IMG/VR virus record: IMGVR_UViG_3300044922_000409 | Span: 1 to 64,000 of that record | Length of the DNA: 64,000 bases | Origin: a virus | Reading direction: 5' to 3' (one strand) | Shown here: piece after piece, positions 1 to 64,000 of the stretch | Layout of the letters: every line of letters begins with the position of its first letter | Position numbering within the stretch: position 1 is the first letter of the stretch | Made by a program: the position numbers and the translations under genes | Notes under the pieces: model-generated | Database searches by the model: none | Told to the model about the DNA's origin: nothing | What the model saw: only the letters and a program-made list of their open reading frames with translations

Positions 1-318
1 AATTGCAATAATAGTTCCATCATTTGGAGATGTAGGTAACGTAATAGTAAACGCACCTGCTGTACTATTACATCTAACTAAATCATTTGAAACTGCAGTG
101 TAATTTGCAGTTTTAATAGAAGTAGGTGTTAAGTTTCCAAACTGAATACTAGAAAAAAGTATATTTGTGTTATTAACTGTTTTAATATTAGTACCAGAAA
201 CTAATTTTGGGTGGATACCAAGTTTAACTAGTGCGCCGCTTGCAGTGTTAGCACCAGTACCTCCGTTTTCAATTGGAGTAACTCCGGTATATAAATTATC
301 AGAAAGTCTTGTTGTCAT
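1..318 (-). CDS. Fibre/appendage protein, N-terminal part; continues off the left edge and is not in the ORF track
   Basis: ATG at 318 with AAGGA upstream. Translates MTTRLSDNLYTGVTPIENGGTGANTASGAL...IKTANYTAVSNDLVRCNSTAGAFTITLPTSPNDGTIIAI, the same domain found at the C-termini of 2481-6911 and 6921-8438. Confidence 0.8.
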   Translation of the reverse strand, partial: MTTRLSDNLYTGVTPIENGGTGANTASGALVKLGIHPKLVSGTNIKTVNNTNILFSSIQFGNLTPTSIKTANYTAVSNDLVRCNSTAGAFTITLPTSPNDGTIIAI

Positions 319-329
319 TTGTAATCCTT

Positions 330-1817
330 TTATGATAACATAACTAATTTAGCTAACGCAACTTTTGATCCTGTTGGCCCCGCAAAGAAAGACAACGCAG
401 TAGTTGAATTAATAGTGATTAACCCATTATATCCATCCGAAATACCGGTATAAGTAGTACCGCTAAATGTATATCCTACTGTTGAATCAAAAACAATACC
501 AAGATTACTAATTATTGTTGATGATCCGGATAATGTAATACTTTTAGTTTCTATTTTTGACGATGTAGCGTTGTTATACTGTACAATTGCAATTGCTGGA
601 GACAATGTACACATTGATATGTAATAACAGTTAGCTGGATAAAGAGAAACGGTAGTAGGCACACCGCCTGTGCTTGTAATTGTGGTACCTGAAATTGTCA
701 TTTTATTTGTATAAAGCACTTCACCATAAGCGTAACAATAAACTACTATAGAATTAGATAACGGCGTAGATGATAAGTAATCAGTTGTAATACTTACTGT
801 TACCGGTGATCCGGAAGTTAATGCACCTGAACCAATTAAATTTGATATAACAATTGCGTTAATTGTTGATGAATCTGTTAATTTAAATATGATTGATAAT
901 GTAGTTGATGATAGTTTACATGCTGTAAGAATACGATATGCGCTTCCTGATGAGGCGGAAGTATTTCCAAGTGATAATACACCGTCAGTAGCGATAGCAG
1001 TGCCCGATATAGTAAGTCGTTGACAAATTAATACATAGTTGTTAGGTGGTATATTTCCGCTTGAAATTAAAATTGCAGTAGTTGATGATATAGCACAAAC
1101 TTTAATCCCGCCGTAGCCCCCATACGTAGTTGAGATTGACCTAGTAGGGTTAACTGTTAATGTTGACGATGTATATGTTATTATGCAACCATCAGTGACT
1201 GTCCACGAGCCTGACCAAACTAAAATTGCAGTAGTTGTATTTAATACATCGATAGAAAACGAATAACTCGGTGACCAAGCTATTGTGCTTGTTGATAAAT
1301 GTGTAATAGCTGATCCTGATATCTGTAACGCTGAAATATAAAGAGTCCACGGTTGAACTGTAATACCTATTGCTAATGTACTTGACAACATGCATACTTG
1401 ATGATATACGTTATTTGTAGCACCGTTATTAATATATGTTGCGTTTGAACTCGAGCCAATAGAATTAAACAAAGAACTTCCTACAATTAATACATTCCAT
1501 GTTCCGCTTGATGACAATTTGTTAATGCAGCAACAAGTTATGGTTTGGTTAATAGGTAATACTTTTAAAATAAATCCGTTATTATCGGATATTGAAATAG
1601 CAGTAGTTGATTTGTTAACAATATTAACAACGACATTTTTAATTAGTTGTCTAGCATCGGGTAACCTAATACCATAATTGTTTGATTTAGTTATAGTAAT
1701 AGTTTTACCCATATCAGATGCAGATAACACCAAATCCTTATCTAAATCACTGTAGTATGCACTGTTATCAGTCCTACCACCATTACCAAATGGATTAAGT
1801 AATCCAGCATTTGCCAT
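330..1817 (-). CDS. Putative receptor-binding/fibre-tip protein with about 7 beta-propeller-like repeats
   Basis: 495 aa with ~50-aa repeats (VCMLSSTLAI, IDVLNTTTAIL, VCAISSTTAIL, ACKLSSTTLSI, STPLSNSIVV, MCTLSPAIAI, ITINSTTALS), most followed by xxISGTxI. Located in the fibre cluster. Confidence 0.6.
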   Translation of the reverse strand: MANAGLLNPFGNGGRTDNSAYYSDLDKDLVLSASDMGKTITITKSNNYGIRLPDARQLIKNVVVNIVNKSTTAISISDNNGFILKVLPINQTITCCCINKLSSSGTWNVLIVGSSLFNSIGSSSNATYINNGATNNVYHQVCMLSSTLAIGITVQPWTLYISALQISGSAITHLSTSTIAWSPSYSFSIDVLNTTTAILVWSGSWTVTDGCIITYTSSTLTVNPTRSISTTYGGYGGIKVCAISSTTAILISSGNIPPNNYVLICQRLTISGTAIATDGVLSLGNTSASSGSAYRILTACKLSSTTLSIIFKLTDSSTINAIVISNLIGSGALTSGSPVTVSITTDYLSSTPLSNSIVVYCYAYGEVLYTNKMTISGTTITSTGGVPTTVSLYPANCYYISMCTLSPAIAIVQYNNATSSKIETKSITLSGSSTIISNLGIVFDSTVGYTFSGTTYTGISDGYNGLITINSTTALSFFAGPTGSKVALAKLVMLS

Positions 1818-2479
1818 TAGAAATCTCCGCCAATTGCAGTAACAGTAATACCCGGTGAGGTTTGACTAACACTTACTGATGTTCTTAAAGAAAATCCAGC
1901 TGGTAAAATAATTGGTAATAAATCTGGAGTTAACACTGACGTATATTGAGCATTATATGCAGCTTGTGTAGTTGATAAAGTAACTGCACTAAATGTGATT
2001 TCTCTTAACAACCCATATTGTGCAGATGTAGATACACGGGTTGAACTATAATATCCAACATCAGTTGCTGCTACACTGCTTACTGATGTAATTGTATATG
2101 TAAATACAGTAGTCGACGACACTGTGATAGACGCTGATTTTACGTTAAATTCAGGAGGGTTGCACCCTTGAATTGTTACGCAATCGCCTGTAATCAAGCC
2201 ATGTACTGATGCAGTTGTAACAGTAGCAGTAGTAGTCGATGATGTAATTGAGCTAATTGTTTTACCTGGAAAACCTTTACAAATAAAAAGTCTAAGTTGA
2301 CTTGCTGTTGTAGTCACAGTAGCCGATATTTGAATACTATCAATTCTTGATCCGGTATTTGCTGCGGTAAAAACTATTCCAGTTGCTGCAATTGCAGGCT
2401 GAGTCAATGATGAATCTGCAGTTAATACGGTTGCAAAGTCTAGTTTTGGTGTTGCGGTATATTGTGCTAATGCTGCCAT
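1817..2479 (-). CDS. Small virion adaptor-type protein with an inserted beta-barrel module
   Basis: 220 aa ending LPAGFSLR...VTAIGGDF, with insert ISSITSSTTTATVTTASVHGLITGDCVTIQG...FTYTI. Translationally coupled to both neighbours. Confidence 0.6.
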   Translation of the reverse strand: MAALAQYTATPKLDFATVLTADSSLTQPAIAATGIVFTAANTGSRIDSIQISATVTTTASQLRLFICKGFPGKTISSITSSTTTATVTTASVHGLITGDCVTIQGCNPPEFNVKSASITVSSTTVFTYTITSVSSVAATDVGYYSSTRVSTSAQYGLLREITFSAVTLSTTQAAYNAQYTSVLTPDLLPIILPAGFSLRTSVSVSQTSPGITVTAIGGDF

Positions 2480-2480
2480 G

Positions 2481-5400
2481 TTATATTATTCCTGCGTTAA
2501 TTAATAAAAAGTCTAAAGTCGGGTTTGGTGCCGGAGTAGTTGATAATTTACTTGGCGTTTCTAACATTCTCCAGTTAGAGTTTGCTGAATTATAAACAAA
2601 TGATAAAAATGCCCCGTTAATATCTACTACAAAACCTATAGCATCTAATTCAATATATTTACCAACAGCATTTGGTTTAAGGGTTAAATTGTTTGTTGCA
2701 AATGAATTGTATACATCGATAACACTAACTATATCACCGTCGACCGGAAGTGCTGGAAACTTAATACTAAATGCAGATAATCGAGTATCACACCTGACAA
2801 AATCTCCGGATACTGCAGTATAGTCTGCAGTTTTAATTCCAGTAGCAGTACCAGCGCCACCACCGCCTCCTGCTATTGCGCCCCACGCAGTACCGTTATG
2901 TCCTTCAAATTTGTTTGATGTATTGTTAAACCGTAAATTACCTGCTATCGGAGTCGCTGGCAACGTGGAGGTAGATGGAAGAACAAGCGATGCAGTAATT
3001 GTTAATGTACTTGTATTTAGTGTGCCGTTAACGGTAGTAGTTATACCTGAAGACCCAATTGTAATTGCAGAAGTACCATATGTTCCAACAGTAGCTTGTG
3101 TTCCTATGTTAATAGTACCTAATGTAAGGGTACCACCTGCAGCAGGTGAACCACCATCGATATATACAGAACCACCAATTTTAATACCAGTTGCTGCACT
3201 CGGTGCACCGCCTACTATTTGGATATTACCGCCTGTGCCTGCAGTTGCTCCGGCCGAATTTCCGCCTTTAAGTATAAGTGCACCACCTGTTGATGTTGCA
3301 GCAGTTGAAGTACCACCATTTACAGTTATGTTACTACCGGTTGCAACTGCTTGACCAGAATATCCTGGACTAATACTAACAGTACCCGCTTGACCTCCAG
3401 ATGCCCCAGCACAATCACCAGATGCAATATATAATGCACCAGATGCCCCTACTGTAGAATTACCACTAAACAAATATACTGCACCAGTAGCACCTGCAGT
3501 AGTAGTACCAGTTGAAAATGTTAAAGTACCTGATGACACCCCAGTTGCAGTACCAGTTGATATAGTAACAGCTCCGGATGCAGCAGAAGAATTACCTGAG
3601 TTAATAGTAATTGCACCAGTTGTACCACTTGTTGTAGTTGTACCGGTTGATATTGCAATTGCAGTTGATGCAGCGGCTGTTTTATTAGATGAAGTAAATC
3701 CAGTAATACCAGTTAGTGCAATCTCAGATGATGTGTTTCCTAAACTAATTGATGTAGTACCAACATATAACGATCCGCTAATTGCAGTCCATGCAAATGC
3801 AGATCCGGTCCAATTTAAATATCCGGTTGTTGGTGTTAAAAATCCAGTAGCATTTAAACCGGTTTGATATACAAGTTGATTAGCAGCTCCGGCAGCTATT
3901 CCAGCTGCATACCCAGATGTATTTTGATTTAATGTCGGTATATCAGCACTAACAAGTGATCTAAAAGTTGGTATTGCTAATCCAGTAGTCGGTCCTGCAT
4001 AAACTATGTTTGCTGATTGAGATGTAAATGCTGTTTGATATGTAGTAGTATCAGCACTTAATTGACCGCCTGTTCCTAATTTTACAAAACCGGATGTACC
4101 AACTGTTGGTAATTTAATTGTACCATTTGCAACAATTGTTCCTGTAGTTGAACCAATAGTTATAGTGCCAGTGGTAATACCAGTCCATGCATTAATAATA
4201 CCAGTTGTTACATCAGTTGTTAAATTAATAGTACCTGCAGCAGTACCGGCAATTTTTAATATATTACCAGTAATTGCGCCACCTACTGTAGCAGTAGTTA
4301 ATGCAGTTGTATTTGTTCCTAATGCAATTGTAGTAGTAGTTGTACCACCAACTGTTACGCCGGTTGCAGATGCTAACACCTGAGCAGTATCTAATACAGT
4401 TACATTATTGATTTTATATGTTTTACCTGTAGCAATATTCCAATGTTCACTAGATGTCCAGTTAGTATTAGTAGAATCCCAAATAATAGTTTTATTACCA
4501 GCACTACTTAATAATGTTATGCCGCCGCTATTTGCAGTTGCATCAGTTGCTCCGGTGGTTGTAATAGTAGTAACTGTACCAGCAACTGGCGTTGTACCAC
4601 CGGTATATGTGTAAGTAACACTAGTTGAACTTACAATAGATGTAACAACTGCAGCACCTGATGCACCTAAACTACCAGGAGAACCATTAGTTGCAGCAAT
4701 AACTGACCCAATTATTAATCCAGTTGTGGAACTCATACTGGTAATTGTTGCAGTCCATGGGCCTGTTCCTGATATGGTTCCAACTGTACCGGTGGTACTT
4801 ACAGTTATTGCTGCTACTGATCCTAGTTCAATATTCTTATCATCAACTGTTAACGTTGAAGAATTTACAGTAGTTGTGTTACCGTTAACAATTACATTTC
4901 CGTTAACTGTTAAATCCGATCCAATTGTTGCAGTACCTGTAGTAGTTAATGTAGTAAATGCACCAGTTGACGCAGTAGTTGCACCAATTGACATATTGTT
5001 AATTGTACCGGTTGTGCCTGATCCAATTGTAATAGTACCAGTACTTGATGTAGTATACGATTGATTATTTGTAGTGGTATTAATAGTAATTGCACCAGTT
5101 GCACTTAACGTAGTAAATGCACCAGTTGACGCAGTAGTTGCACCGATAGTACCGGTAAAGTCTGTTGCTTTAACTCTGCCAGCTGCAAATATTGACCATG
5201 CATTTGTAAGTGTTGTATTTGCACTACCTACAGGAGCTGCTACAAATAAATTAGCAGCATCAGTAATTGTAATACCAGTATTAGTACTTGCAAAAGTAGG
5301 TGCGTTAATTACGTTGATATAACTGCTTGCTACAGTGCCGTTTAGTGCAGTTGATGTATCGGTGTAAGTACGTGATTGTAATTTTAAGTTAATACCGGCA

Positions 5401-6911
5401 GTAGTCCATACTGCTGCACTGACTGCCGTTGTTGGAGTATTAATAGTTCCAATAACTGTTAAATCAGTACCAACAAACAATTTTTTAGTAACTGCAGCGC
5501 CACCTGAAACAGTTAAGGTACCACCAGTTACGCTGTCAGTAGCATCAGTAGTTGCTGGAATAGATAACGATCCGTAGATAGTAGTAGCAGTAGTATTCCC
5601 AATACTGCCAATTACTGTCGTCTTATCACCTAAACCGACTGCTCCTGCGCCAATTACTAATTCGTATGTATTGTTAATGCCGGCGCCGACAGTATTATAA
5701 CCAACATATGTATTGTTTGATCCAGTAGTATTAGCATTTGCACTGCTTGCATATCCGGCATAGTAACCAAATGCAGTGTTGTTTCCACCAGTTGATGTAT
5801 TTTGCAATGCAAAATAACCAAGTGCTGTGTTATTACTAGATGTTGCTAGTTTAAGAGAATTGTATCCAACTGAGGTATTATAGTTTCCACTAATATTAGT
5901 TACTAATGAGTAGTTACCGATTGCAACATTATGGTGTCCGCCAGCATTTGCAAGTAAAGGTTGATATCCAATTGCAGTATTGTCAGTACCGTTAGTATTT
6001 GCAACTAATGTCTGATATCCAACTGCAGTATTATATGTACCTGTTGCTAAATTAACTTTTAATGCTTGGTATCCATGTGCAGTATTTGATGTTACTGCAC
6101 TGTTGCCATAACCAATAGTCATAGTTTGCACAGTGATATCGTTAGCAGTCGAAATTAAACTGCTCCATGTGCCCGACGTAATTGTACCAACACCGGATAA
6201 TAACGACAGTGTAGTAACTGCAGAATTAACTAACGTTCCGGTAGTTGGTAATGTTACGTTAGTTGCAGCAGTAGATGTAAATGTTATTGAGAATGCACCA
6301 CTTGTTGCCAAGGTTGAACCCGATGCAAGTGTTAACGTAGTAGTTGCTACTGGTGTCGGAGTTGATATCGATACTCCATTTACTGTACTAGTAATTAATC
6401 CACCAATTTGTAATTTATCATAAGTAGCAGACGTAAAATCTACAATAGTAGTAGGTTCTGTAGTAATGCCGCTAAACAACTTCCATACTGAATCAGTTGC
6501 ATCTCTAACTAAGCCAGTATGCAAATGTGTACTAGTTGGTTGATACGCGCCTACCCAGCCAATGTCTAATATGTCAGCTGCGTTGTTAGCTGCTAAGTAG
6601 ATTAACGAGTCGTTAACACTTAAATTAGTTGCACTTAGTTGATTAGCAGTTCCATTAAAATAAATGTTGCCTGCTACTTGTAAATCATTTTTTATATATA
6701 CTGTACTAGTTGTTACTGCTCCAATATTTACAGTAGTTGCAGCACCTGCAAAATTTACAGTAGTTGCACCAGTATTAAGCAAATCAAAACTACTTGAAGT
6801 TGTAATTACTGAAGTTAGTAATGTTGGCGAAGTCTGTAATACAGTGTTGCCTGTACCTGAGGTAGTTCCTAAATTTGCAGATTTTAACAGGCTTGAAAGA
6901 GTTTTTGACAT
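2481..6911 (-). CDS. Long fibre protein (trimeric beta-rich fibre with NTAxGYxxL beta-roll repeats and a Gly-rich segment)
   Basis: 1476 aa, very T/S/G/A-rich. Contains repeats NTAHGYQAL, NTAVGYQTL, NTAIGYQPL and NTALGYFAL, a GNTTTVNSSTLTVDDKNIELG motif, GNLRFNNTSNKFEGHNGTAWG, and a C-terminal KTADYTAVSGDFVRCDT domain. Confidence 0.8.
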   Translation of the reverse strand: MSKTLSSLLKSANLGTTSGTGNTVLQTSPTLLTSVITTSSSFDLLNTGATTVNFAGAATTVNIGAVTTSTVYIKNDLQVAGNIYFNGTANQLSATNLSVNDSLIYLAANNAADILDIGWVGAYQPTSTHLHTGLVRDATDSVWKLFSGITTEPTTIVDFTSATYDKLQIGGLITSTVNGVSISTPTPVATTTLTLASGSTLATSGAFSITFTSTAATNVTLPTTGTLVNSAVTTLSLLSGVGTITSGTWSSLISTANDITVQTMTIGYGNSAVTSNTAHGYQALKVNLATGTYNTAVGYQTLVANTNGTDNTAIGYQPLLANAGGHHNVAIGNYSLVTNISGNYNTSVGYNSLKLATSSNNTALGYFALQNTSTGGNNTAFGYYAGYASSANANTTGSNNTYVGYNTVGAGINNTYELVIGAGAVGLGDKTTVIGSIGNTTATTIYGSLSIPATTDATDSVTGGTLTVSGGAAVTKKLFVGTDLTVIGTINTPTTAVSAAVWTTAGINLKLQSRTYTDTSTALNGTVASSYINVINAPTFASTNTGITITDAANLFVAAPVGSANTTLTNAWSIFAAGRVKATDFTGTIGATTASTGAFTTLSATGAITINTTTNNQSYTTSSTGTITIGSGTTGTINNMSIGATTASTGAFTTLTTTGTATIGSDLTVNGNVIVNGNTTTVNSSTLTVDDKNIELGSVAAITVSTTGTVGTISGTGPWTATITSMSSTTGLIIGSVIAATNGSPGSLGASGAAVVTSIVSSTSVTYTYTGGTTPVAGTVTTITTTGATDATANSGGITLLSSAGNKTIIWDSTNTNWTSSEHWNIATGKTYKINNVTVLDTAQVLASATGVTVGGTTTTTIALGTNTTALTTATVGGAITGNILKIAGTAAGTINLTTDVTTGIINAWTGITTGTITIGSTTGTIVANGTIKLPTVGTSGFVKLGTGGQLSADTTTYQTAFTSQSANIVYAGPTTGLAIPTFRSLVSADIPTLNQNTSGYAAGIAAGAANQLVYQTGLNATGFLTPTTGYLNWTGSAFAWTAISGSLYVGTTSISLGNTSSEIALTGITGFTSSNKTAAASTAIAISTGTTTTSGTTGAITINSGNSSAASGAVTISTGTATGVSSGTLTFSTGTTTAGATGAVYLFSGNSTVGASGALYIASGDCAGASGGQAGTVSISPGYSGQAVATGSNITVNGGTSTAATSTGGALILKGGNSAGATAGTGGNIQIVGGAPSAATGIKIGGSVYIDGGSPAAGGTLTLGTINIGTQATVGTYGTSAITIGSSGITTTVNGTLNTSTLTITASLVLPSTSTLPATPIAGNLRFNNTSNKFEGHNGTAWGAIAGGGGGAGTATGIKTADYTAVSGDFVRCDTRLSAFSIKFPALPVDGDIVSVIDVYNSFATNNLTLKPNAVGKYIELDAIGFVVDINGAFLSFVYNSANSNWRMLETPSKLSTTPAPNPTLDFLLINAGII
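4951..5144. repeat. Perfect 35-bp direct repeat inside the fibre gene (4951-4985 and 5110-5144), encoding GATTASTGAFTT
   Basis: gtagtaaatgcaccagttgacgcagtagttgcacc occurs twice. Confidence 0.9.
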
Positions 6912-6920
6912 GTGTTATCC

Positions 6921-8438
6921 TTAAACAGTCGGCGTAATTTCCATTCGCCAGTTAGTAGTACTTGCAATATACACAAACGGCACATATGCTCCATTAATAT
7001 CTAATATAAATGCATCAGCAACACCTTCAATTGTATTGCCGCTACCTGGTATCACTGATACCGGATGTGCTAAAAATGTATATGCAACATCCATTACAGC
7101 AACTATTGATCCATCTATCGGCGAGGTCGGAAATGTAATATTAAACGATCCAGCTGTTGAGTCTGCTCTAACTAAATCAATAAGGTTTGCAGTATAATTT
7201 GATGTTTTTATTGGTGTTGAATTTAATCCAGATCCAGATATAACAGTTCCAACCTGCCCCCAATTTGATCCATTATACCCTTCAAAATATCCACTAGCAG
7301 TATTATATCGAATATTGCCGCCTGTAGGTGACCCAGGTCGTAACGACGAATCCCCAGATGGTAATGTAAACGAAGTTGTTACACTAGTTGCGTCAAATGA
7401 CACTCCAGACAATGATAAATTTCCAGTTGTTCTATTAAGTGCTATTGCAGTAGATCCTAAATATAAATTTGAATTTCCTAATACCGTAGACGGAATAGTA
7501 CCAGTTATATTTGATGCTGATAGTGATGTAAGATTTGCACCGGATACTGCACCAAACAAACCGGACCATGTTCCGGTTGTAATTGTGCCAACACTAGTTA
7601 ATGAGGATAGTGTCGATACTGTTGAGTTAACTAATGTTCCAGTAGTTGGCAATGTTACAGTAGTATCAGCAGTAGAAGTAAGTGTTATTGAGTATGAACC
7701 GCTTGTTGCTAATGTTGATCCAGTTACTAATGTCAATGTTGCACTAGTAGCAGGTGATGTAATTATTAATTTGTTAATCGATGTAGCAGTAGCTACACCT
7801 AATAACGGAGTAGTTAATGATGGAGAAGTTGCAAATACTAAACTACCAGACCCTGTTTTATCTGATATAATACCAGCTAGCTGAGATGATGTGGTATTTG
7901 CAAATACTGCTAATGTATTTTCTTTATATGCAATAGTACCGCCAGTATCAAAATTAACTGATGATGCACTAGTACCAGTAAACGATACCGAGTTATTTAT
8001 AGTTAGTGTTTGTCCGTCGACTATAGTTAATGTTGCACTAGTTGCAGGCTCAGTAATTGATAACTTATTTAATGAAGTAACACTAGTTAACCCAGTAAGA
8101 GTCACAGTGTTACTACTTGTAAGGGTTGACGATAAAACAATATTATCATTAGTTGACGCCGATTGAAGAATTAAATTCCCTGTGCTACTTTTAACAGTAT
8201 TTGTATTAATGTTGATATTACCGATATCAACTGTAGTACTCTTAATATTAGTTGAACGAGTAGTTCCGGCAATATCTAGTAAGTATGCAGGTGCATCAGT
8301 ATTAACACCAATTTTAAAATTTATCGGGTCGGGATCAGATAAACTGAAATATAAAAGATGTGATTCGATCGAAAGGTCTAACCCATTCCGCACCAAATTT
8401 GATGCCAACATCGGTCCTGATATGTTACCAATTGCCAT
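6921..8438 (-). CDS. Fibre protein
   Basis: 505 aa, T/S-rich. Motifs ISGPMLASNLVRNG, IGVNTDAP, ISDKTGSGSLVFATSP, GNIRYNTASGYFEGYNGSNWG and a C-terminal KTSNYTANLIDLVRADST domain. Confidence 0.8.
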   Translation of the reverse strand: MAIGNISGPMLASNLVRNGLDLSIESHLLYFSLSDPDPINFKIGVNTDAPAYLLDIAGTTRSTNIKSTTVDIGNININTNTVKSSTGNLILQSASTNDNIVLSSTLTSSNTVTLTGLTSVTSLNKLSITEPATSATLTIVDGQTLTINNSVSFTGTSASSVNFDTGGTIAYKENTLAVFANTTSSQLAGIISDKTGSGSLVFATSPSLTTPLLGVATATSINKLIITSPATSATLTLVTGSTLATSGSYSITLTSTADTTVTLPTTGTLVNSTVSTLSSLTSVGTITTGTWSGLFGAVSGANLTSLSASNITGTIPSTVLGNSNLYLGSTAIALNRTTGNLSLSGVSFDATSVTTSFTLPSGDSSLRPGSPTGGNIRYNTASGYFEGYNGSNWGQVGTVISGSGLNSTPIKTSNYTANLIDLVRADSTAGSFNITFPTSPIDGSIVAVMDVAYTFLAHPVSVIPGSGNTIEGVADAFILDINGAYVPFVYIASTTNWRMEITPTV

Positions 8439-8471
8439 GTATTTTCCTTATTCTACATTCTTATAGTGCAT

Positions 8472-10145
8472 TTATTTGTCAAATCCGTGTAACACAGTAA
8501 CAGGTTTTCCGTATGGTACGCTTGAATTAAATTTTAAATAATATCCTAATTCTACATTTGTTGGCTCAACTATTGTAAATGATGTGTTTATTGCGATAAT
8601 ACTAGTATTAGTTGCTCTATTTAAAGTTACACTTATCAATGCATTGGTTATTGGATCAGATACATAACTAGAAACAGTCGGTAATACAATGTACGTTAAT
8701 CCTGTAGGAGTACCTGCAGTAGTAGTTATTCCGTTGCCAGTTGCAGATGTTGATAATGTAAATGTTGTAGTGCCATTAGTTGCAATAATATAATAGTTAG
8801 TTGGATTTATATATCCTGCTATAGACCCAGTACCACCATATGTGCCACTAATTGTAACTACTTGTCCAACTGCTAATGTAGTCGTAGCGCATGAGAATTG
8901 GCCATCAGTGCCAGTTATTACAACAGTAGTACGCGTAACTTGTAAACTTGTGCTACCACTTACTATCGCACCAATAAGATCACCATCGACATATAGAGTA
9001 GAAGTACTTGCAACCGTACCTAACGAAGTTGACGGAGTCACTGTTCCTGTACCGGCACTAGGATAGCTTAACTGAGACACAATGCCGCTAACTACAGCAG
9101 ACGTTGCAGTTTGCCAAGTATTAACAGTATAACTAGTTCCAGTAGTCGGAGTTCCGGTTGCTGATTGATTAAGTGTATAAGTTCCAGTACCGCCGATGCC
9201 TGTACTCAATGCCGAAATATATGTTCCTACAGTAACGCCTGTTCCTGTAATAACCATTCCGACTCTAATAGTCCCTGATGAAATTGCTGTTACTGTTAAT
9301 ACAGTCGTTGATATAGTTGCAGTAAATAATGCAGAGTTAACTGCTGTAATAAAGGTATTGCTAGCAATTGTTGTGCTAGTTACTACTCCGCCTACTACCG
9401 GTGTACCAGTAGCAGTACCGGTCATTGATAATACATTAGAACTAATAAATCCTGCAGTGTTACTAAATGTAGTAACAGTCGGTGAACTTACTGCAACTGA
9501 TGACACGTTGTATGGTGCTATATTAGTAACATTAATAGTTGCTCCGATTGCAAATGGTACTTGTGTGTTAGTAGGTAATTGTAACACTGTAATAGTTGCA
9601 GTGGTGCCAGTACCAGTAACGCTGGTTATTATCATGCTAGTATTAAAGTTTATAGTTGTTGCTCCGATTGCAGTTGCAACGCTGTTTGTACCAGTATATG
9701 TCTTACTCGATTCTTTAGGATTTTGTACAACAAGATAATTAGTTGTTGATAATTGTATAACATTTTCAACTATTACAATTAAATTTTGTGGTCCCCATAC
9801 TGCATTATTTTGTACAGTAATCGGCGGTGCTGGAGATAATGGACCAAAAAGGGTCGTTACACCATCGCCTGAACCTAAATTCTGTTGGGTAATCTGAGTT
9901 GCTTCTTTAAATCTTAAGCTGCGCCATGCGCCGGCTTGGTATAATTCAACTTCACCATTAGTTGCAACATCAGTGTTATACCGTAGCATACCATTTGTCG
10001 GCGATGCTGGTCGTTGTGCAGTAGTACCACTTGGTAATGTTAAGTTATTAGTAGTAGTCATAACGATAGAATCGTCAGCATTAATGTTTAGTCGTTGATC
10101 GTAAGGTGCTCTACGATTTAAAACTTGTTTTCTTAAATATCTCAT
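8472..10145 (-). CDS. Virion fibre-associated protein with tandem small beta-barrel modules
   Basis: 557 aa. N-terminal [35 protein letters not shown] and VIVENVIQ; C-terminal [18 protein letters not shown]. The Thr-rich middle has repeated xxGxxITGTG-type modules. Confidence 0.7.
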
Positions 10146-10146
10146 G

Positions 10147-10479
10147 TTATACCGCCAATGTACTTACAGTAGCTGTAATATTACTCAACGAATCTGTTTT
10201 AGCAACTAATGTATCGCCGTTGGCTAACACTAATTTTTCTTGATCAAAAGACACAGTTTCACCAGCCGGGATAGGTAATCCATTAACAATTAATGTATTG
10301 TTACCTACTACGCCGCCACTAGGAACTGCATAAACATAAAGTAATGATTGATTCAATGCAGGAGTTGCTGTTACATACGCGGATGTATTACAAAATATAA
10401 CAGTAGTTATGGCATTATTGCCAGTACTAGAATAAATTGTTGTATTTGCAGATGTTACTGCAGTATTTGAAATTGCCAT
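10147..10479 (-). CDS. Small virion beta-sandwich adaptor-type protein
   Basis: 110 aa: TTIYSS...TTVIFCN...[27 protein letters not shown] ribosome-binding site. Confidence 0.7.
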
Positions 10480-10488
10480 TTTTAATCC

Positions 10489-11379
10489 TTAGAAAAGCAT
10501 ACTAAGCAATAATGCTCTATTTTTAGCTACTAGTTCATCATTGACTGTGCTGTTTATAAAATATAATCCGCTATTACCTGCACCAATTGTAGCTGATGCA
10601 TAAATTTTTGTTTTGTTTGCAGTTGCGCTAGGTGCAGTTTTATTATCAAGTGTAAGTATTGCGTCAACTTCTAATTCTGATCCAGATAATGGAGTAACTG
10701 TATTAACATTAAAACCAGTCGATGTAAATGTTGCAACCGATGTACTACTTATCGACGCGGTAATAATCGATGACCCTGCTAGCATTTTAGCAGTAGTAGT
10801 ATGTAAATTATCAACATCAGCCATACCTGAAGTTGCAGCTACGTAACTAGTAATGTATTTACGATTTGGAATAGTGTTATCTGATCCAGCAACTACATTG
10901 GCGGCATACTGTGTTGCATCCATATTAGATATGGAAATTAATCCTGAAGTGGAATTTTGTAAGTCAACAGTTAAATTAACTAATGTACCAGTAATTGAAC
11001 TACAAGTTAACTTGCCAACCGACATGTTTGCTAGTGCTATGCTAAGTCCGTTATTACTAATAGTACGACAAATAAAGTTGCCATCGGCACCGGAGGGCGA
11101 GTCATCAAATACTATCTGGGCATCGTCGTATGTACCACGGTTAACATTTATGCCCGATACATAATTCAATGTTGAACTAATACCATTACCGATATTACCA
11201 TAATTTAATTGAATTAAATTATCAGTAATGTTTAAATTGGTTGAATTTACAGTAGTTGCAGTACCTTGCAGTACAAGAGCACCCGATACCGTAACCGTAT
11301 CAGCATTTAATAAAATTTGGCCAGTTGGTTTAACCTGTATTATGTAATCGCCAGTACTAACTTTTAATATTTTTGACAT
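10489..11379 (-). CDS. Virion fibre-like structural protein
   Basis: 296 aa with a GTATTVNSTNLNITDNLIQLN motif and hydrophobic C-terminus KNRALLLSMLF. AAGGA ribosome-binding site. Confidence 0.7.
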   Translation of the reverse strand: MSKILKVSTGDYIIQVKPTGQILLNADTVTVSGALVLQGTATTVNSTNLNITDNLIQLNYGNIGNGISSTLNYVSGINVNRGTYDDAQIVFDDSPSGADGNFICRTISNNGLSIALANMSVGKLTCSSITGTLVNLTVDLQNSTSGLISISNMDATQYAANVVAGSDNTIPNRKYITSYVAATSGMADVDNLHTTTAKMLAGSSIITASISSTSVATFTSTGFNVNTVTPLSGSELEVDAILTLDNKTAPSATANKTKIYASATIGAGNSGLYFINSTVNDELVAKNRALLLSMLF

Positions 11380-11390
11380 ATATTATCCTT

Positions 11391-11415
11391 AAAAGGGAGG
11401 GCTAATTAGCCCTCC
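11391..11415 (-). terminator. Intrinsic terminator after 11427-12374
   Basis: Inverted repeat GGAGGGCTA/TAGCCCTCC followed by CTTTT on the minus strand. Confidence 0.75.
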
Positions 11416-11426
11416 ATTATGTAATA

Positions 11427-12374
11427 TTAACCGTTATCGATTTTCACAGTTGAATTTATAGTAGGCGTACCAAATGTCCATTGCACTGCTTGCGGAAATC
11501 CGTTAACTAACGGAAATTGTGTACCAGTGTTAGGAACTATTATAACTTTATGAGCAGTTAATTTAGTAACCCAGTATGTACCACCTACACTGTCAGTAGC
11601 GTTAATAGTCATATCACCAACTTGTGTAGCAATACTAGATTTTAATGTTGCAACAATAGGAGTTCCGCTTGTATCGGATGTGTTAATTTTATAACGATTT
11701 TTTGCAACTTGTTTAACAATATCAGCTTGTTTAACACCTGAACCGGTATATGCTTGGGCAATAATTGCAGGTTCTGGATTATCACCTGTTCCAACTGCAT
11801 TAGTATTTGCAACAGGTGTTGTCATTACAACAGTACCAACCACTACACCACCTGCATTGTTAGCAAGAGTTGTAGTCGGAACAGTAGTTGTATAACCAGA
11901 TCCAGTGTCTGTAATTAACACTTCTTTAGCACGGTATGTAAGTGTTAACACTACTCCTGCACCACTGCCACCAGTAGTAGTTGTTGATGTTAATGCTTGG
12001 AAACTACCACGAGATGCTCCAGTGCCTGTAAAGTTTACAGATGCTACTGCACTACCTGATAATGTAGCAACATACGCAGTTGCGGTGCCGCCCGAAGTTG
12101 TTATAGTAAGTAAATCACCAATCACATATGTACCGGTTTGTGTACCACTTACTGCAGCAGTCCACGCTTCAGATGTAATTGTTGCAGCAGGTACTACACC
12201 ACCTAACAAATTAGGTGTACCTGAAAACGAAATTGTTGGGCGTGAAGTATATGAACCAGCAGTTGTTACTGGTACGCTAGCTACGCCTTTACCGCCGATA
12301 CCATCATCAGCAGTTGTGCTTGTTGAACCGGTGTTACGGTTACCAAAATATTTTTTATTTAATGGACGTCCCAT
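11427..12374 (-). CDS. Abundant-type virion structural protein (MGRPLNKKYFG N-terminus), possibly head decoration or appendage
   Basis: 315 aa, with its own late promoter (12455-12462), strong AAGGAG site and own terminator. Motifs ITDTGSGYT and IVKQVAKNRYKI. Confidence 0.65.
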   Translation of the reverse strand: MGRPLNKKYFGNRNTGSTSTTADDGIGGKGVASVPVTTAGSYTSRPTISFSGTPNLLGGVVPAATITSEAWTAAVSGTQTGTYVIGDLLTITTSGGTATAYVATLSGSAVASVNFTGTGASRGSFQALTSTTTTGGSGAGVVLTLTYRAKEVLITDTGSGYTTTVPTTTLANNAGGVVVGTVVMTTPVANTNAVGTGDNPEPAIIAQAYTGSGVKQADIVKQVAKNRYKINTSDTSGTPIVATLKSSIATQVGDMTINATDSVGGTYWVTKLTAHKVIIVPNTGTQFPLVNGFPQAVQWTFGTPTINSTVKIDNG

Positions 12375-12382
12375 TTGATTTC

Positions 12383-12440
12383 TCCTTTGACGTTTTATGT
12401 CATACGCAGCGGGTCACTGCATAAGGCCACAGTCGCGGCA
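12383..12440 (-). promoter_or_regulatory. Structured 5' leader with three tandem hairpins abutting the Shine-Dalgarno sequence
   Basis: Minus strand reads GCCGC-GACT-GTGGC, TATGCAG-TGACCCG-CTGCGTA, TGAC-ATAAAAC-GTCA, then AAGGAG. GC-rich relative to its flanks. Confidence 0.6.
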
Positions 12441-12454
12441 CTTATTTGACAAAG

Positions 12455-12462
12455 TATTTATC
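12455..12462 (-). promoter_or_regulatory. T4-type late promoter (GATAAATA)
   Basis: Matches the gp55-type -10 element. The same (N)ATAAATA occurs before minus-strand genes at 13041, 17197, 23132, 25160, 26269 and 27209, and before plus-strand genes at 23115, 32051, 37508, 54063 and 57587. Confidence 0.7.
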
Positions 12463-13036
12463 CATAGGTAATACGTATACCGATTTGTTTCACATATACC
12501 AAATCTCGATGAGGATAAACTTGATTGCTTCTAAAACTAAACACTATGCCAAACGACGGATCTGCTACATCTGCACTTGTTAATGTGTCTGCGCCCCACA
12601 TAAAGTCAGCTGCACCATAAATATTATAATTACCAATTATTGGTAACAACGGACTATTGTCGCCTGTATACATATTACTTTGTACAGGATCAACCGGACT
12701 GGCCTGATTATCACCTATTAATTCGTTGTTTAATATAAGTTGGATTAGTAAATCTTCAACTCTAGCTAATCGATTCATATCTAATAAAAATTCTATACCT
12801 AGTACCGGTAAATTAGGATCCGGTATATTAAGATTAGTGCACCATAACTCATTAGTATTACTGAGATATTTTTCCATCCATAATCCGCTAATGGTATACA
12901 GTGGATATTTAGTAACAGCTGGAGTATCTGCAGATATCATTGCAATGTCGTTCCATTCGATAGAATGTTCTTGTGCAACACTGTTAAATGTAGTAACTTG
13001 ATTAATTGTTGTAGGATTATAGAATTGAGTAGTCAT
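12458..13036 (-). CDS. Hypothetical virion protein
   Basis: 192-aa ORF directly after the capsid terminator, with GATAAATA at 13041-13048 just upstream. Confidence 0.7.
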   Translation of the reverse strand: MTTQFYNPTTINQVTTFNSVAQEHSIEWNDIAMISADTPAVTKYPLYTISGLWMEKYLSNTNELWCTNLNIPDPNLPVLGIEFLLDMNRLARVEDLLIQLILNNELIGDNQASPVDPVQSNMYTGDNSPLLPIIGNYNIYGAADFMWGADTLTSADVADPSFGIVFSFRSNQVYPHRDLVYVKQIGIRITYG

Positions 13037-13050
13037 GATGTATTTATCAT

Positions 13051-13075
13051 AAAAAAGGGCTCCTAAGAGCCCTTT
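13051..13075 (-). terminator. Intrinsic terminator after the major capsid gene
   Basis: Perfect inverted repeat AAAGGGCTC/GAGCCCTTT with a 4-nt loop, running into a T-tract on the minus strand. Confidence 0.9.
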
Positions 13076-13099
13076 ATATAAAATAAAGTTAAGTTTAAA

Positions 13100-14266
13100 T
13101 TAACTAAATCTAACGTTGCTGTTATTAATACCAACACGACCTAAATAATCAGCTGCATTACCTAAAGATGATGCAGTGTTAGAAAGTTCAACATAACCAT
13201 AACGTGTCATAAATGATACAACTGGTTCAAATGTTGATGGATCTAAAACAACGCCTGAAGACATCAAAGGAATGTAAGGGCAATAAAATGCAGGTGCATC
13301 TGATTCTGAACCACCTTTGTAGCCAATCAAAATTGATGTGCTGTCTTGTGCATAGCTGTTTACATAAACTTTTAATGAATTGTTTAAAGTACCTACAAAT
13401 TTTGTATTTGTTGGAGCTTCAAAAGTACCTTCAGTTGTACGAGCAAATGCTGAAGTTGTAGCTGATTGCAAAATTGTTAATGCAAATGGTGATACAACAG
13501 CATAGTTGCCAGCGCCACGACGTGTACGTTGTGCAATCAAGTTAGAAACACGATTAATTTGAACAGCTAATGCAGCATGTTCGTCACCTACGAATGTAGC
13601 TGTACCTGATACTGCAGCTTGATCATATGATAAAACATCTGAACCGGCTAATGTTAATAATGATTGGATAATTTCTTGATCAATCTCAGCAGTAATTTCT
13701 TGAGCCAAAGCAGCCATAATTTCTGCTTCAACGTCAATACCTTGTTGTGATTGTGCATCTTGTGCAGATTCAAATGTCCAACGAGCACTCAATTTACGAG
13801 TTTTCGCTTCAACAGTTTGTTTCAAGATTTGGATGCTCATTCTTTTTCCAGCTTGGCCTTCTAAAGTTGCTGTAGATGCAGCTTTAGCAGTAGCAGAATC
13901 ATTACCTGAATAAGCTTCTGCAATTTTGAATGGGCTCAATGCTTCTTCGCCTGCTAATACATTAGTACCGTTGTCTGCGTAACGTACACGCAAAGTATGG
14001 ATTTGACCAACAGGGCCAGTCATTGGTTGTACGCCAACTAATTCGTTAGCAATAACGGTTGGCATAACACGACGGATTACTGGTAAAATCACGCGGTTTA
14101 AAGTTGCAACGTTGCCAGCAGAGGTAGCACCAGCTGTTGGACTTTCAATCAAATACCGACGGGTATTTTCAAGGGTTACGCCCATTACTGATTTTTTTGT
14201 ACCTGACAAGCCTTCTAAAAGTGCTTGTTTAGTTTCTGCCCAACGGCCATTAAGTAGTTCTGACAT
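13100..14266 (-). CDS. gp23: Major capsid protein, T4 gp23-like
   Basis: Motifs LPVIRRVMPTVIANELVGVQPMTGPVGQI, VEAKTRKLSARWTFE, EITAEIDQEI, FYCPYIPL and FEPVVSFMTRYG. Confidence 0.97.
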   Translation of the reverse strand: MSELLNGRWAETKQALLEGLSGTKKSVMGVTLENTRRYLIESPTAGATSAGNVATLNRVILPVIRRVMPTVIANELVGVQPMTGPVGQIHTLRVRYADNGTNVLAGEEALSPFKIAEAYSGNDSATAKAASTATLEGQAGKRMSIQILKQTVEAKTRKLSARWTFESAQDAQSQQGIDVEAEIMAALAQEITAEIDQEIIQSLLTLAGSDVLSYDQAAVSGTATFVGDEHAALAVQINRVSNLIAQRTRRGAGNYAVVSPFALTILQSATTSAFARTTEGTFEAPTNTKFVGTLNNSLKVYVNSYAQDSTSILIGYKGGSESDAPAFYCPYIPLMSSGVVLDPSTFEPVVSFMTRYGYVELSNTASSLGNAADYLGRVGINNSNVRFS

Positions 14267-14283
14267 TTAAATTCTCCTAAATC

Positions 14284-15372
14284 TTATAGTCCAGCGAGGC
14301 GGCGGATATCGATAATGTTCGATTCATCTTCGCTGCTACGGGTGGTGTTGGAAATTTTATTTCCGGTTATTTCTTTAGCTTCAACAAGAGCCTGTCTTTT
14401 TTGTGGTGCTTTACCAGAAATTACAGCTGGTAAATATTTTTCAAAACTTTCATTAAGTTTTGAAGTTTTAACACTCGTCATCAATTCACCCATGATTGCA
14501 CGTTGCTCTGCATTAAGCGGAGATAACAATTCGTTCATGACTGCTTTTCTTTCTTGCGATTCTTTTAACATCGCAATTTCTGCTTGTTTGCTTTCTAATA
14601 TTCTTTCAGCTTTGATAACTGCGTGAGCAGCTTCATTGATGGCTAAATCTTTCATGTCTATGACTTTGAGCAATTTTGCAGTTTCTGACTTATCATTCAA
14701 GTAACTTGCTTGGTATTCAGAAGCAAATGCTTCAAATAATTTACGTCCAAAATCTGTGCGACGAGCTGATTCAATGTCTTCTTTAAGTGAAGTAATTTCA
14801 GACTGCAAAGTTTGTCCTACTACACTTTCGACCATTGTTGCTGCGCGTTGTACAAATTGTTGTTTTACTCGTTTAATTTCTTGACGACCTTCACGAACTA
14901 GACGAACTTTTGATTCGGCTAAATCCTGTTTGTCTTTATAAAACTCTGTAATTTCTTGAGCAAGAGCTTCTACTACGAAATGTTCCAATGTGCTAAATTT
15001 GTTAGCCATTGCCATTTGATCTTCATGCAACTCTTTAACTTCCGACGCTAATTGATGTGATACGAATTTATTCACAACTTTTGCACTTTCGGTCATTTTT
15101 CTAGCAAATTTAATTTTCATTTCTGCTAAATGTTTGCGATCATCAACAAATTCGCCAAGTTCACTAGCAAGTTGTTCAGAAATCATACGATCTACTGCTT
15201 CAACCATTGTGTTCTTGTCATGCTCGTATTTCTGAGCAAATTCTTCTCGTAGTTGTTGAGAAACTAATTCACGGTTTTCGACGATACGTCTTTCCCATGC
15301 GTTCTCAATTGACTCTTTGATCTCTTCCGAAACCACATTGTTTTCAAATAAAGTTTTTAATGCATCCAACAT
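14284..15372 (-). CDS. gp22: Prohead core scaffolding protein, T4 gp22-like
   Basis: 362-aa coiled-coil, E/K-rich protein with FGRKLFEAF, lying between the protease and capsid genes. Confidence 0.85.
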   Translation of the reverse strand: MLDALKTLFENNVVSEEIKESIENAWERRIVENRELVSQQLREEFAQKYEHDKNTMVEAVDRMISEQLASELGEFVDDRKHLAEMKIKFARKMTESAKVVNKFVSHQLASEVKELHEDQMAMANKFSTLEHFVVEALAQEITEFYKDKQDLAESKVRLVREGRQEIKRVKQQFVQRAATMVESVVGQTLQSEITSLKEDIESARRTDFGRKLFEAFASEYQASYLNDKSETAKLLKVIDMKDLAINEAAHAVIKAERILESKQAEIAMLKESQERKAVMNELLSPLNAEQRAIMGELMTSVKTSKLNESFEKYLPAVISGKAPQKRQALVEAKEITGNKISNTTRSSEDESNIIDIRRLAGL

Positions 15373-15386
15373 GTGATTCTCCTTTA

Positions 15387-16013
15387 CTATTGGAGTCCGT
15401 TTATTATATTTAATAAACTTTCTTTGAGGTATTTTTGCGCTTTTGGATCTCCTCTAACTTCTTCCGCTATGCGAAAGGAATTAAGACCACCTTTTGAATT
15501 CATCAGGTGTTCATAAATCGGTGTAGGGTAAGCTCCAGGCGCACTAGGTTGAGCTACCATATCGACTGTGATAATCTCAAAATCCGATACTTCACCATTA
15601 CCGCTATCGCTAACGTTGCCGGATCCGCGTGAACTAACTCCAAGCTTCACACCACTTTCTAACATAGTGCGAATAAGATGTCCCATTGGTGTAGGTAATA
15701 TTTTAAGTTTACCATAACCATTAGGACCTTCCATCCACATGTTAGTTATCATGTGTGACACTCGGTCTAAGTTTATTTTTAGATCATCTGGGTGATCTAC
15801 TTCTCCGAGAACCGAATAACCATTTTGAATCTGATCATTAAGGGTTTTAACCGCTTTACTGATCTCGCTCACAGGATATACACGTTGATTTGCATTACGG
15901 ATGCCACCTTGTATACAAATACCACTCATATACAAGTTCTTTCCTTCTTTCTCATCAGATTCAACGATCATTTGCGCTTCAGTGAAGCTAAGGTTTTCTC
16001 GGAGATGTAACAT
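15387..16013 (-). CDS. gp21: Prohead core protease, T4 gp21-like
   Basis: Motifs NANQRVYP, LGEVDHP (His), LGVSSRGSG (Ser) and DMVAQPSAPGAYP. Confidence 0.95.
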   Translation of the reverse strand: MLHLRENLSFTEAQMIVESDEKEGKNLYMSGICIQGGIRNANQRVYPVSEISKAVKTLNDQIQNGYSVLGEVDHPDDLKINLDRVSHMITNMWMEGPNGYGKLKILPTPMGHLIRTMLESGVKLGVSSRGSGNVSDSGNGEVSDFEIITVDMVAQPSAPGAYPTPIYEHLMNSKGGLNSFRIAEEVRGDPKAQKYLKESLLNIINGLQ

Positions 16014-16016
16014 AAT

Positions 16017-16847
16017 TTATTTTCTGCCTGGAATTAAACTTTTTGTGTTTGCAGCTTTTTCACTAGTGCCTTTTCTTTCAGTACCGTGACCTGCAGCTAC
16101 TTTTTGTAACTTAGGAGCTTTTGCGTTGCCGGGAACGTTTTGGTTTCCGCCATCCATTTTAGTTGTTGTAGGTTTTAACAAACCTTTTCCAGTGCCTTCG
16201 CCAGTTGCAGTGCCACCAAATTTAGGAGCTACACCGCCCATGTCGTTGTATTTGGCTTTATTAAACAAACTTGTGTTGTTATCGCCGTCATGACCGTGTT
16301 TTGGTAATGCAACTTTGTTTACATATTCAAACATGCTTTGGAATTCGTTTTCTTCTTTGCCAAACATAGGTGCTGCCGATTCTTCTTCGTCACCAAACAT
16401 GTTATCTTCTTCTTCGTCACTTCCAAACATGTCAGCATGTTCTGGTTCATCTTCTTCACCGGCTAACAATTGTTCAAATTCTGATTTTAATTCGTCTAAT
16501 GCATCTTCTAAATCCATTACGCGATCTTCAATATCGCCATCTTCTTCGTCACCGAACGAATCATCATCACCTCCGAACATGTCGTCGTCTTCTTCGTCGC
16601 CTTCTTCACTGTCGTCTGAATCATCTTCGTCGCTAGCAGAATCATCATCACCGAAGTCATCTTCATCTTCATCATCGCCAAATGTTGGTTCGTCTTCGTC
16701 ATCAGATTCAAATTCTTCTGCTAACAATTGTTCGTAAATTTCACGAGATTTTGCTACTACGATATTGTGAAAAATATCTTTTGCTGATTCATGATCTTCA
16801 TTGATCAACGCCTCAAGCATGGCTTCAAATTTGGTACGGTCAGTCAT
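16017..16847 (-). CDS. Highly acidic prohead-core protein in the gp67/68 position
   Basis: 276 aa with a long D/E tract and EDRVMDLEDALDELKSEFEQL, between portal and protease. AGGAG site and GTAAATA at 16890-16896. Confidence 0.7.
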   Translation of the reverse strand: MTDRTKFEAMLEALINEDHESAKDIFHNIVVAKSREIYEQLLAEEFESDDEDEPTFGDDEDEDDFGDDDSASDEDDSDDSEEGDEEDDDMFGGDDDSFGDEEDGDIEDRVMDLEDALDELKSEFEQLLAGEEDEPEHADMFGSDEEEDNMFGDEEESAAPMFGKEENEFQSMFEYVNKVALPKHGHDGDNNTSLFNKAKYNDMGGVAPKFGGTATGEGTGKGLLKPTTTKMDGGNQNVPGNAKAPKLQKVAAGHGTERKGTSEKAANTKSLIPGRK

Positions 16848-16951
16848 GTTAATCTCCTGTGATAATTATTTTTATACAAGGCTGTCTTATATTTACACTA
16901 CTTATAACAATTAGTGTAATATTAGGGGCAAAATGGTGTTTTTTGAATATT

Positions 16952-17191
16952 TTATACTGCCGGGGCAACCGGAGTTGAATACATTGTGTGAACAAATGAT
17001 AATTCAACTTCTTGTTCTAAAATATGAGCTTCACTGCTCTTACGTAGTTCATTTATTTGCCTAAGTGACAATCGTGTTTTACGAGAGTCTGATCGATGCA
17101 TTACCGATTTGTCATTTTCGGAATTATATCGCATATCATTTGCAACATGTCTTGTATTAGGGTCTATGTAAAAAAGTTCTCTGAGTATCAT
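16952..17191 (-). CDS. Small head-module hypothetical protein
   Basis: 79 aa (MILRELF...DSRKTRLSLRQINELRK). Its late promoter GATAAATA (17197-17204) overlaps the portal stop codon. Confidence 0.7.
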   Translation of the reverse strand: MILRELFYIDPNTRHVANDMRYNSENDKSVMHRSDSRKTRLSLRQINELRKSSEAHILEQEVELSFVHTMYSTPVAPAV

Positions 17192-17199
17192 GAATATAT

Positions 17200-18939
17200 T
17201 TATCCCATTGGCGATGCAGCACCTGGCATCGGTGCTGCAGGCATACCGCCAGCGCCCATTCCCATATCTGCTCCCATTCCCATATCTGCAGGAACTGACA
17301 TATTGCCTGCAGCTCCCATATCACCTTCAATGCCTGCTGCAGATAATCCGGCACTACGAAGTTCTCCAGCAGAATCAGTATGAGTAGGTTGTCCTTTTCC
17401 TTGCTCTTCACCCCACAATCTTTCGTTTTCAGCAACCTCATCGTCATTTAAACCTAAGAATCGTTTAAGTGCAAATCGTTTACTCATATACGGAACTGCT
17501 TGTATAGTATTAAATGTGTTAATTCTTTCAGAATCTAGCCCTGCTTGACGCGCACTGGCGAAGTTCATCGGCGGATTAAATGCTAATTCAAATAAGTTAG
17601 CATCAATGTTAAGTCCTCTTGAGAACATATACATTTTAAATTCATTTGTAAACACTTCTGTGATTAAACTTTGAAGCCGTTCACAATATTTGTTAAACCG
17701 CAACTCCTGAATATATGCTGTTCCTACACGACCGTCATTAAAACTTGCTTGAGAATCGTCAGCACCAGTCGGTAAGTAACTGCTAGGAATACGTAAACCA
17801 CGGAATAACTTGTTTGTAAAGAATTTTAAATCGTCAATTTCACCTAAATTAGTTCCGCCAGGTAATGTATCAACTTTAGAACCGCGTCCTTCAGAAGTCT
17901 GTGGAAAGAAATAGTCCTCATTTATCGATAATGGGTTGTATGCGCTATCAATTACGTTCTGTCCTCCACCACTTTGACTAGGAATTCTACGCTGATGTAT
18001 CTCATTTTTAACTCTTTCTACAAATGCCATAGCTAAATGGCTAGGCATATTACCCACGTCGATATGGAATACACGTCTTTCTGGTGCTCTTTGAATTCGA
18101 TAAATTAATATAGCGTCTTCTAACAGTTCTTTTTGTTTATATACTTTAAAAATATGTTCCAATAAGCTATTACCAAATGGAAAATTGTTATCTAACCCTT
18201 CTGATAATGAAAGATGAACTACATGTTCAGCGTTAATTGCGTATTCTGTTTCAGCTAATCCGAATCTACTGCCGGAACTAGAACTAGGATATGGGCCAGA
18301 TGCACCTTTTTGAGCACCCGGTGCACCCATATAACCAGCACCGGATGTCATTCCGCCACCGGATTGTCTAGGATTAATGTTAGGAGTAATTTGCGTAGCA
18401 ATAAGATTTTCAAAATTCGGTGCTAAATCTTTAACAACATATTGTTCAGGTTTCTTGCCATTGCTCTCATTTACCATGATTTTAATAATTTTACTAGAAT
18501 CAACCCAGTGCCATTTTTGAGTTTCGGGGTCTCTAATAAAGAATGCATCACCATATTTGAAAACGTTTCGCACTATTCGAAAAATCTTAGTATCAAATTG
18601 CTGTAGTTTATTCCATTGCTGTAAATATTCACCTAAAATGCGCACTTCAGAATTAGTAGCTTTACTATTCCATCTAACTGTAAATGGACTTTTACCATCT
18701 TTTAATTTTTGTGTGCAAAACTCAGCTAAAATATCTAATGCTGCATTAATTTCAGGATCACTATCCATAACTTCATATTGTTGATATCGTTCAATACGAT
18801 TCGGACTACCTGTATATACATCAGGTAAGTAACTTGAGTAGTTTGTTCTAGCAGGTCCTGCTTTTGAATTCTGATCAAAACTTGAAGGCTTTGATTCATA
18901 ATCATTTTCAATAGGTGAAAAGTGTTTTCGCCATGACAT
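17200..18939 (-). CDS. gp20: Portal protein, T4 gp20-like
   Basis: Motifs LLEDAILIYRIQRAPERRVFHIDVGNMP, EDYFFPQTSEGRGSKVDTLPGGTNLGEIDDLKFF and LRIPSSYL. Confidence 0.97.
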   Translation of the reverse strand: MSWRKHFSPIENDYESKPSSFDQNSKAGPARTNYSSYLPDVYTGSPNRIERYQQYEVMDSDPEINAALDILAEFCTQKLKDGKSPFTVRWNSKATNSEVRILGEYLQQWNKLQQFDTKIFRIVRNVFKYGDAFFIRDPETQKWHWVDSSKIIKIMVNESNGKKPEQYVVKDLAPNFENLIATQITPNINPRQSGGGMTSGAGYMGAPGAQKGASGPYPSSSSGSRFGLAETEYAINAEHVVHLSLSEGLDNNFPFGNSLLEHIFKVYKQKELLEDAILIYRIQRAPERRVFHIDVGNMPSHLAMAFVERVKNEIHQRRIPSQSGGGQNVIDSAYNPLSINEDYFFPQTSEGRGSKVDTLPGGTNLGEIDDLKFFTNKLFRGLRIPSSYLPTGADDSQASFNDGRVGTAYIQELRFNKYCERLQSLITEVFTNEFKMYMFSRGLNIDANLFELAFNPPMNFASARQAGLDSERINTFNTIQAVPYMSKRFALKRFLGLNDDEVAENERLWGEEQGKGQPTHTDSAGELRSAGLSAAGIEGDMGAAGNMSVPADMGMGADMGMGAGGMPAAPMPGAASPMG

Positions 18940-18961
18940 ATTTTAAATTCCTTTATTATTG

Positions 18962-21900
18962 TTACGAATGTAATCTATCTTGTGATAAACTTCGAGTTGC
19001 GCTAATTTGTTTTTGGCTATTAGTACTAATTTTATCAGTATGTTGTGCCATTTCTATCATATGTTTATTTAACTGCATCAATGCATCATGAAGATCTTTT
19101 AACGTAATTTCTTTTACCATCATTGTTGCTGGTTGTTCTTGTGGTTTAGGCGGTACTACTGGTGTTTCCGGCGGTTTAACCTGTGATGCCATTGCCCGTT
19201 GCATATCTACAGGTGATAATTGCGCCTGCATAGTAGCCGGCGGTTTAATTTGAGACCGAGATTGTTTTAGTTCAGCATCTAATCTAGTATTAAACTCTTT
19301 AAATGTTTCAAGACCACCTACATGCGGAGTTGCTTTAACTTCAGCAGTTGCAGGTTCTTTTTTAATGTTTTCTTTCAAATTAGGATTAGGTTTATACATT
19401 CCTGAATTCTTCTGACGGTCAATCTCCTTATTTAATTCGCTATTTTCATCTGCTCTACGGGCAGCAATAGCTTCTGGAGTATTCATAGCTTTTAATCTAG
19501 CAGCATTTTCTGCAGGAGTTTCTTGTTTAACATCTTCATATTTTACATTTCCACTAGACGCTGCAGGTTTATTAGATGATTTAAACATTCCGGATATTGA
19601 TGAACCTAAATCTTCAAATACACTAGTAGCTTTTTCTTGAGAAACTTTGCCAGGAAACACTTGCGGTTCAATTGGTTTTTCTGGGGGTTTGGGAAGTTTT
19701 TTCTTTGCAGACTCCGGTCCATGTTCTGCCATAAATTTCTTTTCATCCAATAATGCCTGTGATACTTGTAAAGATTTATGTTCATCATCTTTTTTATTTT
19801 TAATAACTGCATTTTTAACAGATTCTTCGCCGTGTTCTTTTAATCTGCCTTTTATTTTAATTAAATCTTCTTCATATGATAGTGCAATCTTTGCAACTTC
19901 TTCTTTTTTCTTAGCTAGTCGTTCAGCTGCTTCAGCTGATGGTTTAGTATTTGCTGCTTTCATTTCTTCAAAATCAAAAGATGCATTTTCTAATGCTTCT
20001 CTTTTCTTCATTAATGCAGTGCTAGCAGCAGATGGCCCTAATTTTTTCTCGGCGGCTTTGCTAGATTCACTAAGATCCATTTGTGCCATACCAATTTTAG
20101 AAAGATCACCACTTTTTAATGCTTGATTAAACTTAGCCATATTAGTTAAGCTTTCATTAAGTTTTGATACATCTGGCATTTTAGGTGGTTCAACTGCAAT
20201 TTTTGGTTGTTGTTCTTTAACGGCAGTTGCTTCTCTTTCTTTTTTCTCGTTAGCTAGTGTTTCTTCACGTGCTTTCTTTTCTTTTTCTGCTTCTAATGCT
20301 GCTTTTGGCGCAAATTGTGCTTGTTGAGCTTTGACAATTGGAAGATCATGCATAGCATCTTCATCTTTGCGACCTTTAAGTTCAGCAATTTTGTCATTAA
20401 AGAATTTTAACTTACCTTCGCGTGCTTGTTTTTTAATAGTAGCAGTTAATTCCTCGCCAGTTTCTAACTCTTGCATCTCTGCATTTGTCATTTCATCACG
20501 AGCGTCTTTTAACCCAGATGCTGCAATAGGTTTTGCTGATAGTGTTTTTGGCTTCTCAATATCAACCGGTTTAAATTCAGGAACCTTTGTGCCTGGATTT
20601 ATTTTTTCTATTAAGGCGGTCATTTTGTCAGATGATGCCTTAAATGCAGTTTCAATAGCAGACATTGGTTTTTCAACTGGTTTTGCTGGTTCTATTACTT
20701 TAGGTAACGCAGAGTCGGCTTGATTTTTATATTTTGCTTGTGCTGCAGCGTCTACCTCTTTGATTCGTGCTTGTATTGTGTCGTTAATTGATTTTGCATC
20801 AGCATTTACTACTGCAGATTTAACTTCAGGTGGTTTAACTTCAGCAGGTTTAACTTCAGATTTAACTTCAGGTGGTTTAACTTCAGCAGGTTTAACTTCA
20901 GATTTAACTTCAGGTGGTTTAACTTCAGCAGGTTTAACTTCAGGTTTAACTTCAGGCGGTTTGGCTATTGCAGTAGCGTGTTTAACTATTTCATGCGGGT
21001 TAATTTTGTCAAAAGTTTTAGTTACTTGCTCATTAAATTTTGAAGTAATATCACTAAAATTAACAGCGGTAAGTTTTTCAGTAATCCTAGTTAATTCTTT
21101 AACTATGCCTTGCATTGATGCAGTAACACTTGCAAATGTCTTAGTAAGCTCATCAGGTGTGCCACCGGCTGTTTTTGTTTCAGCAGTTTTTGATTCGTCA
21201 ACAACAGGAGATGCAGTATCTACAGTAGGTGCAGCCGGTGCAACTGCTTTTATATCAGCAGTATCAGTTGCAGGAGGTGCAGCCGAACCAGCTTTTTTAT
21301 TCATGTTAGTTAACAAATCCGTTGGTATTAATTTTTCAACATATCGACGCATCTGTGATTCAGTTGCAACTAACTCATTTCCATGTAGCTCTGCCGGAGA
21401 ACCTTTAGGATCAAAGTTTTCAAACATATCTTTGAATCCGCCATTACCGTTTAAGAAATTTTCAAATGTAGGTGATCCAGATGCACGGTGTGCAGGTGTA
21501 ACCGGAGCTGCCATTTCTTCTGGTGTAGTTTTCTTGTTAGATGCAGGTGATGCAGCATACGCTTGTTCTAATGTTTTTGAAAGGTGTTCGCTTGGAACCG
21601 AAAGAGCACCTGCTATTGTATTTTTAATACCGCCTTCTTCTTGTGTTCTAGGTCTTAAAATATCAGCTAATGCGTCTTGTTTTCCAATTAACCTGCCAGT
21701 TGATTCAGATAGTTTTCCAAAATCAGTAGCAACGCCGGCGGTTGCATCCTTAAATGATCGATTAACTTCGTTTATTGTAGTGCCGAGTTTAGATTGATCG
21801 CCAAAATCATGACCTTCTGCATTTTTACCAGCCATATTTTGTTGAACTTCTTTAGTCTGGCCTGCACGCGCTTCTTCCATTCCTATATTGCCGCGAGTTG

Positions 21901-23089
21901 CATTATATACTTCTTGTTTCTTTGCTAATGCTGCTCCTAATTCAAGGTTTCCAGTTAGTCCTGCACGAGTTTGATCTGCAAATCCACCTACTGCAACTCT
22001 AGCAGTATCTAAAAATTGTTTAGAATGCATTTGCTCGTCAACTGCGGCATGTGCTTTATCTAATGCAATTTTAGCATCTTGTTTTTGTTGGTCAGTAGAT
22101 GCAGCCATTTGTAAACGCACTGCTTTTTCTAATTCAACGCCGGCTGTACCCAACGATGCCATTTTATCAGCACCTTCTTTTGTACGAATACCGCCTGACA
22201 TAATTTCGTCTGCTACATCTTGTACAACAGGACCTAATGATCGTAAATTAACCTGCATATCTTGATACTGATTAAACTTATCTTGATCCATTTCCATTAA
22301 GGTTGCTTGGATTGTTGCATTTTTAGTTCTAGCAGCTAAGTCATCAACTTGTGCTTGTCTACTTAAACCAGTGATACGAGTAGTTTCTTCCATAGCAGCT
22401 GTTAAATTAATAGCTGCTTCAACTGCTTCTTTTTGTGCTTTTACAGTAGATAAATCTAATCCTTTGCGGTTAGCTGCTGATGATAGAGCAACTTGGCTAA
22501 CTTCATCTGCAGATAACCCCATCTTCTTAAGTTGATTAACAACTCCGGATTCTTGTAACTGTTTATCCATTTCAAGCCAATTAGCTTGACTACGATTAAT
22601 AGTAGATCCAACGCCACTTAATGCGCTAGCACCTTCTTTCATCATACGATTGTATTCGTCTTGGGTCATACGAGCGCCGGTAATTGCTCGATTGTATTCC
22701 CCTAGGTTGTTATTCCAATTAGCACCAACTTTGCCGGCTTCGTTCATGTTATCGTTGGTCTTAATAAGAGCACCGCCGAGATCTTGTGTAATTGCACCTA
22801 GTGATTTACCAATTCCCGGAACTGCAGCCGCTAGTATGTTGCTAAACATAGTAACTGCATTGCCGGCATTCATCGAGCCTTCAGCTAACTTAACAAATCC
22901 ATTTGAAATTCCACTAATCGCAGAGTTAATTTTATTAGCAGAATCACCGCCCATGCTGCCGCTGCTACTTCCACTACTGCTGCCGCTACTTCCTCCACCG
23001 CCCAGGCCTCCAGGACTACGAGCTAATTGTCCAAGCAATCTGTTAGTTTCTGTTACTTGGGCTAGTGTTTGTTCTTCAATTGATGCCAT
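18962..23089 (-). CDS. Tape-measure-like protein with a long low-complexity P/E/K/A-rich central region
   Basis: 1375 aa. Helical A/G/Q-rich N-terminal ~500 aa, ELHGNELV motif, C-terminal LKDLHDALMQLN...KQISATRSL. Divergent from the gp26-like chaperone gene. Confidence 0.7.
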   Translation of the reverse strand: MASIEEQTLAQVTETNRLLGQLARSPGGLGGGGSSGSSSGSSSGSMGGDSANKINSAISGISNGFVKLAEGSMNAGNAVTMFSNILAAAVPGIGKSLGAITQDLGGALIKTNDNMNEAGKVGANWNNNLGEYNRAITGARMTQDEYNRMMKEGASALSGVGSTINRSQANWLEMDKQLQESGVVNQLKKMGLSADEVSQVALSSAANRKGLDLSTVKAQKEAVEAAINLTAAMEETTRITGLSRQAQVDDLAARTKNATIQATLMEMDQDKFNQYQDMQVNLRSLGPVVQDVADEIMSGGIRTKEGADKMASLGTAGVELEKAVRLQMAASTDQQKQDAKIALDKAHAAVDEQMHSKQFLDTARVAVGGFADQTRAGLTGNLELGAALAKKQEVYNATRGNIGMEEARAGQTKEVQQNMAGKNAEGHDFGDQSKLGTTINEVNRSFKDATAGVATDFGKLSESTGRLIGKQDALADILRPRTQEEGGIKNTIAGALSVPSEHLSKTLEQAYAASPASNKKTTPEEMAAPVTPAHRASGSPTFENFLNGNGGFKDMFENFDPKGSPAELHGNELVATESQMRRYVEKLIPTDLLTNMNKKAGSAAPPATDTADIKAVAPAAPTVDTASPVVDESKTAETKTAGGTPDELTKTFASVTASMQGIVKELTRITEKLTAVNFSDITSKFNEQVTKTFDKINPHEIVKHATAIAKPPEVKPEVKPAEVKPPEVKSEVKPAEVKPPEVKSEVKPAEVKPPEVKSAVVNADAKSINDTIQARIKEVDAAAQAKYKNQADSALPKVIEPAKPVEKPMSAIETAFKASSDKMTALIEKINPGTKVPEFKPVDIEKPKTLSAKPIAASGLKDARDEMTNAEMQELETGEELTATIKKQAREGKLKFFNDKIAELKGRKDEDAMHDLPIVKAQQAQFAPKAALEAEKEKKAREETLANEKKEREATAVKEQQPKIAVEPPKMPDVSKLNESLTNMAKFNQALKSGDLSKIGMAQMDLSESSKAAEKKLGPSAASTALMKKREALENASFDFEEMKAANTKPSAEAAERLAKKKEEVAKIALSYEEDLIKIKGRLKEHGEESVKNAVIKNKKDDEHKSLQVSQALLDEKKFMAEHGPESAKKKLPKPPEKPIEPQVFPGKVSQEKATSVFEDLGSSISGMFKSSNKPAASSGNVKYEDVKQETPAENAARLKAMNTPEAIAARRADENSELNKEIDRQKNSGMYKPNPNLKENIKKEPATAEVKATPHVGGLETFKEFNTRLDAELKQSRSQIKPPATMQAQLSPVDMQRAMASQVKPPETPVVPPKPQEQPATMMVKEITLKDLHDALMQLNKHMIEMAQHTDKISTNSQKQISATRSLSQDRLHS
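20819..20962. repeat. Coding tandem repeat: 10 copies of TTTAACTTCAG in a 15+15+12 = 42-bp higher-order unit, encoding (PPEVK-SEVK-PAEVK)n
   Basis: Read directly from the sequence. Protein segment KPPEVKPEVKPAEVKPPEVKSEVKPAEVKPPEVKSEVKPAEVKPPEVK. Confidence 0.95.
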
Positions 23090-23114
23090 AAAAAAATCCC
23101 TAAAAGTTTGTATA

Positions 23115-23139
23115 TATAAATACGGTTAATATATTTATC
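23115..23139. promoter_or_regulatory. Overlapping opposed late promoters for the chaperone (TATAAATA, +, 23115-23122) and the tape-measure gene (GATAAATA, -, 23132-23139)
   Basis: tataaatacggttaatatatttatc in the 61-bp gap between the two divergent genes. Confidence 0.75.
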
Positions 23140-23150
23140 CGGAGTTATAT

Positions 23151-23978
23151 ATGGCGAAGAACCCTTTAATCGATTATTTTAGACAACCAAAAATTTATAT
23201 TTCATTACCTTCAAAAGGAATGTATAATAAATTAGGGTCACTCAACGGTGATGCTACAAACATTCCAATTTACGGAATGACAGGCATGGATGAAATAATA
23301 ATGAAAACCCCTGATTCAATGTTATCAGGTGAGAGTACAGTTAAAATTTTTGAAAGTTGCTGTCCTGCAATTAAAGATGGCTGGGAAGTAACTGCATTAG
23401 ACACTGATGTATTATTAACTGCAATTCGAATTGCAACATACAGCAATATTATGGCAATTACACATACTTGCCCAAAATGCAGTGCTGAAAATGATTATGA
23501 TGTTGATCTAAGTACAGTAATTGAACATTTTGCAAAATGCGAATATCAAAATACAATAGAATTACCTGGATTACAATTAAAATTACAACCATTAACTTAT
23601 AAACAATCCACTGAATTTTCAATTCGTAATTTCCAATTACAACAACGATTATCAGCTTCGTATAAAATAGAAGATGCAGAACTACAAAATCAAGAAGTAG
23701 CAACAGTATTTGTTGAATTAGGACATATTCAAAATGATATGTATGCAGCAAGTATCGAATCAATTGATATCGGCACCGTAGTTGTAACTGAAAAACATTT
23801 TATCATTGAATGGCTAAAAAATTGTGATAAATCAGTGTTTGATACTATTCGTGAGCAGTTTGCAATTAACAAAGATTTATGGAAAATTCCAAATGTAAAC
23901 GTTAAGTGCGGTAGTTGTGATAAGGATTCGTCTGTTGCTATTGATTTAGATCAGACAAATTTTTTCGCTCCAGCCTAA
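23151..23978 (+). CDS. gp26: Baseplate hub/tail assembly chaperone, T4 gp26-like
   Basis: 275 aa. Motifs YFRQPKIYISLPSKG, MTGMDEIIMKTPD, LLTAIRIATY, CPKC and CGSC pairs, C-terminal DQTNFF. GGAG site. Confidence 0.8.
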   Translation: MAKNPLIDYFRQPKIYISLPSKGMYNKLGSLNGDATNIPIYGMTGMDEIIMKTPDSMLSGESTVKIFESCCPAIKDGWEVTALDTDVLLTAIRIATYSNIMAITHTCPKCSAENDYDVDLSTVIEHFAKCEYQNTIELPGLQLKLQPLTYKQSTEFSIRNFQLQQRLSASYKIEDAELQNQEVATVFVELGHIQNDMYAASIESIDIGTVVVTEKHFIIEWLKNCDKSVFDTIREQFAINKDLWKIPNVNVKCGSCDKDSSVAIDLDQTNFFAPA

Positions 23979-24021
23979 TTGGATTATCTAGGTCACAAGC
24001 TGGAGATGTTCTAATTAGGCT
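23960..24021 (+). other. Putative -1 programmed ribosomal frameshift signal (slippery T TTT TTC plus 3' hairpin)
   Basis: In-frame AAT-TTT-TTC at 23958-23966. A 12-bp stem (23972-23983/24010-24021, one G-U) starts 5 nt downstream. The -1 frame is open to 24199. Confidence 0.7.
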
Positions 24022-24199
24022 AGACGATGAAGTAATGGCATTTAAACGCGAGCTTTATAGATTATGTTGGTATATGCGAGGTGGTGTATCAATTAACGAT
24101 CTCCTATACAACTTATCATATGAAGATCGTAATGCGATGTATTCAGTAGTTAAAGAAAATATTGAATTAACAAAGACGTCAAGGATGCCGTTACTTTAA
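23960..24199 (+). CDS. gp51-like C-terminal extension in the -1 frame of gp26 (not in the ORF track)
   Basis: FFRSSLIGLSRSQAGDVLIRLDDEVMAFKRELYRLCWYMRGGVSINDLLYNLSYEDRNAMYSVVKENIELTKTSRMPLL*. The frame is closed by TGA at 23942 just upstream of the slippery site; the first ATG is at 24035 with a weak ribosome-binding site. Confidence 0.75.
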   Translation, partial: FFRSSLIGLSRSQAGDVLIRLDDEVMAFKRELYRLCWYMRGGVSINDLLYNLSYEDRNAMYSVVKENIELTKTSRMPLL

Positions 24200-25113
24200 T
24201 CGGAATCTGCATATTTTAATACAAGATCACCTTGTTTATTTCGTTTAAAACGATCAGGGGTATATCCTTGTGCTTTATCTGACGCTTGTTGAGCAGCTAT
24301 ATCAGCAGGGTTTGTTGATGGTTTAGCAGTAGCAGTAGCATCAACTGGTTTATTAGTTGTTGCTGTTGCATTAGCAGGTTTTTCTGTTGCAGTAGGTTTA
24401 GTAGCTGTTGCGTCTATAGGTTTATCAATTGTAGCAGCTTGATCAGCAGGTTTTTCTGTTGTAGCTGCTGCATCAGCAGGTTTTTTAGTTGGCTCACCTG
24501 TTGCAATGCTGTCAGCTTCTGCAATTGCATCTTGCACCATTTTACTAAATTGGTCAACTGCTTGATTAGCTAATGCACCGACATCTTTAACACCGTTAAT
24601 TGTTCCAAATGTTAGAAATTTAGAAAGCATTATTCTGCCTTCTTCTGACGCAATTTTCTGAAACACGTATGTTTGTGCACCTGCAGATAATAAATTAATT
24701 GTATTTGCAATAACTGGCCCAACACCGGGAATAATTCGTATAAATCCAAGCAATGAGCTGATAGATCCAAATACTATTTTTGTTACTAATGCTGAGGCTA
24801 AAGATGAAATTAGCAAACCCATTTGGATATTATGTTCTTCGTTATAATCCATTTGAGCTTCTTTTGAATTTTTTGATTGTTTTAAAACATCGTTAGCATT
24901 TGACATATTTGTAAAATATGTATAAAACGGTTTAAGTAAGAAAAATAAGCCAGCTGCTTTTAATAATTTTAATGCCGCATTTGCAGCTGTAGAGAAGAAG
25001 CCCTCTTGCAATGGCTTAGACGTAGTAGCAGATGCAATTTCTGATAGTTTTCGTAGTTCTTGATGAATGAGATATTCATTCGGTGTTTTAGCAGTAATCT
25101 CGTATATTTTCAT
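24196..25113 (-). CDS. Hypothetical late protein with hydrophobic segments and a KPxDAxAT low-complexity tail; possibly an internal/ejected virion protein
   Basis: 305 aa with MKIYEI start, hydrophobic stretches (AALKLLKAAGLFFLL, GLLISSLASALVTKIVFGSISSLLGFIRIIPGVG), AATAAATA at 25160-25167 and an AGGA site. Confidence 0.7.
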   Translation of the reverse strand: MKIYEITAKTPNEYLIHQELRKLSEIASATTSKPLQEGFFSTAANAALKLLKAAGLFFLLKPFYTYFTNMSNANDVLKQSKNSKEAQMDYNEEHNIQMGLLISSLASALVTKIVFGSISSLLGFIRIIPGVGPVIANTINLLSAGAQTYVFQKIASEEGRIMLSKFLTFGTINGVKDVGALANQAVDQFSKMVQDAIAEADSIATGEPTKKPADAAATTEKPADQAATIDKPIDATATKPTATEKPANATATTNKPVDATATAKPSTNPADIAAQQASDKAQGYTPDRFKRNKQGDLVLKYADSD

Positions 25114-25187
25114 TTATAATCCTGTTTGATAGATCGTACTATCCCTTAATTGTTATTCATATTTATTAAAAAATAATAATCATCTTA

Positions 25188-25230
25188 AGATGAACTAGCG
25201 TTCATCTGTATTTCGTTATCACTCAATACA
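25188..25230. repeat. Two adjacent inverted repeats
   Basis: AGATGAAC-TAGC-GTTCATCT (25188-25207) and TGTATT-N12-AATACA (25207-25230). Confidence 0.75.
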
Positions 25231-25239
25231 TTTTTATAG

Positions 25240-25320
25240 AAGAAACAAAATATAAATTAATATTTAAATATGAAATAATAATTTAAATATGAATTAATAA
25301 TTTATTTAATAATAAAAAGA
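25240..25320. repeat. Extremely AT-rich tract with a duplicated 13-mer ATTTAAATATGAA (25262-25274, 25281-25293); candidate DNA-unwinding element
   Basis: Read directly; almost no G/C over ~80 bp. Confidence 0.6.
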
Positions 25321-25324
25321 TAGA

Positions 25325-25762
25325 TATCACTTTGGAGTCAGATGCACCCTAATAAAACTGGATGCAAGAAATCACCCCATCGCCATGGAATTGCAGTAAG
25401 AATTTAATGACTGTAGACTCTCGCTATTGGCTACCTCCCAACCAACACTTACAGGTATTTTTAAGATATAACTTTCAGGTGCTTTGTATATCATTACGAA
25501 ATTGTTACTATGTCTAGTATTCTACAGATTCTACGGACTCAGCATGCGAGCTTTTTGTCCACCATTCCGATTAAACAAAGCATTGACACCAATGGGGTGT
25601 TGCTTTAAGGCATCCTTATTGCGTTAAGGGTAGTGTTTAAAAGTCGCTATGCAATTAGCGATTTGAACAGCGGTTCACACATCAGGAACTTATCCAGCAG
25701 TATTATTATTCCGGCCTGCTAACCTTATGTTGCATTATATATTAAGTGTTTTGTGTGTTCTG
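25325..25762 (-). ncRNA. Putative large structured non-coding RNA (~430 nt), family not recognised
   Basis: No ORF in the track. At least 7 local hairpins plus long-range pairings. Several stems need G-U pairs that exist only on the minus strand. Perfect TATAAATA immediately upstream. Confidence 0.65.
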
Positions 25763-25767
25763 TCTGA

Positions 25768-25775
25768 TATTTATA
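25768..25775 (-). promoter_or_regulatory. Perfect T4 late promoter TATAAATA pointing into the non-coding region
   Basis: tatttata on the plus strand; no tracked ORF for more than 600 nt downstream. Confidence 0.7.
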
Positions 25776-25805
25776 ATTGTGTTGTTAAGCAACCCGCAGA
25801 AGTGA

Positions 25806-26225
25806 TTAACCTTTACGAGCAGCTAATTCTGCAAGATCATTTGCACGTTCATTACCTGGATTACCTGCATGAGCTTTAACCCATTGCCAATCTATAGTAT
25901 GTGCAGCAGCAACAGTTTCTAATTTAAGCCAAAGATCACGATTTAAGTAATCAGTACGACCTTTCTTTTTCCAATTAGGAAACCATTGTGTAAAACCGTC
26001 AACGAGATATTTTGAATCAGAATAAATTCTAACTTTACATGGTCTTGTTAATCTAGAAAGTGCTTCAATAGCAGCTTGCATTTCCATGCGGTTGTTAGTA
26101 GTTTTTGGTTCTGTTCCAGAAAATTCTTTTATAACGTCTTTGTATTGCATAGTTATTCCCCATCCGCCTTTGCCTGGATTAGGTACGCATGCGCCGTCTG
26201 TATAAATTATTACAAGTTCTTCCAT
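25806..26225 (-). CDS. rnhA: Ribonuclease HI (bacterial type)
   Basis: Motifs YTDGAC.PNPGKGGWG, TTNNRME, SDSKY, NRDLW and WVKAHAGNPGNERA align by eye with E. coli RNase HI D10/E48/D70/H124. Confidence 0.96.
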   Translation of the reverse strand: MEELVIIYTDGACVPNPGKGGWGITMQYKDVIKEFSGTEPKTTNNRMEMQAAIEALSRLTRPCKVRIYSDSKYLVDGFTQWFPNWKKKGRTDYLNRDLWLKLETVAAAHTIDWQWVKAHAGNPGNERANDLAELAARKG

Positions 26226-26305
26226 AGTGTTTTGTGTTAGATTATATTGTGTTTAGTTCTTAAACAAATATTTATCTGAACAACTTCTCCACCTTGTTAG
26301 AAACG

Positions 26306-26334
26306 ATTATACAGTAATAGTATAAGGATGTCAA
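26306..26334 (-). promoter_or_regulatory. Perfect-consensus sigma70 promoter upstream of RNase HI
   Basis: TTGACA (26334-26329), 17 nt, TATAAT (26311-26306). Confidence 0.9.
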
Positions 26335-26338
26335 CTGA

Positions 26339-26860
26339 TCATTTTGCCAAACATAAAGTCTTAACAGCTTCATTGTTTGCATTCCAAAAAGAATCGTAAT
26401 CTGTAAACACCCATTTACCGTTCTTTTTGGAATGATAGTCTACACTTTTTTGTAGTTTGAATTTTTTAATATGTTTATGTTCAAATGCAACATACGAGCC
26501 TTTGCGATTAAACTTCATCATAATGATATTAAAATCATCTGTATCAGCAACTTCTAAAGTTTGCTCAATCCAAGTATCTAAAATCTTAATTTCACCTGCA
26601 GTAAACAATTGATGAAATGGAAAATCAGCATAGGATTTACATTCGGCATTAAAATGTTTCCAATTTAATGGCGGTACAATATCACCCTTCATAGCACGAA
26701 TTTGTCCTTCATGTAAGAAGTCTTTACGCACTGCATTCTTACCTCCGATATAAGCACCGCTGCCTGGTACCCTCATAAAATGACTTCCATATAAAGAGCT
26801 TAAATGTTTTGATACGGTGTTTTCCCAACTGTTCCCTTTTGATTTGCTCTTACTCGGCAT
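26339..26860 (-). CDS. PD-(D/E)xK nuclease, Holliday-junction-resolvase-like
   Basis: Motifs SKSKGNSWE, RVPGSGA, GDIV and AECKSY, in the recombination operon. Confidence 0.75.
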   Translation of the reverse strand: MPSKSKSKGNSWENTVSKHLSSLYGSHFMRVPGSGAYIGGKNAVRKDFLHEGQIRAMKGDIVPPLNWKHFNAECKSYADFPFHQLFTAGEIKILDTWIEQTLEVADTDDFNIIMMKFNRKGSYVAFEHKHIKKFKLQKSVDYHSKKNGKWVFTDYDSFWNANNEAVKTLCLAK

Positions 26861-27189
26861 TATAATTTCCCTTTCCTTTTTATCTTTACTTTAATTATCG
26901 GTTCGATTAAGCCATCTTGTATTTTTTGGTCACGCTCTTGTATTAACGCTTTAGCACGCTTACTTGGAGTTTTAGGAGAGAAATGATAATATCTCCAATC
27001 TTGAACTGTTTTGCGTTGTTCATCACAATAATTTCTAAGCTTAACGCTAAGTTTTTTAATTTCCATTAATTCTTTACGTAAGTCTACAACAGTAGCTGAA
27101 TTTTGTATTGTAACCCAGCGTTGATGTGCTTTAAAGTATTCATTAAATGCATTCATTATTTCGTCGTGTAATTCTTCATTTGGTAACAT
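26860..27189 (-). CDS. Small helical basic hypothetical protein, possibly DNA-binding
   Basis: 109 aa with a K/R-rich C-terminus; AATAAATA at 27209-27216. Confidence 0.65.
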   Translation of the reverse strand: MLPNEELHDEIMNAFNEYFKAHQRWVTIQNSATVVDLRKELMEIKKLSVKLRNYCDEQRKTVQDWRYYHFSPKTPSKRAKALIQERDQKIQDGLIEPIIKVKIKRKGKL

Positions 27190-27226
27190 AATAATTCCAT
27201 ATAATAACTATTTATTAGTCGTGAGA

Positions 27227-27252
27227 ATGCCACTCTAAAAATAAAGTGGCAT
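27227..27252. terminator. Hairpin after the gp46 stop codon, possible terminator or processing site
   Basis: ATGCCACT-N10-AGTGGCAT, without a clear U-tract. Confidence 0.4.
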
Positions 27253-27256
27253 ACAT

Positions 27257-29026
27257 TTATCGGATTTCTAAATCTGTATCGTAGGAAGTAAAACCGTTTT
27301 CCTTTACAACTCTAAGTACATTGTTTACACGTCCAATTAATTCTTCTTTATGACTAATTAAGAACACGTTTTTATGACGTTCTCTTGCCATACCTTTTAG
27401 TACAGTTAACGCACTTTCAATACCATTAGCATCTAAACCGTTGTCAATAAGTTCGTCTACAAATAACAAGTTAATACCTTGATATAGACTTTCCCACACA
27501 TCACGGAATGCCCAAGACATACCTAAAATCAGTCTGTTACGTTCCCCACGGGATAAATTGTCAAAATCTAAATCTTGTCCTAATTGTGTAATTTCGACAG
27601 TTAAATCATTTTGAAATACTACATTATGCGGCAACCCCATCTTATCTAAGTAGTAAGTTAACCGATTGTTTAAGTACGCTAAATTTTGATCTATAATTTT
27701 TTTACGGATAAAACTGTCTTTATTTGTGAGTAGTTTAAGCAAAAACTCTTGGTGATCTTTGAGTGCGTTTGCTTCGTTAATCTTATCCCAACTAATCTCT
27801 TGTAATGCAGCATTCCGCATTTCGTCAATTTGTTCTTGGTATGGATCAGTGTCAACTGCTTTAACTTCTAACTGTTGTTCTAAAGATCTAAAGTTAGTTT
27901 GGTGTTTTAATGCTTGCTCAAGTGTGTCATAATATGTATCTGGTCTAGTTTCAATAACTGTAATATTAGCTAGCTCATTGCATATTTTATTGTAATCAGA
28001 TGACACTTTATCAAAATATTTTTGTGCTTCGAGTAAGTGTTGTTCGGCAGTGTTAAGTAATTCTGTGTGTTTGTGATCGTGTAATTCTTGTTCACAAGCA
28101 TGACATTTTTTGTTATCAAGTGCGTTAATTTCTCTAACATATTTGTCTCTAGTTTTAGTAGCTTGACTTGATGCAGACTCTAAAGTTGCTTTTTCTTTGT
28201 TAAGACTTGCTATTGTTGCACGTTGTTCTAAGTACTCTTTTAGTAACGAATGATTAGCAACTTCAGCTTCAATGTCTACACTTTCCATTTCTACAATGGC
28301 ACGAGCAAGTTTTTCAAGATCAGTTTCTTGTTGACTATACCATGCTTTTTGTCTTAATAACAGGGTATTAATGCTTTGTTGAATACGCTCATTTGACTTT
28401 TTAGCAGCTTCAATGTTTGCAGTTTCTTGATAAATTGTATCTTTGGTTTGTCTAACTTGCTCTTTAAGTGTTTCGGCTTTTTCACTTAGCAATGTAATAC
28501 CTAACAGTTGTTCAATGATTTCTCGTTGATCATTTGCTCTCATTGACAAGAATGGTTCTGTGTAAGTGTTCAATGCAACGATATGTTTGAACATATCATG
28601 ACTCATACCGAATAAGTGATGCAAGTCTTTTTGTGTCTCTCTCATATCGCCTTGTGCATCGTCTGCTAACACTTGTGATTCTTCGTTAACAAAGAACTTA
28701 AGAACAGTTGGTTTGCGTCCACGTTCGATGCGATATGTGTTACCGTCTTTTTCAAAAGACAACGTAACTAACATGTTCTTATTATTGATTTTATTGATTA
28801 AATTATCTTTTTTGATGTTAGTAAGAGCAGAACCGTATAGCGCGTAACTAATAGCGTTTAACATTGCAGTTTTTCCTACTCCGTTTCTAGATCCAGCGTC
28901 ATCACCGCCTTGATCTAGGTTTTCTCCTAATACAAGTGTTAAGTTATCAGTAGTTAAGTTTACTGCTTGCGTTTGGTTACCGATTGAGAGAAAGTTTTTT
29001 GCAGTTATTGATTTAAGTGTTATCAT
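27257..29026 (-). CDS. gp46: Recombination ATPase subunit, T4 gp46/SbcC/Rad50-like
   Basis: KNFLSIGN, Walker A RNGVGKT, zinc hook CHAC, signature LSRGE, Walker B LFVDE and ISH. Confidence 0.95.
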   Translation of the reverse strand: MITLKSITAKNFLSIGNQTQAVNLTTDNLTLVLGENLDQGGDDAGSRNGVGKTAMLNAISYALYGSALTNIKKDNLINKINNKNMLVTLSFEKDGNTYRIERGRKPTVLKFFVNEESQVLADDAQGDMRETQKDLHHLFGMSHDMFKHIVALNTYTEPFLSMRANDQREIIEQLLGITLLSEKAETLKEQVRQTKDTIYQETANIEAAKKSNERIQQSINTLLLRQKAWYSQQETDLEKLARAIVEMESVDIEAEVANHSLLKEYLEQRATIASLNKEKATLESASSQATKTRDKYVREINALDNKKCHACEQELHDHKHTELLNTAEQHLLEAQKYFDKVSSDYNKICNELANITVIETRPDTYYDTLEQALKHQTNFRSLEQQLEVKAVDTDPYQEQIDEMRNAALQEISWDKINEANALKDHQEFLLKLLTNKDSFIRKKIIDQNLAYLNNRLTYYLDKMGLPHNVVFQNDLTVEITQLGQDLDFDNLSRGERNRLILGMSWAFRDVWESLYQGINLLFVDELIDNGLDANGIESALTVLKGMARERHKNVFLISHKEELIGRVNNVLRVVKENGFTSYDTDLEIR

Positions 29027-29894
29027 TATAATGGGTAATAAGTTGAATAAGGGTGTTAAGTTCTATAGAACATTTAATATGTTTAGATATATTGTCTGTG
29101 TAAGGCATCATTACTAAGTTACAAATATGACCAATTATTTCCGGAGGAACGCTGTCTGTAAATCCCTGCCAAACACTAAATTTATGGTCTAAATGATAAG
29201 TTAATCGACCTCGTTTATCGTAGTTTTCTAAAATGGTCAAGTTTTGTTTTCTCGTTTCAGCCCATACTTGTCTTTTATATTGTTCAAACTCAGAATGTAA
29301 ATCAGGCGACATACATAATCCTAATTTTACCTTTGTATCTATAACTCTTTCAAAAATTTCTTTAGTTTTTTCTTTAGGACGGCGGGCAACAGTAAGTTTT
29401 ACGTTAGTAGAAACTTTCTGCTTTAATAACGTTGCTTCATCTTCTGATAAATGTAACCATCGATTTTTTCGTCTATTAATATCATTTATTTCTTCAATTG
29501 ATTTAGATTTTAATGTTTCTTGCCATTTTTGTTGGCGTTGACTCCAAATTTCAAATCCTTCTTTATCACCGTATTTGTTAATACATATTTTTTTAGAAAA
29601 GTTAGTCTGAAACTCTGATAGTTTTAAAGTTGCATCTTCGAATGACAGCCCTTTTGTTAACCAAAATTCTAAACATCGAGGAGATAATTTTCGTTTTTCT
29701 TCAGCAGACATTTCTTTTCGTTTTTTACCTCCTTGTTGCTGTCGTTCTTTTACTAATAAGGTTGCTTCATCTTCTGAATATCCTTTGTTGATATAATATA
29801 AAACATTATTTGGTCTTCTAATTGCAATTTGATATTTTGCGTCATCTTCTGAATATCCTTTTGTAATCCAGTATGACAAAGAAAATACTGACAT
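29013..29894 (-). CDS. Freestanding HNH-type homing endonuclease with N-terminal (Y/F)WxxKGxSxE(D/E)A repeats
   Basis: C-terminal YHLDHKFS...ICNLVMMPYTDNISK. Sits between gp47 and gp46 with its own AAGGAG site and CTAAATA (29913-29919). Confidence 0.75.
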   Translation of the reverse strand: MSVFSLSYWITKGYSEDDAKYQIAIRRPNNVLYYINKGYSEDEATLLVKERQQQGGKKRKEMSAEEKRKLSPRCLEFWLTKGLSFEDATLKLSEFQTNFSKKICINKYGDKEGFEIWSQRQQKWQETLKSKSIEEINDINRRKNRWLHLSEDEATLLKQKVSTNVKLTVARRPKEKTKEIFERVIDTKVKLGLCMSPDLHSEFEQYKRQVWAETRKQNLTILENYDKRGRLTYHLDHKFSVWQGFTDSVPPEIIGHICNLVMMPYTDNISKHIKCSIELNTLIQLITHYNDNT

Positions 29895-29946
29895 AGGTTT
29901 CTCCTTTATTTGTATTTAGTTAACGGCACTGGTAAATGTAATATCT

Positions 29947-30960
29947 TCATAGGTTGCTATAGATTGATAATAATGTGTTTTTGTTATAAGTTTCAGAGTC
30001 AATATTTACAATTTGAGTTGCTACAATTTCGTCTATACTTTCAAATGCTTCAATGTCTACGTTGCTTGATACATCTATTGACTTGCGTTCTTCAATTACT
30101 TTAAGTTCTCTTAATTTATAATCTCCAATAAACTTTTCTTTAATAAAGCTAGCTTCTTCAAAGCTAATATCAATGTCTAATGCTACACGTAAGTGTTGAT
30201 TTGGTTTAAGAATCTTATCAGCATCGTCTAAAAGTTGACTTAATTTAACAGTTCTAAATGTAGGTTGATTTGGCCAAGTAAAGAATTCAGGTTGTCCGTC
30301 CCACTCTAAAACCATCATACCTCTTGCATCGTCCCACGCATCTGCATAGTTATGCGGGAATGCATTACCAATGTAATGCATGTTTTCACGTTGCTGTCTT
30401 TTGTGAAAATGACCACTAAAACCAAGTTCATAACTGCTAAAAGCTTCTAAACTAATCTCACCGTGATCTGGCATTTGTACCATTGCGTTCATAAAAAAAT
30501 GAGGTAATTCAAAGTGACCAAAGATATACTTCGCACCTTTCTTACCAATTTCTTTCCATTCATCATGTACTAACCAAGGACATAATGTAACATTTTTAAT
30601 AGTAGTTGGGTGATGAACTACGGTAATTCCGGGGATATATTTGCCAAATTCAACACTGTGTATGTCACGTTTATCTTTGTAATATAGGTCATGATTACCT
30701 GGAAAAAAGTAAAACTCATCAAATGCTTGACCTAATTTTTCCAAAGCTCGAAGGCTGTAATCCATAGTTGTGATGTTTAAACTATTACGATTATGATGCC
30801 AATCTCCCATAAAGATACCAACATCACACCCTTCTTCTTTTGCTTTTGCAATGTACCAATCTACAAAATCTTCACAATCTTGATTGTGAACGCTGCTGTT
30901 TGACTTAAGACCATAATGGATATCGGTAAAAACAGCAGCCTTTTTAAATAAATTATTCAT
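29947..30960 (-). CDS. gp47: Recombination nuclease subunit, T4 gp47/SbcD/Mre11-like
   Basis: Metallophosphoesterase motifs TDIHYG, GDWHH, GNHD, GHFE and SGHFH. Confidence 0.95.
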   Translation of the reverse strand: MNNLFKKAAVFTDIHYGLKSNSSVHNQDCEDFVDWYIAKAKEEGCDVGIFMGDWHHNRNSLNITTMDYSLRALEKLGQAFDEFYFFPGNHDLYYKDKRDIHSVEFGKYIPGITVVHHPTTIKNVTLCPWLVHDEWKEIGKKGAKYIFGHFELPHFFMNAMVQMPDHGEISLEAFSSYELGFSGHFHKRQQRENMHYIGNAFPHNYADAWDDARGMMVLEWDGQPEFFTWPNQPTFRTVKLSQLLDDADKILKPNQHLRVALDIDISFEEASFIKEKFIGDYKLRELKVIEERKSIDVSSNVDIEAFESIDEIVATQIVNIDSETYNKNTLLSIYSNL

Positions 30961-31210
30961 TATTTCCTATTGAACTATATTTTAATAAAAACCAAACTAA
31001 ATCTTTGTTTGTGATAAATGTAACATCCCCGCCAAAACTACTATTAAAATTTACGTTGCATTTATAAGTATCTTCAAAAAGCTTTTCAAGATATCTAGCA
31101 GTGGCATCTGGGTGTTCTTCTCTAAGTATTTTATAAGCAGCATCGAGTGCCGGATGCTGAATATCTAATGAGTTATTCGTGATCTTCTGATCGTCGCATT
31201 GCAATGTCAT
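30953..31210 (-). CDS. Small hypothetical protein
   Basis: 85-aa ORF filling the gp55-gp47 gap and ending KDLVWFLLKYS; start uncertain. Confidence 0.55.
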   Translation of the reverse strand: MTLQCDDQKITNNSLDIQHPALDAAYKILREEHPDATARYLEKLFEDTYKCNVNFNSSFGGDVTFITNKDLVWFLLKYSSIGNNE

Positions 31211-31997
31211 ATTCTTCTGATCCGGTCCTAGTATATGATGGGTTCATTCCGTTCATTTCTAAAATATCATCTCTAATATTTTGATTACGTTTTTCTATGT
31301 TAATAACTCTAACAAATGAATTAGTGCAGGCAGCGGTAAAATATGCAAACGGATTATCTGATTTTGATTCATCAAACTGTAAACCAATTTGTGTTAGCTG
31401 TAATATTGCCTGTCCGCGCATCTCGTCATTGTAAGTATACCCTCTTACATTACCTCTAGTTGCGTATCGCTCACACAGTTTAATCATCATTCTTGCTAAA
31501 GTATCAGTAATTTGTCCTGCAGTTCTATGATATTGCCCTGTTTCTAAGTCCCCTGACCAGTGACTCTTGCCAACGCACACTAAAACATTATCTATAAATT
31601 TCCAATGTTGAAACGGTGGAAAGTTTACTTTGTCTCTTTTATCTGCTTCTGTTTTTGGATTTTTCTTTCTAGTTGCATTTAGTGGAATATGTTCATATGA
31701 CATAATTCTAAATACTAAATCTTCTTTTGCTATAGTTTTATAACTAATTTCACAATCTGCTTGTTTAAGTTTTTCGCCATTGTTCTTTCTAGTTAAATAG
31801 TTTAAATCACCTAGCCGCTTTGCTTGATTCCGTTTTGCATCTGCTATAGTACGAATGTTTATCTTATCTATACTAGGTAAAATTAAATCGTATTGATGAT
31901 ACGATGGGTCAGTAAAAACACAATAAGAGCTTTTTGATCTATGTATTTCTAACAGCATATCTTTGTTGTTTAAGTAATTTACTTTTGGTGTAAGCAT
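31173..31997 (-). CDS. gp55: Late-transcription sigma factor, T4 gp55-like
   Basis: Motifs NYLNNKDMLLEI, RGYTYNDEM and QFDESKSDNPFAYFT. Start moved from 32012 to the ATG at 31997, which has GGAG 9 nt upstream. Confidence 0.88.
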   Translation of the reverse strand: MLTPKVNYLNNKDMLLEIHRSKSSYCVFTDPSYHQYDLILPSIDKINIRTIADAKRNQAKRLGDLNYLTRKNNGEKLKQADCEISYKTIAKEDLVFRIMSYEHIPLNATRKKNPKTEADKRDKVNFPPFQHWKFIDNVLVCVGKSHWSGDLETGQYHRTAGQITDTLARMMIKLCERYATRGNVRGYTYNDEMRGQAILQLTQIGLQFDESKSDNPFAYFTAACTNSFVRVINIEKRNQNIRDDILEMNGMNPSYTRTGSEEYDIAMRRSEDHE

Positions 31998-32022
31998 TGT
32001 TTGTATCTCCATTTACATAGCT

Positions 32023-32051
32023 ATTATAAACTCTACACTTAATAAAGTCAA
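32023..32051 (-). promoter_or_regulatory. Sigma70 promoter for the gp55-gp47-gp46 operon
   Basis: TTGACT (32051-32046), 17 nt, TATAAT (32028-32023). Confidence 0.85.
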
Positions 32052-32058
32052 ATAAATA
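32028..32058 (+). promoter_or_regulatory. Late promoter AATAAATA with an upstream ACACTTAAT element, driving the baseplate operon
   Basis: AAACTCTACACTTAATAAAGTCAAATAAATA, followed by AAGGA and the ATG at 32081. Confidence 0.7.
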
Positions 32059-32080
32059 ATGTAATATAAGGAACACAATT

Positions 32081-32983
32081 ATGTCAATTTCAGGTTTAGG
32101 AGCAGTTGCAGGTGCGGGAATTTCAGCACTTGGCAACGCAGGTAATTTATTAACTAACATACGATCAGCAACGTTGCCTAGAGCAGGCGAAGTAATTGGT
32201 GATTTTATGAGTGTAAAAGCAGCATTTGATGATATGGGAATTGATGATTGGCGAGCAAGACTCACGTTGCCAACGTGGCCAAGTTTTAGAGGAAGTCCGG
32301 TATTAAAGCCATTAGTCGATGCCGGTGGCATGATATTTCCATATACGCCAAACATTCAACTAGCAAGTTCTGCAAAGTACACTACGGTATCACCGATACA
32401 TTCAAATTTTAATTTTCAAGCGTTTCAACATAGTGATCCGGGATCTATTACAGTTACTGCGCCAATGAATGTCGAGGATACTACTCAAGCATTGTATTGG
32501 ATTGCTGCATTACATTACTTTCGATCAATAACTAAAATGTTTTCCGGTAATGATCCAAAAGCAGGGAATCCACCGCCAATTGTAATGTTTAATGCATATG
32601 GAAGTTATGTATTTAATAATGTACCAGTTGTTATAACATCGTTTAGCACTAATCTTACTGCAGAATGCGACTATATTCCAGTTGCTACTGTTACCAGTAA
32701 AGCAGGATTAGTTGCAGGTATGGCAGATGCAGCAGGTCAGGTTTCTAATGCATTTGGATTAAACGGAGTTACTGATATTTTTGATGGTATATCTGAAGTT
32801 GCACAGTTAGCAAATTCATTAGGTACAGGCGGCACAAAAAAAGACGGGACAGCATATGTTCCTACTAAATCGTCGTTTACTATAACAATGGTACCTGCGT
32901 ATAGTAGAACAAGTGCTCGCAAGTTTAGTTTAGATAATTTCGTCGCAGGCGGATATTTAAATAACAGTTTTGGATATTTATAA
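32081..32983 (+). CDS. Baseplate/tail-tube initiator-like protein (gp48/gp54 position)
   Basis: Motifs DWRARL, GMIFPYTPNI, GNPPPIVMFNAYG..VFNNVPVVITSF. First gene of the baseplate operon. Confidence 0.65.
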   Translation: MSISGLGAVAGAGISALGNAGNLLTNIRSATLPRAGEVIGDFMSVKAAFDDMGIDDWRARLTLPTWPSFRGSPVLKPLVDAGGMIFPYTPNIQLASSAKYTTVSPIHSNFNFQAFQHSDPGSITVTAPMNVEDTTQALYWIAALHYFRSITKMFSGNDPKAGNPPPIVMFNAYGSYVFNNVPVVITSFSTNLTAECDYIPVATVTSKAGLVAGMADAAGQVSNAFGLNGVTDIFDGISEVAQLANSLGTGGTKKDGTAYVPTKSSFTITMVPAYSRTSARKFSLDNFVAGGYLNNSFGYL

Positions 32984-32984
32984 T

Positions 32985-33284
32985 ATGGCATCATATAGCA
33001 ATACAAGTCCGTGGTTTAGAACCCCTATAACACAAGGATATTTAGGTATATTAAAAATACGTCCGGTTGCAGAAGAAGTATCGGATTTTTTATATACGAT
33101 TGAATCTCAATATACACATCGTCCTGATCTATTAGCGTTTGATTTATACGGCACTTCTGCATTATGGTGGGTATTTACGCAGCGTAATTTAGATGTAATA
33201 CAAGATCCAATATTTGATTTTGTACCAGGAACGAAGATATATATTCCGCAATTTAGTAAATTAAAAATATCATTAGGAATATAA
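32985..33284 (+). CDS. gp53: Baseplate wedge protein, gp53/LysM-like
   Basis: YTHRPDLLAFDLYGTSALWWVFTQRN...GTKIYIP. The ATG at 32985 is preferred over the TTG at 32970. Confidence 0.8.
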   Translation: MASYSNTSPWFRTPITQGYLGILKIRPVAEEVSDFLYTIESQYTHRPDLLAFDLYGTSALWWVFTQRNLDVIQDPIFDFVPGTKIYIPQFSKLKISLGI

Positions 33285-33285
33285 T

Positions 33286-35484
33286 ATGGCTTCAATACTT
33301 GACTCAGCAACAACAATGGTAAGCGACGCAGCGTCATCTGCAATTGATAGTATCTCAGATTTTGCATCATCAATTAGTACTAAATTTAAAACATTTTCAG
33401 AAATATCACTACCGATTGCAAATCCGTTATTTGATTATGCAACATTTAATTACATATTAGGTATTGGTGTGTTAACAGATACTGATTTAGCATTTCCGGA
33501 TAAGTCATACTTAATAAATCGGACATTACCGTCAGATAAACCTATACCGCTAATTGCTAAAACTGCAGGAATTGATCCAAATAATCGGATTAATACTCCA
33601 TACGGGAAGTTTGATTTTTTTATAGATCATTTAGAACTAAGTGCAAGCATTGGATTTGAATCCGGTAACAACACAAATACTGTTCAGTTATCATTTGATA
33701 TTCAAGAACCTTATAGTATGGGATTATTTTCTATAGCATGTAATCAAGCCGCATTAGACGCCGGCCATAAGAACTGGCGAGATGCACCGTTTCTATTAAC
33801 AGTTGAGTTTCGCGGTAACACTGAAACTGGTGTACTTGCTAATATACCGGGCACTTCAAGGTATATTCCATTCAAGTTTACAAATATGAGTATGACTGTA
33901 AACCATACCGGTTGTGTATATCATTGTAATGCAATGGCATATAATCAATCTGCACTTAGTACAAAACATGCTGTATTAACAAATGACATTTCGGTTAAAG
34001 GTAAAACAGTACAAGAAATTTTGCAAACAGGTGAAAAAAGTTTACAAGCGGTATGGAATAAACGATTGCAGCAATTTAAAGATGATAAAATTATAGAAGT
34101 TCCGGACGAGGTTATCATAGTTTTTCCAAATGATATTGCATCAGAAAGCACAGATGCAACTGCTGATGAGTCAGGAGATTCAAGCGGCACTGCGACTACT
34201 GTAGGATCAACTGACATATATTCAAAAATTGGCGTAACAAAAAGTGCAATTAACCAAACGCAAGTACAGGATCCTGCTAATTGTAATATGTTAGGTAAAG
34301 CGTCTATGGGATTTGGACAAGAAAAACCTGCAGATTCTCCATACGGAAAAGATAACAATGTTTATAATGAAGAATGGAAAGTGTATGTGCAAGCAAATAA
34401 TGTTCCAGATTTTACAGTAAGTGATTTTAAATTTAGTCAAGATACTGATATTCCAAATGCGATTAACCAGGTTCTATTGCAAAGTAATTATCCGCACGGC
34501 GCATTTGATTCTAAAAGCATCACACCTGAAGGTTATCGTAAGTGGTGGAGAATAGATGTACAACTTTATAATGTATCATCTGATGCAAATTTAAAATCTA
34601 CAGGAGTTAAACCTAAAATTATTGTATATCGAGTAGTTCCATATAATGTACATGAGAGTTCCGGAGTAATGCCAAACAATGTTAAACCTCGAGGCTACGA
34701 CAAAATGAATGTAGTTAAGGTATACAATTATATCTATACTGGGAAAAATGTTGATATTAAAAAGTTTGAAATTAAAATTGAGAATACATTTCAAGCAATG
34801 ATGAATGCTGATGCAGGTAAATCTTCACAAGACATAAAAGAAGCCGCTGAAAACGGCGGGTTTTTATCAAAAGTCGCTAATATGTTTTCGTTGGTAGGTA
34901 CTGATCCAGAAGACGGTGTTACTCCTACACAAACATCATATTCTACTACTAAAACTGACACTGATCGATTAGGCGGCGGTGGGTCTGAGACTGTTGCAAA
35001 TCGAATAGCACGAAATTTTCATGATCAAGTATGTAGCGGAATGGATATGATAATGTTGGATATGGAAATCATCGGAGATCCGCATTGGATAGTTCAAAGC
35101 GGAGTTGGTAATTATACATCACAACAGACTCAGTTTCCTACATTAAATGCAGACAGTAGTGTAAATTACCAAAGTGGTGAAGTTGACATTATTGTTAATT
35201 TTAGATGCCCGATTGATATTAATCAAGCAACTGGCATGGACGATTTTACCGGTGGAGCACCGACATCAGAACTAATGCAATTTAGTGGACTATATCGAGT
35301 AAATCAATTAACAAGTTTGTTTAATCGCGGTGATTTTACACAGGTATTAAAAGGGCAGCGTAGGAAATTGCAAGAAGCAACAACCAAAGACGAGCCAGAT
35401 CCATCATTTAGTACTGATAGTTTTACATTTGACGGAACACCGTCGATTGGATCGATAATTGATAAAGTAACAAACTTGTTTTAA
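33286..35484 (+). CDS. Baseplate hub protein (gp27/VgrG-N-like position)
   Basis: 732 aa between gp53 and gp5. Motifs EPYSMGLF, YNYIYTGKNVDI, MEIIGDPHWI and FSGLYRV...F..GDFTQVL. Confidence 0.65.
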   Translation: MASILDSATTMVSDAASSAIDSISDFASSISTKFKTFSEISLPIANPLFDYATFNYILGIGVLTDTDLAFPDKSYLINRTLPSDKPIPLIAKTAGIDPNNRINTPYGKFDFFIDHLELSASIGFESGNNTNTVQLSFDIQEPYSMGLFSIACNQAALDAGHKNWRDAPFLLTVEFRGNTETGVLANIPGTSRYIPFKFTNMSMTVNHTGCVYHCNAMAYNQSALSTKHAVLTNDISVKGKTVQEILQTGEKSLQAVWNKRLQQFKDDKIIEVPDEVIIVFPNDIASESTDATADESGDSSGTATTVGSTDIYSKIGVTKSAINQTQVQDPANCNMLGKASMGFGQEKPADSPYGKDNNVYNEEWKVYVQANNVPDFTVSDFKFSQDTDIPNAINQVLLQSNYPHGAFDSKSITPEGYRKWWRIDVQLYNVSSDANLKSTGVKPKIIVYRVVPYNVHESSGVMPNNVKPRGYDKMNVVKVYNYIYTGKNVDIKKFEIKIENTFQAMMNADAGKSSQDIKEAAENGGFLSKVANMFSLVGTDPEDGVTPTQTSYSTTKTDTDRLGGGGSETVANRIARNFHDQVCSGMDMIMLDMEIIGDPHWIVQSGVGNYTSQQTQFPTLNADSSVNYQSGEVDIIVNFRCPIDINQATGMDDFTGGAPTSELMQFSGLYRVNQLTSLFNRGDFTQVLKGQRRKLQEATTKDEPDPSFSTDSFTFDGTPSIGSIIDKVTNLF

Positions 35485-35499
35485 CTAATTAGGATTATA

Positions 35500-37047
35500 A
35501 TGAAACACAACAATTTAGAATCATCACCGAAGTCGCAACCAGCTTCTAAACCAGGACCATTTTTAGCTAAAGTTATTGGGCATTTAGATCCTAGTTTTAT
35601 GGGTGGATTAGAAGTTGAAATTTTAAGACCAGTTGGGAATACCTCAGCTGAAGGCCAATTGCATCAAGTAAAATATATGAGTCCGTTTTATGGAGTCACT
35701 GGTGTTGATTACACAGTAAAAGAACCAGATGATCACAATAATACACAGAAAAGTTATGGCATGTGGATGATTCCGCCTGATCCGGGTACTACTGTTGTTA
35801 TTATTTTTATTGATGGAGATCCAAAGCGTGGGTATTGGATCGGATGTGTTCAAGACGAAAATATGAACTTTATGGTTCCTGGATTAGCCGGAACTGCAAA
35901 TGCAGTTACACCAAAAAAAATTGACGGGGTAGTAACTCGATCGCCGGTATCTGAATACAATAAAAAATCAAATACAACTACCGGTGATGCTACTAAGTTT
36001 AAAAAACCGGTGCATCCTATTGCAGATGCTATGGAAAAAGCAGGTTTATTGCTAGACGACATTCGTGGAATAACAACTAGTAGTGCAAGACGAGAAACAC
36101 CGAGTGCAGTATTTGGTATATCAACTCCTGGCCCATTAGATAAAAAAGGCAAACAAGGCACTATTGGAAAAAAAGAACACGAAATTAAAAATGCGTATGT
36201 AAGTAGATTAGGTGGTACTACGTTTGTAATGGATGACGGAGATGATAAAGTTCTTCGTAAAACTCCGGCTAGCGAAGGAAAACCCGATTATGTTAGAGCA
36301 GACCAGGGAGAAAAAGGTGGAAATGTTGGTATACCGCACAACGAATTAGTTAGACTCCGCACTCGTACAGGTCATCAAATTTTATTGCACAATAGTGAAG
36401 ATTTAATTTATATTGGTAATGCAAAAGGTACTGCATGGATTGAATTAACAAGTAACGGTAAAATTGATATCTATGCAGAAGACTCTATTAGCATCCATAC
36501 TGCTCAAGATTTTAATTTTTATGCAGGGCGAGATATAAACTTTGAAGCTGCTAAAAATATTAATATGAAAGCAGGTGCTGAGTTGCAAATCGAAGCTGGC
36601 AAAGATTTAAATATTGTAATTGGCGGCGATGGCAAAGTTACAACTACCGGTGGACTTGATATTAATACTACTGGTAGTAATAAATTTACTGCAGCTGGAT
36701 CAACTGAAATTAAAAGTGGTGGGAATCACATCGAGTCTGCATCGCAAATTCATATGAACGGGCCAGGCGCAGGTGCAGCTAAATCTGCTAAAAAGTTAAA
36801 GATACATGCATTACCTACTGAAGTAAAAGGTGGAACAATAAATTCAATAATGCGTCGGATACCAACTCACGAACCGTATCCACAGCATGAAAATTTAGAT
36901 CCGTTAAAGTTTAATGCTAGTGCAACTAACCGAGATATTGATGGTCGAACTGAAGGTACTAGTCAAACATTGAAAGAACCAGCAACATTATGGAAAATAT
37001 ATACATCTATAATAGAAACATTTAATAAAGTAAAGGGAGGAAAATAA
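35500..37047 (+). CDS. gp5: Baseplate central spike, gp5-like (OB-fold plus beta-helix)
   Basis: Motifs KSYGMWMIPPD.GT.V...FIDGD..RGYWIGC and RLRTRTGHQILLH, with repetitive beta-helix INFEAAKNINMKAG. Confidence 0.85.
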   Translation: MKHNNLESSPKSQPASKPGPFLAKVIGHLDPSFMGGLEVEILRPVGNTSAEGQLHQVKYMSPFYGVTGVDYTVKEPDDHNNTQKSYGMWMIPPDPGTTVVIIFIDGDPKRGYWIGCVQDENMNFMVPGLAGTANAVTPKKIDGVVTRSPVSEYNKKSNTTTGDATKFKKPVHPIADAMEKAGLLLDDIRGITTSSARRETPSAVFGISTPGPLDKKGKQGTIGKKEHEIKNAYVSRLGGTTFVMDDGDDKVLRKTPASEGKPDYVRADQGEKGGNVGIPHNELVRLRTRTGHQILLHNSEDLIYIGNAKGTAWIELTSNGKIDIYAEDSISIHTAQDFNFYAGRDINFEAAKNINMKAGAELQIEAGKDLNIVIGGDGKVTTTGGLDINTTGSNKFTAAGSTEIKSGGNHIESASQIHMNGPGAGAAKSAKKLKIHALPTEVKGGTINSIMRRIPTHEPYPQHENLDPLKFNASATNRDIDGRTEGTSQTLKEPATLWKIYTSIIETFNKVKGGK

Positions 37048-37478
37048 TGAGTTTATCAATGTATGATAGGATTACATTACCGGCATTTGCTAATAAACCG
37101 GAACTAGTAAAACCAAAAACTTATAAAGGATTTAGTACAGTTAATACACAATCAGAACAATACAGCTTGTATGATTTTGAATTAATTAAACAAGATATAC
37201 AAAATCATTTTCATGTTAGACAAGGTGAACGATTAATGCAACCGAATTTTGGCACTATTATTTGGGATCTGTTGTTTGAACCATTAACTAATGAAATAAA
37301 AGACATGATTTTGCGAGATATTAACAATATCATTAATTATGACCCTCGAGTACAAATTGGTGATGCAATAGTAACAACTTATGAAAGTGGGATACAAATT
37401 GAATTCTCGTTAACTTTTACTCCATATAACGTTACTGAAAAAATAAAAATGCGATTTGATCAACAACAAGGCCTGTAG
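37047..37478 (+). CDS. gp25: Baseplate wedge subunit, gp25-like
   Basis: GERLMQPNFGTIIWDLLFEPL...INYDPRV. Confidence 0.92.
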   Translation: MSLSMYDRITLPAFANKPELVKPKTYKGFSTVNTQSEQYSLYDFELIKQDIQNHFHVRQGERLMQPNFGTIIWDLLFEPLTNEIKDMILRDINNIINYDPRVQIGDAIVTTYESGIQIEFSLTFTPYNVTEKIKMRFDQQQGL

Positions 37479-37484
37479 CATAAT

Positions 37485-37515
37485 AAACTATACGGTTTAT
37501 GTTAATTAATAAATA
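37485..37515 (+). promoter_or_regulatory. Late promoter AATAAATA with an upstream ACGGTTTAT element
   Basis: AAACTATACGGTTTATGTTAATTAATAAATA, directly before gp6. Confidence 0.7.
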
Positions 37516-37537
37516 TCATTATTAGGATAACATCATC

Positions 37538-40500
37538 ATGAGTGCAACTGACAGACAAAATAGATTATTAGTAGCTGAAGATTGGAAAAAAATATATCAA
37601 TCATTCAGAAGTGCAGATTTTCAAAGTTATGATTTTGAAAATTTACGACGTACAATGGTTGATTATATTCGCCAAAACTATCCAGAAGATTTCAATGATT
37701 ACATCGAAAGTTCAGAATATCTAGCATTATTAGATGTGATTGCATTTTTAGGACAAAGTGTAGCATTTCGTGTAGATTTAAATGCACGAGAAAACTTTTT
37801 AGAATTAGCCGAACGTCGTGACAGTATTTTACGATTATCGCAGTTAGTAAGTTACAATGCAAAACGAAATATTCCAGCACACGGATTATTAAAATTCACA
37901 TCAGTTAATACAACACAAGACATATATGACAGTAACGGCAACAGTTTATCAGGCCAAACTGTTACATGGAATGATTCGTCAAATCCAATTTGGTATGATC
38001 AATTTATTAAAGTAATAAATGCAGCACTACCAGGAACCCAACGATTTGGTAATCCGGTAGATTCTTCCATTATATATAATATACCTACTGAGCAGTACAC
38101 ATTCCAAAGTGCAACTGCCGATGTTCCGATTTATGCATTTTCTAAAACAGTTGCCGGTCGATCGATGAATTTTGAAGTTACTAGTACTACATTTGCTGGA
38201 CAAGATTATATATATGAAGAAGCACCTAAACTTAAAAATAGGTTGTCGTGTGTATATCGAAATGACGGACACGGATACGGCAGTGCAGGTTCGGGCTTCT
38301 TTTTCAACTTTACACAAGGTACTATAGGACATTCACAATTTACAGTTGACCAACCTCGAAGTAACGATCTAATTAATATTGCATCAACTGGTATTAATAA
38401 TACCGATGTGTGGTTATATCGATTAGATAAAAATGGAGACGAAACTGAGACATGGACGCAGGTACCAAGTCTTAAAGGTAACAACATTATCTATAATAGT
38501 GTTAATAAAAATATTAAAAATATTTTTGGTGTAACAACTCGTGCAAACGACGCAATTACTTTAAACTTTAGTGATGGTACTTTTGGTAATATGCCATACG
38601 GCACATTTAAAGTATATTATCGATTAAGCAACGGTTTGTCATATACTGTTAATTCAAAGGATATACGAAATGTATCAATTACTATTCCATACATGTCAAA
38701 TATGGGACAACAAGAGTCATTAACCATTTCGTTAGCATTATCAACAACGATTACTAATGCCGAATCTAGTGAAACAAATGCTAGTATTAAAGCAAATGCA
38801 CCTGCGTCATATTACACACAAAACCGAATGATTACAGGCGAAGATTATAATATTTGTCCGTTAAGTGTAAGTCAACAAGTATTAAAAGTTAAAGCAGTTA
38901 ATCGTTCATCAAGTGGGATTAGCAGATATTTTGATTTAGTTGATCCAACTGGCAAATATAGTTCTACAAATTTGTTTGCAGATGACGGTGTTATATATAA
39001 AGATAATTATGAATCATACACTAAATTTTCATATATTAATAAAACAGATATCGAAGGTGTGATATACAATGTAGTAAATAACATCTTAACTAAATCTGAA
39101 CTACGTAATTTTTATTATTCAAAATATACCGATTTTGCAAAATTAGGTAGTAATTTGCAAGTTGGATGGAGAGCAGTAACGTCTGACGTAGTGTCATCTA
39201 CTGGATACATTTATGATTTACAGGCCACTGGTGAAGTTTACAAAGTTGGTCCACAATATACAGTTTCTGATTTAAAATATGTTACCTTAGGATCACTAAT
39301 AAAATTTGTTGCGCCTACCGGTTATTATTTTAATCTTGATAATCAAAATAAACTTGAAGAAGCTATTAGTGTAAATTATGCACCTAATACATCATTATAC
39401 ATTTGGGCTGCAGTTGTTGCTATAGTTAATGACGGCCGAGCTAACGGTATTGGCGTATTATCATCCGGAGCAGGCCCGATTACATTAAATGTTAATATTG
39501 CCGATGGTGCAATCATAAGCCAAATTATACCTAAATGTCGAACAACATTAGATTTAAATGTAATTAACACTATGATTGATTTAATTTTTGAAAATAAATC
39601 TTTTGGATTAAGTTATAATGCAGCACAACAGGTATGGCAACTTGTATTTGAATCAAACATAGATTCGACTAGTCAATTTAGTTTAATTAATCAAGGTAGT
39701 ATTACTAATACACAGAAAGATGCTAGTTGGATGTTGCTATTTACTACCGATAATGAATATTATACAATTACTAGTAGAGAAACTCGTTATATTTTTGAGA
39801 GTGACAGTCAAATTAGGTTTTATTTTGATAGCAGTGAAAAGGTATATGACAGTAGAACAAATTCAGTAGTTCGTGATAAAATCAAGGTGTTAAGTATTAA
39901 CAAACAAATATCATCGTATAATTCATATACTACTGATTTTGTTTGGGATGTTGTTTCTGAATACATTGGGTTAGATGGGTATGTTGATAATAAGAAGATA
40001 GTAGTGTCGTTTGCAGATTCTGATGATAATGGCATTGCAGATGATCCTGAATTATTCACAAATCTTGTGTTATATCAACAATATATATTGCAAGAAAAAT
40101 ATCAAATTTCATTAGGGCAAGAAGATTATCGATATGTTGCAAATAACAGTAAAGTTTGGATAATTCCAGAACTTACAACAATTGGAGATGTAGGATTGTA
40201 TTATTATATACCGGGATCAAATACCGTAACTCAAGCATCGTCTACTGGTGTATTAGAACCTACATTGGATTACAAGGTGTATGAAGGTCGCGCGAATTTA
40301 AAATTTCAATATATTCATAACGCAAATTATGAATCAAGAATAGATCCAGGTGTGAGCAATATTATTGACGTGCATGTATTAACTAAAGGTTATGATACTG
40401 CGTTTAGACAATGGATTAACGGTGCAGCTATTTCTAAACCATTACCGCCGAGTGCAGATGAATTATACAATACACTCAGTCCGTCATTAAATTTAATTAA

Positions 40501-40975
40501 ATCTATCTCAGATGAAATAATTTATCATGCAGTTAACTATAAAATATTGTTCGGTGCAACTGCTGATCCGGAATTGCAAGCAGTATTTAAAATTACAAAA
40601 ACTCCAGGACAGATAATATCTGATAACGATATTAAATCGCAAGTAATAGTTGCAATTAATACTTTCTTTAATTTAGACAACTGGGATTTTGGAGATACAT
40701 TTTTCTTCACAGAGCTAGCAACATTTGTAATGAATCAACTAGCACCAAAAATTTCAAATTTTGTAATTGTACCTCGAAGACAAGGTTTAAATTTTGGTAG
40801 TTTATTCGAAGTTAAGTCATTAAGTAACCAACTTCTTATAAATGGAGCAACGGTTGATGATATTGAACTTATATCCGGAATCACTGCAACTAATATTAAA
40901 ACATCAAATGTAATGTCTCTTGATAGTACAATAAATCGTCAATCTATAACTAGTTCTACATATGGGAATATCTAA
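37538..40975 (+). CDS. gp6: Baseplate wedge protein, gp6-like
   Basis: Motifs DFQSYDFENLR, FNDYIESSE, ENFLELAERRDSILRL, FSDGTFGNMP and IKANAP..YYTQNRMITGEDY. Confidence 0.9.
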   Translation: MSATDRQNRLLVAEDWKKIYQSFRSADFQSYDFENLRRTMVDYIRQNYPEDFNDYIESSEYLALLDVIAFLGQSVAFRVDLNARENFLELAERRDSILRLSQLVSYNAKRNIPAHGLLKFTSVNTTQDIYDSNGNSLSGQTVTWNDSSNPIWYDQFIKVINAALPGTQRFGNPVDSSIIYNIPTEQYTFQSATADVPIYAFSKTVAGRSMNFEVTSTTFAGQDYIYEEAPKLKNRLSCVYRNDGHGYGSAGSGFFFNFTQGTIGHSQFTVDQPRSNDLINIASTGINNTDVWLYRLDKNGDETETWTQVPSLKGNNIIYNSVNKNIKNIFGVTTRANDAITLNFSDGTFGNMPYGTFKVYYRLSNGLSYTVNSKDIRNVSITIPYMSNMGQQESLTISLALSTTITNAESSETNASIKANAPASYYTQNRMITGEDYNICPLSVSQQVLKVKAVNRSSSGISRYFDLVDPTGKYSSTNLFADDGVIYKDNYESYTKFSYINKTDIEGVIYNVVNNILTKSELRNFYYSKYTDFAKLGSNLQVGWRAVTSDVVSSTGYIYDLQATGEVYKVGPQYTVSDLKYVTLGSLIKFVAPTGYYFNLDNQNKLEEAISVNYAPNTSLYIWAAVVAIVNDGRANGIGVLSSGAGPITLNVNIADGAIISQIIPKCRTTLDLNVINTMIDLIFENKSFGLSYNAAQQVWQLVFESNIDSTSQFSLINQGSITNTQKDASWMLLFTTDNEYYTITSRETRYIFESDSQIRFYFDSSEKVYDSRTNSVVRDKIKVLSINKQISSYNSYTTDFVWDVVSEYIGLDGYVDNKKIVVSFADSDDNGIADDPELFTNLVLYQQYILQEKYQISLGQEDYRYVANNSKVWIIPELTTIGDVGLYYYIPGSNTVTQASSTGVLEPTLDYKVYEGRANLKFQYIHNANYESRIDPGVSNIIDVHVLTKGYDTAFRQWINGAAISKPLPPSADELYNTLSPSLNLIKSISDEIIYHAVNYKILFGATADPELQAVFKITKTPGQIISDNDIKSQVIVAINTFFNLDNWDFGDTFFFTELATFVMNQLAPKISNFVIVPRRQGLNFGSLFEVKSLSNQLLINGATVDDIELISGITATNIKTSNVMSLDSTINRQSITSSTYGNI

Positions 40976-43900
40976 TGGTTAACAAAAAAATAACTTTACC
41001 TAGAAGTACAGCAACCGATACAAGCAACAGTGATAATACTGCAAATTTTTTACCTAGTTATTACCGAACAGACACTAATAAAAAATTCTTACATGCAACA
41101 ATTAATCAGTTAACCCAGCCGGGTACTGTAAAAAAAGTTAACGGGTATATTGGTCGATTAAATGCTAAAGCATCCTCATCGGCTGATATTTTTATAAATG
41201 CGCCTACTCAGGTTAGGCAAAATTATCAATTAGAACCTGGGTTAGTAATAACTGATAATATAGATAATACTGTATATCTAAAAGATTATCAAGATTATAT
41301 TAATCAGTTGCGTGTTAACGGCGCAAATGTATTTGATCATTCTAGATTAAATAATCAAGAATTTTACAGTTGGGATCCACATATCGATTGGGATAAATTT
41401 GTTAATTTTCAAGATTACTATTGGTTACCAAACGGTCCTAATACTATTAGTATTAGTCATGCTGCTACGACTGACCAAAGTGTATTTACAGTAACGATTG
41501 ATACGGCTGGTCTTGATTCTGCATATGTGTTTACACCTAATGGATTTAATAGAAATCCAACAATTACATTATATAGAGGAAAAACTTATGAATTTAACAT
41601 TCATAGTACTGACAACGTGTTTAGTTTTAAAACTATTCGAACTGAAGGTACACTAAACCGATACATAACACCTACATTAGATAACAATTCAATTACTTCG
41701 GGTAAAATTATATTTACCGTACCGTATAATGCACCGGATGTGTTATTTTATGTAAGCGAATCTAATATTGATCTTGGTGGCACAATTAGTATTTTAGATA
41801 TTAACACTAGCGGATTCATTGATGTTGCTACTGAAATTATAGGCAAACAATCATTCCAAATGCCAAATGGTAAATTATTAAGTAATGGTATGTGTTTATT
41901 GTTTACTGGTGAAGTAACACCGGCATTATATGCAACCGGAAAATTTTATGTTGAAGGTGTTGGCACTGCTATTAAATTAATTCCAGAGCGTGATTTAGAA
42001 ATAATTGCACCATATACTACCTCCGAAATGATTTTATTTGATGCAACCCCGTTTGATACAACACCATTTAGTGATGCTACTACATTTGCAGGAAATCCAG
42101 ATTATATTGTAATTAACAGAAGCAGTACTGACAAAAATCAGTGGAGCCGATATAATAAATGGTTTCATAAAAGTGTAATTGAAACTAGTGCTGCAATTAA
42201 TGGAATAACTGCAACTGTTGATCAGTCTATGCGTGCAGTTAGACCTATTATTGAGTTTGATGCTAATTTAAAATTATTTAATTTTGGAACAACTGCAATT
42301 ACTGATATCTCAATTATTGATCGGTATACAACTGATGCATTTTCAACAATTGAAGGATCACTTGGTCACACCGTTGACAACATCCCATTACAACATGGAC
42401 AAAGAATTATATTTACTGCTGATACTGATCAATTAGTAGCAAACAACGTGTATCGTGTTGAATTTATTGATGTGAAACATACAACTGACGGATTCGGAGT
42501 TTCTAATAGTCGACAAATTCGACTTGTATTAGAATTAAAACCATCTGAAAATCAAGTTGTATTAGTGCAACAAGGCACAATATCACAAGGTACTATGTTT
42601 TGGTATAATGGTAATACGTGGATTAGTGCGCAACAAAAAACTAAACTAAACCAACCACCATTATTTGATGTAGTTGATAGTAATGCAATAAGTTTTGGTA
42701 ACGGTGCTGTATATCCAGGTACTACATTTAAAGGTACTTCTGTATTTTCGTACAAAGTTGGTACCGGAATAGCAGACAGCAAATTAGGGTTTCCTCTATC
42801 GTATAAAAATATTAATAACATTGGTGACATAAATTTTAATTTTACATTATTAACTGATATGTTTCAATATGATCAATCAAGTAACACTATTACAAAAACA
42901 ACAGATGTAGGATATTTAATTAAAACTGTTAACGGACACGTGAATTATGTTAACGGCTGGCAAACAAGTTCTGTATCAAATGTGCAACCAGCGGTTCGCA
43001 TTTACAGAAATTCAGAGATGACAAATAATTTTGATATAGATATTTTTGATACGTTACCTGCATTAATAGACATTAGTGTTCGCGTTTATATAAATGGCAT
43101 GCGATCACCAGCTAGTAATTGGGTTATTAAAACTACGGCAACTAGCGTTACAGTTGGCCAAGTGCCGTTGACACAATATCAAATTGTGTTTAACACACCT
43201 GTGTTGTTAACTGATTGCGTAACTATAAAAGTGTATTCGCGTACTCCTATTAACACAAATGGGTTTTATGAAATTCCGATTAATTTACAACATAATCCAC
43301 TAAATGGTGTACTGACTGAGTTTACACTAGGCGAAGTAATTGATCACGTTGATAGCATTATTGATAACATTTATACAGGTACATCATTTGTTGGTATATT
43401 CCCGGGTCTTAGTAATTTGAGAGATTTAGGAAATGTAACACAATTTGGTACAAAATTTGTTCAGCATAGTGGACCACTTAGTTTGCCAATGTATCATTTA
43501 ACATCGGCTAACAATGTAATTAATGCGATTGAAAAATCAAGAGACGACTATTGCAAGTTTAAACGTGCATTTATGGTGTTAGCTGAAACATTAGGAGTAG
43601 ATACCCATCCTATTAATCATGTAAATTTAATTTTGCGTACACTAAATGCAGATGTTCCAGCAACTGCTCCTTACTACTTTAGTGACATGGTACCATATGG
43701 AGCGTATTCGAAAATTGATGTTACTGTTCGTGACCCTGAATCTAATATTTTCTCATTATCTAAAGTGTTTAGTTTATCAGAATTGTCAACTTCGGCAGTT
43801 CTTATATATGTAAATGACCGGCAGTTATTGCACGGTAAAGATTATACGTTTAGCAATCAAGGATTTGTAATTGTTACTGCACTATTAAACGTTGCTGATG

Positions 43901-46900
43901 TAGTATCAGTGTATGAATATAGCACTACTGACGGATGTTTGATACCAGAAACACCTACTAAGTTAGGTATCTGGCCAAAATATGAACCAAAAATATTCTT
44001 AGATACTACATTATTAACTCCTTCAAGAATGATACAAGGACATGACGGTAGTTTAATATTAGCATATAACGACTATAGAGATGATTTGATTTTAGAATTA
44101 GAAAAGAGAATTTATAATAACATTAAAATTAAATATGATCCTACTATTTTTGATATATGTGATATGATTCCTAGTTATGCTCGAACTACTGATTATAGCT
44201 TAGACGAATTTAATTTAGTGTTATCTGCAAACTATTATCAATGGTCAACACATGTTAAAAAAGATTTTTCAATACCTTCATTACCTGGAACTAGAAATAA
44301 TCCTTTTACATTTAATTATAGCAGCAATTTTGCTCCAGATGGTCGACCAACACCTGGATTTTGGAGAGGTATTTATCAATGGGTGTATGATACTGATCGT
44401 CCACACTTATGCCCGTGGGAGATGCTAGGAATTAGCGAAGAACCAATTTGGTGGAGTACAGTATACGGATTGGCACCGTACACTAGTGATAATTTAGTGA
44501 TGTGGAATGATATTAGTAACGGATTGGTAAAAGAGCCAGATCAACCAATTGTTAAGAAAACTAAATTTGTTAAATCTTTTTTGATGAATTATTTGCCCGT
44601 TGACAGCAATGGTCGATTAGTTAGTCCATTAACAAATAATATTGCTAGCGGAACATCATCAAGTGATGTTCAATTATCCTTTAAGTTTGGTGATGTATCG
44701 CCAACTGAAGCTGCTTGGAGACGTCATTCACATTATCCATTTAGCGTATTAAAAACACTATTATTATTAAAACCTGCAATGACAATGGGATTAACACTAG
44801 ATAGAAACCGAATTGTTCGAAATTTAACAGATCAATTAATATATTTAGATACTGGTGTACGTATTAGACTGGCTGATATTAAATTGCCGAGTGTGTATTT
44901 AAGTAGCACCCGGGTACAAACTGCAGGTCTTATAAATTATTTGGTAAATTATATTGATTGTAATGAATTGTCGTTATACAATGAATATAAAAATAATTTA
45001 TCAAAAGTAACTGCGCAGTTATGTTATCGTGTTGGTGCATTTACTAGTAAAGAAAAGTTTAATTTATTATTAGAATCAAAATCACCGTCGTCAGTTGGCA
45101 ATATTTTTATACCACCAGAAGATTATAAAGTAATAATGAATACGTCATCTCCGATTGCATCATTAGTATATAGCGGTGTTACTATTACTAAAGTAGAAGG
45201 TGGATTCGAAGTTACCGGATATAGCAAAACCCAACCGTATTTTACATACTATGCTAGTTATTATAGCGGTTCAACTATTACAGTTGGCGGTATTTCTGCA
45301 GTATATTCCGTATGGACACCGTACCATTATTATGTAGTTGGATTTGTAGTTAAGTATAACAATTCATATTGGCAAACTAAAATTTCACATAATTCAACTG
45401 AATATTTTTCAATAGATCATTTCACACTGTTACCATCTATTCCGATTGTTGGTGGTTCTAAGGTTGAATTTAGAACACGTTGGGAGTCTACTGAAATAAT
45501 TGTACCATATGGTACTAAATTTTCGTCAATACAAGAAGTAACAGATTTTTTATTAGGTTATGGAAAATGGTTAACAGATCAAGGATTTGTATTTGATGAC
45601 TATAACGATCAGTTAGGGTCAGTATCCAATTGGGAAACTAGTGCTAAAGAATTTATTTTTTGGACTGCAAACAATTGGGGAGTATCTCAACAGTTATGGG
45701 ATGATTGGGTACCGGATATGTTAATTACCTTTGATACAATTGTTCGATATACCGGAGATTATTATCGTGCAATTAGAACAATGCAAGAACCAGTATTTAA
45801 TGAGACTGATTATGAATTAATAAACGGTCTTAGTTCTAATGGAAATTCAGTCATAACACTAAGTCCGGCTGCAACTAAACTGCAATTTAAAACTATTTTA
45901 AGTGTAGTAGACGATATTACTAATCCGGATTATGTGTATGAGATGTTTAATGCGCAAGGTAGTCCAATTCATTCTAATCTAGTAAATTCATATAGGTCAG
46001 GTAACATAGTAAGTTATTCCACTACTGATATTAACGCATACATTTATTGTGCTAGTTTTTACTTAGTGCAAAAAGAACATGTTATTGTGATGAATAATGC
46101 AACTATGTTTAATGATGTAGTTTATAATCCAGAAAGTGGATATAAACAAGACAAAATTAAAGTGTCCGGATATGTTAGCATTGAGTGGAATGGCTCATTA
46201 AATGTTCCGGGATTTATCGTAGACAGTGCAATCATACATGAATGGGAAATATGGAAAGATTATTCAGTAGGTGATATTGTTAAACACCAAACATTTTATT
46301 ATAGTGCAAGTAAATTTTTGTCAGGTACACAAAAATTTAATGATTTAGACTGGATTAAGTTAACAGAAAAACCAACTGCAAAATTATTGCCAAACTGGAA
46401 TTATAAAGCAACTCAATTTACTGATTTCTACAGTTTAGATAGTGACAATTTTGATGCAGCTCAACAAAAAATGGCTCAGCATCTTATTGGATACCAAAAA
46501 AGACAGTACCTAGAAAATATTATTCAAGATGACACTAGTGAATTTAAATTTTATCAAGGTATGATAATTGAAAAAGGTACAACAAATGTTCTTAACAAAC
46601 TTTTTGATGTTTTGAGTCTCGATGGTCAAGAAAGTATGGAGTTTTATGAAGAATGGGCAATTAGAACCGGACAATACGGCGCAAGTTCAGCATATAATAC
46701 TGTTGAATTTATATTAGACGAGGCATTAATAAGAACTAATCCGCAAGGAGTTGAATTAGTTACGACTACACAACAACTTGATGATCGTATTATTCGACAA
46801 ATTCCGTCTGATGTGTATGTAAAACCATTAGGATATACTCCGTATATTTGGCCTGCATTATCGTCAACGTCATCTATATTACGATCAAGCGGCCATGTTA

Positions 46901-49900
46901 GAGCTGATGAAGTAACAGTTACCATTCGATCACCTGAAGAGTTAACGACCCTTGATCCATCAGTATTACCTATTAACTCGTATGTGTTATGTACCTTTGA
47001 AAATGCAAGTTGGAATGTGTACCAAATTATATCATCTAAGTTATCACTTATTGCAATAACAATGATAGATGATACCACTGTAGAAATAACAGTTAATTCT
47101 TACATTAATTTTGATGTTGATTCATATGTTGGTATTAAACACAACTCGTTTAATTCATTTTATAAAGTAGTAAGTATCGGAACAAACAATTTTAGAATTA
47201 ACATAGCTGGATTAAAGATTCCGACTAATGTTAAAACTATTTCACTTGTTACTGCAAAATCTCGTCGTGTAAGTTCAATTGATAATATGAATTATACGTT
47301 AGCAGATTTAGGAACATCATCATTATTATGGGCAGATAACACATTAGCTAATGATCAGACATGGGCAACTTGGAAACATCAATCTGTTTATACAAGAAAT
47401 ACGGTGTTTAATCAACAGTTAATTGATAATTTAAAATTTGGAAAAAGCGTTGCATCAACTGCAGACGGTAACTTAGCAGCAATCACAACTGCGCTTGGCG
47501 AGGTTATGATCTACGATAGGTTAGGTAGTTCTAAACCATGGACTCTCCGCCAAGTAATTAATAAACCGTTTATATCATCAGTTACTCCTATTGCAGACAC
47601 AATTGCAACTGTTGTTGCTATATCTAAAGATGGTAAATGGCTAGCAACTGGATCACCAACTGCTAGTTTTGCAACGGTGTCGATGCCAATGACTGGTTTA
47701 AATGTAACTGATATTAACGGTTTAAATACCGAGTATCCTGGGCAAGGTGTTGTGTCAATATACGAAAACACCAATAACATGTTTACATTAGTTAACACAG
47801 TTACGAGCCCAATGCCACAGTCGCATGAAAATTTTGGATTAACTTTAGAATTTAGTATCGGTGCATCGCAATCATTGTTTGTAGGAACATCTCGTAGTTA
47901 TAGTACAGTTTATCGATTGCAGTATATAGAAACAATCCGTGCAGGTACATTGTATAATCCAAATGGCAGTACTTCAACTTCTATTCAAGTTTCGACAACT
48001 GTTGATATTGTACCTGGCATGCGTATTAGAGGTACAAATATTGATAACATTGTAACCGATGTTATTGATGATACAACTATCGTTCTTAATACGCCGTTGT
48101 CTGCAGATCCTGATGGTAATTTAATATTTTCTACATTAGAATGGAACTATTGTAATGAAGTATATTATAACGATCAGCCTGGTAGCAACTATGGTAAATT
48201 AATTAGGGTGTCAGCCGATGGCGCCATTTTAGTAATTTCTGCACCATATGGGTATGGGGTGTTTAGTTCCGGTCAGGTATACATATATGAATACGATATT
48301 ATGTTAAATTCTTACATACTGTTAACGACGTTGTCATCAACTAGTTCAAATTCACATAGTATTATGATGGAACAGTATGGTCAAAGTATTACGGTATCAA
48401 ATAACGGTGAATACATAGCAGTATCAACACAAATGAACACGTACACAGTTAACAGTAACTTACAGTGGGTACAGATGGCATCAATCGGAATAGTGTATAT
48501 TTATGAACGTAACGGAAGTGACTATAACTTGTATTATGAACCGATTGCTGCATCAGATATTACTAGCGGCTTTGGTACAGACATTCAATTCACAAATGAT
48601 TATTCAACACTTGTAATTTATAGTCAAAATACAGATAACACACACCGAATGTCTATTGATGCTGGCACAACTACATTTGATGCAGCAGAATTAGATACGA
48701 TTAATACTACTACTATTACATATACACTTACTGAGTTTGGCGGCATTGACGTCTATGATCGGTATGGACTGAGTTGGGTTATTAGTGAACGATTAACTAC
48801 TTTATCATTATCTGAAGATGGATACGGAACATCTATTGTTGCAACACCGGACAGTATACTAGTTAGTTCACCGTTTGCAGAAACTAGAGTTTCACAGTAC
48901 ATTAATTTGCAAACTGGCATCGTATACGATTATGTTAAACCGACCAACCAGTACAGTTGGACAATAAATCACTATCCTGTTGCCAAACCCGATGTAAAGA
49001 AAATTAAACAAGCATTTTTATATAATAGATCAACTAACAAATTAATAAAGCATTTAGATCTAGTTGATTCGTTACAAGGTAAAAATTCAAGTATTGCTGA
49101 TCAGGAAATTAAATTTAAATCGTTTTACGATCCAGCAGTATACAGTTCGCAAGTAGACAATCCAACATGGGTTAATGACGGTCTTGTAAATATAGATGAT
49201 GGAATAGCATGGACTACAAATCAAGTAGGTGCATTATGGTGGGATTTAAGAACAGCTAAATTTATTGATAGTTATACGGATGATGTAGTTTATAGAAACA
49301 GTACATGTAGTACACTTGCATTTGGTGCATCGATTGACATATATGAATGGGTTGAAACAGATCTATTACCGTCGGAGTGGGATGCAGAGGCAGACACTGA
49401 AGCAGGATTAGCAATTGGTATAAGTGGAAAGTCGTTATATGGTGATAATGCATTTAGTTACTGTCAACGATATAATAAGTTAACTCAACGTCTTATAAAC
49501 ACTTATTATTTTTGGGTTAAGAATAAAATAACAATACCGTCAATTCCGGGAAGAAATTTGTCAGCAAATACGGTATCTAATTTAATTGCAAACCCGCGAG
49601 GCGCAGGGTACGAGTATTTGGCATTAACTGGATTAAATTCGTTTAGTTTAGTAAATGTAAAATCACTATTACATCATACTGATGCGGTATTATCAGTTGA
49701 GTTTTGGAATGGCAATACTGTTGATCAAAATATTCATTCACAGTGGAAACTTATTAGCACTTCTCCTAGAACAACTATACCTGCAAATATAGAACAAAAA
49801 TGGTTTGATAGTTTGTGTGGGAAAGATTTAGGAAATCGAGTAGTGCCTGATCAATCGCTGCCAGTTAAATTGCAATATGGAATTGAAAATCGCCCACGCC

Positions 49901-52900
49901 AAAGTATGTTTATTAATCAATACGAAGCATTAAAGCAACTAATTGAGCAAACTAACATAGTGTTACGCTCAAATTTAATAGTTGATACTCGTAATATGGC
50001 AAACTTGCACAAGTATGATGAACTTCCAAGTGTAACACGCGGATTATACGACGACATTATTGATACTGATTTAGAATTACGATTTGCAATTGCAAAGTCG
50101 TATATTAAACCAGAAATTACACCAATAATAACAGATAGTGCAATTACTGGAATTATCGTAGTGTCTCCTGGACGCGGGTATTTAATAGCTCCGTATTTTA
50201 CAGTTATTGGCAGCGGTACAGGTGCAATTATTAAATCGGTAATTAATGTAGCTGGTCAAATCATTGGTTGTGAAATTATAAGATCAGGAGTTGGGTATAA
50301 TAGTACTACTACATTAGATATTAGAGATTATTCATTATTAGTTAAAAGTGATTCTGCATCAAATAACGGATGGAGTATATACGCGTATCAATCAGCTACT
50401 GAAACATGGAGTAAGACACTATCTCAAACTTATAATACTACCCGATATTGGGATTTAATTGATTGGTATGCAGATGGATATACACAATTTACAGCAATTA
50501 CTCATTCAATTAATACATATGCTGATTTAAATTTGATTAGTGTTAAAATTGGAGAACATGTAAAAATAAACACAACAAGTTCAAATCGATGGGTTCTGTT
50601 AAAAAAATATGCAAATGTAACATCAGTTGACTGGACACTTTCATATAAAGTTATTGGTAGTCAAAACGGTACAATTCAATTTAACTCATTATTATATGAT
50701 TTTAACGATACAGTAATTGGGTATGATGGATTGTTGTATGATTCTGGAGTATTTGATAACGGCGCATCAACCGAGTTACGGATAATTTTAAATTCAATAA
50801 AGGACGATTTATTAATTGACGACTTAAAATCACAATATTTAAGTTTATTTTTCTCTAGCATTCGATATGCAATGTCTGAACAGACATATATTGATTGGAT
50901 TTTTAAAACAAGTTTTGTTAATGTGACTCACAAAGTCGGTAATTTACATCAGTCAGTTACATATCGTAATGATAATTTATCAAATTTTGAGGATTACGTA
51001 TCAGAAGTAACACCGTATAGAAGTCAAATTAGAGAATATGTAAGTTTATATAATAATATTGATGTAGGTAAATTTGCAGTAACCGATTTTGATATGCCAC
51101 CTGCAATTATCAATGGTAGTATTGCCCCTGTAGTTGCGGTAATTAACAGTGATGATGAAATTATAGTATCCTCTGGAAATATAGATAGTTATCCATGGAA
51201 AAGTTGGGCCGATACTGTAGGTTTTTCAGTAGTATCAATAAAATTATTAGATGGAGGTTCTGGATATGTGTCTGAACCGACTATTAAAATTTCTGGAGCA
51301 TCCGGTTCAGATGCTCATGCAACTGCATTTATTTTAAATGGTAAAGTAAATCGAATTAATTTGATAACATATGGCTCAAAATATTTGTCAATACCGACTA
51401 TTTCGTTTGAAGGTGGGTTACGTGCAGGCGGAGTTTCTGCAAGCGCAATTGCAATTTTAGGAAACAGTGTTGTCCGATCTAATCTAGTTGCTGTTAAATT
51501 TGATAGAGTTACATCAACATACGATGCAATTACATTATCTCATACAGAAACATTTGTTGGAACCGGATCAAAATTGCAATTTCCGTTAATATGGGTTCCG
51601 AATGTACAAATTGGGTATTCTAGCGTAACAGTTAATGGAATTTCGGAATTGCGTGATAACTATACACTTCGAATTGTTACTTCTAATATTAACGGAACTG
51701 TAAAGTATTCTGGATCAATAACATTTGTAACAGCACCACCTGTTGGATACGAAATTAATGTAACATATATGAAAGACGTGTCGATGTTAACAGCTGCTGA
51801 TCGTATCCAGTATTTTTATAATTCTCCAGATGGCGGATTAGGACATGAACTATCACAGTTAATGACCGGTGTTGAATACGCCGGTGTGATACTTAGCGGA
51901 AAAGATGTTAATACTGCAAACGGTTGGGGAAGTGGCGGTTATTATACTGATAAATGGGATAGTTATAAATCGGTAATTGATGATTACAGTATAACAGTGT
52001 CTGCTGATGTGCATGATATTCAAATGCCATATGTACCAGTAGTTGGTACTATGCTAAATGTATATTATTATCCAGTAAGTATTGCAGATACATTTAATAC
52101 TGATGGTAGAACGTTAACTTACACCTATTCTAATTATGAACAAGTTCCGACTGTTAATTTATATAAGGTTGTATCAACTTCATTAGTAACTGCAGCTTTA
52201 AGTGATATAATTTATGTAACTTCGGTATACGGCATTAATGTTGGTGATACAGTTACTGATTTTACTAATATCAAATGGACTAAATTATTAAAAGCAACGT
52301 CTACTAGTATTGCTAACGGACATTATTATGTAACATTATCATCGATTGATCAGTTAACTATCGGTATGCCGTTATTATTCTTAGGTAATGAATTTAGCAA
52401 TTTGCAAGACGGATATACATATTATGTTAAAACTATCAGTGCTACTAACCGTATTACAATTAGTGGCACAGTAAGCGGACCTGAAATTGTATTAACTGCT
52501 GATACCGGTAGTATGACAGTAGTAGTTGGTGCATTCAAGTATGATACTACTGTAATTGAAGTTAATAAAATAACTAATGCTGTAACATTATCTCAACCAG
52601 TAAGTACTATTATATTAGAAAATACTTCATTAAAATTTGGTCGAACATTGTCAAAGTATCAAGATTTAGCAAATATCAGTAGAACTAAATTTACATTAAT
52701 GAAAAAATTACCAATTGGCATGATTATAGAAGTATCGGGTACAAGAGAAGCTATTAGACTTGATGATGATAATTATGGTAATATAACTACTATACCTAAA
52801 AATACTAATGCAATCATGTCACCGTATATTGCAGACGGTACCGGCGATATGATTATTATACCTACTAATTATGTAGATGTATACGGAAACACTCGTACAT

Positions 52901-54042
52901 TTACTGTTTCAGCAGGTGACAGGTTTGTGATTCGTAAATCAACTAGTAGCGGCTCTGAAGAATTAATTGATATCGATTCTGCTATTTCGGGGGGCACTTT
53001 TGCAATTGGCTCAGCTGCTGGGATTGCAGCTGATGACATTATCATCGATGGCGATATGTTAACAAATCAAGACACGCACGCCGGACCTGAAGAAGTAGTA
53101 CCCGGACAGGTAATTGATGCAGTTGCTATTACTATATTTGATACAAACGTATCCGGATCGTACATGCAGTTTAAAGACATGTTAAATCGTACACATTTTA
53201 AACGGTTAAACGCATTTAAATATACTACATTAACTACAGCTATATCACAAACTAGTACTACTATAACAGTAGCTGATGCAACAACGTTTGATTTACCAAA
53301 TCCAACAGGTAATAAACCGGGTGTAATTTATGTTAACGGTGAACGAATTGAGTTTTTTACAATTACCGGAAATGTATTAGGGCAATTGCGTAGAGGTACA
53401 TTAGGAACTAGTATTCCTGTAACCCATCCGATAGGTACTAATGTACAAGAAATTAGTACCGGCGAATCGATGCCGGTATCTGATCAAATTATTATGGACC
53501 AGTATGAATCAGATGGTACTAATTTACTTACTATTGCAATTTCTCCTACTAAATCAAAAGATATTTGGAAAACATCAATACCTAATGCTGCATCATACGG
53601 CCAATGTAACGACATTGATGTATATATTGGCGGATATGACGAATCAATATGGGGGTCGTTAGTTTCATATACTGACGGAATGATAGTTAAACACAATAGC
53701 TATACATATAGATGTGTCGAAGATCACATTAGCAGTAGTAGCTTTAGTACAGATATTTCTAAATGGATATTTTTTATTGGTAATATAAAATTAAAAAAAT
53801 CTCCATACAGTATACATAATAGTAATATTAATGCAACAAGTCCCGAGGGTGATATTGCGTTTGATGCTGATTTTTCAGTAGATGGTAAATCTAAGCAAAT
53901 TCGATTAACTAATGTTTTACCGATTGGAACTCAAGTTACTGTTATTAAACGGACAGGAATGTCTTGGAACTTACCAACTACATCTGCAGTTATATCAACG
54001 TTCTTAAATGCAGTACCTGGAAGTCAGTATCTTAACAATTAA
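40975..54042 (+). CDS. Giant multidomain baseplate wedge protein (gp7-like position), 4355 aa
   Basis: Follows gp6 with overlapping stop/start. N-terminal FLPSYYRTDTNKKFL and DKFVNFQDYYWLP, internal FG-GAP-like and WxxxxxYxxGxxVxY repeats, GGSGYxxxPTI repeats, C-terminal NGERIEF...QLRRGTLGT. Confidence 0.8.
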   Translation: MVNKKITLPRSTATDTSNSDNTANFLPSYYRTDTNKKFLHATINQLTQPGTVKKVNGYIGRLNAKASSSADIFINAPTQVRQNYQLEPGLVITDNIDNTVYLKDYQDYINQLRVNGANVFDHSRLNNQEFYSWDPHIDWDKFVNFQDYYWLPNGPNTISISHAATTDQSVFTVTIDTAGLDSAYVFTPNGFNRNPTITLYRGKTYEFNIHSTDNVFSFKTIRTEGTLNRYITPTLDNNSITSGKIIFTVPYNAPDVLFYVSESNIDLGGTISILDINTSGFIDVATEIIGKQSFQMPNGKLLSNGMCLLFTGEVTPALYATGKFYVEGVGTAIKLIPERDLEIIAPYTTSEMILFDATPFDTTPFSDATTFAGNPDYIVINRSSTDKNQWSRYNKWFHKSVIETSAAINGITATVDQSMRAVRPIIEFDANLKLFNFGTTAITDISIIDRYTTDAFSTIEGSLGHTVDNIPLQHGQRIIFTADTDQLVANNVYRVEFIDVKHTTDGFGVSNSRQIRLVLELKPSENQVVLVQQGTISQGTMFWYNGNTWISAQQKTKLNQPPLFDVVDSNAISFGNGAVYPGTTFKGTSVFSYKVGTGIADSKLGFPLSYKNINNIGDINFNFTLLTDMFQYDQSSNTITKTTDVGYLIKTVNGHVNYVNGWQTSSVSNVQPAVRIYRNSEMTNNFDIDIFDTLPALIDISVRVYINGMRSPASNWVIKTTATSVTVGQVPLTQYQIVFNTPVLLTDCVTIKVYSRTPINTNGFYEIPINLQHNPLNGVLTEFTLGEVIDHVDSIIDNIYTGTSFVGIFPGLSNLRDLGNVTQFGTKFVQHSGPLSLPMYHLTSANNVINAIEKSRDDYCKFKRAFMVLAETLGVDTHPINHVNLILRTLNADVPATAPYYFSDMVPYGAYSKIDVTVRDPESNIFSLSKVFSLSELSTSAVLIYVNDRQLLHGKDYTFSNQGFVIVTALLNVADVVSVYEYSTTDGCLIPETPTKLGIWPKYEPKIFLDTTLLTPSRMIQGHDGSLILAYNDYRDDLILELEKRIYNNIKIKYDPTIFDICDMIPSYARTTDYSLDEFNLVLSANYYQWSTHVKKDFSIPSLPGTRNNPFTFNYSSNFAPDGRPTPGFWRGIYQWVYDTDRPHLCPWEMLGISEEPIWWSTVYGLAPYTSDNLVMWNDISNGLVKEPDQPIVKKTKFVKSFLMNYLPVDSNGRLVSPLTNNIASGTSSSDVQLSFKFGDVSPTEAAWRRHSHYPFSVLKTLLLLKPAMTMGLTLDRNRIVRNLTDQLIYLDTGVRIRLADIKLPSVYLSSTRVQTAGLINYLVNYIDCNELSLYNEYKNNLSKVTAQLCYRVGAFTSKEKFNLLLESKSPSSVGNIFIPPEDYKVIMNTSSPIASLVYSGVTITKVEGGFEVTGYSKTQPYFTYYASYYSGSTITVGGISAVYSVWTPYHYYVVGFVVKYNNSYWQTKISHNSTEYFSIDHFTLLPSIPIVGGSKVEFRTRWESTEIIVPYGTKFSSIQEVTDFLLGYGKWLTDQGFVFDDYNDQLGSVSNWETSAKEFIFWTANNWGVSQQLWDDWVPDMLITFDTIVRYTGDYYRAIRTMQEPVFNETDYELINGLSSNGNSVITLSPAATKLQFKTILSVVDDITNPDYVYEMFNAQGSPIHSNLVNSYRSGNIVSYSTTDINAYIYCASFYLVQKEHVIVMNNATMFNDVVYNPESGYKQDKIKVSGYVSIEWNGSLNVPGFIVDSAIIHEWEIWKDYSVGDIVKHQTFYYSASKFLSGTQKFNDLDWIKLTEKPTAKLLPNWNYKATQFTDFYSLDSDNFDAAQQKMAQHLIGYQKRQYLENIIQDDTSEFKFYQGMIIEKGTTNVLNKLFDVLSLDGQESMEFYEEWAIRTGQYGASSAYNTVEFILDEALIRTNPQGVELVTTTQQLDDRIIRQIPSDVYVKPLGYTPYIWPALSSTSSILRSSGHVRADEVTVTIRSPEELTTLDPSVLPINSYVLCTFENASWNVYQIISSKLSLIAITMIDDTTVEITVNSYINFDVDSYVGIKHNSFNSFYKVVSIGTNNFRINIAGLKIPTNVKTISLVTAKSRRVSSIDNMNYTLADLGTSSLLWADNTLANDQTWATWKHQSVYTRNTVFNQQLIDNLKFGKSVASTADGNLAAITTALGEVMIYDRLGSSKPWTLRQVINKPFISSVTPIADTIATVVAISKDGKWLATGSPTASFATVSMPMTGLNVTDINGLNTEYPGQGVVSIYENTNNMFTLVNTVTSPMPQSHENFGLTLEFSIGASQSLFVGTSRSYSTVYRLQYIETIRAGTLYNPNGSTSTSIQVSTTVDIVPGMRIRGTNIDNIVTDVIDDTTIVLNTPLSADPDGNLIFSTLEWNYCNEVYYNDQPGSNYGKLIRVSADGAILVISAPYGYGVFSSGQVYIYEYDIMLNSYILLTTLSSTSSNSHSIMMEQYGQSITVSNNGEYIAVSTQMNTYTVNSNLQWVQMASIGIVYIYERNGSDYNLYYEPIAASDITSGFGTDIQFTNDYSTLVIYSQNTDNTHRMSIDAGTTTFDAAELDTINTTTITYTLTEFGGIDVYDRYGLSWVISERLTTLSLSEDGYGTSIVATPDSILVSSPFAETRVSQYINLQTGIVYDYVKPTNQYSWTINHYPVAKPDVKKIKQAFLYNRSTNKLIKHLDLVDSLQGKNSSIADQEIKFKSFYDPAVYSSQVDNPTWVNDGLVNIDDGIAWTTNQVGALWWDLRTAKFIDSYTDDVVYRNSTCSTLAFGASIDIYEWVETDLLPSEWDAEADTEAGLAIGISGKSLYGDNAFSYCQRYNKLTQRLINTYYFWVKNKITIPSIPGRNLSANTVSNLIANPRGAGYEYLALTGLNSFSLVNVKSLLHHTDAVLSVEFWNGNTVDQNIHSQWKLISTSPRTTIPANIEQKWFDSLCGKDLGNRVVPDQSLPVKLQYGIENRPRQSMFINQYEALKQLIEQTNIVLRSNLIVDTRNMANLHKYDELPSVTRGLYDDIIDTDLELRFAIAKSYIKPEITPIITDSAITGIIVVSPGRGYLIAPYFTVIGSGTGAIIKSVINVAGQIIGCEIIRSGVGYNSTTTLDIRDYSLLVKSDSASNNGWSIYAYQSATETWSKTLSQTYNTTRYWDLIDWYADGYTQFTAITHSINTYADLNLISVKIGEHVKINTTSSNRWVLLKKYANVTSVDWTLSYKVIGSQNGTIQFNSLLYDFNDTVIGYDGLLYDSGVFDNGASTELRIILNSIKDDLLIDDLKSQYLSLFFSSIRYAMSEQTYIDWIFKTSFVNVTHKVGNLHQSVTYRNDNLSNFEDYVSEVTPYRSQIREYVSLYNNIDVGKFAVTDFDMPPAIINGSIAPVVAVINSDDEIIVSSGNIDSYPWKSWADTVGFSVVSIKLLDGGSGYVSEPTIKISGASGSDAHATAFILNGKVNRINLITYGSKYLSIPTISFEGGLRAGGVSASAIAILGNSVVRSNLVAVKFDRVTSTYDAITLSHTETFVGTGSKLQFPLIWVPNVQIGYSSVTVNGISELRDNYTLRIVTSNINGTVKYSGSITFVTAPPVGYEINVTYMKDVSMLTAADRIQYFYNSPDGGLGHELSQLMTGVEYAGVILSGKDVNTANGWGSGGYYTDKWDSYKSVIDDYSITVSADVHDIQMPYVPVVGTMLNVYYYPVSIADTFNTDGRTLTYTYSNYEQVPTVNLYKVVSTSLVTAALSDIIYVTSVYGINVGDTVTDFTNIKWTKLLKATSTSIANGHYYVTLSSIDQLTIGMPLLFLGNEFSNLQDGYTYYVKTISATNRITISGTVSGPEIVLTADTGSMTVVVGAFKYDTTVIEVNKITNAVTLSQPVSTIILENTSLKFGRTLSKYQDLANISRTKFTLMKKLPIGMIIEVSGTREAIRLDDDNYGNITTIPKNTNAIMSPYIADGTGDMIIIPTNYVDVYGNTRTFTVSAGDRFVIRKSTSSGSEELIDIDSAISGGTFAIGSAAGIAADDIIIDGDMLTNQDTHAGPEEVVPGQVIDAVAITIFDTNVSGSYMQFKDMLNRTHFKRLNAFKYTTLTTAISQTSTTITVADATTFDLPNPTGNKPGVIYVNGERIEFFTITGNVLGQLRRGTLGTSIPVTHPIGTNVQEISTGESMPVSDQIIMDQYESDGTNLLTIAISPTKSKDIWKTSIPNAASYGQCNDIDVYIGGYDESIWGSLVSYTDGMIVKHNSYTYRCVEDHISSSSFSTDISKWIFFIGNIKLKKSPYSIHNSNINATSPEGDIAFDADFSVDGKSKQIRLTNVLPIGTQVTVIKRTGMSWNLPTTSAVISTFLNAVPGSQYLNN

Positions 54043-54070
54043 ACTAACAGTTAATATTACTTGATAAATA
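54040..54070 (+). promoter_or_regulatory. Late promoter GATAAATA with an upstream ACAGTTAAT element
   Basis: TAAACTAACAGTTAATATTACTTGATAAATA. Confidence 0.7.
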
Positions 54071-54090
54071 TATGATAAAGAGAGAACACT

Positions 54091-54699
54091 ATGCAGAATA
54101 AAGATATAACAGGATTACATATAGAAGGACACATTAAAATATATGATCCCATTAGTAAAGAAGTATATGTGAATAAACGAAATGCAATTCATTACGAAAA
54201 TATAAGTATTGCATTAGCAAAAAGTATAGCTGACAGAGGACAGGGATTTATTTATGAAATGGGGTTCGGTAATGGCGGAACAACCGTTGACCCAACTGGC
54301 ATTATTACATATTTAACACCTAATAGTTCAGGTTCAAATGCAAGTTTGTATAATGAAACATATTTAAAAATTGTAAATGATCGGTCTATTAATAATACTG
54401 ATCCTACTAGAAATTTTATTGAAACTCGCCATGTTACTGGAATGAATTATACTGATGTATTTGTTACATGTTTATTAGATTATACAGAACCAACCGGTCA
54501 AGAGGCATTTGACACATCGTCAAGTAACAACGGAACATTTGTTTTTGACGAATTAGGATTAAAATCATACAATGCAGACGGCACTAGTATGTTATTAACT
54601 CACGTTATTTTTCATCCTGTACAAAAATCATTAAATCGATTAATACAGATTGATTATACCGTTCGTATACAAAGTTTAACAAGTATAGCAGGAGTATAA
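54091..54699 (+). CDS. Baseplate-associated structural protein
   Basis: 202 aa with NKRNAIHYEN, FVFDELGL and THVIFHPVQKSLNRLIQIDYTVRIQ, between the gp7-like gene and the fibre genes. Confidence 0.7.
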   Translation: MQNKDITGLHIEGHIKIYDPISKEVYVNKRNAIHYENISIALAKSIADRGQGFIYEMGFGNGGTTVDPTGIITYLTPNSSGSNASLYNETYLKIVNDRSINNTDPTRNFIETRHVTGMNYTDVFVTCLLDYTEPTGQEAFDTSSSNNGTFVFDELGLKSYNADGTSMLLTHVIFHPVQKSLNRLIQIDYTVRIQSLTSIAGV

Positions 54700-54700
54700 T

Positions 54701-56710
54701 ATGGCATATCAAGTTAAATTTACAGAAGCAACTAACTCAGCTAAGCCGGCAATTGTTGTTGAAGATAAAACAATTAATGCACAAACTGATCTTAACTTTG
54801 TTGGACAAAATTATGCAGGGTATGCTCCAATTCTTGCAGAAAATTTCTTGCATTTGTTGGAAAATTTTGCTAAAAGTACAGCTCCGACTAATCCAGTTGA
54901 AGGTCAGATATGGTATGATAATACCACAGGGGAAAACATACTTAAGGTGTTTGATGGCACCACTTGGAATCCTACTGGATCAATAAAAAAAGCAGTAGCT
55001 GCACCCGATGTTGCAAATAGTACAAATGGTGATTTATGGGTAAATCCTATAACACGACAACTGTATATTTTTTCAGGTATTACCTGGGAATTAATTGGTC
55101 CTCAATTTAGTAGTGGTGTAAAAACAGGCCCATTAGTAGAATTATTTGTTGATACACTAGTTGACGTAACAAATAACCAACCGCATTCAGTAATATCGTT
55201 GTATGCAAGTAACGAAAGATTGGCAATTATAAGTGCTGATTCGTTTATTCCAAAATCGTATACTATTGGATTTGCAACAATTAATCGAGGAATCAATTTA
55301 TCAACTATTAATAGTAGTGCAACTTCTCTTATTAAGTTATGGGGAACTGCACGGTCGGCAGATTCATTAGTAGTTGGCAGTGCAGAAGTTAGTGCTTCAA
55401 ATTTTTTAAGAGCTGATGTTGCATCAACTACTACCGCTGCATTAAATGTGCAATCTGATAGTGGTATCTCAGTTGGTAGTGATTTAAGTTTTAGTATTAA
55501 TGCAACTACATCAGTAATTGGGTTAACTGCAAAAAATAAAAATATTGGCATTAAAGTGCAGGATAATCAAGGTGTGACTACTGTTATTCATGTTGATACA
55601 CAGAAACGAGTAGGAATTGGGTCAAATAATACATCACCGTTATCTACATTAGATGTAGGAGGAGATGCACTCATTCGTACTAGTTTAACTGTTGGTAGTG
55701 TTGACGACGTTGTACCGGGAAGTATTAATTTGTACGGTAACATGACTGTATTTAAAACATCAACATTTAAAGATATTGCAACTTTTGAAAAACCGATACG
55801 TGTTTATAATTTAACCGGCGGAGCAGTTATATTACCGCAATATACCGTGGATCAGTTAGTAGCAAGTCGTCCTATGTACGACATCGGTTCAGCGGTATTG
55901 CCATTTAGAAACATGTATGCTAAGTCATTTGTAGGTGATTTAACAGGTAGTGTAACTGGTACGCTTACTGGAAACGTAACAGGTTCAGCATCTTATTTAA
56001 AGAATGCAGTTAACATGACGTTAACTGGTGACGTTACTACTGCAGCAACACAGTTTAATGGGCAGTCGGATGTTACATTTACAACTACTATTAGTCAAGG
56101 ATTTATTACCTCAAAAGATCCAGCAGATGCATCGTTTGATACTGATCAAATATTAACATTTCGTACTAAAACTGGGCTGCAACGTACTACTAAGGCATTA
56201 TTTTTGCAATCGGTTCCGTCAGTACCAACAGGCGCAATTTTACCATTTGCTGGTTCTATAATACCAGCTGGATATTTGTTATGTGACGGTAGCGAAATAT
56301 TAATTTCGTCATATATTCAATTACATAATACGCTAGGATATGCATATCGAGATCCAACATTGTTAGTTGGTGTTGGAACATTTGCATTACCTGATTTGCG
56401 AGGTAGATTTCCATTAGGTTGTGATAACATGGACAACAAATTAACTATTCTTAATGCTAGTGGTTCTACCGTTAACGCCGGCGGTAATCGAAATGGAACT
56501 ATAGATAACGCTAGTAATGCAGCAAATCGAGTTCAAAATCCAAATTCTAAAAAGACTGGTGCATCTTCAGGTACTGATACATTAGGCATTGCTGCACAAG
56601 CTAATGCAACCGGCGATAAAATGCTAGCAAATTCAAACGGATCTATGTATTCTATTATGAATCCATATCAAACAATAAATTATATCATATTTACCGGAGT
56701 AGTAACCTAA
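54701..56710 (+). CDS. Baseplate-attached short fibre with a tail-collar domain
   Basis: N-terminal GQNYAGY...ENFLHLLENFA...GQIWYD; collar motif VPTGAILPFAG..PAGYLLCDG...FALPDLRGRFPLG; C-terminal MNPYQTINYII. Confidence 0.85.
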   Translation: MAYQVKFTEATNSAKPAIVVEDKTINAQTDLNFVGQNYAGYAPILAENFLHLLENFAKSTAPTNPVEGQIWYDNTTGENILKVFDGTTWNPTGSIKKAVAAPDVANSTNGDLWVNPITRQLYIFSGITWELIGPQFSSGVKTGPLVELFVDTLVDVTNNQPHSVISLYASNERLAIISADSFIPKSYTIGFATINRGINLSTINSSATSLIKLWGTARSADSLVVGSAEVSASNFLRADVASTTTAALNVQSDSGISVGSDLSFSINATTSVIGLTAKNKNIGIKVQDNQGVTTVIHVDTQKRVGIGSNNTSPLSTLDVGGDALIRTSLTVGSVDDVVPGSINLYGNMTVFKTSTFKDIATFEKPIRVYNLTGGAVILPQYTVDQLVASRPMYDIGSAVLPFRNMYAKSFVGDLTGSVTGTLTGNVTGSASYLKNAVNMTLTGDVTTAATQFNGQSDVTFTTTISQGFITSKDPADASFDTDQILTFRTKTGLQRTTKALFLQSVPSVPTGAILPFAGSIIPAGYLLCDGSEILISSYIQLHNTLGYAYRDPTLLVGVGTFALPDLRGRFPLGCDNMDNKLTILNASGSTVNAGGNRNGTIDNASNAANRVQNPNSKKTGASSGTDTLGIAAQANATGDKMLANSNGSMYSIMNPYQTINYIIFTGVVT

Positions 56711-57576
56711 TGAGTTATACAATAAACAGAACTGATGGAACATTATTAACTGAATTAGTAGACGGAACGGTTGATCAAATTTCATCAGATTTAACATTAG
56801 TTGGGAAAAATGCAAGTGCATACGGTGCCTATATAAATGAAAATTTTGTACAATTATTGGAAAATTTTGCCAACTATAAAGCCCCTGCTAAACCAATTCA
56901 AGGTCAATTATGGTTTGATTCTCTTGAAAAACGATTAAAAGTATTTGATGGTTATACGTTTAAATTGAGTGCCGGCACAATTGTAGCCGATGCAGTGCCT
57001 AGCTCGATTGCACAAGGCGACATTTGGATTGATAATAAAAATAAGCAATTATATTTTAACGATGGCGTATCAACAATTTTAGTTGGGCCAACATCAACTA
57101 ATGTAACTGGTTATGCGGTAGAGATTGTACTTGACAATATCGGAGATCCACATACTATAATGTTATTGCGAATATTAACTTCGTTAGTTGGCATATTTAG
57201 TATTGATGCATTTACATTAGGCGATAGTATTGCAGGATATGCTAGATCTAATATTGAAATTGGTTTTAATTTTGCTACTGTATCAAATATTACATATGTT
57301 AATGATCCGGTTATTGATACCGATGCTGCAAATAAGCAATATGTTGATAACTCAATTAAAATAGCTCCGCTTGCTATTTCATTAAACACAACATCAATGG
57401 TTGATACTCATACTGAAATTCCGGATTTATTATCTAAAATTTTCCCAGCATCTGAACATGCAGTAATTGACGTAGTTGGACCAATTTGTAGAGTAGTATG
57501 TACTAACAATATAGTTGTAACAGTTAAGCAATTTGTATTAACTGACAGTGTGTGGACGTGGCAATCTGATTTATGA
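56710..57576 (+). CDS. Baseplate/fibre protein, paralog of its neighbours
   Basis: LVGKNASAYG..INENFVQLLENFA...GQLWFD and DAANKQYVD. Confidence 0.75.
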   Translation: MSYTINRTDGTLLTELVDGTVDQISSDLTLVGKNASAYGAYINENFVQLLENFANYKAPAKPIQGQLWFDSLEKRLKVFDGYTFKLSAGTIVADAVPSSIAQGDIWIDNKNKQLYFNDGVSTILVGPTSTNVTGYAVEIVLDNIGDPHTIMLLRILTSLVGIFSIDAFTLGDSIAGYARSNIEIGFNFATVSNITYVNDPVIDTDAANKQYVDNSIKIAPLAISLNTTSMVDTHTEIPDLLSKIFPASEHAVIDVVGPICRVVCTNNIVVTVKQFVLTDSVWTWQSDL

Positions 57577-57618
57577 TACATAAAAGAATAAATATATTAA
57601 AAATAAGGAATATCTAAA

Positions 57619-59130
57619 ATGGCATATGACGTTAGACAATATAACGGAGATCCGGCAGCAACAGTTGAAGAAGGTACCATAAATTCTAAGTTTGACATTA
57701 GGTTAGTTGGGAAAAACTACGCAGGCTACGGAGAAACGCAGAATACAAATTTTATTCATTTATTAGAAAATTTCTCTAATAACACTCCACCTCCTAAAGC
57801 TACAACCGGCCAAATTTGGTATAATAGTGCTGATCAAAAATTACAATTCAATGCAGGCACGATGTCATTAAAAGAATGGCATACAATCGGGTCAGTTGAA
57901 TCATCTGTGATTGCACCGACTACATTAAAGGTTGGCAATTTTTGGTGGGATACTACAAATAGCCATTTATATTGTAGAAGTGCAGTTGGTACTAATATAT
58001 TCATCGGTGGTGATACTTCAGGAATTATTACACAAATGAAGTCACGTACTGTTACTGCAGTTGGCGGAGCAACTCACGAAATAATCGAAGCAATGGTAGA
58101 TAATACTACTATTTTTATTATTAGTAAAGATGCAGATTTTACGTTAAACACAGAATATAATGATATTTCAGGATTTACACATGTATATCCGGGTATCACA
58201 TTATCTAACATAACAGGAGTTAAATTTAATGGCACTGTTACTAATTCGGAACAGCTTGGCGGGATCGAAGCAGACAAATATATTAATAATGTTACTCCGG
58301 TATTTCCAGTAATTGCAAAATTTGCCGATGCAGGGATATCAATCGGAGCAACTGAAACATTGTTCATTTATAGTGATTTAGGAATTCCTACTATTAATAA
58401 TGGAGTATCTGAAAAAATAGTATTTAACACAACAACCCTTGCTGGATCAGCTATTGCAATGGAATTAAACGGTGCTGATATACTACCAGGTACTGTTGAT
58501 GTTTCTAATTTAGGATCAATTGGTTCACAATTTGATACAGTTTATGCATCGACATTTACAGGTAATGCAGCTTCGGCAACTAGTGCAGCAACAGCCGCGC
58601 AGGCTGATTCAGTATTAGCAGGAACAACGTATCGTACTGCATCAGAAACTATTGCTGCTGGTACTATTGTAGCAAGAACTTCATCTGACTCATTAGTTAA
58701 CGGTACAAATCTTACTGCAGGATCAATTAATGCAAATTATTTTGTAGGTATTGCAACACATGCATTAGCAGCTGATTTAGCAGAAAAGTATGTAGCTGAT
58801 GCCAAATACGAAACTGGCACAGTGTTAATGATTGGCGGCGAACAAGAAGTAACTGCTGCGCAAGGTGGATATCGCGCACTAGGTGCAGTATCGGAAAATC
58901 CAGCGTATGCAATGAATACGGGATTAGTTGATGGTACATATGTTGCATTAAAAGGCCGAGTACCGGTTAAAGTTATAGGTATAGTTAAAAAAGGTGATCG
59001 ATTAATTGCTGCAGATACCGGAGTTGCATCGTCGTTGACATTGTTAGAACATGCAGGTCTTGTTTTTGCAATTGCACTCGAAGATAACAATGATACGGAT
59101 ATCAAACTGGTTGAAGCAGTTATTTTATAA
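57619..59130 (+). CDS. Fibre/spike protein with a C-terminal intramolecular-chaperone (peptidase G2-like) domain
   Basis: Same N-terminal LVGKNYAGYG...HLLENF domain; C-terminal ADLAEKY...GTVL.IGG..EVT...VALKGRVPVKV.G.VKKGD. Confidence 0.75.
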   Translation: MAYDVRQYNGDPAATVEEGTINSKFDIRLVGKNYAGYGETQNTNFIHLLENFSNNTPPPKATTGQIWYNSADQKLQFNAGTMSLKEWHTIGSVESSVIAPTTLKVGNFWWDTTNSHLYCRSAVGTNIFIGGDTSGIITQMKSRTVTAVGGATHEIIEAMVDNTTIFIISKDADFTLNTEYNDISGFTHVYPGITLSNITGVKFNGTVTNSEQLGGIEADKYINNVTPVFPVIAKFADAGISIGATETLFIYSDLGIPTINNGVSEKIVFNTTTLAGSAIAMELNGADILPGTVDVSNLGSIGSQFDTVYASTFTGNAASATSAATAAQADSVLAGTTYRTASETIAAGTIVARTSSDSLVNGTNLTAGSINANYFVGIATHALAADLAEKYVADAKYETGTVLMIGGEQEVTAAQGGYRALGAVSENPAYAMNTGLVDGTYVALKGRVPVKVIGIVKKGDRLIAADTGVASSLTLLEHAGLVFAIALEDNNDTDIKLVEAVIL

Positions 59131-59144
59131 ACAAAGGAAACAAT

Positions 59145-62100
59145 ATGGCAACACCAATTACAGCATTACAATACAATACAGTTCAATCTAAAATAGCTAA
59201 AATTTTAGGTGAAGGAACTGGGGATTATGGATACGGTCAGATTGTATTAAGCAATCCAATTTCAGAAGGTGACGTATTTACTTTTGAAATGTTTGATAGT
59301 TTAAAAACTGACATTTTATCTGCAAGACAACATCAAATTGGCCGACTAATACGTCCACCGATCAGTGAAGTTCCTGCAAATGGCTTAATAACCGCTGCTC
59401 AATTTATACAATATACATCAACTTCGGGGCTAGTAGAGTCAAATAGATTAGTAACTCCGCCTAGCTCACAAGCTGTGCGTGAGGTAATAACATCAACTAC
59501 ATTAATTGACCCATGGAATAATGTTACTACTCACACAGTTGAATTGTCATTTGAATCTGGTGCTGCAATGAGAGCGTATTTCAATACTGGTAGTACTATT
59601 GAATTTTCAGCTTCTAGAGCAGGAGGAGGAACAACTACAAAAAATACATCATGGACCAATATGTTAGCGGCAGTAGGAGTTGTTAGTTTCAAGCGTTCAG
59701 CAACTACTTCAACTAAATCAGCTGGTACTGCAAACGGTTATACTGCATTAATGGCACAACCAAGTACTCCTATTAAAATATTTCAAAGAACTGTTACTGA
59801 TGCATTTAAACCAAATTATTATTCGATAACTGCACAGTTGACTGAGTCACTTGGAGATGAGCCACCTGCTGGCATTACATTTACTATTGAATTTTCAGAC
59901 AATTCAACAGCTGGATTGGATATCAACGTTACTGGAACTTTAACTAGTACAGTAAGGGTGTATCGTGCAATGGGAATATTTACAACACCGGATTCAACAA
60001 TGTTATCGTTTGAAGCACCGTCACCTACTCCTACTATTGACGAGTTACAAGGTGGCACAGCACTTCCTACATATTCACTTATAAGAACAGGTGCAACACA
60101 AATTCATGAAGGTGATAATGTTCCGGCTTCTTTTTATGTTTCAACTTTTAATGTTGACGACGGTACTGAGTTATATTGGACTGTTAGCGGGTATGGTATT
60201 TCTGCTAGTGATTTTGAAGATATTGATTCAATTACGGATGTTCCGTTTACTATTAATACAAATTCGTCACTACCTCTTAATTTTTACGCTGCTGCTGATT
60301 ATTCTACTGAAAAACTTGAACGGTTTAATTTGGAAATACGAACTGCACCTATGTCAACTAGTCCAGTAGTTGCTAATATTTCAGCATCACTTCAGCAAAT
60401 AACTGACGATTCAAGAAACCTAGCTCCAGTAGCAGCGTTGGCAAGTTATAGATTTATATCACAAACGATTACTTCTGTAAAAGAAGGATTTAATGCAACA
60501 TTTACAATTGCTGCTACCGGGATAACAAAACCTGTAGAAGTTACGTGGAAAATAGTAGGTATTCTCGGTGAAGTTACTGGTACTGATTTTTCTGGTATCG
60601 CTAGTAAACTGACAGGTACATTTAATATTACCAGTACATTTACGTTAAATTTATTAACACTTAAAGATGCATTTGTTGAACCAGATGATGCATTCCAAGT
60701 TGAAATATACGTTATGGAAAATAATGCATTAACATTAAAAGACACTAGCGCAACAATGTCAATTGTTGATACAACAGTAGTTGTACCAGAAGGGTCGTGG
60801 TCAGTATCGTCAAACAGAATAACATCGATTGCTGAAGGTAACACACAAGGGGTTCAATTTACAGTTACTACACCGACTAGTGTTAAAAATAATACAAAAT
60901 TATATTGGAAAGCAGTACTTACGTCGGCAAATGGTGTGTTAGCTGATGCTGATTTTAAAAACACCGGTGGCATTGGTATCGGCGGAACAAACTCTAGTTA
61001 TATTTTTGTTACTAATAATACTGCTACACTTACTAGATATGCAGCAAATGATACGTTTACTGAAGGCACTGAAAGTTTTGCAATTGAATTTTATATGGAT
61101 ACTAGTCCTGCATCTAACGCACCGTTTACTTCAGATAGATTTGTAGTTTCTAGTCCAGTAGTTGATGTTACAGAAAAAGATACGTATACCATATCACCTC
61201 CGTCAACAATAACTGAAGGTAATACAACTGGTATGACATATACTGTAACTACTCCGTATATGGAAAAAGGTTCATTGTGGTGGTTTATCCCAACAAGTCC
61301 TACTATCACTGCTGACGATTTTAATGCAATGTATGGTGAAATTCCGATTATAAATAGCACCGGAACCTTTACTATATATGCAAAAGATGATGGTCTAATT
61401 GAAGGTAACGAAACATTTAACGTAGTAGTAAGGGCAACATCAGTTGCAACTGATGCTATATTAATTTCAAGTTTAAATTCAACTGTAATTGAAACAGACG
61501 TTTATACTATTGACACTCAAGGAGTTGCATCTATTGCAGAAGGCGGTACACGTATTGATTTTGCTATAACTACTCCAAAAATGAGTTCGGGTTATGTATT
61601 TTGGACGTTACAATCTGATTCTGGTGTAGTTGATAAAGACGATTTTGCAGAAGGTAAAACTTCAGGTCAAATTTCAATTACTAATAATTCAGGTTCGTTT
61701 TATTTAACAGCATTAGCTGATGGCAAAACTGAAGGTATAGAATCATTTCATATTGTTTTACGTACTGGATCGATTACTGGCCCTATAAAGAAAATTAGTG
61801 ATATTATAACAATTACAGAAGTTGTTAAATACAATGTTAATGCCGTTACTACGTCAATTACTGAAGGCGTAACTGGTACAATATTTAATATTACTACACC
61901 AAAAGTTGCCGATGCTACAGTATTACGGTGGGAAGCAGTTGCAGTTACTGGCGCACTTCAAACTACTGATTTTATAGTAACTGATTATGCACAACAAGCT
62001 ACGCAAGCTACTTCAGGCACAGTACGCGTTATGAACAATAAAGCATCGTTTATAATGAATGCTAGATCCGATAGTACAACTGAAGGTGCTGAATCATTTC

Positions 62101-64000
62101 AAGTAGCGTTATTTGATGCAGACGGCAATGATCTAAATAGCCGCAGTCAAATTATAACATTAAATGAAATTATTAATTTTAGTATTTTAACACCGGTAGT
62201 AAATGGCTCATCTGTTACTTCGTTTGATGAAGGCACAAAATTAGCATTACAAGTTTACACTCCAAAACGTGATAAAAATACTCCGCTATACTGGAAAGTA
62301 GTTCGGTATTCTGGAACAATTACATTTGATGCAGCATCTGGTGCAATACCGCCTAATGACTTTGACGGTGCATGGAATGGCACAGTGTATGTTGATGGCA
62401 ACAATCATGCAGAAATTATTATTGGTATAAGTAATGATTTGTATAGTGACGGGGTTGATGTATTTAGAGTTGAAGTAAGAGAAGTTTCAACATCAGTATT
62501 ACCTGATGCAGTCACTTTGCCAATTACTATTACTGATACATCTGGTACTCCGGCTGTTATTGTACCAGATGCCCCAAAAGTTCTTACTATTACACCTAAA
62601 GTAAACAATGCTGCAGCAACGTCTGTGTATGAAGGAGGTACTATTACATTTGAGGTTGCTACTGCAAATATTCTACCAGCAAGAGATATTTACTATTCAA
62701 TTTATGGCGGCGCTGGTCTAGCAGACAACGACATTGTTGGTGGTTTAAATAGTTCAGTTGCACTTCACGTAAATTCAAGTGGTATTGTAAATATTCCAAT
62801 TGTAATAAACACCGACGTGTTAAGTGAAGCTGCTGAATTGTTTATGCTTCAAATTATTTTAGATGAATCGACTAATTCTCCAATTGCTATTTCTAAAGCA
62901 GTTACTATTACTGATGCGTTACAATACAGAGTTTCGCCATCGAAAGTTTCAGTGTTAGAAGGCGAGTCAATAAAACTTAATTTTTATACACCACCATCTG
63001 CATTTAACACTAATATTAGATGGAATATTGATTCTGTAACAGTTGGAAGTTCAAGTGCAGTAACAGCTGAAGATTTTGATGTAACTTCTGCATCTGGTAC
63101 ACTGTACGGCACCGTATTAATTGATTCAATTGGTTATGGCAGTGTTACATTAACACCAGTGTCAAACGACGCAACTGAAGGTGCTGAATATTTTACAGTA
63201 TCATTATCTACAACAGCCGGTGCGCCGATTGCACTTGGAGTTCCATGTCCACAAATAAAAATTAGAGAAAATATTGATTACAGTTTATCAGTATTATCTA
63301 CTCCAATGGATGAAGGCGGTTCAGTTAGAACATTTACGTTTACTACGCCAAAGATGGCAGATTCTACGTTTACATATGAAGTTATTCAAAAATCCGGAAC
63401 TGTTACATATTCTGATTTTGAAGAAACTAAAACTCTAACATCTGGACCAATTGGAAACTCATTTACTACTACTAACAATACTGGCACATTCCATCTTCAA
63501 GCTCGATCAGATAACTTTGTTGAAGGAAACAATGATTCATTTGTTGTAATGATTTATAAAAATGGAAATCCAGTTGCAATTACACCTGAATGTCCGCAAA
63601 TTTATATACATGAAACTGGCGCATATAATATTTCAGTGATTGATAATACATCAACATTAGTACCCGGCGGAGTAGTAAAATATAAGATCACAACTCCATA
63701 TTATGATGATGCTACTAAACTTTATTGGGAAATATTGCCGTATCAAAGCTCAGTTATTGGAGTTAACGACTTTGTAGAAACAAAGTCAGCTAATGCATTA
63801 ACTAATTATGTAACATTATATTCAAATGAAGGATATTTTACATTACAAGCAGCATCTGCGTTTAATAAAGGCAATACGCCATTTGTAATTCAACTACGTA
63901 CTGGATCAGCAACTGGCTCTATTCAAACATTAGGGGCTGCTTGCCCGGTTGTTACTATTACACCGCTGCAAGTATATAGTATATCTGCAAACGGTAATAA
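59145..64000 (+). CDS. Very large virion protein with at least 11 tandem Calx-beta-like repeats; truncated at the window edge and absent from the ORF track
   Basis: ATG at 59145 after AAGGA; by my manual translation the frame stays open to 64000 (>1600 codons). N-terminus MATPITALQYNTVQSKIAKILGEGTGDYGYGQ; repeats of the form SIxEG..F.VTTP...LYW...DF...D..TEG.E.F.V.L. Confidence 0.85.
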   Translation, partial: MATPITALQYNTVQSKIAKILGEGTGDYGYGQIVLSNPISEGDVFTFEMFDSLKTDILSARQHQIGRLIRPPISEVPANGLITAAQFIQYTSTSGLVESNRLVTPPSSQAVREVITSTTLIDPWNNVTTHTVELSFESGAAMRAYFNTGSTIEFSASRAGGGTTTKNTSWTNMLAAVGVVSFKRSATTSTKSAGTANGYTALMAQPSTPIKIFQRTVTDAFKPNYYSITAQLTESLGDEPPAGITFTIEFSDNSTAGLDINVTGTLTSTVRVYRAMGIFTTPDSTMLSFEAPSPTPTIDELQGGTALPTYSLIRTGATQIHEGDNVPASFYVSTFNVDDGTELYWTVSGYGISASDFEDIDSITDVPFTINTNSSLPLNFYAAADYSTEKLERFNLEIRTAPMSTSPVVANISASLQQITDDSRNLAPVAALASYRFISQTITSVKEGFNATFTIAATGITKPVEVTWKIVGILGEVTGTDFSGIASKLTGTFNITSTFTLNLLTLKDAFVEPDDAFQVEIYVMENNALTLKDTSATMSIVDTTVVVPEGSWSVSSNRITSIAEGNTQGVQFTVTTPTSVKNNTKLYWKAVLTSANGVLADADFKNTGGIGIGGTNSSYIFVTNNTATLTRYAANDTFTEGTESFAIEFYMDTSPASNAPFTSDRFVVSSPVVDVTEKDTYTISPPSTITEGNTTGMTYTVTTPYMEKGSLWWFIPTSPTITADDFNAMYGEIPIINSTGTFTIYAKDDGLIEGNETFNVVVRATSVATDAILISSLNSTVIETDVYTIDTQGVASIAEGGTRIDFAITTPKMSSGYVFWTLQSDSGVVDKDDFAEGKTSGQISITNNSGSFYLTALADGKTEGIESFHIVLRTGSITGPIKKISDIITITEVVKYNVNAVTTSITEGVTGTIFNITTPKVADATVLRWEAVAVTGALQTTDFIVTDYAQQATQATSGTVRVMNNKASFIMNARSDSTTEGAESFQVALFDADGNDLNSRSQIITLNEIINFSILTPVVNGSSVTSFDEGTKLALQVYTPKRDKNTPLYWKVVRYSGTITFDAASGAIPPNDFDGAWNGTVYVDGNNHAEIIIGISNDLYSDGVDVFRVEVREVSTSVLPDAVTLPITITDTSGTPAVIVPDAPKVLTITPKVNNAAATSVYEGGTITFEVATANILPARDIYYSIYGGAGLADNDIVGGLNSSVALHVNSSGIVNIPIVINTDVLSEAAELFMLQIILDESTNSPIAISKAVTITDALQYRVSPSKVSVLEGESIKLNFYTPPSAFNTNIRWNIDSVTVGSSSAVTAEDFDVTSASGTLYGTVLIDSIGYGSVTLTPVSNDATEGAEYFTVSLSTTAGAPIALGVPCPQIKIRENIDYSLSVLSTPMDEGGSVRTFTFTTPKMADSTFTYEVIQKSGTVTYSDFEETKTLTSGPIGNSFTTTNNTGTFHLQARSDNFVEGNNDSFVVMIYKNGNPVAITPECPQIYIHETGAYNISVIDNTSTLVPGGVVKYKITTPYYDDATKLYWEILPYQSSVIGVNDFVETKSANALTNYVTLYSNEGYFTLQAASAFNKGNTPFVIQLRTGSATGSIQTLGAACPVVTITPLQVYSISANGN

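Follow-up and report, generated by a model that had tools for sequence, protein, structure and literature searches.

A conserved structured RNA behind the gp47-gp46 operon of a freshwater giant phage, probably one variant of a modular RNA family

Comparison of related phage contigs shows a conserved RNA of about 420 nt, predicted to be base-paired and read from the minus strand, behind the gp47-gp46 operon of an uncultured freshwater giant phage. The stretch analyzed, called the window here, is 64,000 nt long (positions 1 to 64,000 of IMG/VR record IMGVR_UViG_3300044922_000409). The surrounding contig is 99.7 kb, a fragment estimated to hold 27% of the phage genome. The clade is that of freshwater giant phages with a T4-like core gene set, and its closest cultured kin are PA5oct, Phosso, and Atu_ph07. 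Three forms of the RNA are distinguished below: type A, the form in the window; type P, the common form, which bears the Rfam motif RF01718; and type B, a second form. Our preferred reading is that the gene at 25321-25741 (minus strand) encodes a noncoding RNA (ncRNA) working as a folded molecule, the type-A variant of a modular family found at one fixed slot in freshwater giant phages, with the neighboring RNase HI gene as an accessory. We put the probability of this reading as a whole at roughly 0.7. Transcription would start at the sigma-70-like and late promoters before RNase HI, so that the RNA is the last part of the upstream unit; this phage would have a further start at the RNA's own TATAAATA. 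The transcript would run as far as the twin hairpins, and the RNA would act in trans on a partner by means of its three-dimensional fold. RNase HI and an A/T tract would not be part of the conserved mechanism. That the region is the gene for a real structured RNA is very probable, and we lean slightly toward a trans-acting role over a purely cis one. The features of the locus are as follows.

26339..26860, minus strand: PDDEXK_15 small nuclease gene, 173 aa (Pfam PF24608, E=1e-25; PHROG "RusA-like resolvase")
26306..26334, minus strand: sigma-70-type promoter, TTGACA-17-TATAAT with TG upstream of the -10 (12/12 match)
26269..26276, minus strand: late-type promoter GATAAATA, 43 nt 5' of the RNase HI start, unchanged across type-A relatives
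26226..26237, minus strand: ACACAAAACACT, a 12-nt direct repeat found on both sides of the RNase HI ORF; upstream copy (read in the sequence)
25806..26225, minus strand: RNase HI gene, 139 aa (Pfam PF00075, E=1e-43; E=2e-40 to a solved E. coli-type RNase HI)
25768..25775, minus strand: late promoter TATAAATA, with no ORF downstream; candidate own promoter of the RNA
25745..25756, minus strand: downstream copy of the 12-nt direct repeat (read in the sequence), found in most type-A relatives
25681..25739, minus strand: 5' domain of the RNA (leader AACAUAAGGUU, hairpin 1, and a nested hairpin), common to type-B RNAs
25321..25741, minus strand: putative type-A structured ncRNA core, ~420 nt (nhmmer envelope; alignments A1/A2)
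25230..25321, minus strand: A/T tract, 92 nt, 93% A+T by composition
25188..25230, minus strand: twin hairpins (25230-25207 and 25207-25188), TGTATT...AATACA and AGATGAAC-GCTA-GTTCATCT
25160..25167, minus strand: late promoter AATAAATA of orf305, 46 nt before the ATG at 25113, kept in relatives
24196..25113, minus strand: orf305, the late gene closing the slot, without a Pfam or PHROG match

An initial annotation had named an RNase HI gene, TTGACA-17-TATAAT at 26334-26306, a late promoter at 26269-26276, a perfect late motif at 25768-25775, and two inverted repeats at 25188-25230, and all of these are present. The sigma-70-type promoter was read directly on the minus strand, and the two late motifs there are GATAAATA and TATAAATA. 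Its placement of the RNA at the end of a gp47-gp46-resolvase operon also held, the resolvase being the PDDEXK_15 nuclease.

The gap between RNase HI and orf305 (25805-25114) is 692 nt long, and its longest ORF is at most 51 aa. The window and its relatives share the order gp47, gp46, orf109, nuclease, RNA, twin hairpins, variable late gene, and baseplate hub. All 65 gp46-related loci with enough downstream sequence have an ORF-free stretch in the slot, and a profile of the RF01718 hits matches the first third of that stretch in 52 of them (52 of 80 gp46 relatives in all). Each of the three types has a small nuclease gene immediately 5' of the RNA. It is a SegE-type GIY-YIG nuclease of 140-149 aa in 53 of the 55 distinct RNA-bearing relatives, where the RNA starts 0-27 nt past the gene (overlap up to 11 nt), a PDDEXK nuclease in L002, and PDDEXK followed by RNase HI in type A. 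The PDDEXK_15 gene, the final conserved gene of the operon in the type-A lineage, thus holds the position taken by the GIY-YIG gene in those 53 relatives, and no GIY-YIG gene was found anywhere in the 99.7-kb contig. On the other side of the slot, orf305 evolves fast, with 28-50% identity even between type-A relatives, and a query with orf305 against viral contigs found no relatives.

The evidence for structure comes from the type-A relatives. In the 18 RNase-H-linked contigs, the gap is 658-694 nt long with no ORF of at least 80 aa, and indels of 1-2 nt fall inside its largest chance ORFs. The core has 114 predicted pairs, and 96.4% of the cells are canonical. Ten pairs are compensatory, compared to 4.4±1.2 in shuffles and 0-4 in slid controls, in a set of 9-10 distinct, closely related sequences whose long-range helices rest mostly on invariant pairs. 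The G-U pairs fit a minus-strand reading only. Many unpaired nucleotides in the fold are invariant, and a hairpin of variable length occupies alignment columns 190-248. Mean identity is 0.90 in the core and 0.77 at third codon positions of RNase H, a sign of selection on the nucleotide sequence itself. Conserved without a conserved reading frame and with compensatory pairs on one strand, the core qualifies as a structured ncRNA gene. The folding energy of the single sequence does not differ from that of shuffles (z-score ~0 on both strands), and the structured call is therefore based on conservation and covariation in relatives. The initial annotation had described ~430 nt of structured noncoding sequence here; the region is conserved, covarying, and ORF-free, while folding energy alone shows no structure. 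Its fallback reading, an RNA of a new kind, is borne out by the conservation and covariation of this large, unrecognized ncRNA. A decayed gene was rejected as an explanation of the gap since the gap is conserved, stays ORF-free, and covaries.

Contigs from four RNA libraries are identical to the window and cover 25391-25807 in pieces; one of them spans the RNase H stop codon and runs into the RNA. These contigs are assembled and were picked for holding this stretch, and DNA carry-over is possible. Since they are contigs only, nothing is read into uncovered parts or uneven depth. Scanned against Rfam at E<=1 and E<=10, the region gave only chance matches of the snoRNA/miRNA type, and neither the window nor any of six type-B loci has a tRNA or tmRNA according to ARAGORN. 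When 50,697 phage records were searched by blastn with the region and with a type-P RNA, the only match was a weak one to an RNase H domain, in a gene annotated dnaQ (DNA polymerase III). An exact 16-mer scan found seven contigs outside the RNase-H-anchored set. Of these, only L112 proved to be a true type-A relative; the other six were rejected because they have no further similarity and look like chance.

The Polynucleobacter-1 motif (RF01718) was described from 16 examples downstream of GOS11034 genes, none of them in purified phage, and GOS11034 is possibly homologous to PSSM2_218 of P-SSM2 (Weinberg et al. 2010, PMC2864571). In the literature searched, only this original paper mentions the motif. 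The first 141 nt of type P are this motif, and when the RNA bearing it was followed to its real 3' end, it was ~390-450 nt long. As a positive control, the RF01718 covariance model scored 56-119 bits at the slot in 13 of 16 gp46 relatives. The same model had no match in 25300-25790 (E<=10), in 24000-27500 (E<=1), or in the whole 99.7-kb contig (E<=10), and the window RNA does not reach the Rfam gathering threshold of 37 bits. The window RNA does sit in the syntenic slot between conserved flanks, and it is like type P in strand, orientation, downstream twin hairpins, and total length; no function is assigned to either. We take the GIY-YIG gene of the relatives to be of the GOS11034 family. The gene directly upstream in the window differs, with PDDEXK_15 and then RNase HI in place of GIY-YIG. 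The window RNA also has no second hairpin of the model, as judged by eye, sequence alignment with type P fails for its middle and 3' parts, and its lineage has an A/T tract of 70-92 nt where type P has a UUCG hairpin.

The connection between the window RNA and type P runs through type B. A covariance model built from type B only, R1, finds the 5' domain of the window at 25681-25739 (30.8 bits, E=1.4e-6) and all type-A relatives (E from 1e-8 to 6e-7), and nhmmer gives the A-to-B link at E=4.5e-6. Hairpin 1 is paired in 65/65 cells, with three of its five pairs compensatory across A and B. Types B and P are collinear in their 3' halves, with E down to 7e-20 when the hairpins are included and 3e-8 for the RNA part. 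Model R1 found none of the type-P 5' ends. A type-P sequence profile matches type A only at the twin hairpins (window E=2e-7), with no similarity in the RNA body. The kinship of the RNA bodies is thus a chain, A to B by the 5' domain and B to P by the 3' half, without direct A-P similarity. This chain fits strong divergence or domain exchange, and by one or the other route type A probably belongs to the same family as B and P. In type A, an unrelated sequence could have taken the place of the ancestral RNA in the middle and 3' parts. As a whole, the family seems to be built from exchangeable domains. MAFFT placed the type-B and type-P hairpin out of register, which makes that alignment an unsound basis for a covariance model of the 3' domain.

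The types other than A have one more distinctive feature. Two 7-nt boxes flank the last hairpin and match each other exactly in 20/20 sequences, with seven different box sequences among them. The first box follows CUC and the second UCU, and their spacing is 47-62 nt. No box complement was found at a consistent place within 3 kb, and mutual information gave no third column covarying with the boxes. These twin identical boxes are absent from type A, which is another difference between the window RNA and the RF01718-bearing form.

The promoters were compared across the contig and the relatives. ATAAATA occurs 30 times in the 99.7-kb contig, and at 14 of these sites an ORF of at least 90 aa starts within the next 80 nt, compared to 1.2 expected. 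For this reason, NATAAATA is considered to behave as a true late-promoter signal in this phage. TATAAATA is depleted in the phage (5 sites vs 15 expected). At the position before the RNA, exact TATAAATA is limited to the window and L096/L097, and most type-A relatives have TGTAAATA there; types P and B have no late promoter of their own (0/45 listed and 0/6, respectively). The sigma-70-type promoter is the sole 12/12 match to TTGACA-17-TATAAT within the window. All the type-A relatives examined have TTGACT-17-TGTATAAT, including those with a 1.8-kb upstream insertion, in which a Pfam search gave no informative match.

Two other roles for the RNA were weighed against a trans-acting fold. It could be a purely cis 3' element, a long structured 3' UTR that protects the mRNA of the early/middle operon from 3' exonucleases and acts with the twin hairpins to insulate that operon from the next late unit. 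The RNAs of types P and B begin right at the upstream stop codon and have no promoter of their own, the RNA is followed by a terminator-like hairpin pair, and the RNA-library contig across the RNase H stop codon is what such a 3' UTR would give. However, ~420 nt of multi-helix fold with invariant unpaired nucleotides exceed what a stabilizing hairpin needs, in this phage a dedicated late promoter has been gained just before the RNA, and exchange of the upstream gene leaves the RNA in place. We therefore consider the cis role unlikely. It is likewise improbable that the RNA forms a module with the adjacent small nuclease, as its recognition or guide RNA or as a regulator, even though a nuclease gene lies directly 5' in all three types, with GIY-YIG or PDDEXK genes ending 0-27 nt before the RNA, and the twin boxes of the non-A types would be expected if both were read against one common nucleic acid. 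The nuclease position is the end of the recombination operon and adjacency may be operon order alone, while three unrelated nuclease folds are unlikely to share one RNA. The lack of the boxes in type A and of a box complement within 3 kb also count against the module. We are about as doubtful of a wider proposal, in which the slot RNAs would be a modular class of large ornate RNAs, near-universal in the freshwater giant phage clade and always behind a small nuclease gene. Their boxes would be read against an external nucleic acid as in a guide or recognition RNA, and type A would be derived, having lost the boxes and gained RNase HI.

The RNase HI protein is ~50% identical to its E. coli counterpart. 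In E. coli numbering, D10, E48, D70, and H124 are kept, D134 is replaced by N with a D one position later, and the basic protrusion is 5 aa shorter than that of E. coli. With the domain match and three of the four catalytic carboxylates, ORF 26225-25806 is assigned to RNase HI (PF00075). The 12-nt direct repeat brackets the ORF, and the sequence before its upstream copy, AATCTAACAC, is the leader sequence of type-B RNAs. Because of these two observations, RNase HI is best described as a putative inserted cassette, an accessory, lineage-specific gene that appears to have entered the RNA leader. RNase HI adjoins the RNA only in the type-A lineage (the window and L082-L099), and none of the 80 gp46-anchored relatives has an RNase H in the slot. 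A conserved linkage of RNA and RNase H in relatives, which the initial annotation had expected, was therefore not seen. The pairing of the two would be an accident of gene insertion, which argues against pursuing the idea of a replication origin further.

The A/T tract is similarly confined. The initial annotation had described ~80 bp of nearly pure A/T with two 13-mers; the tract is present, at the length and composition listed above, and so are the 13-mers, TTCATATTTAAAT on the minus strand at 25293-25281 and 25274-25262. Their doubling is a tandem duplication private to the window, the relatives having one copy and tracts of 69-83 nt. Within type A the tract is AT-rich but not conserved in sequence. 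At this position type P has ~45 nt with ~70% A+T that include the UUCG hairpin. By this comparison, the tract is a lineage-specific spacer of type A. No other piece of the slot is as widely conserved as the twin hairpins, whose first stem covaries (GTATT/AATAC, ATATT/AATAT, and GTTC/GAAC). Their tail is T-rich in relatives and weak in the window. The twin hairpins are likely the end of the transcription unit.

The initial annotation had preferred a replication origin, in which the A/T tract hosts an R-loop of the folded transcript and a co-transcribed RNase HI processes the primer, as in ColE1. The twin hairpins would in that case be single-strand initiation signals. The layout for this does exist, from the promoters, one of them sigma-70-like and of early type, through an RNase HI that retains three of four carboxylates and the ~420-nt structured transcript, to the A/T tract and the hairpins. 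The hairpins are kept as far as PA5oct, and covariation by itself cannot separate RNA from single-stranded DNA. The likeness to the ColE1 RNA II/RNase HI origin is in layout only, a long folded transcript with RNase HI and an AT-rich region downstream. Here, the RNase H is phage-borne and lineage-specific, the RNA of the relatives persists where RNase H and the A/T tract are lacking and a GIY-YIG or PDDEXK nuclease gene stands upstream, and no plus-strand promoter for an antisense regulator of the RNA I type was found inside the RNA. The conserved coupling of primer RNA, RNase H, and origin, with its antisense RNA, that marks ColE1-type origins was not found at this slot. The T4 origins oriF and oriG consist of a middle promoter and a downstream unwinding element, and the window is like them in having a promoter and then an easily unwound A/T tract. 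It differs in that the promoter directly upstream, the RNA's own, is of late type and the tract, ~420 nt farther downstream, lacks conservation outside type A; in T4, origin-dependent initiation is early and uses middle promoters. The sigma-70-like promoter is 1 kb upstream of the tract. T4 R-loop origins need only a promoter and an unwinding element, and T4 origin transcripts are not known to be conserved folded RNAs. Since ~420 nt are conserved here as a multi-helix fold, the RNA is suggested to act via its folded shape. An inflection of cumulative skew near 25.2-25.3 kb had been set beforehand as a test for an origin, and none was found at 25.2 kb, a weak test in a T4-like phage with ~27% of the genome on the contig. 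Across the 99.7-kb contig, cumulative GC skew follows gene orientation, with its extremes at the orientation switches at 31-32 kb and 66-67 kb. With RNase HI narrowly distributed and cassette-like, the A/T tract limited to type A, no turn of the skew near 25.2 kb, and the fold conserved, the origin reading is not supported by the sequence data, and we consider an origin with an RNase HI-matured primer highly improbable.

Few RNAs are both large and intricately folded, and those that are well understood have central tasks, as ribozymes or as the cores of RNA-protein machines. The present RNA, ~420 nt kept at one spot across a whole clade of uncultured giant phages, resembles the large ornate phage and prophage RNAs GOLLD and ROOL (cryo-EM work, PMC12286853) in being over 400 nt long, intricately folded, and phage-borne, with no known protein partner or function. 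It is smaller than these and has no sequence or structure match to either Rfam model. So far, only the 141-nt Rfam motif of 2010 has been catalogued from its family, whose members are much longer and include sequence types that the Rfam model misses. In the cultivable phage PA5oct, the A, B, and P profiles have no match in the slot, and the four published ncRNAs of that phage lie elsewhere in its genome. The same slot in PA5oct is an ORF-poor stretch of 1.4 kb, with a look-alike hairpin pair before the next gene.

Behind the RNase HI gene lies a genuine gene for an RNA, which belongs as a new sequence variant to a phage RNA family that is known but still uncharacterised; a replication origin at this place is very improbable. 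The window covers the first 64 kb of an IMG/VR virus record that is 99.7 kb long and, by the CheckV estimate, 27% complete. Close relatives of it are carried on 372-kb contigs, near-identical copies of the stretch are present in lake-water metagenomes, and the gp46 protein has its nearest cultured kin in the giant phages PA5oct, Phosso and Atu_ph07 (44-49% amino-acid identity). Together these point to an uncultured giant phage from fresh water that carries a core set of T4-like genes. The gene neighbourhood is as follows.

Genes around the RNA in the window
29947-30960, minus: gp47-like SbcD
29013-29894, minus: orf293, an extra gene between the gp47-like and gp46-like genes, with only weak PHROG matches, none to a family of assigned function
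27257-29026, minus: gp46-like SbcC
between gp46-like SbcC and the PDDEXK_15 nuclease, minus: orf109
26339-26860, minus: PDDEXK_15 nuclease
25806-26225, minus: RNase HI
between RNase HI and orf305, minus: ORF-free gap of 692 nt
24196-25113, minus: orf305
plus strand: baseplate-hub gene

Anchoring on RNase HI retrieved 18 close relatives (83-96% amino-acid identity). Every one of the 18 has, behind RNase HI, a gap of 658-694 nt that lacks ORFs of at least 80 aa, and this gap is kept even though identity of the gene beyond it falls to 28-50% among the same relatives. Alignment columns matching window positions 25741-25321 were highly conserved, and identity in the core of this RNA, called type A, was 0.90 compared to 0.77 at third codon positions of RNase H. 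RNAalifold predicted 114 pairs. Canonical pairs filled 96.4% of the cells, compared to 31.6-42.6% in slid controls, and 10 pairs had changed on both sides, compared to 4.4±1.2 in shuffled and 0-4 in slid alignments. The hairpins vary by paired substitutions, one of them also in length, and several conserved G-U pairs are possible only if the minus strand is the one that folds. The folding energy of the window RNA had a z of about 0 on both strands and is thus uninformative on structure; the structured non-coding stretch proposed by the initial annotation was borne out by conservation and covariation in relatives and gained no support from folding energy. Pieces of 25391-25807 were identical to contigs from four metatranscriptome runs (two studies), which records presence in RNA libraries rather than transcription as such, and one such contig spans the junction between the RNase H stop codon and the RNA. 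The type-A RNA did not match known models of ribozymes, tmRNA, RNase P, OLE, GOLLD, ROOL or HEARO.

With gp46 as the anchor (60-79% identity), the same genomic site, or slot, was compared in 80 loci; all of them lack RNase H and the gap sequence of the window. RF01718 (Polynucleobacter-1) scored 56-119 bits at the slot in 13 of 16 loci tested, and a profile of these hits matched 52 of the 80 (type P). The match covers only the first third of the type-P ORF-free stretch. The remainder also covaries (35 of 50 predicted pairs compensatory), and the RNA extends for about 390-450 nt, into a conserved 3' domain, a UUCG hairpin and the twin hairpins that the window has at 25188-25230 (minus). Type B, invisible to RF01718, occurs in 9-10 loci. 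Further types were seen in four (L064:7516-7996, L065:8465-8945, L075:8417-9140 and L059:9576-10164), where the 3' domain is the common one and the 5' domain has no match to RF01718 or to the A/B 5' model. The sequence ends too early in the unclassified loci. The family looks modular.

RF01718 had no match in the window or the whole 99.7-kb contig, even at E≤10. Type A thus fails the model score that defines RF01718 and is not filed as a member. A type-P sequence profile matched type A only at the twin hairpins. R1, a covariance model trained solely on the 5' domains of six type-B RNAs, matched every full-length type-A RNA in the right place and on the right strand (25681-25739 in the window, 30.8 bits, E=1.4e-6; E=1e-8 to 6e-7 in type-A relatives). 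Hairpin 1 was paired in 65/65 cells, with compensatory change in three of its five pairs across A and B. The 3' half, in turn, is collinear between types B and P. A chain of similarity therefore runs from A to B through the 5' domain and from B to P through the 3' half: type A combines the A/B-type 5' domain with its own body, type B the same 5' domain with the common 3' domain, and type P the RF01718 5' domain with the common 3' domain. This pattern reads like one of exchangeable domains and, with the chain, is why type A is filed as a divergent variant of the slot-RNA family.

The initial annotation preferred an RNA-primed replication origin at 25.2 kb, with RNase HI as the primer-processing enzyme. 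Every motif it named was found in place by direct read, including TTGACA-17-TATAAT at 26334-26306, the sole perfect match within the window, and the A/T tract is real (92 nt, 93% A+T). The two 13-mers in it come from a tandem duplication private to the window. A tract this long and purely A/T is found in type A alone, and its sequence is not conserved there. Comparison of the syntenic gap gave the same division: the ORF-free RNA is kept, whereas RNase H and the long tract are confined to type A. The coupling to RNase H is thus not conserved; no RNA of this kind adjoins the RNase H that comes next in similarity in IMG/VR (L100, 55% identity), and RNase HI is a passenger. In T4, origins fire early, whereas the promoter directly upstream of the RNA is a late one. 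Cumulative GC skew over the 99.7-kb contig had no inflection near 25.2 kb. Its minimum at 31-32 kb (window ~31000-32100) and maximum at 66-67 kb (contig ~66000-67400) both coincide with large gene-orientation switches, the one at 32 kb being the divergent gp55/baseplate promoter region; the skew tracks transcription direction. The layout resembles ColE1 only superficially, and we consider an origin here very improbable.

RNase HI itself is, judged by its residues, a normal E. coli-type enzyme: it keeps the counterparts of E. coli D10, E48, D70 and H124, has N in place of the fourth carboxylate (D134) with a D directly following, and lacks five residues of the basic protrusion. A 12-nt direct repeat, ACACAAAACACT, flanks the ORF (26237-26226 and 25756-25745, minus), as would be expected had the gene entered the RNA leader as a cassette. 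Directly before the upstream copy lies AATCTAACAC, the leader that immediately precedes type-B RNAs. The sigma-70-like and GATAAATA promoters before RNase HI are kept in every type-A relative examined and may originally have served the RNA. In some type-A relatives, an insertion of about 1.8 kb lies between the PDDEXK gene and these promoters (L085:1161-2981, L087:844-2878, L099:909-2884); it holds either a single ORF of 606 aa or a pair of 333 and 348 aa on the opposite strand, with no informative Pfam match.

TATAAATA is rarer than expected (5 sites, 15 expected). ATAAATA is strongly clustered upstream of ORFs (14 of 30 sites, 1.2 expected), so NATAAATA works as a late-promoter signal in this phage. 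The copy at 25775-25768 has no ORF downstream. The late-promoter motif was absent within 150 nt upstream of type-P and type-B RNAs, so these are most simply the tail of an operon transcript. The gene upstream of the slot RNA in 53 of 55 distinct loci encodes a SegE-type GIY-YIG nuclease (140-149 aa); its end lies 0-27 nt ahead of the RNA start or at most 11 nt inside the RNA. PDDEXK_15 takes this position in type A and in L002 (L002:8060-8581), the locus closest to the window by gp46. This looks like non-orthologous replacement at one position; no GIY-YIG gene was found in the 99.7-kb contig.

The type-A RNA is a conserved, minus-strand, multi-helix element at the 3' end of a recombination-nuclease operon, followed by the hairpin pair and the next late promoter. 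It would be co-transcribed with the genes upstream and, in this phage, additionally late from its own TATAAATA, with the transcript probably ending at or before the twin hairpins. It may act on a partner through its fold. Its size and many invariant unpaired bases argue for a role beyond mRNA stabilisation.

Types P, B and the further types carry two 7-nt boxes around the last (3') hairpin, the first preceded by CUC, the second by UCU, spaced 47-62 nt apart; type A in the window is without them. The two boxes were identical to each other in 20/20 aligned sequences (L048:8741-8815, L042:4702-4780, L064:7780-7862, L075:8752-8830, L059:9952-10030 and 15 more), across seven forms: AGAUAAU, GGAUAAU, GGAUGAU, ACAUGAA, GAAUAAU, ACAUGAU and AGAUGAA. 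Within type P, the first box position was A/A in 27, G/G in 17 and mixed in none. No complementary partner was found within 3 kb. Since the boxes are identical and not complementary, both may be read against a single external template.

In PA5oct (NC_071039.1), the slot (L126:~8018-9530, record 75.7-77.2 kb) measures 1.4 kb and contains just four annotated ORFs, all tiny. It was unmatched by the A, B and P profiles and lies outside the four published PA5oct ncRNAs; it has a strong TTGACA-17-TATAAT promoter and, before the next gene, a hairpin pair similar to the twin hairpins of the window. As for the rest of the operon, gp47 directly adjoins gp46, without orf293, in all 80 gp46-anchored relatives having that region.

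What the first reader, a model, noticed from the sequence alone, without database searches (positions are those of the whole stretch)
25325..25762. Unrecognised ~430-nt RNA with many hairpins and loop-to-3'-end pseudoknot pairings
Stems found by eye (plus-strand coordinates): 25696-25700/25716-25720, 25644-25649/25656-25661, 25614-25618/25625-25629, 25577-25606 (two stacked stems), 25465-25470/25487-25492, 25425-25432/25440-25447 and 25343-25349/25360-25366. A 7-bp long-range helix CUGUAGA/UCUACAG (25521-25527 with 25411-25417) encloses a multibranch domain. Two hairpin loop regions are complementary to one 3' segment: AAUUGCA (25650-25656) with UGCAAUU (25389-25395), and CACCCCAU (25592-25599) with AUGGGGUG (25373-25380). 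Wobble positions are G-U only on the minus strand, matching the promoter direction. I could not match it to tmRNA, RNase P, SRP, or group I/II intron hallmarks. Inference: a compactly folded large ncRNA, possibly a ribozyme or a structural/packaged RNA.
Basis: partly seen in the sequence, partly recalled or inferred. Interest (0 to 1): 0.85.

Follow-up and report, generated by a model that had tools for sequence, protein, structure and literature searches.

The report
Divergent Polynucleobacter-1-type jumbo-phage RNA gene
The gene-free stretch behind the RNase H gene of this uncultured giant T4-like lake phage encodes a real, conserved, intricately folded non-coding RNA of about 440 bases; it is a strongly diverged member of a large phage RNA family of which only one domain is catalogued (Rfam Polynucleobacter-1), and its function is unknown.

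Summary
Window 25322-25736 (minus strand) is a conserved structured RNA. It is kept at 73-79% identity behind the RNase H gene in about 18 related IMG/VR contigs. 91 base pairs in 17 helices are 98.7% paired, and 12 pairs show compensatory changes (shuffles 5.0±1.4; slid controls 0-2). G-U pairs fit only the minus strand. No ORF, tRNA/tmRNA or Rfam hit lies there. The single-sequence MFE z-score is about 0, so the support comes from covariation and not from folding energy.

It is not a new class. More distant relatives lack RNase H but carry an RNA of about 400 nt directly behind the same PD-(D/E)XK "resolvase" gene. The first 141 nt of that RNA are Rfam RF01718 (Polynucleobacter-1, function unknown). 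The uncatalogued remainder has two strongly covarying pseudoknots. The window RNA shares the locus, the 5'-domain architecture, the terminal hairpin and tail, and a diagnostic 3' double hairpin. Its central core is different, and RF01718 does not detect it.

A paralog in a complete 372-kb relative links the two types. Those genomes carry 2-3 paralogous RNA genes.

The scan has met this family before on other genomes. My best guess, unproven, is a stand-alone RNA that acts in trans as a folded scaffold. A replication-primer role, a cis role and a ribozyme remain open.

The parts
25768..25775 (-). T4-late-type promoter box TATAAATA upstream of the RNA
   Evidence: Read directly. Relatives have TGTAAATA, TATAAATA or CATAAATA in the same column. 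It is a consensus match only. Two metatranscriptome contigs run upstream past it, so read-through from RNase H is also possible.
25745..25756 (-). Leader repeat ACACAAAACACU. A second copy at 26226-26237 abuts the RNase H start codon.
Evidence: It suggests the RNase H cassette was inserted into the RNA leader.
25571..25736 (-). 5' domain. P1 is 25696-25720, P2 25665-25695 and P3 25644-25661. The long-range helix P4 (25635-40/25571-76) encloses CACUACCC-hairpin-GGAUG (25611-25635) and the stacked hairpin 25577-25606. This is the Polynucleobacter-1-like fold.
   Evidence: Covariation: (14 pairs with changes on both sides once paralog L134 is added). CM R2, built from RF01718-positive loci, finds it at E 0.007 within the intergenic region. 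The motif is unique in the window. L134 serves as a bridge.
25535..25560 (-). Variable hairpin (GGAC...GUCC), with lineage-specific inserts in relatives
   Evidence: The closing pairs are kept while the interior is replaced. L019 carries a 27-nt insertion.
25411..25527 (-). Lineage-specific core. H1 closes a junction with H2 (GUAA-type loop in relatives) and H3. H3 encloses H4, a 17-nt invariant single strand and H5 (loop GGGAGGU, which can pair with either of two ACCU sites at 25452-56 and 25476-80).
   Evidence: 29 pairs, 99.6% paired, 4 pairs with changes on both sides (10 cells), against 0-1 in slid controls. CM R1 finds this core only in the window group, among 82 loci. It is single copy in the 372-kb genomes.
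25376..25410 (-). Nearly invariant linker. It holds UGCAAUU (25389-95), the proposed partner of the P3 loop, and AUGG(GG).
   Evidence: Pairing is compatible in all sequences but not compensatory.
25322..25375 (-). Terminal hairpin (25343-49/25360-66) flanked by two same-sense boxes, GUGAUUUCU (25367-75) and GUGAUAUCU (25322-30), with UCUGAC between them
   Evidence: The layout is the same as the last hairpin, the UGUGACC motif and the twin boxes of the canonical family.
25230..25321 (-). A+T-rich spacer (about 24% G+C), variable between relatives
   Evidence: Every paralog and canonical member has an A/U-rich spacer before the double hairpin.
25188..25229 (-). 3' double hairpin. Hairpin 1 (25208-29) has a covarying stem around GAGUG-AUA-ACGAA. 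Hairpin 2 (25188-207) is AGAUGAAC/GUUCAUCU.
   Evidence: A family HMM hits it at E 2e-4 in the whole window, and the iterated profile at E 6e-8. It is present behind nearly all family members and all paralogs. A terminator-like call lies here, on the plus strand only.
25806..26225 (-). RNase HI gene (context). It is inserted between the nuclease gene and the RNA in this lineage only.
   Evidence: Pfam RNase_H at 1e-43. It is absent at this place in L037-L042 and in most metagenome loci. Its own TTGACA-17-TATAAT promoter is at 26306-26334.
26339..26860 (-). PD-(D/E)XK nuclease gene (PDDEXK_15, annotated as 'RusA-like Holliday junction resolvase'). This is the conserved upstream neighbour of the RNA family.
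   Evidence: In canonical loci the RNA starts 8-17 nt after its stop codon.

Best explanation
Shown:
- Window 25322-25736 (minus strand) is an RNA gene for a multi-domain structured non-coding RNA of about 415-440 nt. With its A/U-rich spacer and terminal double hairpin the unit is about 585 nt (25188-25775).
- It is a strongly diverged member of an RNA family of uncultured T4-like jumbo phages. That family sits behind the PD-(D/E)XK 'resolvase' gene of the gp47/gp46 recombination-nuclease operon. Its 5' third is catalogued as Polynucleobacter-1 (RF01718).
- Genomes of this lineage carry 2-3 paralogous genes of the family. The paralogs share the 5' domain and the 3' double hairpin but differ in the centre.

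Inferred:
- It is made as a stand-alone transcript. It has its own late-type promoter here, a sigma70-type promoter in a paralog, and a common terminal hairpin pair.
- It acts in trans as a folded RNA.
- The conserved 5' domain is probably the handle for a common partner, most likely a protein.
- The variable centre and the short boxes flanking the last hairpin give each paralog its specificity.

No biochemical activity is known.
For: Real structured RNA:
- The stretch is 73-79% identical across relatives.
- Covariation supports the fold.
- G-U pairs fit only the minus strand.
- There is no ORF under any stop-codon reading.

Family link:
- The synteny SbcD / SbcC / small ORF / PDDEXK / non-coding gap is kept in distant relatives.
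- 58 of 68 metagenome loci share the downstream RNA.
- RF01718 scores 61-123 bits in 19 loci.
- The family's uncatalogued 3' domain covaries: 247 cells with changes on both sides against 83±8 in shuffles.
- Its two pseudoknots are 90% paired, with 101 such cells against 26±5.

Window against family:
- The double hairpin matches at E 2e-4.
- CM R2 finds the P4 subdomain at the expected place in three lineages, E 0.007-0.026 within the intergenic region.
- The CACUACCC...GGAUG motif occurs once in 64 kb and only in RNA loci of the 372-kb genomes.
- Paralog L134 is hit both by the window-group profile (E 6e-8) and by RF01718 (28.7 bits, E 3.6e-5).

Stand-alone gene:
- The canonical paralog has TTGACA-17-TATAGT and its own double hairpin, far from any PDDEXK gene.
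- In many loci the gene downstream of the family RNA is convergent. This argues against a 5'-UTR role.

Expression:
- Contigs of 4 metatranscriptome runs (2 studies), 100% identical, cover 25391-25807 in pieces.
Against: - Homology of the window RNA to RF01718 is not shown by any single significant hit. Rfam gives nothing at E<=10. R2 scores only 7.9 bits, E 0.63 over the whole window. Sequence HMMs of the family's 5', middle and tail segments find nothing.
- The central core (H1-H5) has no counterpart in canonical members.
- The RNA contigs cannot show strand, ends or abundance, and they may derive from DNA. Two of them run upstream of the putative promoter.
- Nothing tested here bears on what the RNA binds or does. 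The trans-acting scaffold reading is inference from anatomy alone.
- The MFE z-score is about 0.
Confidence: 0.5

Rival explanations
1. Replication-origin primer RNA. The folded transcript runs into the A/T-rich spacer, forms a persistent R-loop there and is trimmed by RNase H to prime leading-strand synthesis, as with ColE1 RNA II or the T4 oriF/oriG transcripts. Several paralogs would then be several origins.
For: - An A/T-rich tract follows the RNA body in the window (24% G+C) and in all paralogs.
- An RNase HI gene lies directly upstream here, and beside a 1-kb unannotated gap next to the resolvase gene in Sinorhizobium phage Phosso.
- The locus sits in the recombination/replication gene block.
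- There are 2-3 copies per 372-kb genome.
- Earlier notes of this scan proposed the same idea (e1-6069111, e1-5618612, e1-5684341). Those notes are unchecked.
Against: - RNase H is absent from this locus in most of the family. Here it looks like an insertion flanked by a 12-nt repeat.
- A primer needs no doubly pseudoknotted body with invariant loops, yet selection is clearly on RNA pairing.
- The promoter here is late-type, whereas origin transcripts of T4 are early or middle (established knowledge of T4).
- The paralogs lie on different strands and are unevenly spaced: G007 at 131 kb -, 272.5 kb -, 353 kb +.
- No R-loop or replication data exist.
Confidence: 0.15
2. Cis-acting 3' element of the recombination-nuclease operon. 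On this reading it is a 3'-UTR structure that blocks 3' exonucleases, directs processing, or controls termination and read-through into the next gene.
For: - In canonical loci the RNA starts 8-17 nt after the PDDEXK stop codon with no visible promoter.
- RNA-library contigs in the window run from the RNase H stop into the RNA.
- The unit ends in a conserved hairpin pair.
- Weinberg et al. 2010 scored the motif as possibly cis-regulatory (PMC2864571, Table).
Against: - About 400 nt with two covarying pseudoknots and invariant loops is far more than protection or termination needs.
- Paralogs stand alone with their own promoter, away from the operon.
- The window copy has its own promoter-like box.
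- Downstream genes differ in identity and orientation.
Confidence: 0.12
3. Ribozyme. The compact pseudoknotted fold would carry out self-cleavage, ligation or another reaction.
For: - It has the size, multiple pseudoknots and invariant unpaired stretches typical of large ribozymes.
- It is phage-borne, like several self-cleaving classes (general knowledge).
Against: - There is no match to any ribozyme, intron or RNase P model in Rfam, even at E<=10.
- No conserved catalytic-core signature was recognised.
- RNA contigs show no consistent break point, but contigs cannot show one.
Confidence: 0.1
4. A DNA-level element (iterons, recombination or packaging signal) whose apparent RNA structure is incidental.
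For: - Same-sense short boxes that stay alike within one element but differ between phages resemble iterons.
- The MFE z-score is about 0.
Against: - Compensatory changes and strand-specific G-U pairs show selection on RNA pairing.
- RNA-library contigs cover it.
Confidence: 0.03

Closest known systems
Polynucleobacter-1 RNA motif (Rfam RF01718; Weinberg et al. 2010, Genome Biol 11:R31, PMC2864571, Additional file 1)
   Same: - The genomic place is the same: downstream of the GOS11034 / PDDEXK_15 gene.
- The 5'-domain layout is the same. A P1 hairpin follows GGYU. Two hairpins come next. A long-range helix then encloses ACUAYCC-hairpin-GGAYG and a further hairpin.
- The habitat is freshwater.
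- The function is unknown.
- A paralog in a sister genome (L134) is hit by both RF01718 and the window-group profile.
   Different: - RF01718 covers 141 nt. The real RNAs are about 400-440 nt, plus a spacer and a double hairpin.
- The window RNA scores nothing against RF01718.
- It lacks the GGGAYGGAA stretch.
- Its centre (H1-H5) is unrelated to the canonical 3' domain.
- The 2010 paper found no example in a purified phage. Here the carriers are 372-kb T4-like phage genomes with terminal repeats.
GOLLD and ROOL (large phage-associated ncRNAs of unknown function; Rfam families)
   Same: They are large, ornate, phage- or prophage-borne stand-alone RNAs with pseudoknots and no known function. 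This works-like comparison rests on general knowledge only.
   Different: - There is no sequence or structure match in Rfam at any threshold used.
- There are no adjacent tRNA genes.
- The hosts and phage type differ.
- Multimer formation was not tested.
ColE1 RNA II and the T4 oriF/oriG origin transcripts (R-loop primers)
   Same: A transcript is followed by an A/T-rich tract, and RNase H lies nearby in this lineage. This is an analogy only.
   Different: - There is no homology.
- The association with RNase H is lineage-specific.
- The promoter here is late-type.
- Selection is on an intricate fold, not on a hybrid-forming stretch.

Membership tests
Rfam RF01718 Polynucleobacter-1 | Covariance-model score at or above the gathering cut-off (37 bits) | tested here: not met
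   No hit in the window, the intergenic region or the whole 99.7-kb record, even at E<=10. Positive controls score 61-123 bits in 19 related loci. The canonical paralogs of sister genomes score 59.6 and 61.1 bits.
Rfam RF01718 Polynucleobacter-1 | A long-range helix enclosing ACUAYCC-hairpin-GGAYG and a second hairpin (model positions about 84-138) | tested here: met
   UUAAAC/GUUUAA (25635-40/25571-76) encloses CACUACCC...GGAUG and the hairpin 25577-25606. My CM R2 aligns it this way in L011 and L019 (E 0.007 and 0.026 within the intergenic region). The motif is unique in the window. The helix itself is invariant in the window group, so it has no covariation of its own.
Rfam RF01718 Polynucleobacter-1 | A 5' hairpin P1 preceded by GGYU, followed by two further hairpins (P2, P3) | tested here: inconclusive
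   Hairpins stand in the same order and covary. They are aligned to the model with mismatches and a low score (7.9 bits). The conserved GGGAYGGAA linker is missing.
Rfam RF01718 Polynucleobacter-1 | Location downstream of the GOS11034 / PDDEXK_15 gene | tested here: met
   Same locus, with an RNase H gene inserted in between (PMC2864571 suppl.).
Rfam RF01718 Polynucleobacter-1 | Homology through an intermediate sequence | tested here: met
   L134 (G007:272537-272684) scores RF01718 28.7 bits, E 3.6e-5. The window-group nhmmer profile hits it at E 6e-8. Helices are compensated between L134 and the window group.
Extended jumbo-phage family (canonical 3' domain with PK1/PK2) | Hairpin Pb whose loop pairs downstream (PK1), and a GAGG-UACCGGNNNACCG-CCUC hairpin whose loop pairs upstream (PK2) | tested here: not met
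   No Pd-type motif occurs in the window or the whole record. The middle and tail HMMs find nothing. The window instead has the H1-H5 core.
Extended jumbo-phage family | A terminal double hairpin (stem-GAGYG..RCGAA-stem, then an AGAY...RUCU hairpin) after an A/U-rich spacer | tested here: met
   Window 25188-25229, at E 2e-4. It is present behind nearly all members.
tmRNA / tRNA / RNase P / SRP / group I and II introns / GOLLD / ROOL / OLE / HEARO | A match to the family's covariance model or to ARAGORN | tested here: not met
   The best Rfam E-values in 25000-26000 are 1.3-9.8, to unrelated eukaryotic snoRNA/miRNA models.

The most novel reading that the evidence does not exclude
The RNA family is the RNA partner of the PD-(D/E)XK 'resolvase-like' nuclease encoded directly upstream. 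The conserved 5' domain would bind the protein. The phage-specific twin boxes and the variable centre would select a nucleic-acid target. That would make it an RNA-directed PD-(D/E)XK nuclease system in jumbo phages, with paralogous RNAs as alternative guides. Nothing tested here excludes this. The only support is the tight gene-RNA adjacency in canonical loci and the box behaviour. Paralogs without a nuclease neighbour neither support nor exclude it.
Probability: 0.06. Interest if true: 0.9.

Novelty: new variant of a known kind. Interest (0 to 1): 0.62.

Why it matters
Large, ornate non-coding RNAs of unknown function are rare, and they have repeatedly led to new biochemistry. This family is carried by abundant uncultured freshwater and marine jumbo phages. 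It has been represented for 16 years only by a 141-nt orphan motif attributed to a bacterium.

This work shows four things:
- The motif is one domain of a phage RNA of about 400 nt or more with two pseudoknots.
- Single genomes keep 2-3 diverged paralogs.
- Lineages such as this window have remodelled the centre beyond detection by the Rfam model.
- The RNA is not a 5' UTR.

That gives RNA biologists a defined set of sequences for probing, cryo-EM and partner searches. It also shows that catalogue searches under-count the family.

Tried and rejected
- **Coding:** six-frame translation shows 13-21 stops per frame of all three kinds, so no code rescues an ORF.
- **Rfam:** nothing at gathering and E-value thresholds on the window, and nothing for RF01718 on the whole record.
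- **ARAGORN:** no tRNA or tmRNA.
- **MFE z-score:** about 0 on both strands. It is not informative for an A/U-rich pseudoknotted RNA.
- **Collection searches:**
  - blastn of the region against cultured phages found no match.
  - blastn of a canonical RNA against cultured phages also found none.
  - The 305-aa downstream protein gave no related loci.
  - An exact-pattern scan of IMG/VR gave only two chance hits, because near relatives are hidden from such scans.
- **All-against-all column covariation** on 10 sequences is dominated by phylogeny and useless.
- **CM R1** on five distant virus records found nothing.
- **MAFFT alignment** of window-type with canonical RNAs is not reliable.
- **Sequence HMMs** of the canonical 5', middle and tail segments against the window found nothing.
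- **GTDB genome scan** with the nuclease alignment found one 3-kb MAG contig with no downstream sequence.
- **PA5oct:** its four published ncRNAs lie elsewhere in that genome (PMC7318152).
- **Twin boxes:**
  - Pairing of box 1 with box 2 has no consistent register and does not explain the same-letter co-variation.
  - The boxes do not co-vary with the terminal hairpin.
- **RNA-library contigs:** the parts of the 5-kb stretch without cover, and the absence of cover over 25171-25337, say nothing.
- **Not used:** one alignment call contained a mistyped one-base reference and its result was not used. Complex prediction, structure prediction and the third RNA model were not used.
Full report
**Setting**

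The window is the first 64 kb of a 99.7-kb IMG/VR virus record that is about 27% complete. Relatives are 372-kb genomes with terminal repeats. The genes are T4-like: portal, baseplate, gp55 late sigma factor, SbcD/gp47 and SbcC/gp46.

On the minus strand the order is:
- gp55
- SbcD
- a 293-aa ORF
- SbcC
- a 109-aa ORF
- the PD-(D/E)XK nuclease (PDDEXK_15, 'RusA-like resolvase'; 26339-26860)
- RNase HI (25806-26225)
- a 692-nt gene-free stretch (25114-25805)
- a 305-aa ORF of no known family

The stretch has no ORF in any frame. Stops of all three kinds are frequent, so no alternative code helps. ARAGORN and Rfam find nothing. The MFE of 25325-25762 is no better than dinucleotide shuffles on either strand (z = 0.13 and 0.01).

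Comparative data decide otherwise. The whole intergenic region aligns at 73-79% identity in about 18 IMG/VR contigs, always behind RNase H.

RNAalifold on 10 sequences finds 11 compensated pairs. G-U pairs occur only when the minus strand is read.

| Measure | Structure | 500 shuffles | Slid controls |
|---|---|---|---|
| Cells paired | 98.7% | not noted | not noted |
| Pairs with changes on both sides | 12 | 5.0±1.4 (none reach 12) | 0-2 |

It has CG<->UA in 4 sequences and GC<->AU in 2.
- The loop-to-tail pairing AAUUGCA/UGCAAUU is compatible in every sequence, but only through one-sided changes to G-U. I call it plausible.
- The second proposed pseudoknot overlaps a local stem that does covary. 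At most the four loop bases CCAU could pair with AUGG.

**What it belongs to**

More distant relatives (nuclease 49-67% identical) lack RNase H. They keep a gene-free gap of 380-730 nt directly behind the nuclease gene.

A metagenome scan with an alignment of the nuclease returned 80 loci.
- In 58 of the 68 non-window-group loci with enough downstream DNA, an iterated nhmmer profile finds a shared non-coding element.
- Where another gene has been inserted after the nuclease gene, the element lies after that gene.

Rfam recognises the first 141 nt or so of this element as RF01718, Polynucleobacter-1 RNA. It scores 61-123 bits against a cut-off of 37 in 19 of the loci tested.

The only paper in the library that mentions the motif is Weinberg et al. 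2010. It reports:
- 16 examples from freshwater or estuary metagenomes and one Polynucleobacter genome
- a position downstream of GOS11034 genes with possible homology to cyanophage P-SSM2 gene 218
- 'not detected in any purified phage'
- a '3' half not always detected'
- no function (PMC2864571, Additional file 1)

The family RNA continues for about 250-300 nt beyond the Rfam model. On 39 distinct sequences, which include lineages that lack the Rfam domain, seven further helices are supported:

| Measure | Observed | Shuffled | Slid controls |
|---|---|---|---|
| Cells with changes on both sides | 247 | 83±8 | not noted |
| Covariation score | 0.417 | 0.172 | 0.10-0.16 |

Two of these helices are pseudoknots:
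- PK1: a hairpin loop (UUAGCG in the reference) pairs with CGCUAA about 100 nt downstream.
- PK2: GUUGU pairs with ACAAC in the nearly invariant loop UACCGGACAACCG.

Together they are 90% paired, with 101 cells changed on both sides against 26±5 in shuffles.

Two short same-sense boxes flank the last hairpin, for example CUCAGAUGAAG and UCUAGAUGAAA. They differ between phages but stay alike within one RNA. I could not explain this by pairing between the boxes or with the terminal hairpin.

After an A/U-rich spacer every member ends in a characteristic double hairpin. The first is a covarying stem around GAGYG-NNNN-RCGAA. The second is an AGAY...RUCU hairpin. In many loci it abuts the stop codon of a convergent gene.

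**How the window RNA relates to that family**

Against membership:
- RF01718 gives nothing.
- My model R2, built from 16 Rfam-positive loci, scores 7.9 bits. That is E 0.63 over the whole window and only the second-best hit.
- Sequence HMMs of the canonical 5', middle and tail segments find nothing.
- The window's central core (H1-H5, model R1) occurs only in the window group among 82 loci.
- The canonical PK2 hairpin motif is absent from the record.

For membership:
- The locus is the same.
- The 3' double hairpin is detected at E 2e-4 in the whole window.
- R2's best hit inside the syntenic intergenic region falls at the expected place in three lineages (E 0.007, 0.007 and 0.026). It aligns UUAAAC/GUUUAA around ACUACCC-hairpin-GGAUG as in the Rfam consensus.
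- That motif occurs once in the 64-kb window (0.12 expected). It sits at the equivalent place in the Rfam-positive loci. In 372-kb genomes it occurs only in RNA loci, with none in reversed-pattern controls.
- The terminal hairpin, the U(C/G)UGAC motif and the two boxes have the same layout.

The decisive link is a paralog. The complete sister genomes G006 and G007 hold the window-type RNA once.
- Both also hold a canonical full-length RNA elsewhere, scoring 59.6 and 61.1 bits against RF01718. It has both domains, its own TTGACA-17-TATAGT promoter, an A/T-rich spacer and the double hairpin.
- G007 holds a third copy, L134. RF01718 hits it at 28.7 bits (E 3.6e-5) and the window-group profile hits it at E 6e-8.
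- Its P1, P3 and the stacked hairpin are compensated relative to the window group. There are 14 pairs with changes on both sides, against 4.3±1.6 in shuffles.

I conclude that the window RNA is a homologous but remodelled member. The 5' domain and 3' end are shared and the centre is replaced. It fails the Rfam membership test by score. I therefore file it as a new variant of the kind and not as an RF01718 member.

**RNase H**

RNase H is absent at this place in most of the family. Here the gene carries its own consensus sigma70 promoter (26306-26334). It is bracketed by two copies of ACACAAAACACU, one directly before its ATG and one in the RNA leader (lead from note e1-6069116). This looks like an insertion into the RNA leader and not a functional pairing.

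**Expression**

Contigs from four metatranscriptome runs of two lake studies are 100% identical to the window. They cover 25391-25544, 25445-25619, 25559-25743, 25599-25789 and 25605-25807.

Contigs cannot show strand, ends or level, and DNA carry-over is possible. Two pieces extend upstream of the TATAAATA box, which is compatible with read-through from RNase H. I count this as weak support for transcription only.

**How it probably works**

Shown:
- It is a conserved, pseudoknot-rich fold.
- It occurs as 2-3 paralogs per genome with a common 5' domain and a common terminal hairpin pair.
- Paralogs have their own promoters.
- Downstream genes vary and are often convergent.

From this I infer that it is not a 5' UTR or riboswitch. 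My best guess is a stand-alone RNA that acts in trans as a folded scaffold, with a conserved handle and a variable specificity part. My confidence in that whole statement is about 0.5. Most of it rests on the identity part; the mode of action is no more than a preference.

The replication-primer reading (0.15) has the A/T-rich tract, the gene neighbourhood and the multiple copies in its favour. Against it stand the late-type promoter, the lineage-specific RNase H and the intricate fold. A cis 3'-UTR role (0.12) and a ribozyme (0.10) remain open.

**Earlier notes of this scan**

I consulted these after I had reached the Rfam link, the pseudoknots and the boxes myself. They describe the same family on at least eight other genomes, with the same closest relative and with disagreement on the primer idea. 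They are unchecked notes and I do not count them as support.

**Cultured phages**

- None carries the canonical RNA by blastn.
- PA5oct has a look-alike double hairpin 1.1 kb upstream of its resolvase gene.
- Phosso has a 1-kb unannotated gap between RNase HI and the resolvase gene, with two GAGCGAAUAGCGAA-type hairpins.

Noticed in passing
window 25745-25756 and 26226-26237; 26306-26334: The RNase HI gene is bracketed by a 12-nt direct repeat (ACACAAAACACT on the minus strand) and has a perfect TTGACA-17-TATAAT promoter. It looks like a cassette inserted into the leader of the RNA gene.
   Followed up: partly
L133 (G006:322605-322749 and about 300 nt beyond); L132 (G007:353228-353372): The complete 372-kb sister genomes carry a second, canonical full-length Polynucleobacter-1-type RNA gene about 225 kb away from the window-type copy. 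It has its own sigma70-like promoter and double hairpin. Its upstream neighbour is a 301-aa ORF with a weak DUF5591 match, not a nuclease.
   Followed up: partly
L134:1200-1662 (minus strand; G007:272537-272684 for the 5' domain): A third paralog, present in one sister genome only. It has a window-like 5' domain, a different centre closed by a 10-bp helix (GUAGAGCCAA/UUGGCUCUAC), a long A/U-rich spacer and the same double hairpin.
   Followed up: partly
A6 columns about 372-388 and 464-484 (e.g. L101:3322-3336 and 3373-3387): The twin boxes flanking the last hairpin of the canonical RNAs change between phages but stay alike within one RNA. Examples are CUCAGAUGAAG/UCUAGAUGAAA, CUGGAGAAAG/CAGAGAAAA and CGACGAAUG/UGACGAAAU. 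Pairing between them does not explain this.
   Followed up: partly
L039:5517-5620; L041:5568-5700; L042:5574-5700: Some lineages replace the Rfam 5' domain by other 5' modules that share AGCCGAGGUAAGGCUCGU. L041 and L042 also have a different centre. The locus seems to evolve by module swapping.
   Followed up: no
L126:1830-1892 (Pseudomonas phage PA5oct, NC_071039.1 about 76770-76830): A double hairpin of the family's type lies 1.1 kb upstream of the PA5oct resolvase gene. The first hairpin is a stem around GAGUGUAAACGAA and the second is CAUCUACCCC...GGGGUAGAUG. It sits in a region annotated only with 39-50-aa ORFs. No RNA body was recognised.
   Followed up: partly
L128:1987-3000 (Sinorhizobium phage Phosso, PV764938.1 about 229759-230772): A 1-kb unannotated gap (43% G+C) lies between the RNase HI gene and the resolvase gene. 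It has many hairpins and two GAGCGAAUAGCGAA-type loops. It may hold a large RNA of a related kind.
   Followed up: no
window 25241-25320: The A/T-rich spacer of the window carries an extra run of about 32 nt of near-repeats (AAUUAUUAAUUCAUAUUUAAAU-type) that the relatives lack.
   Followed up: no
window 40975-54042 (+): A single 4355-aa ORF follows an 1145-aa ORF in the structural block. It was not examined.
   Followed up: no
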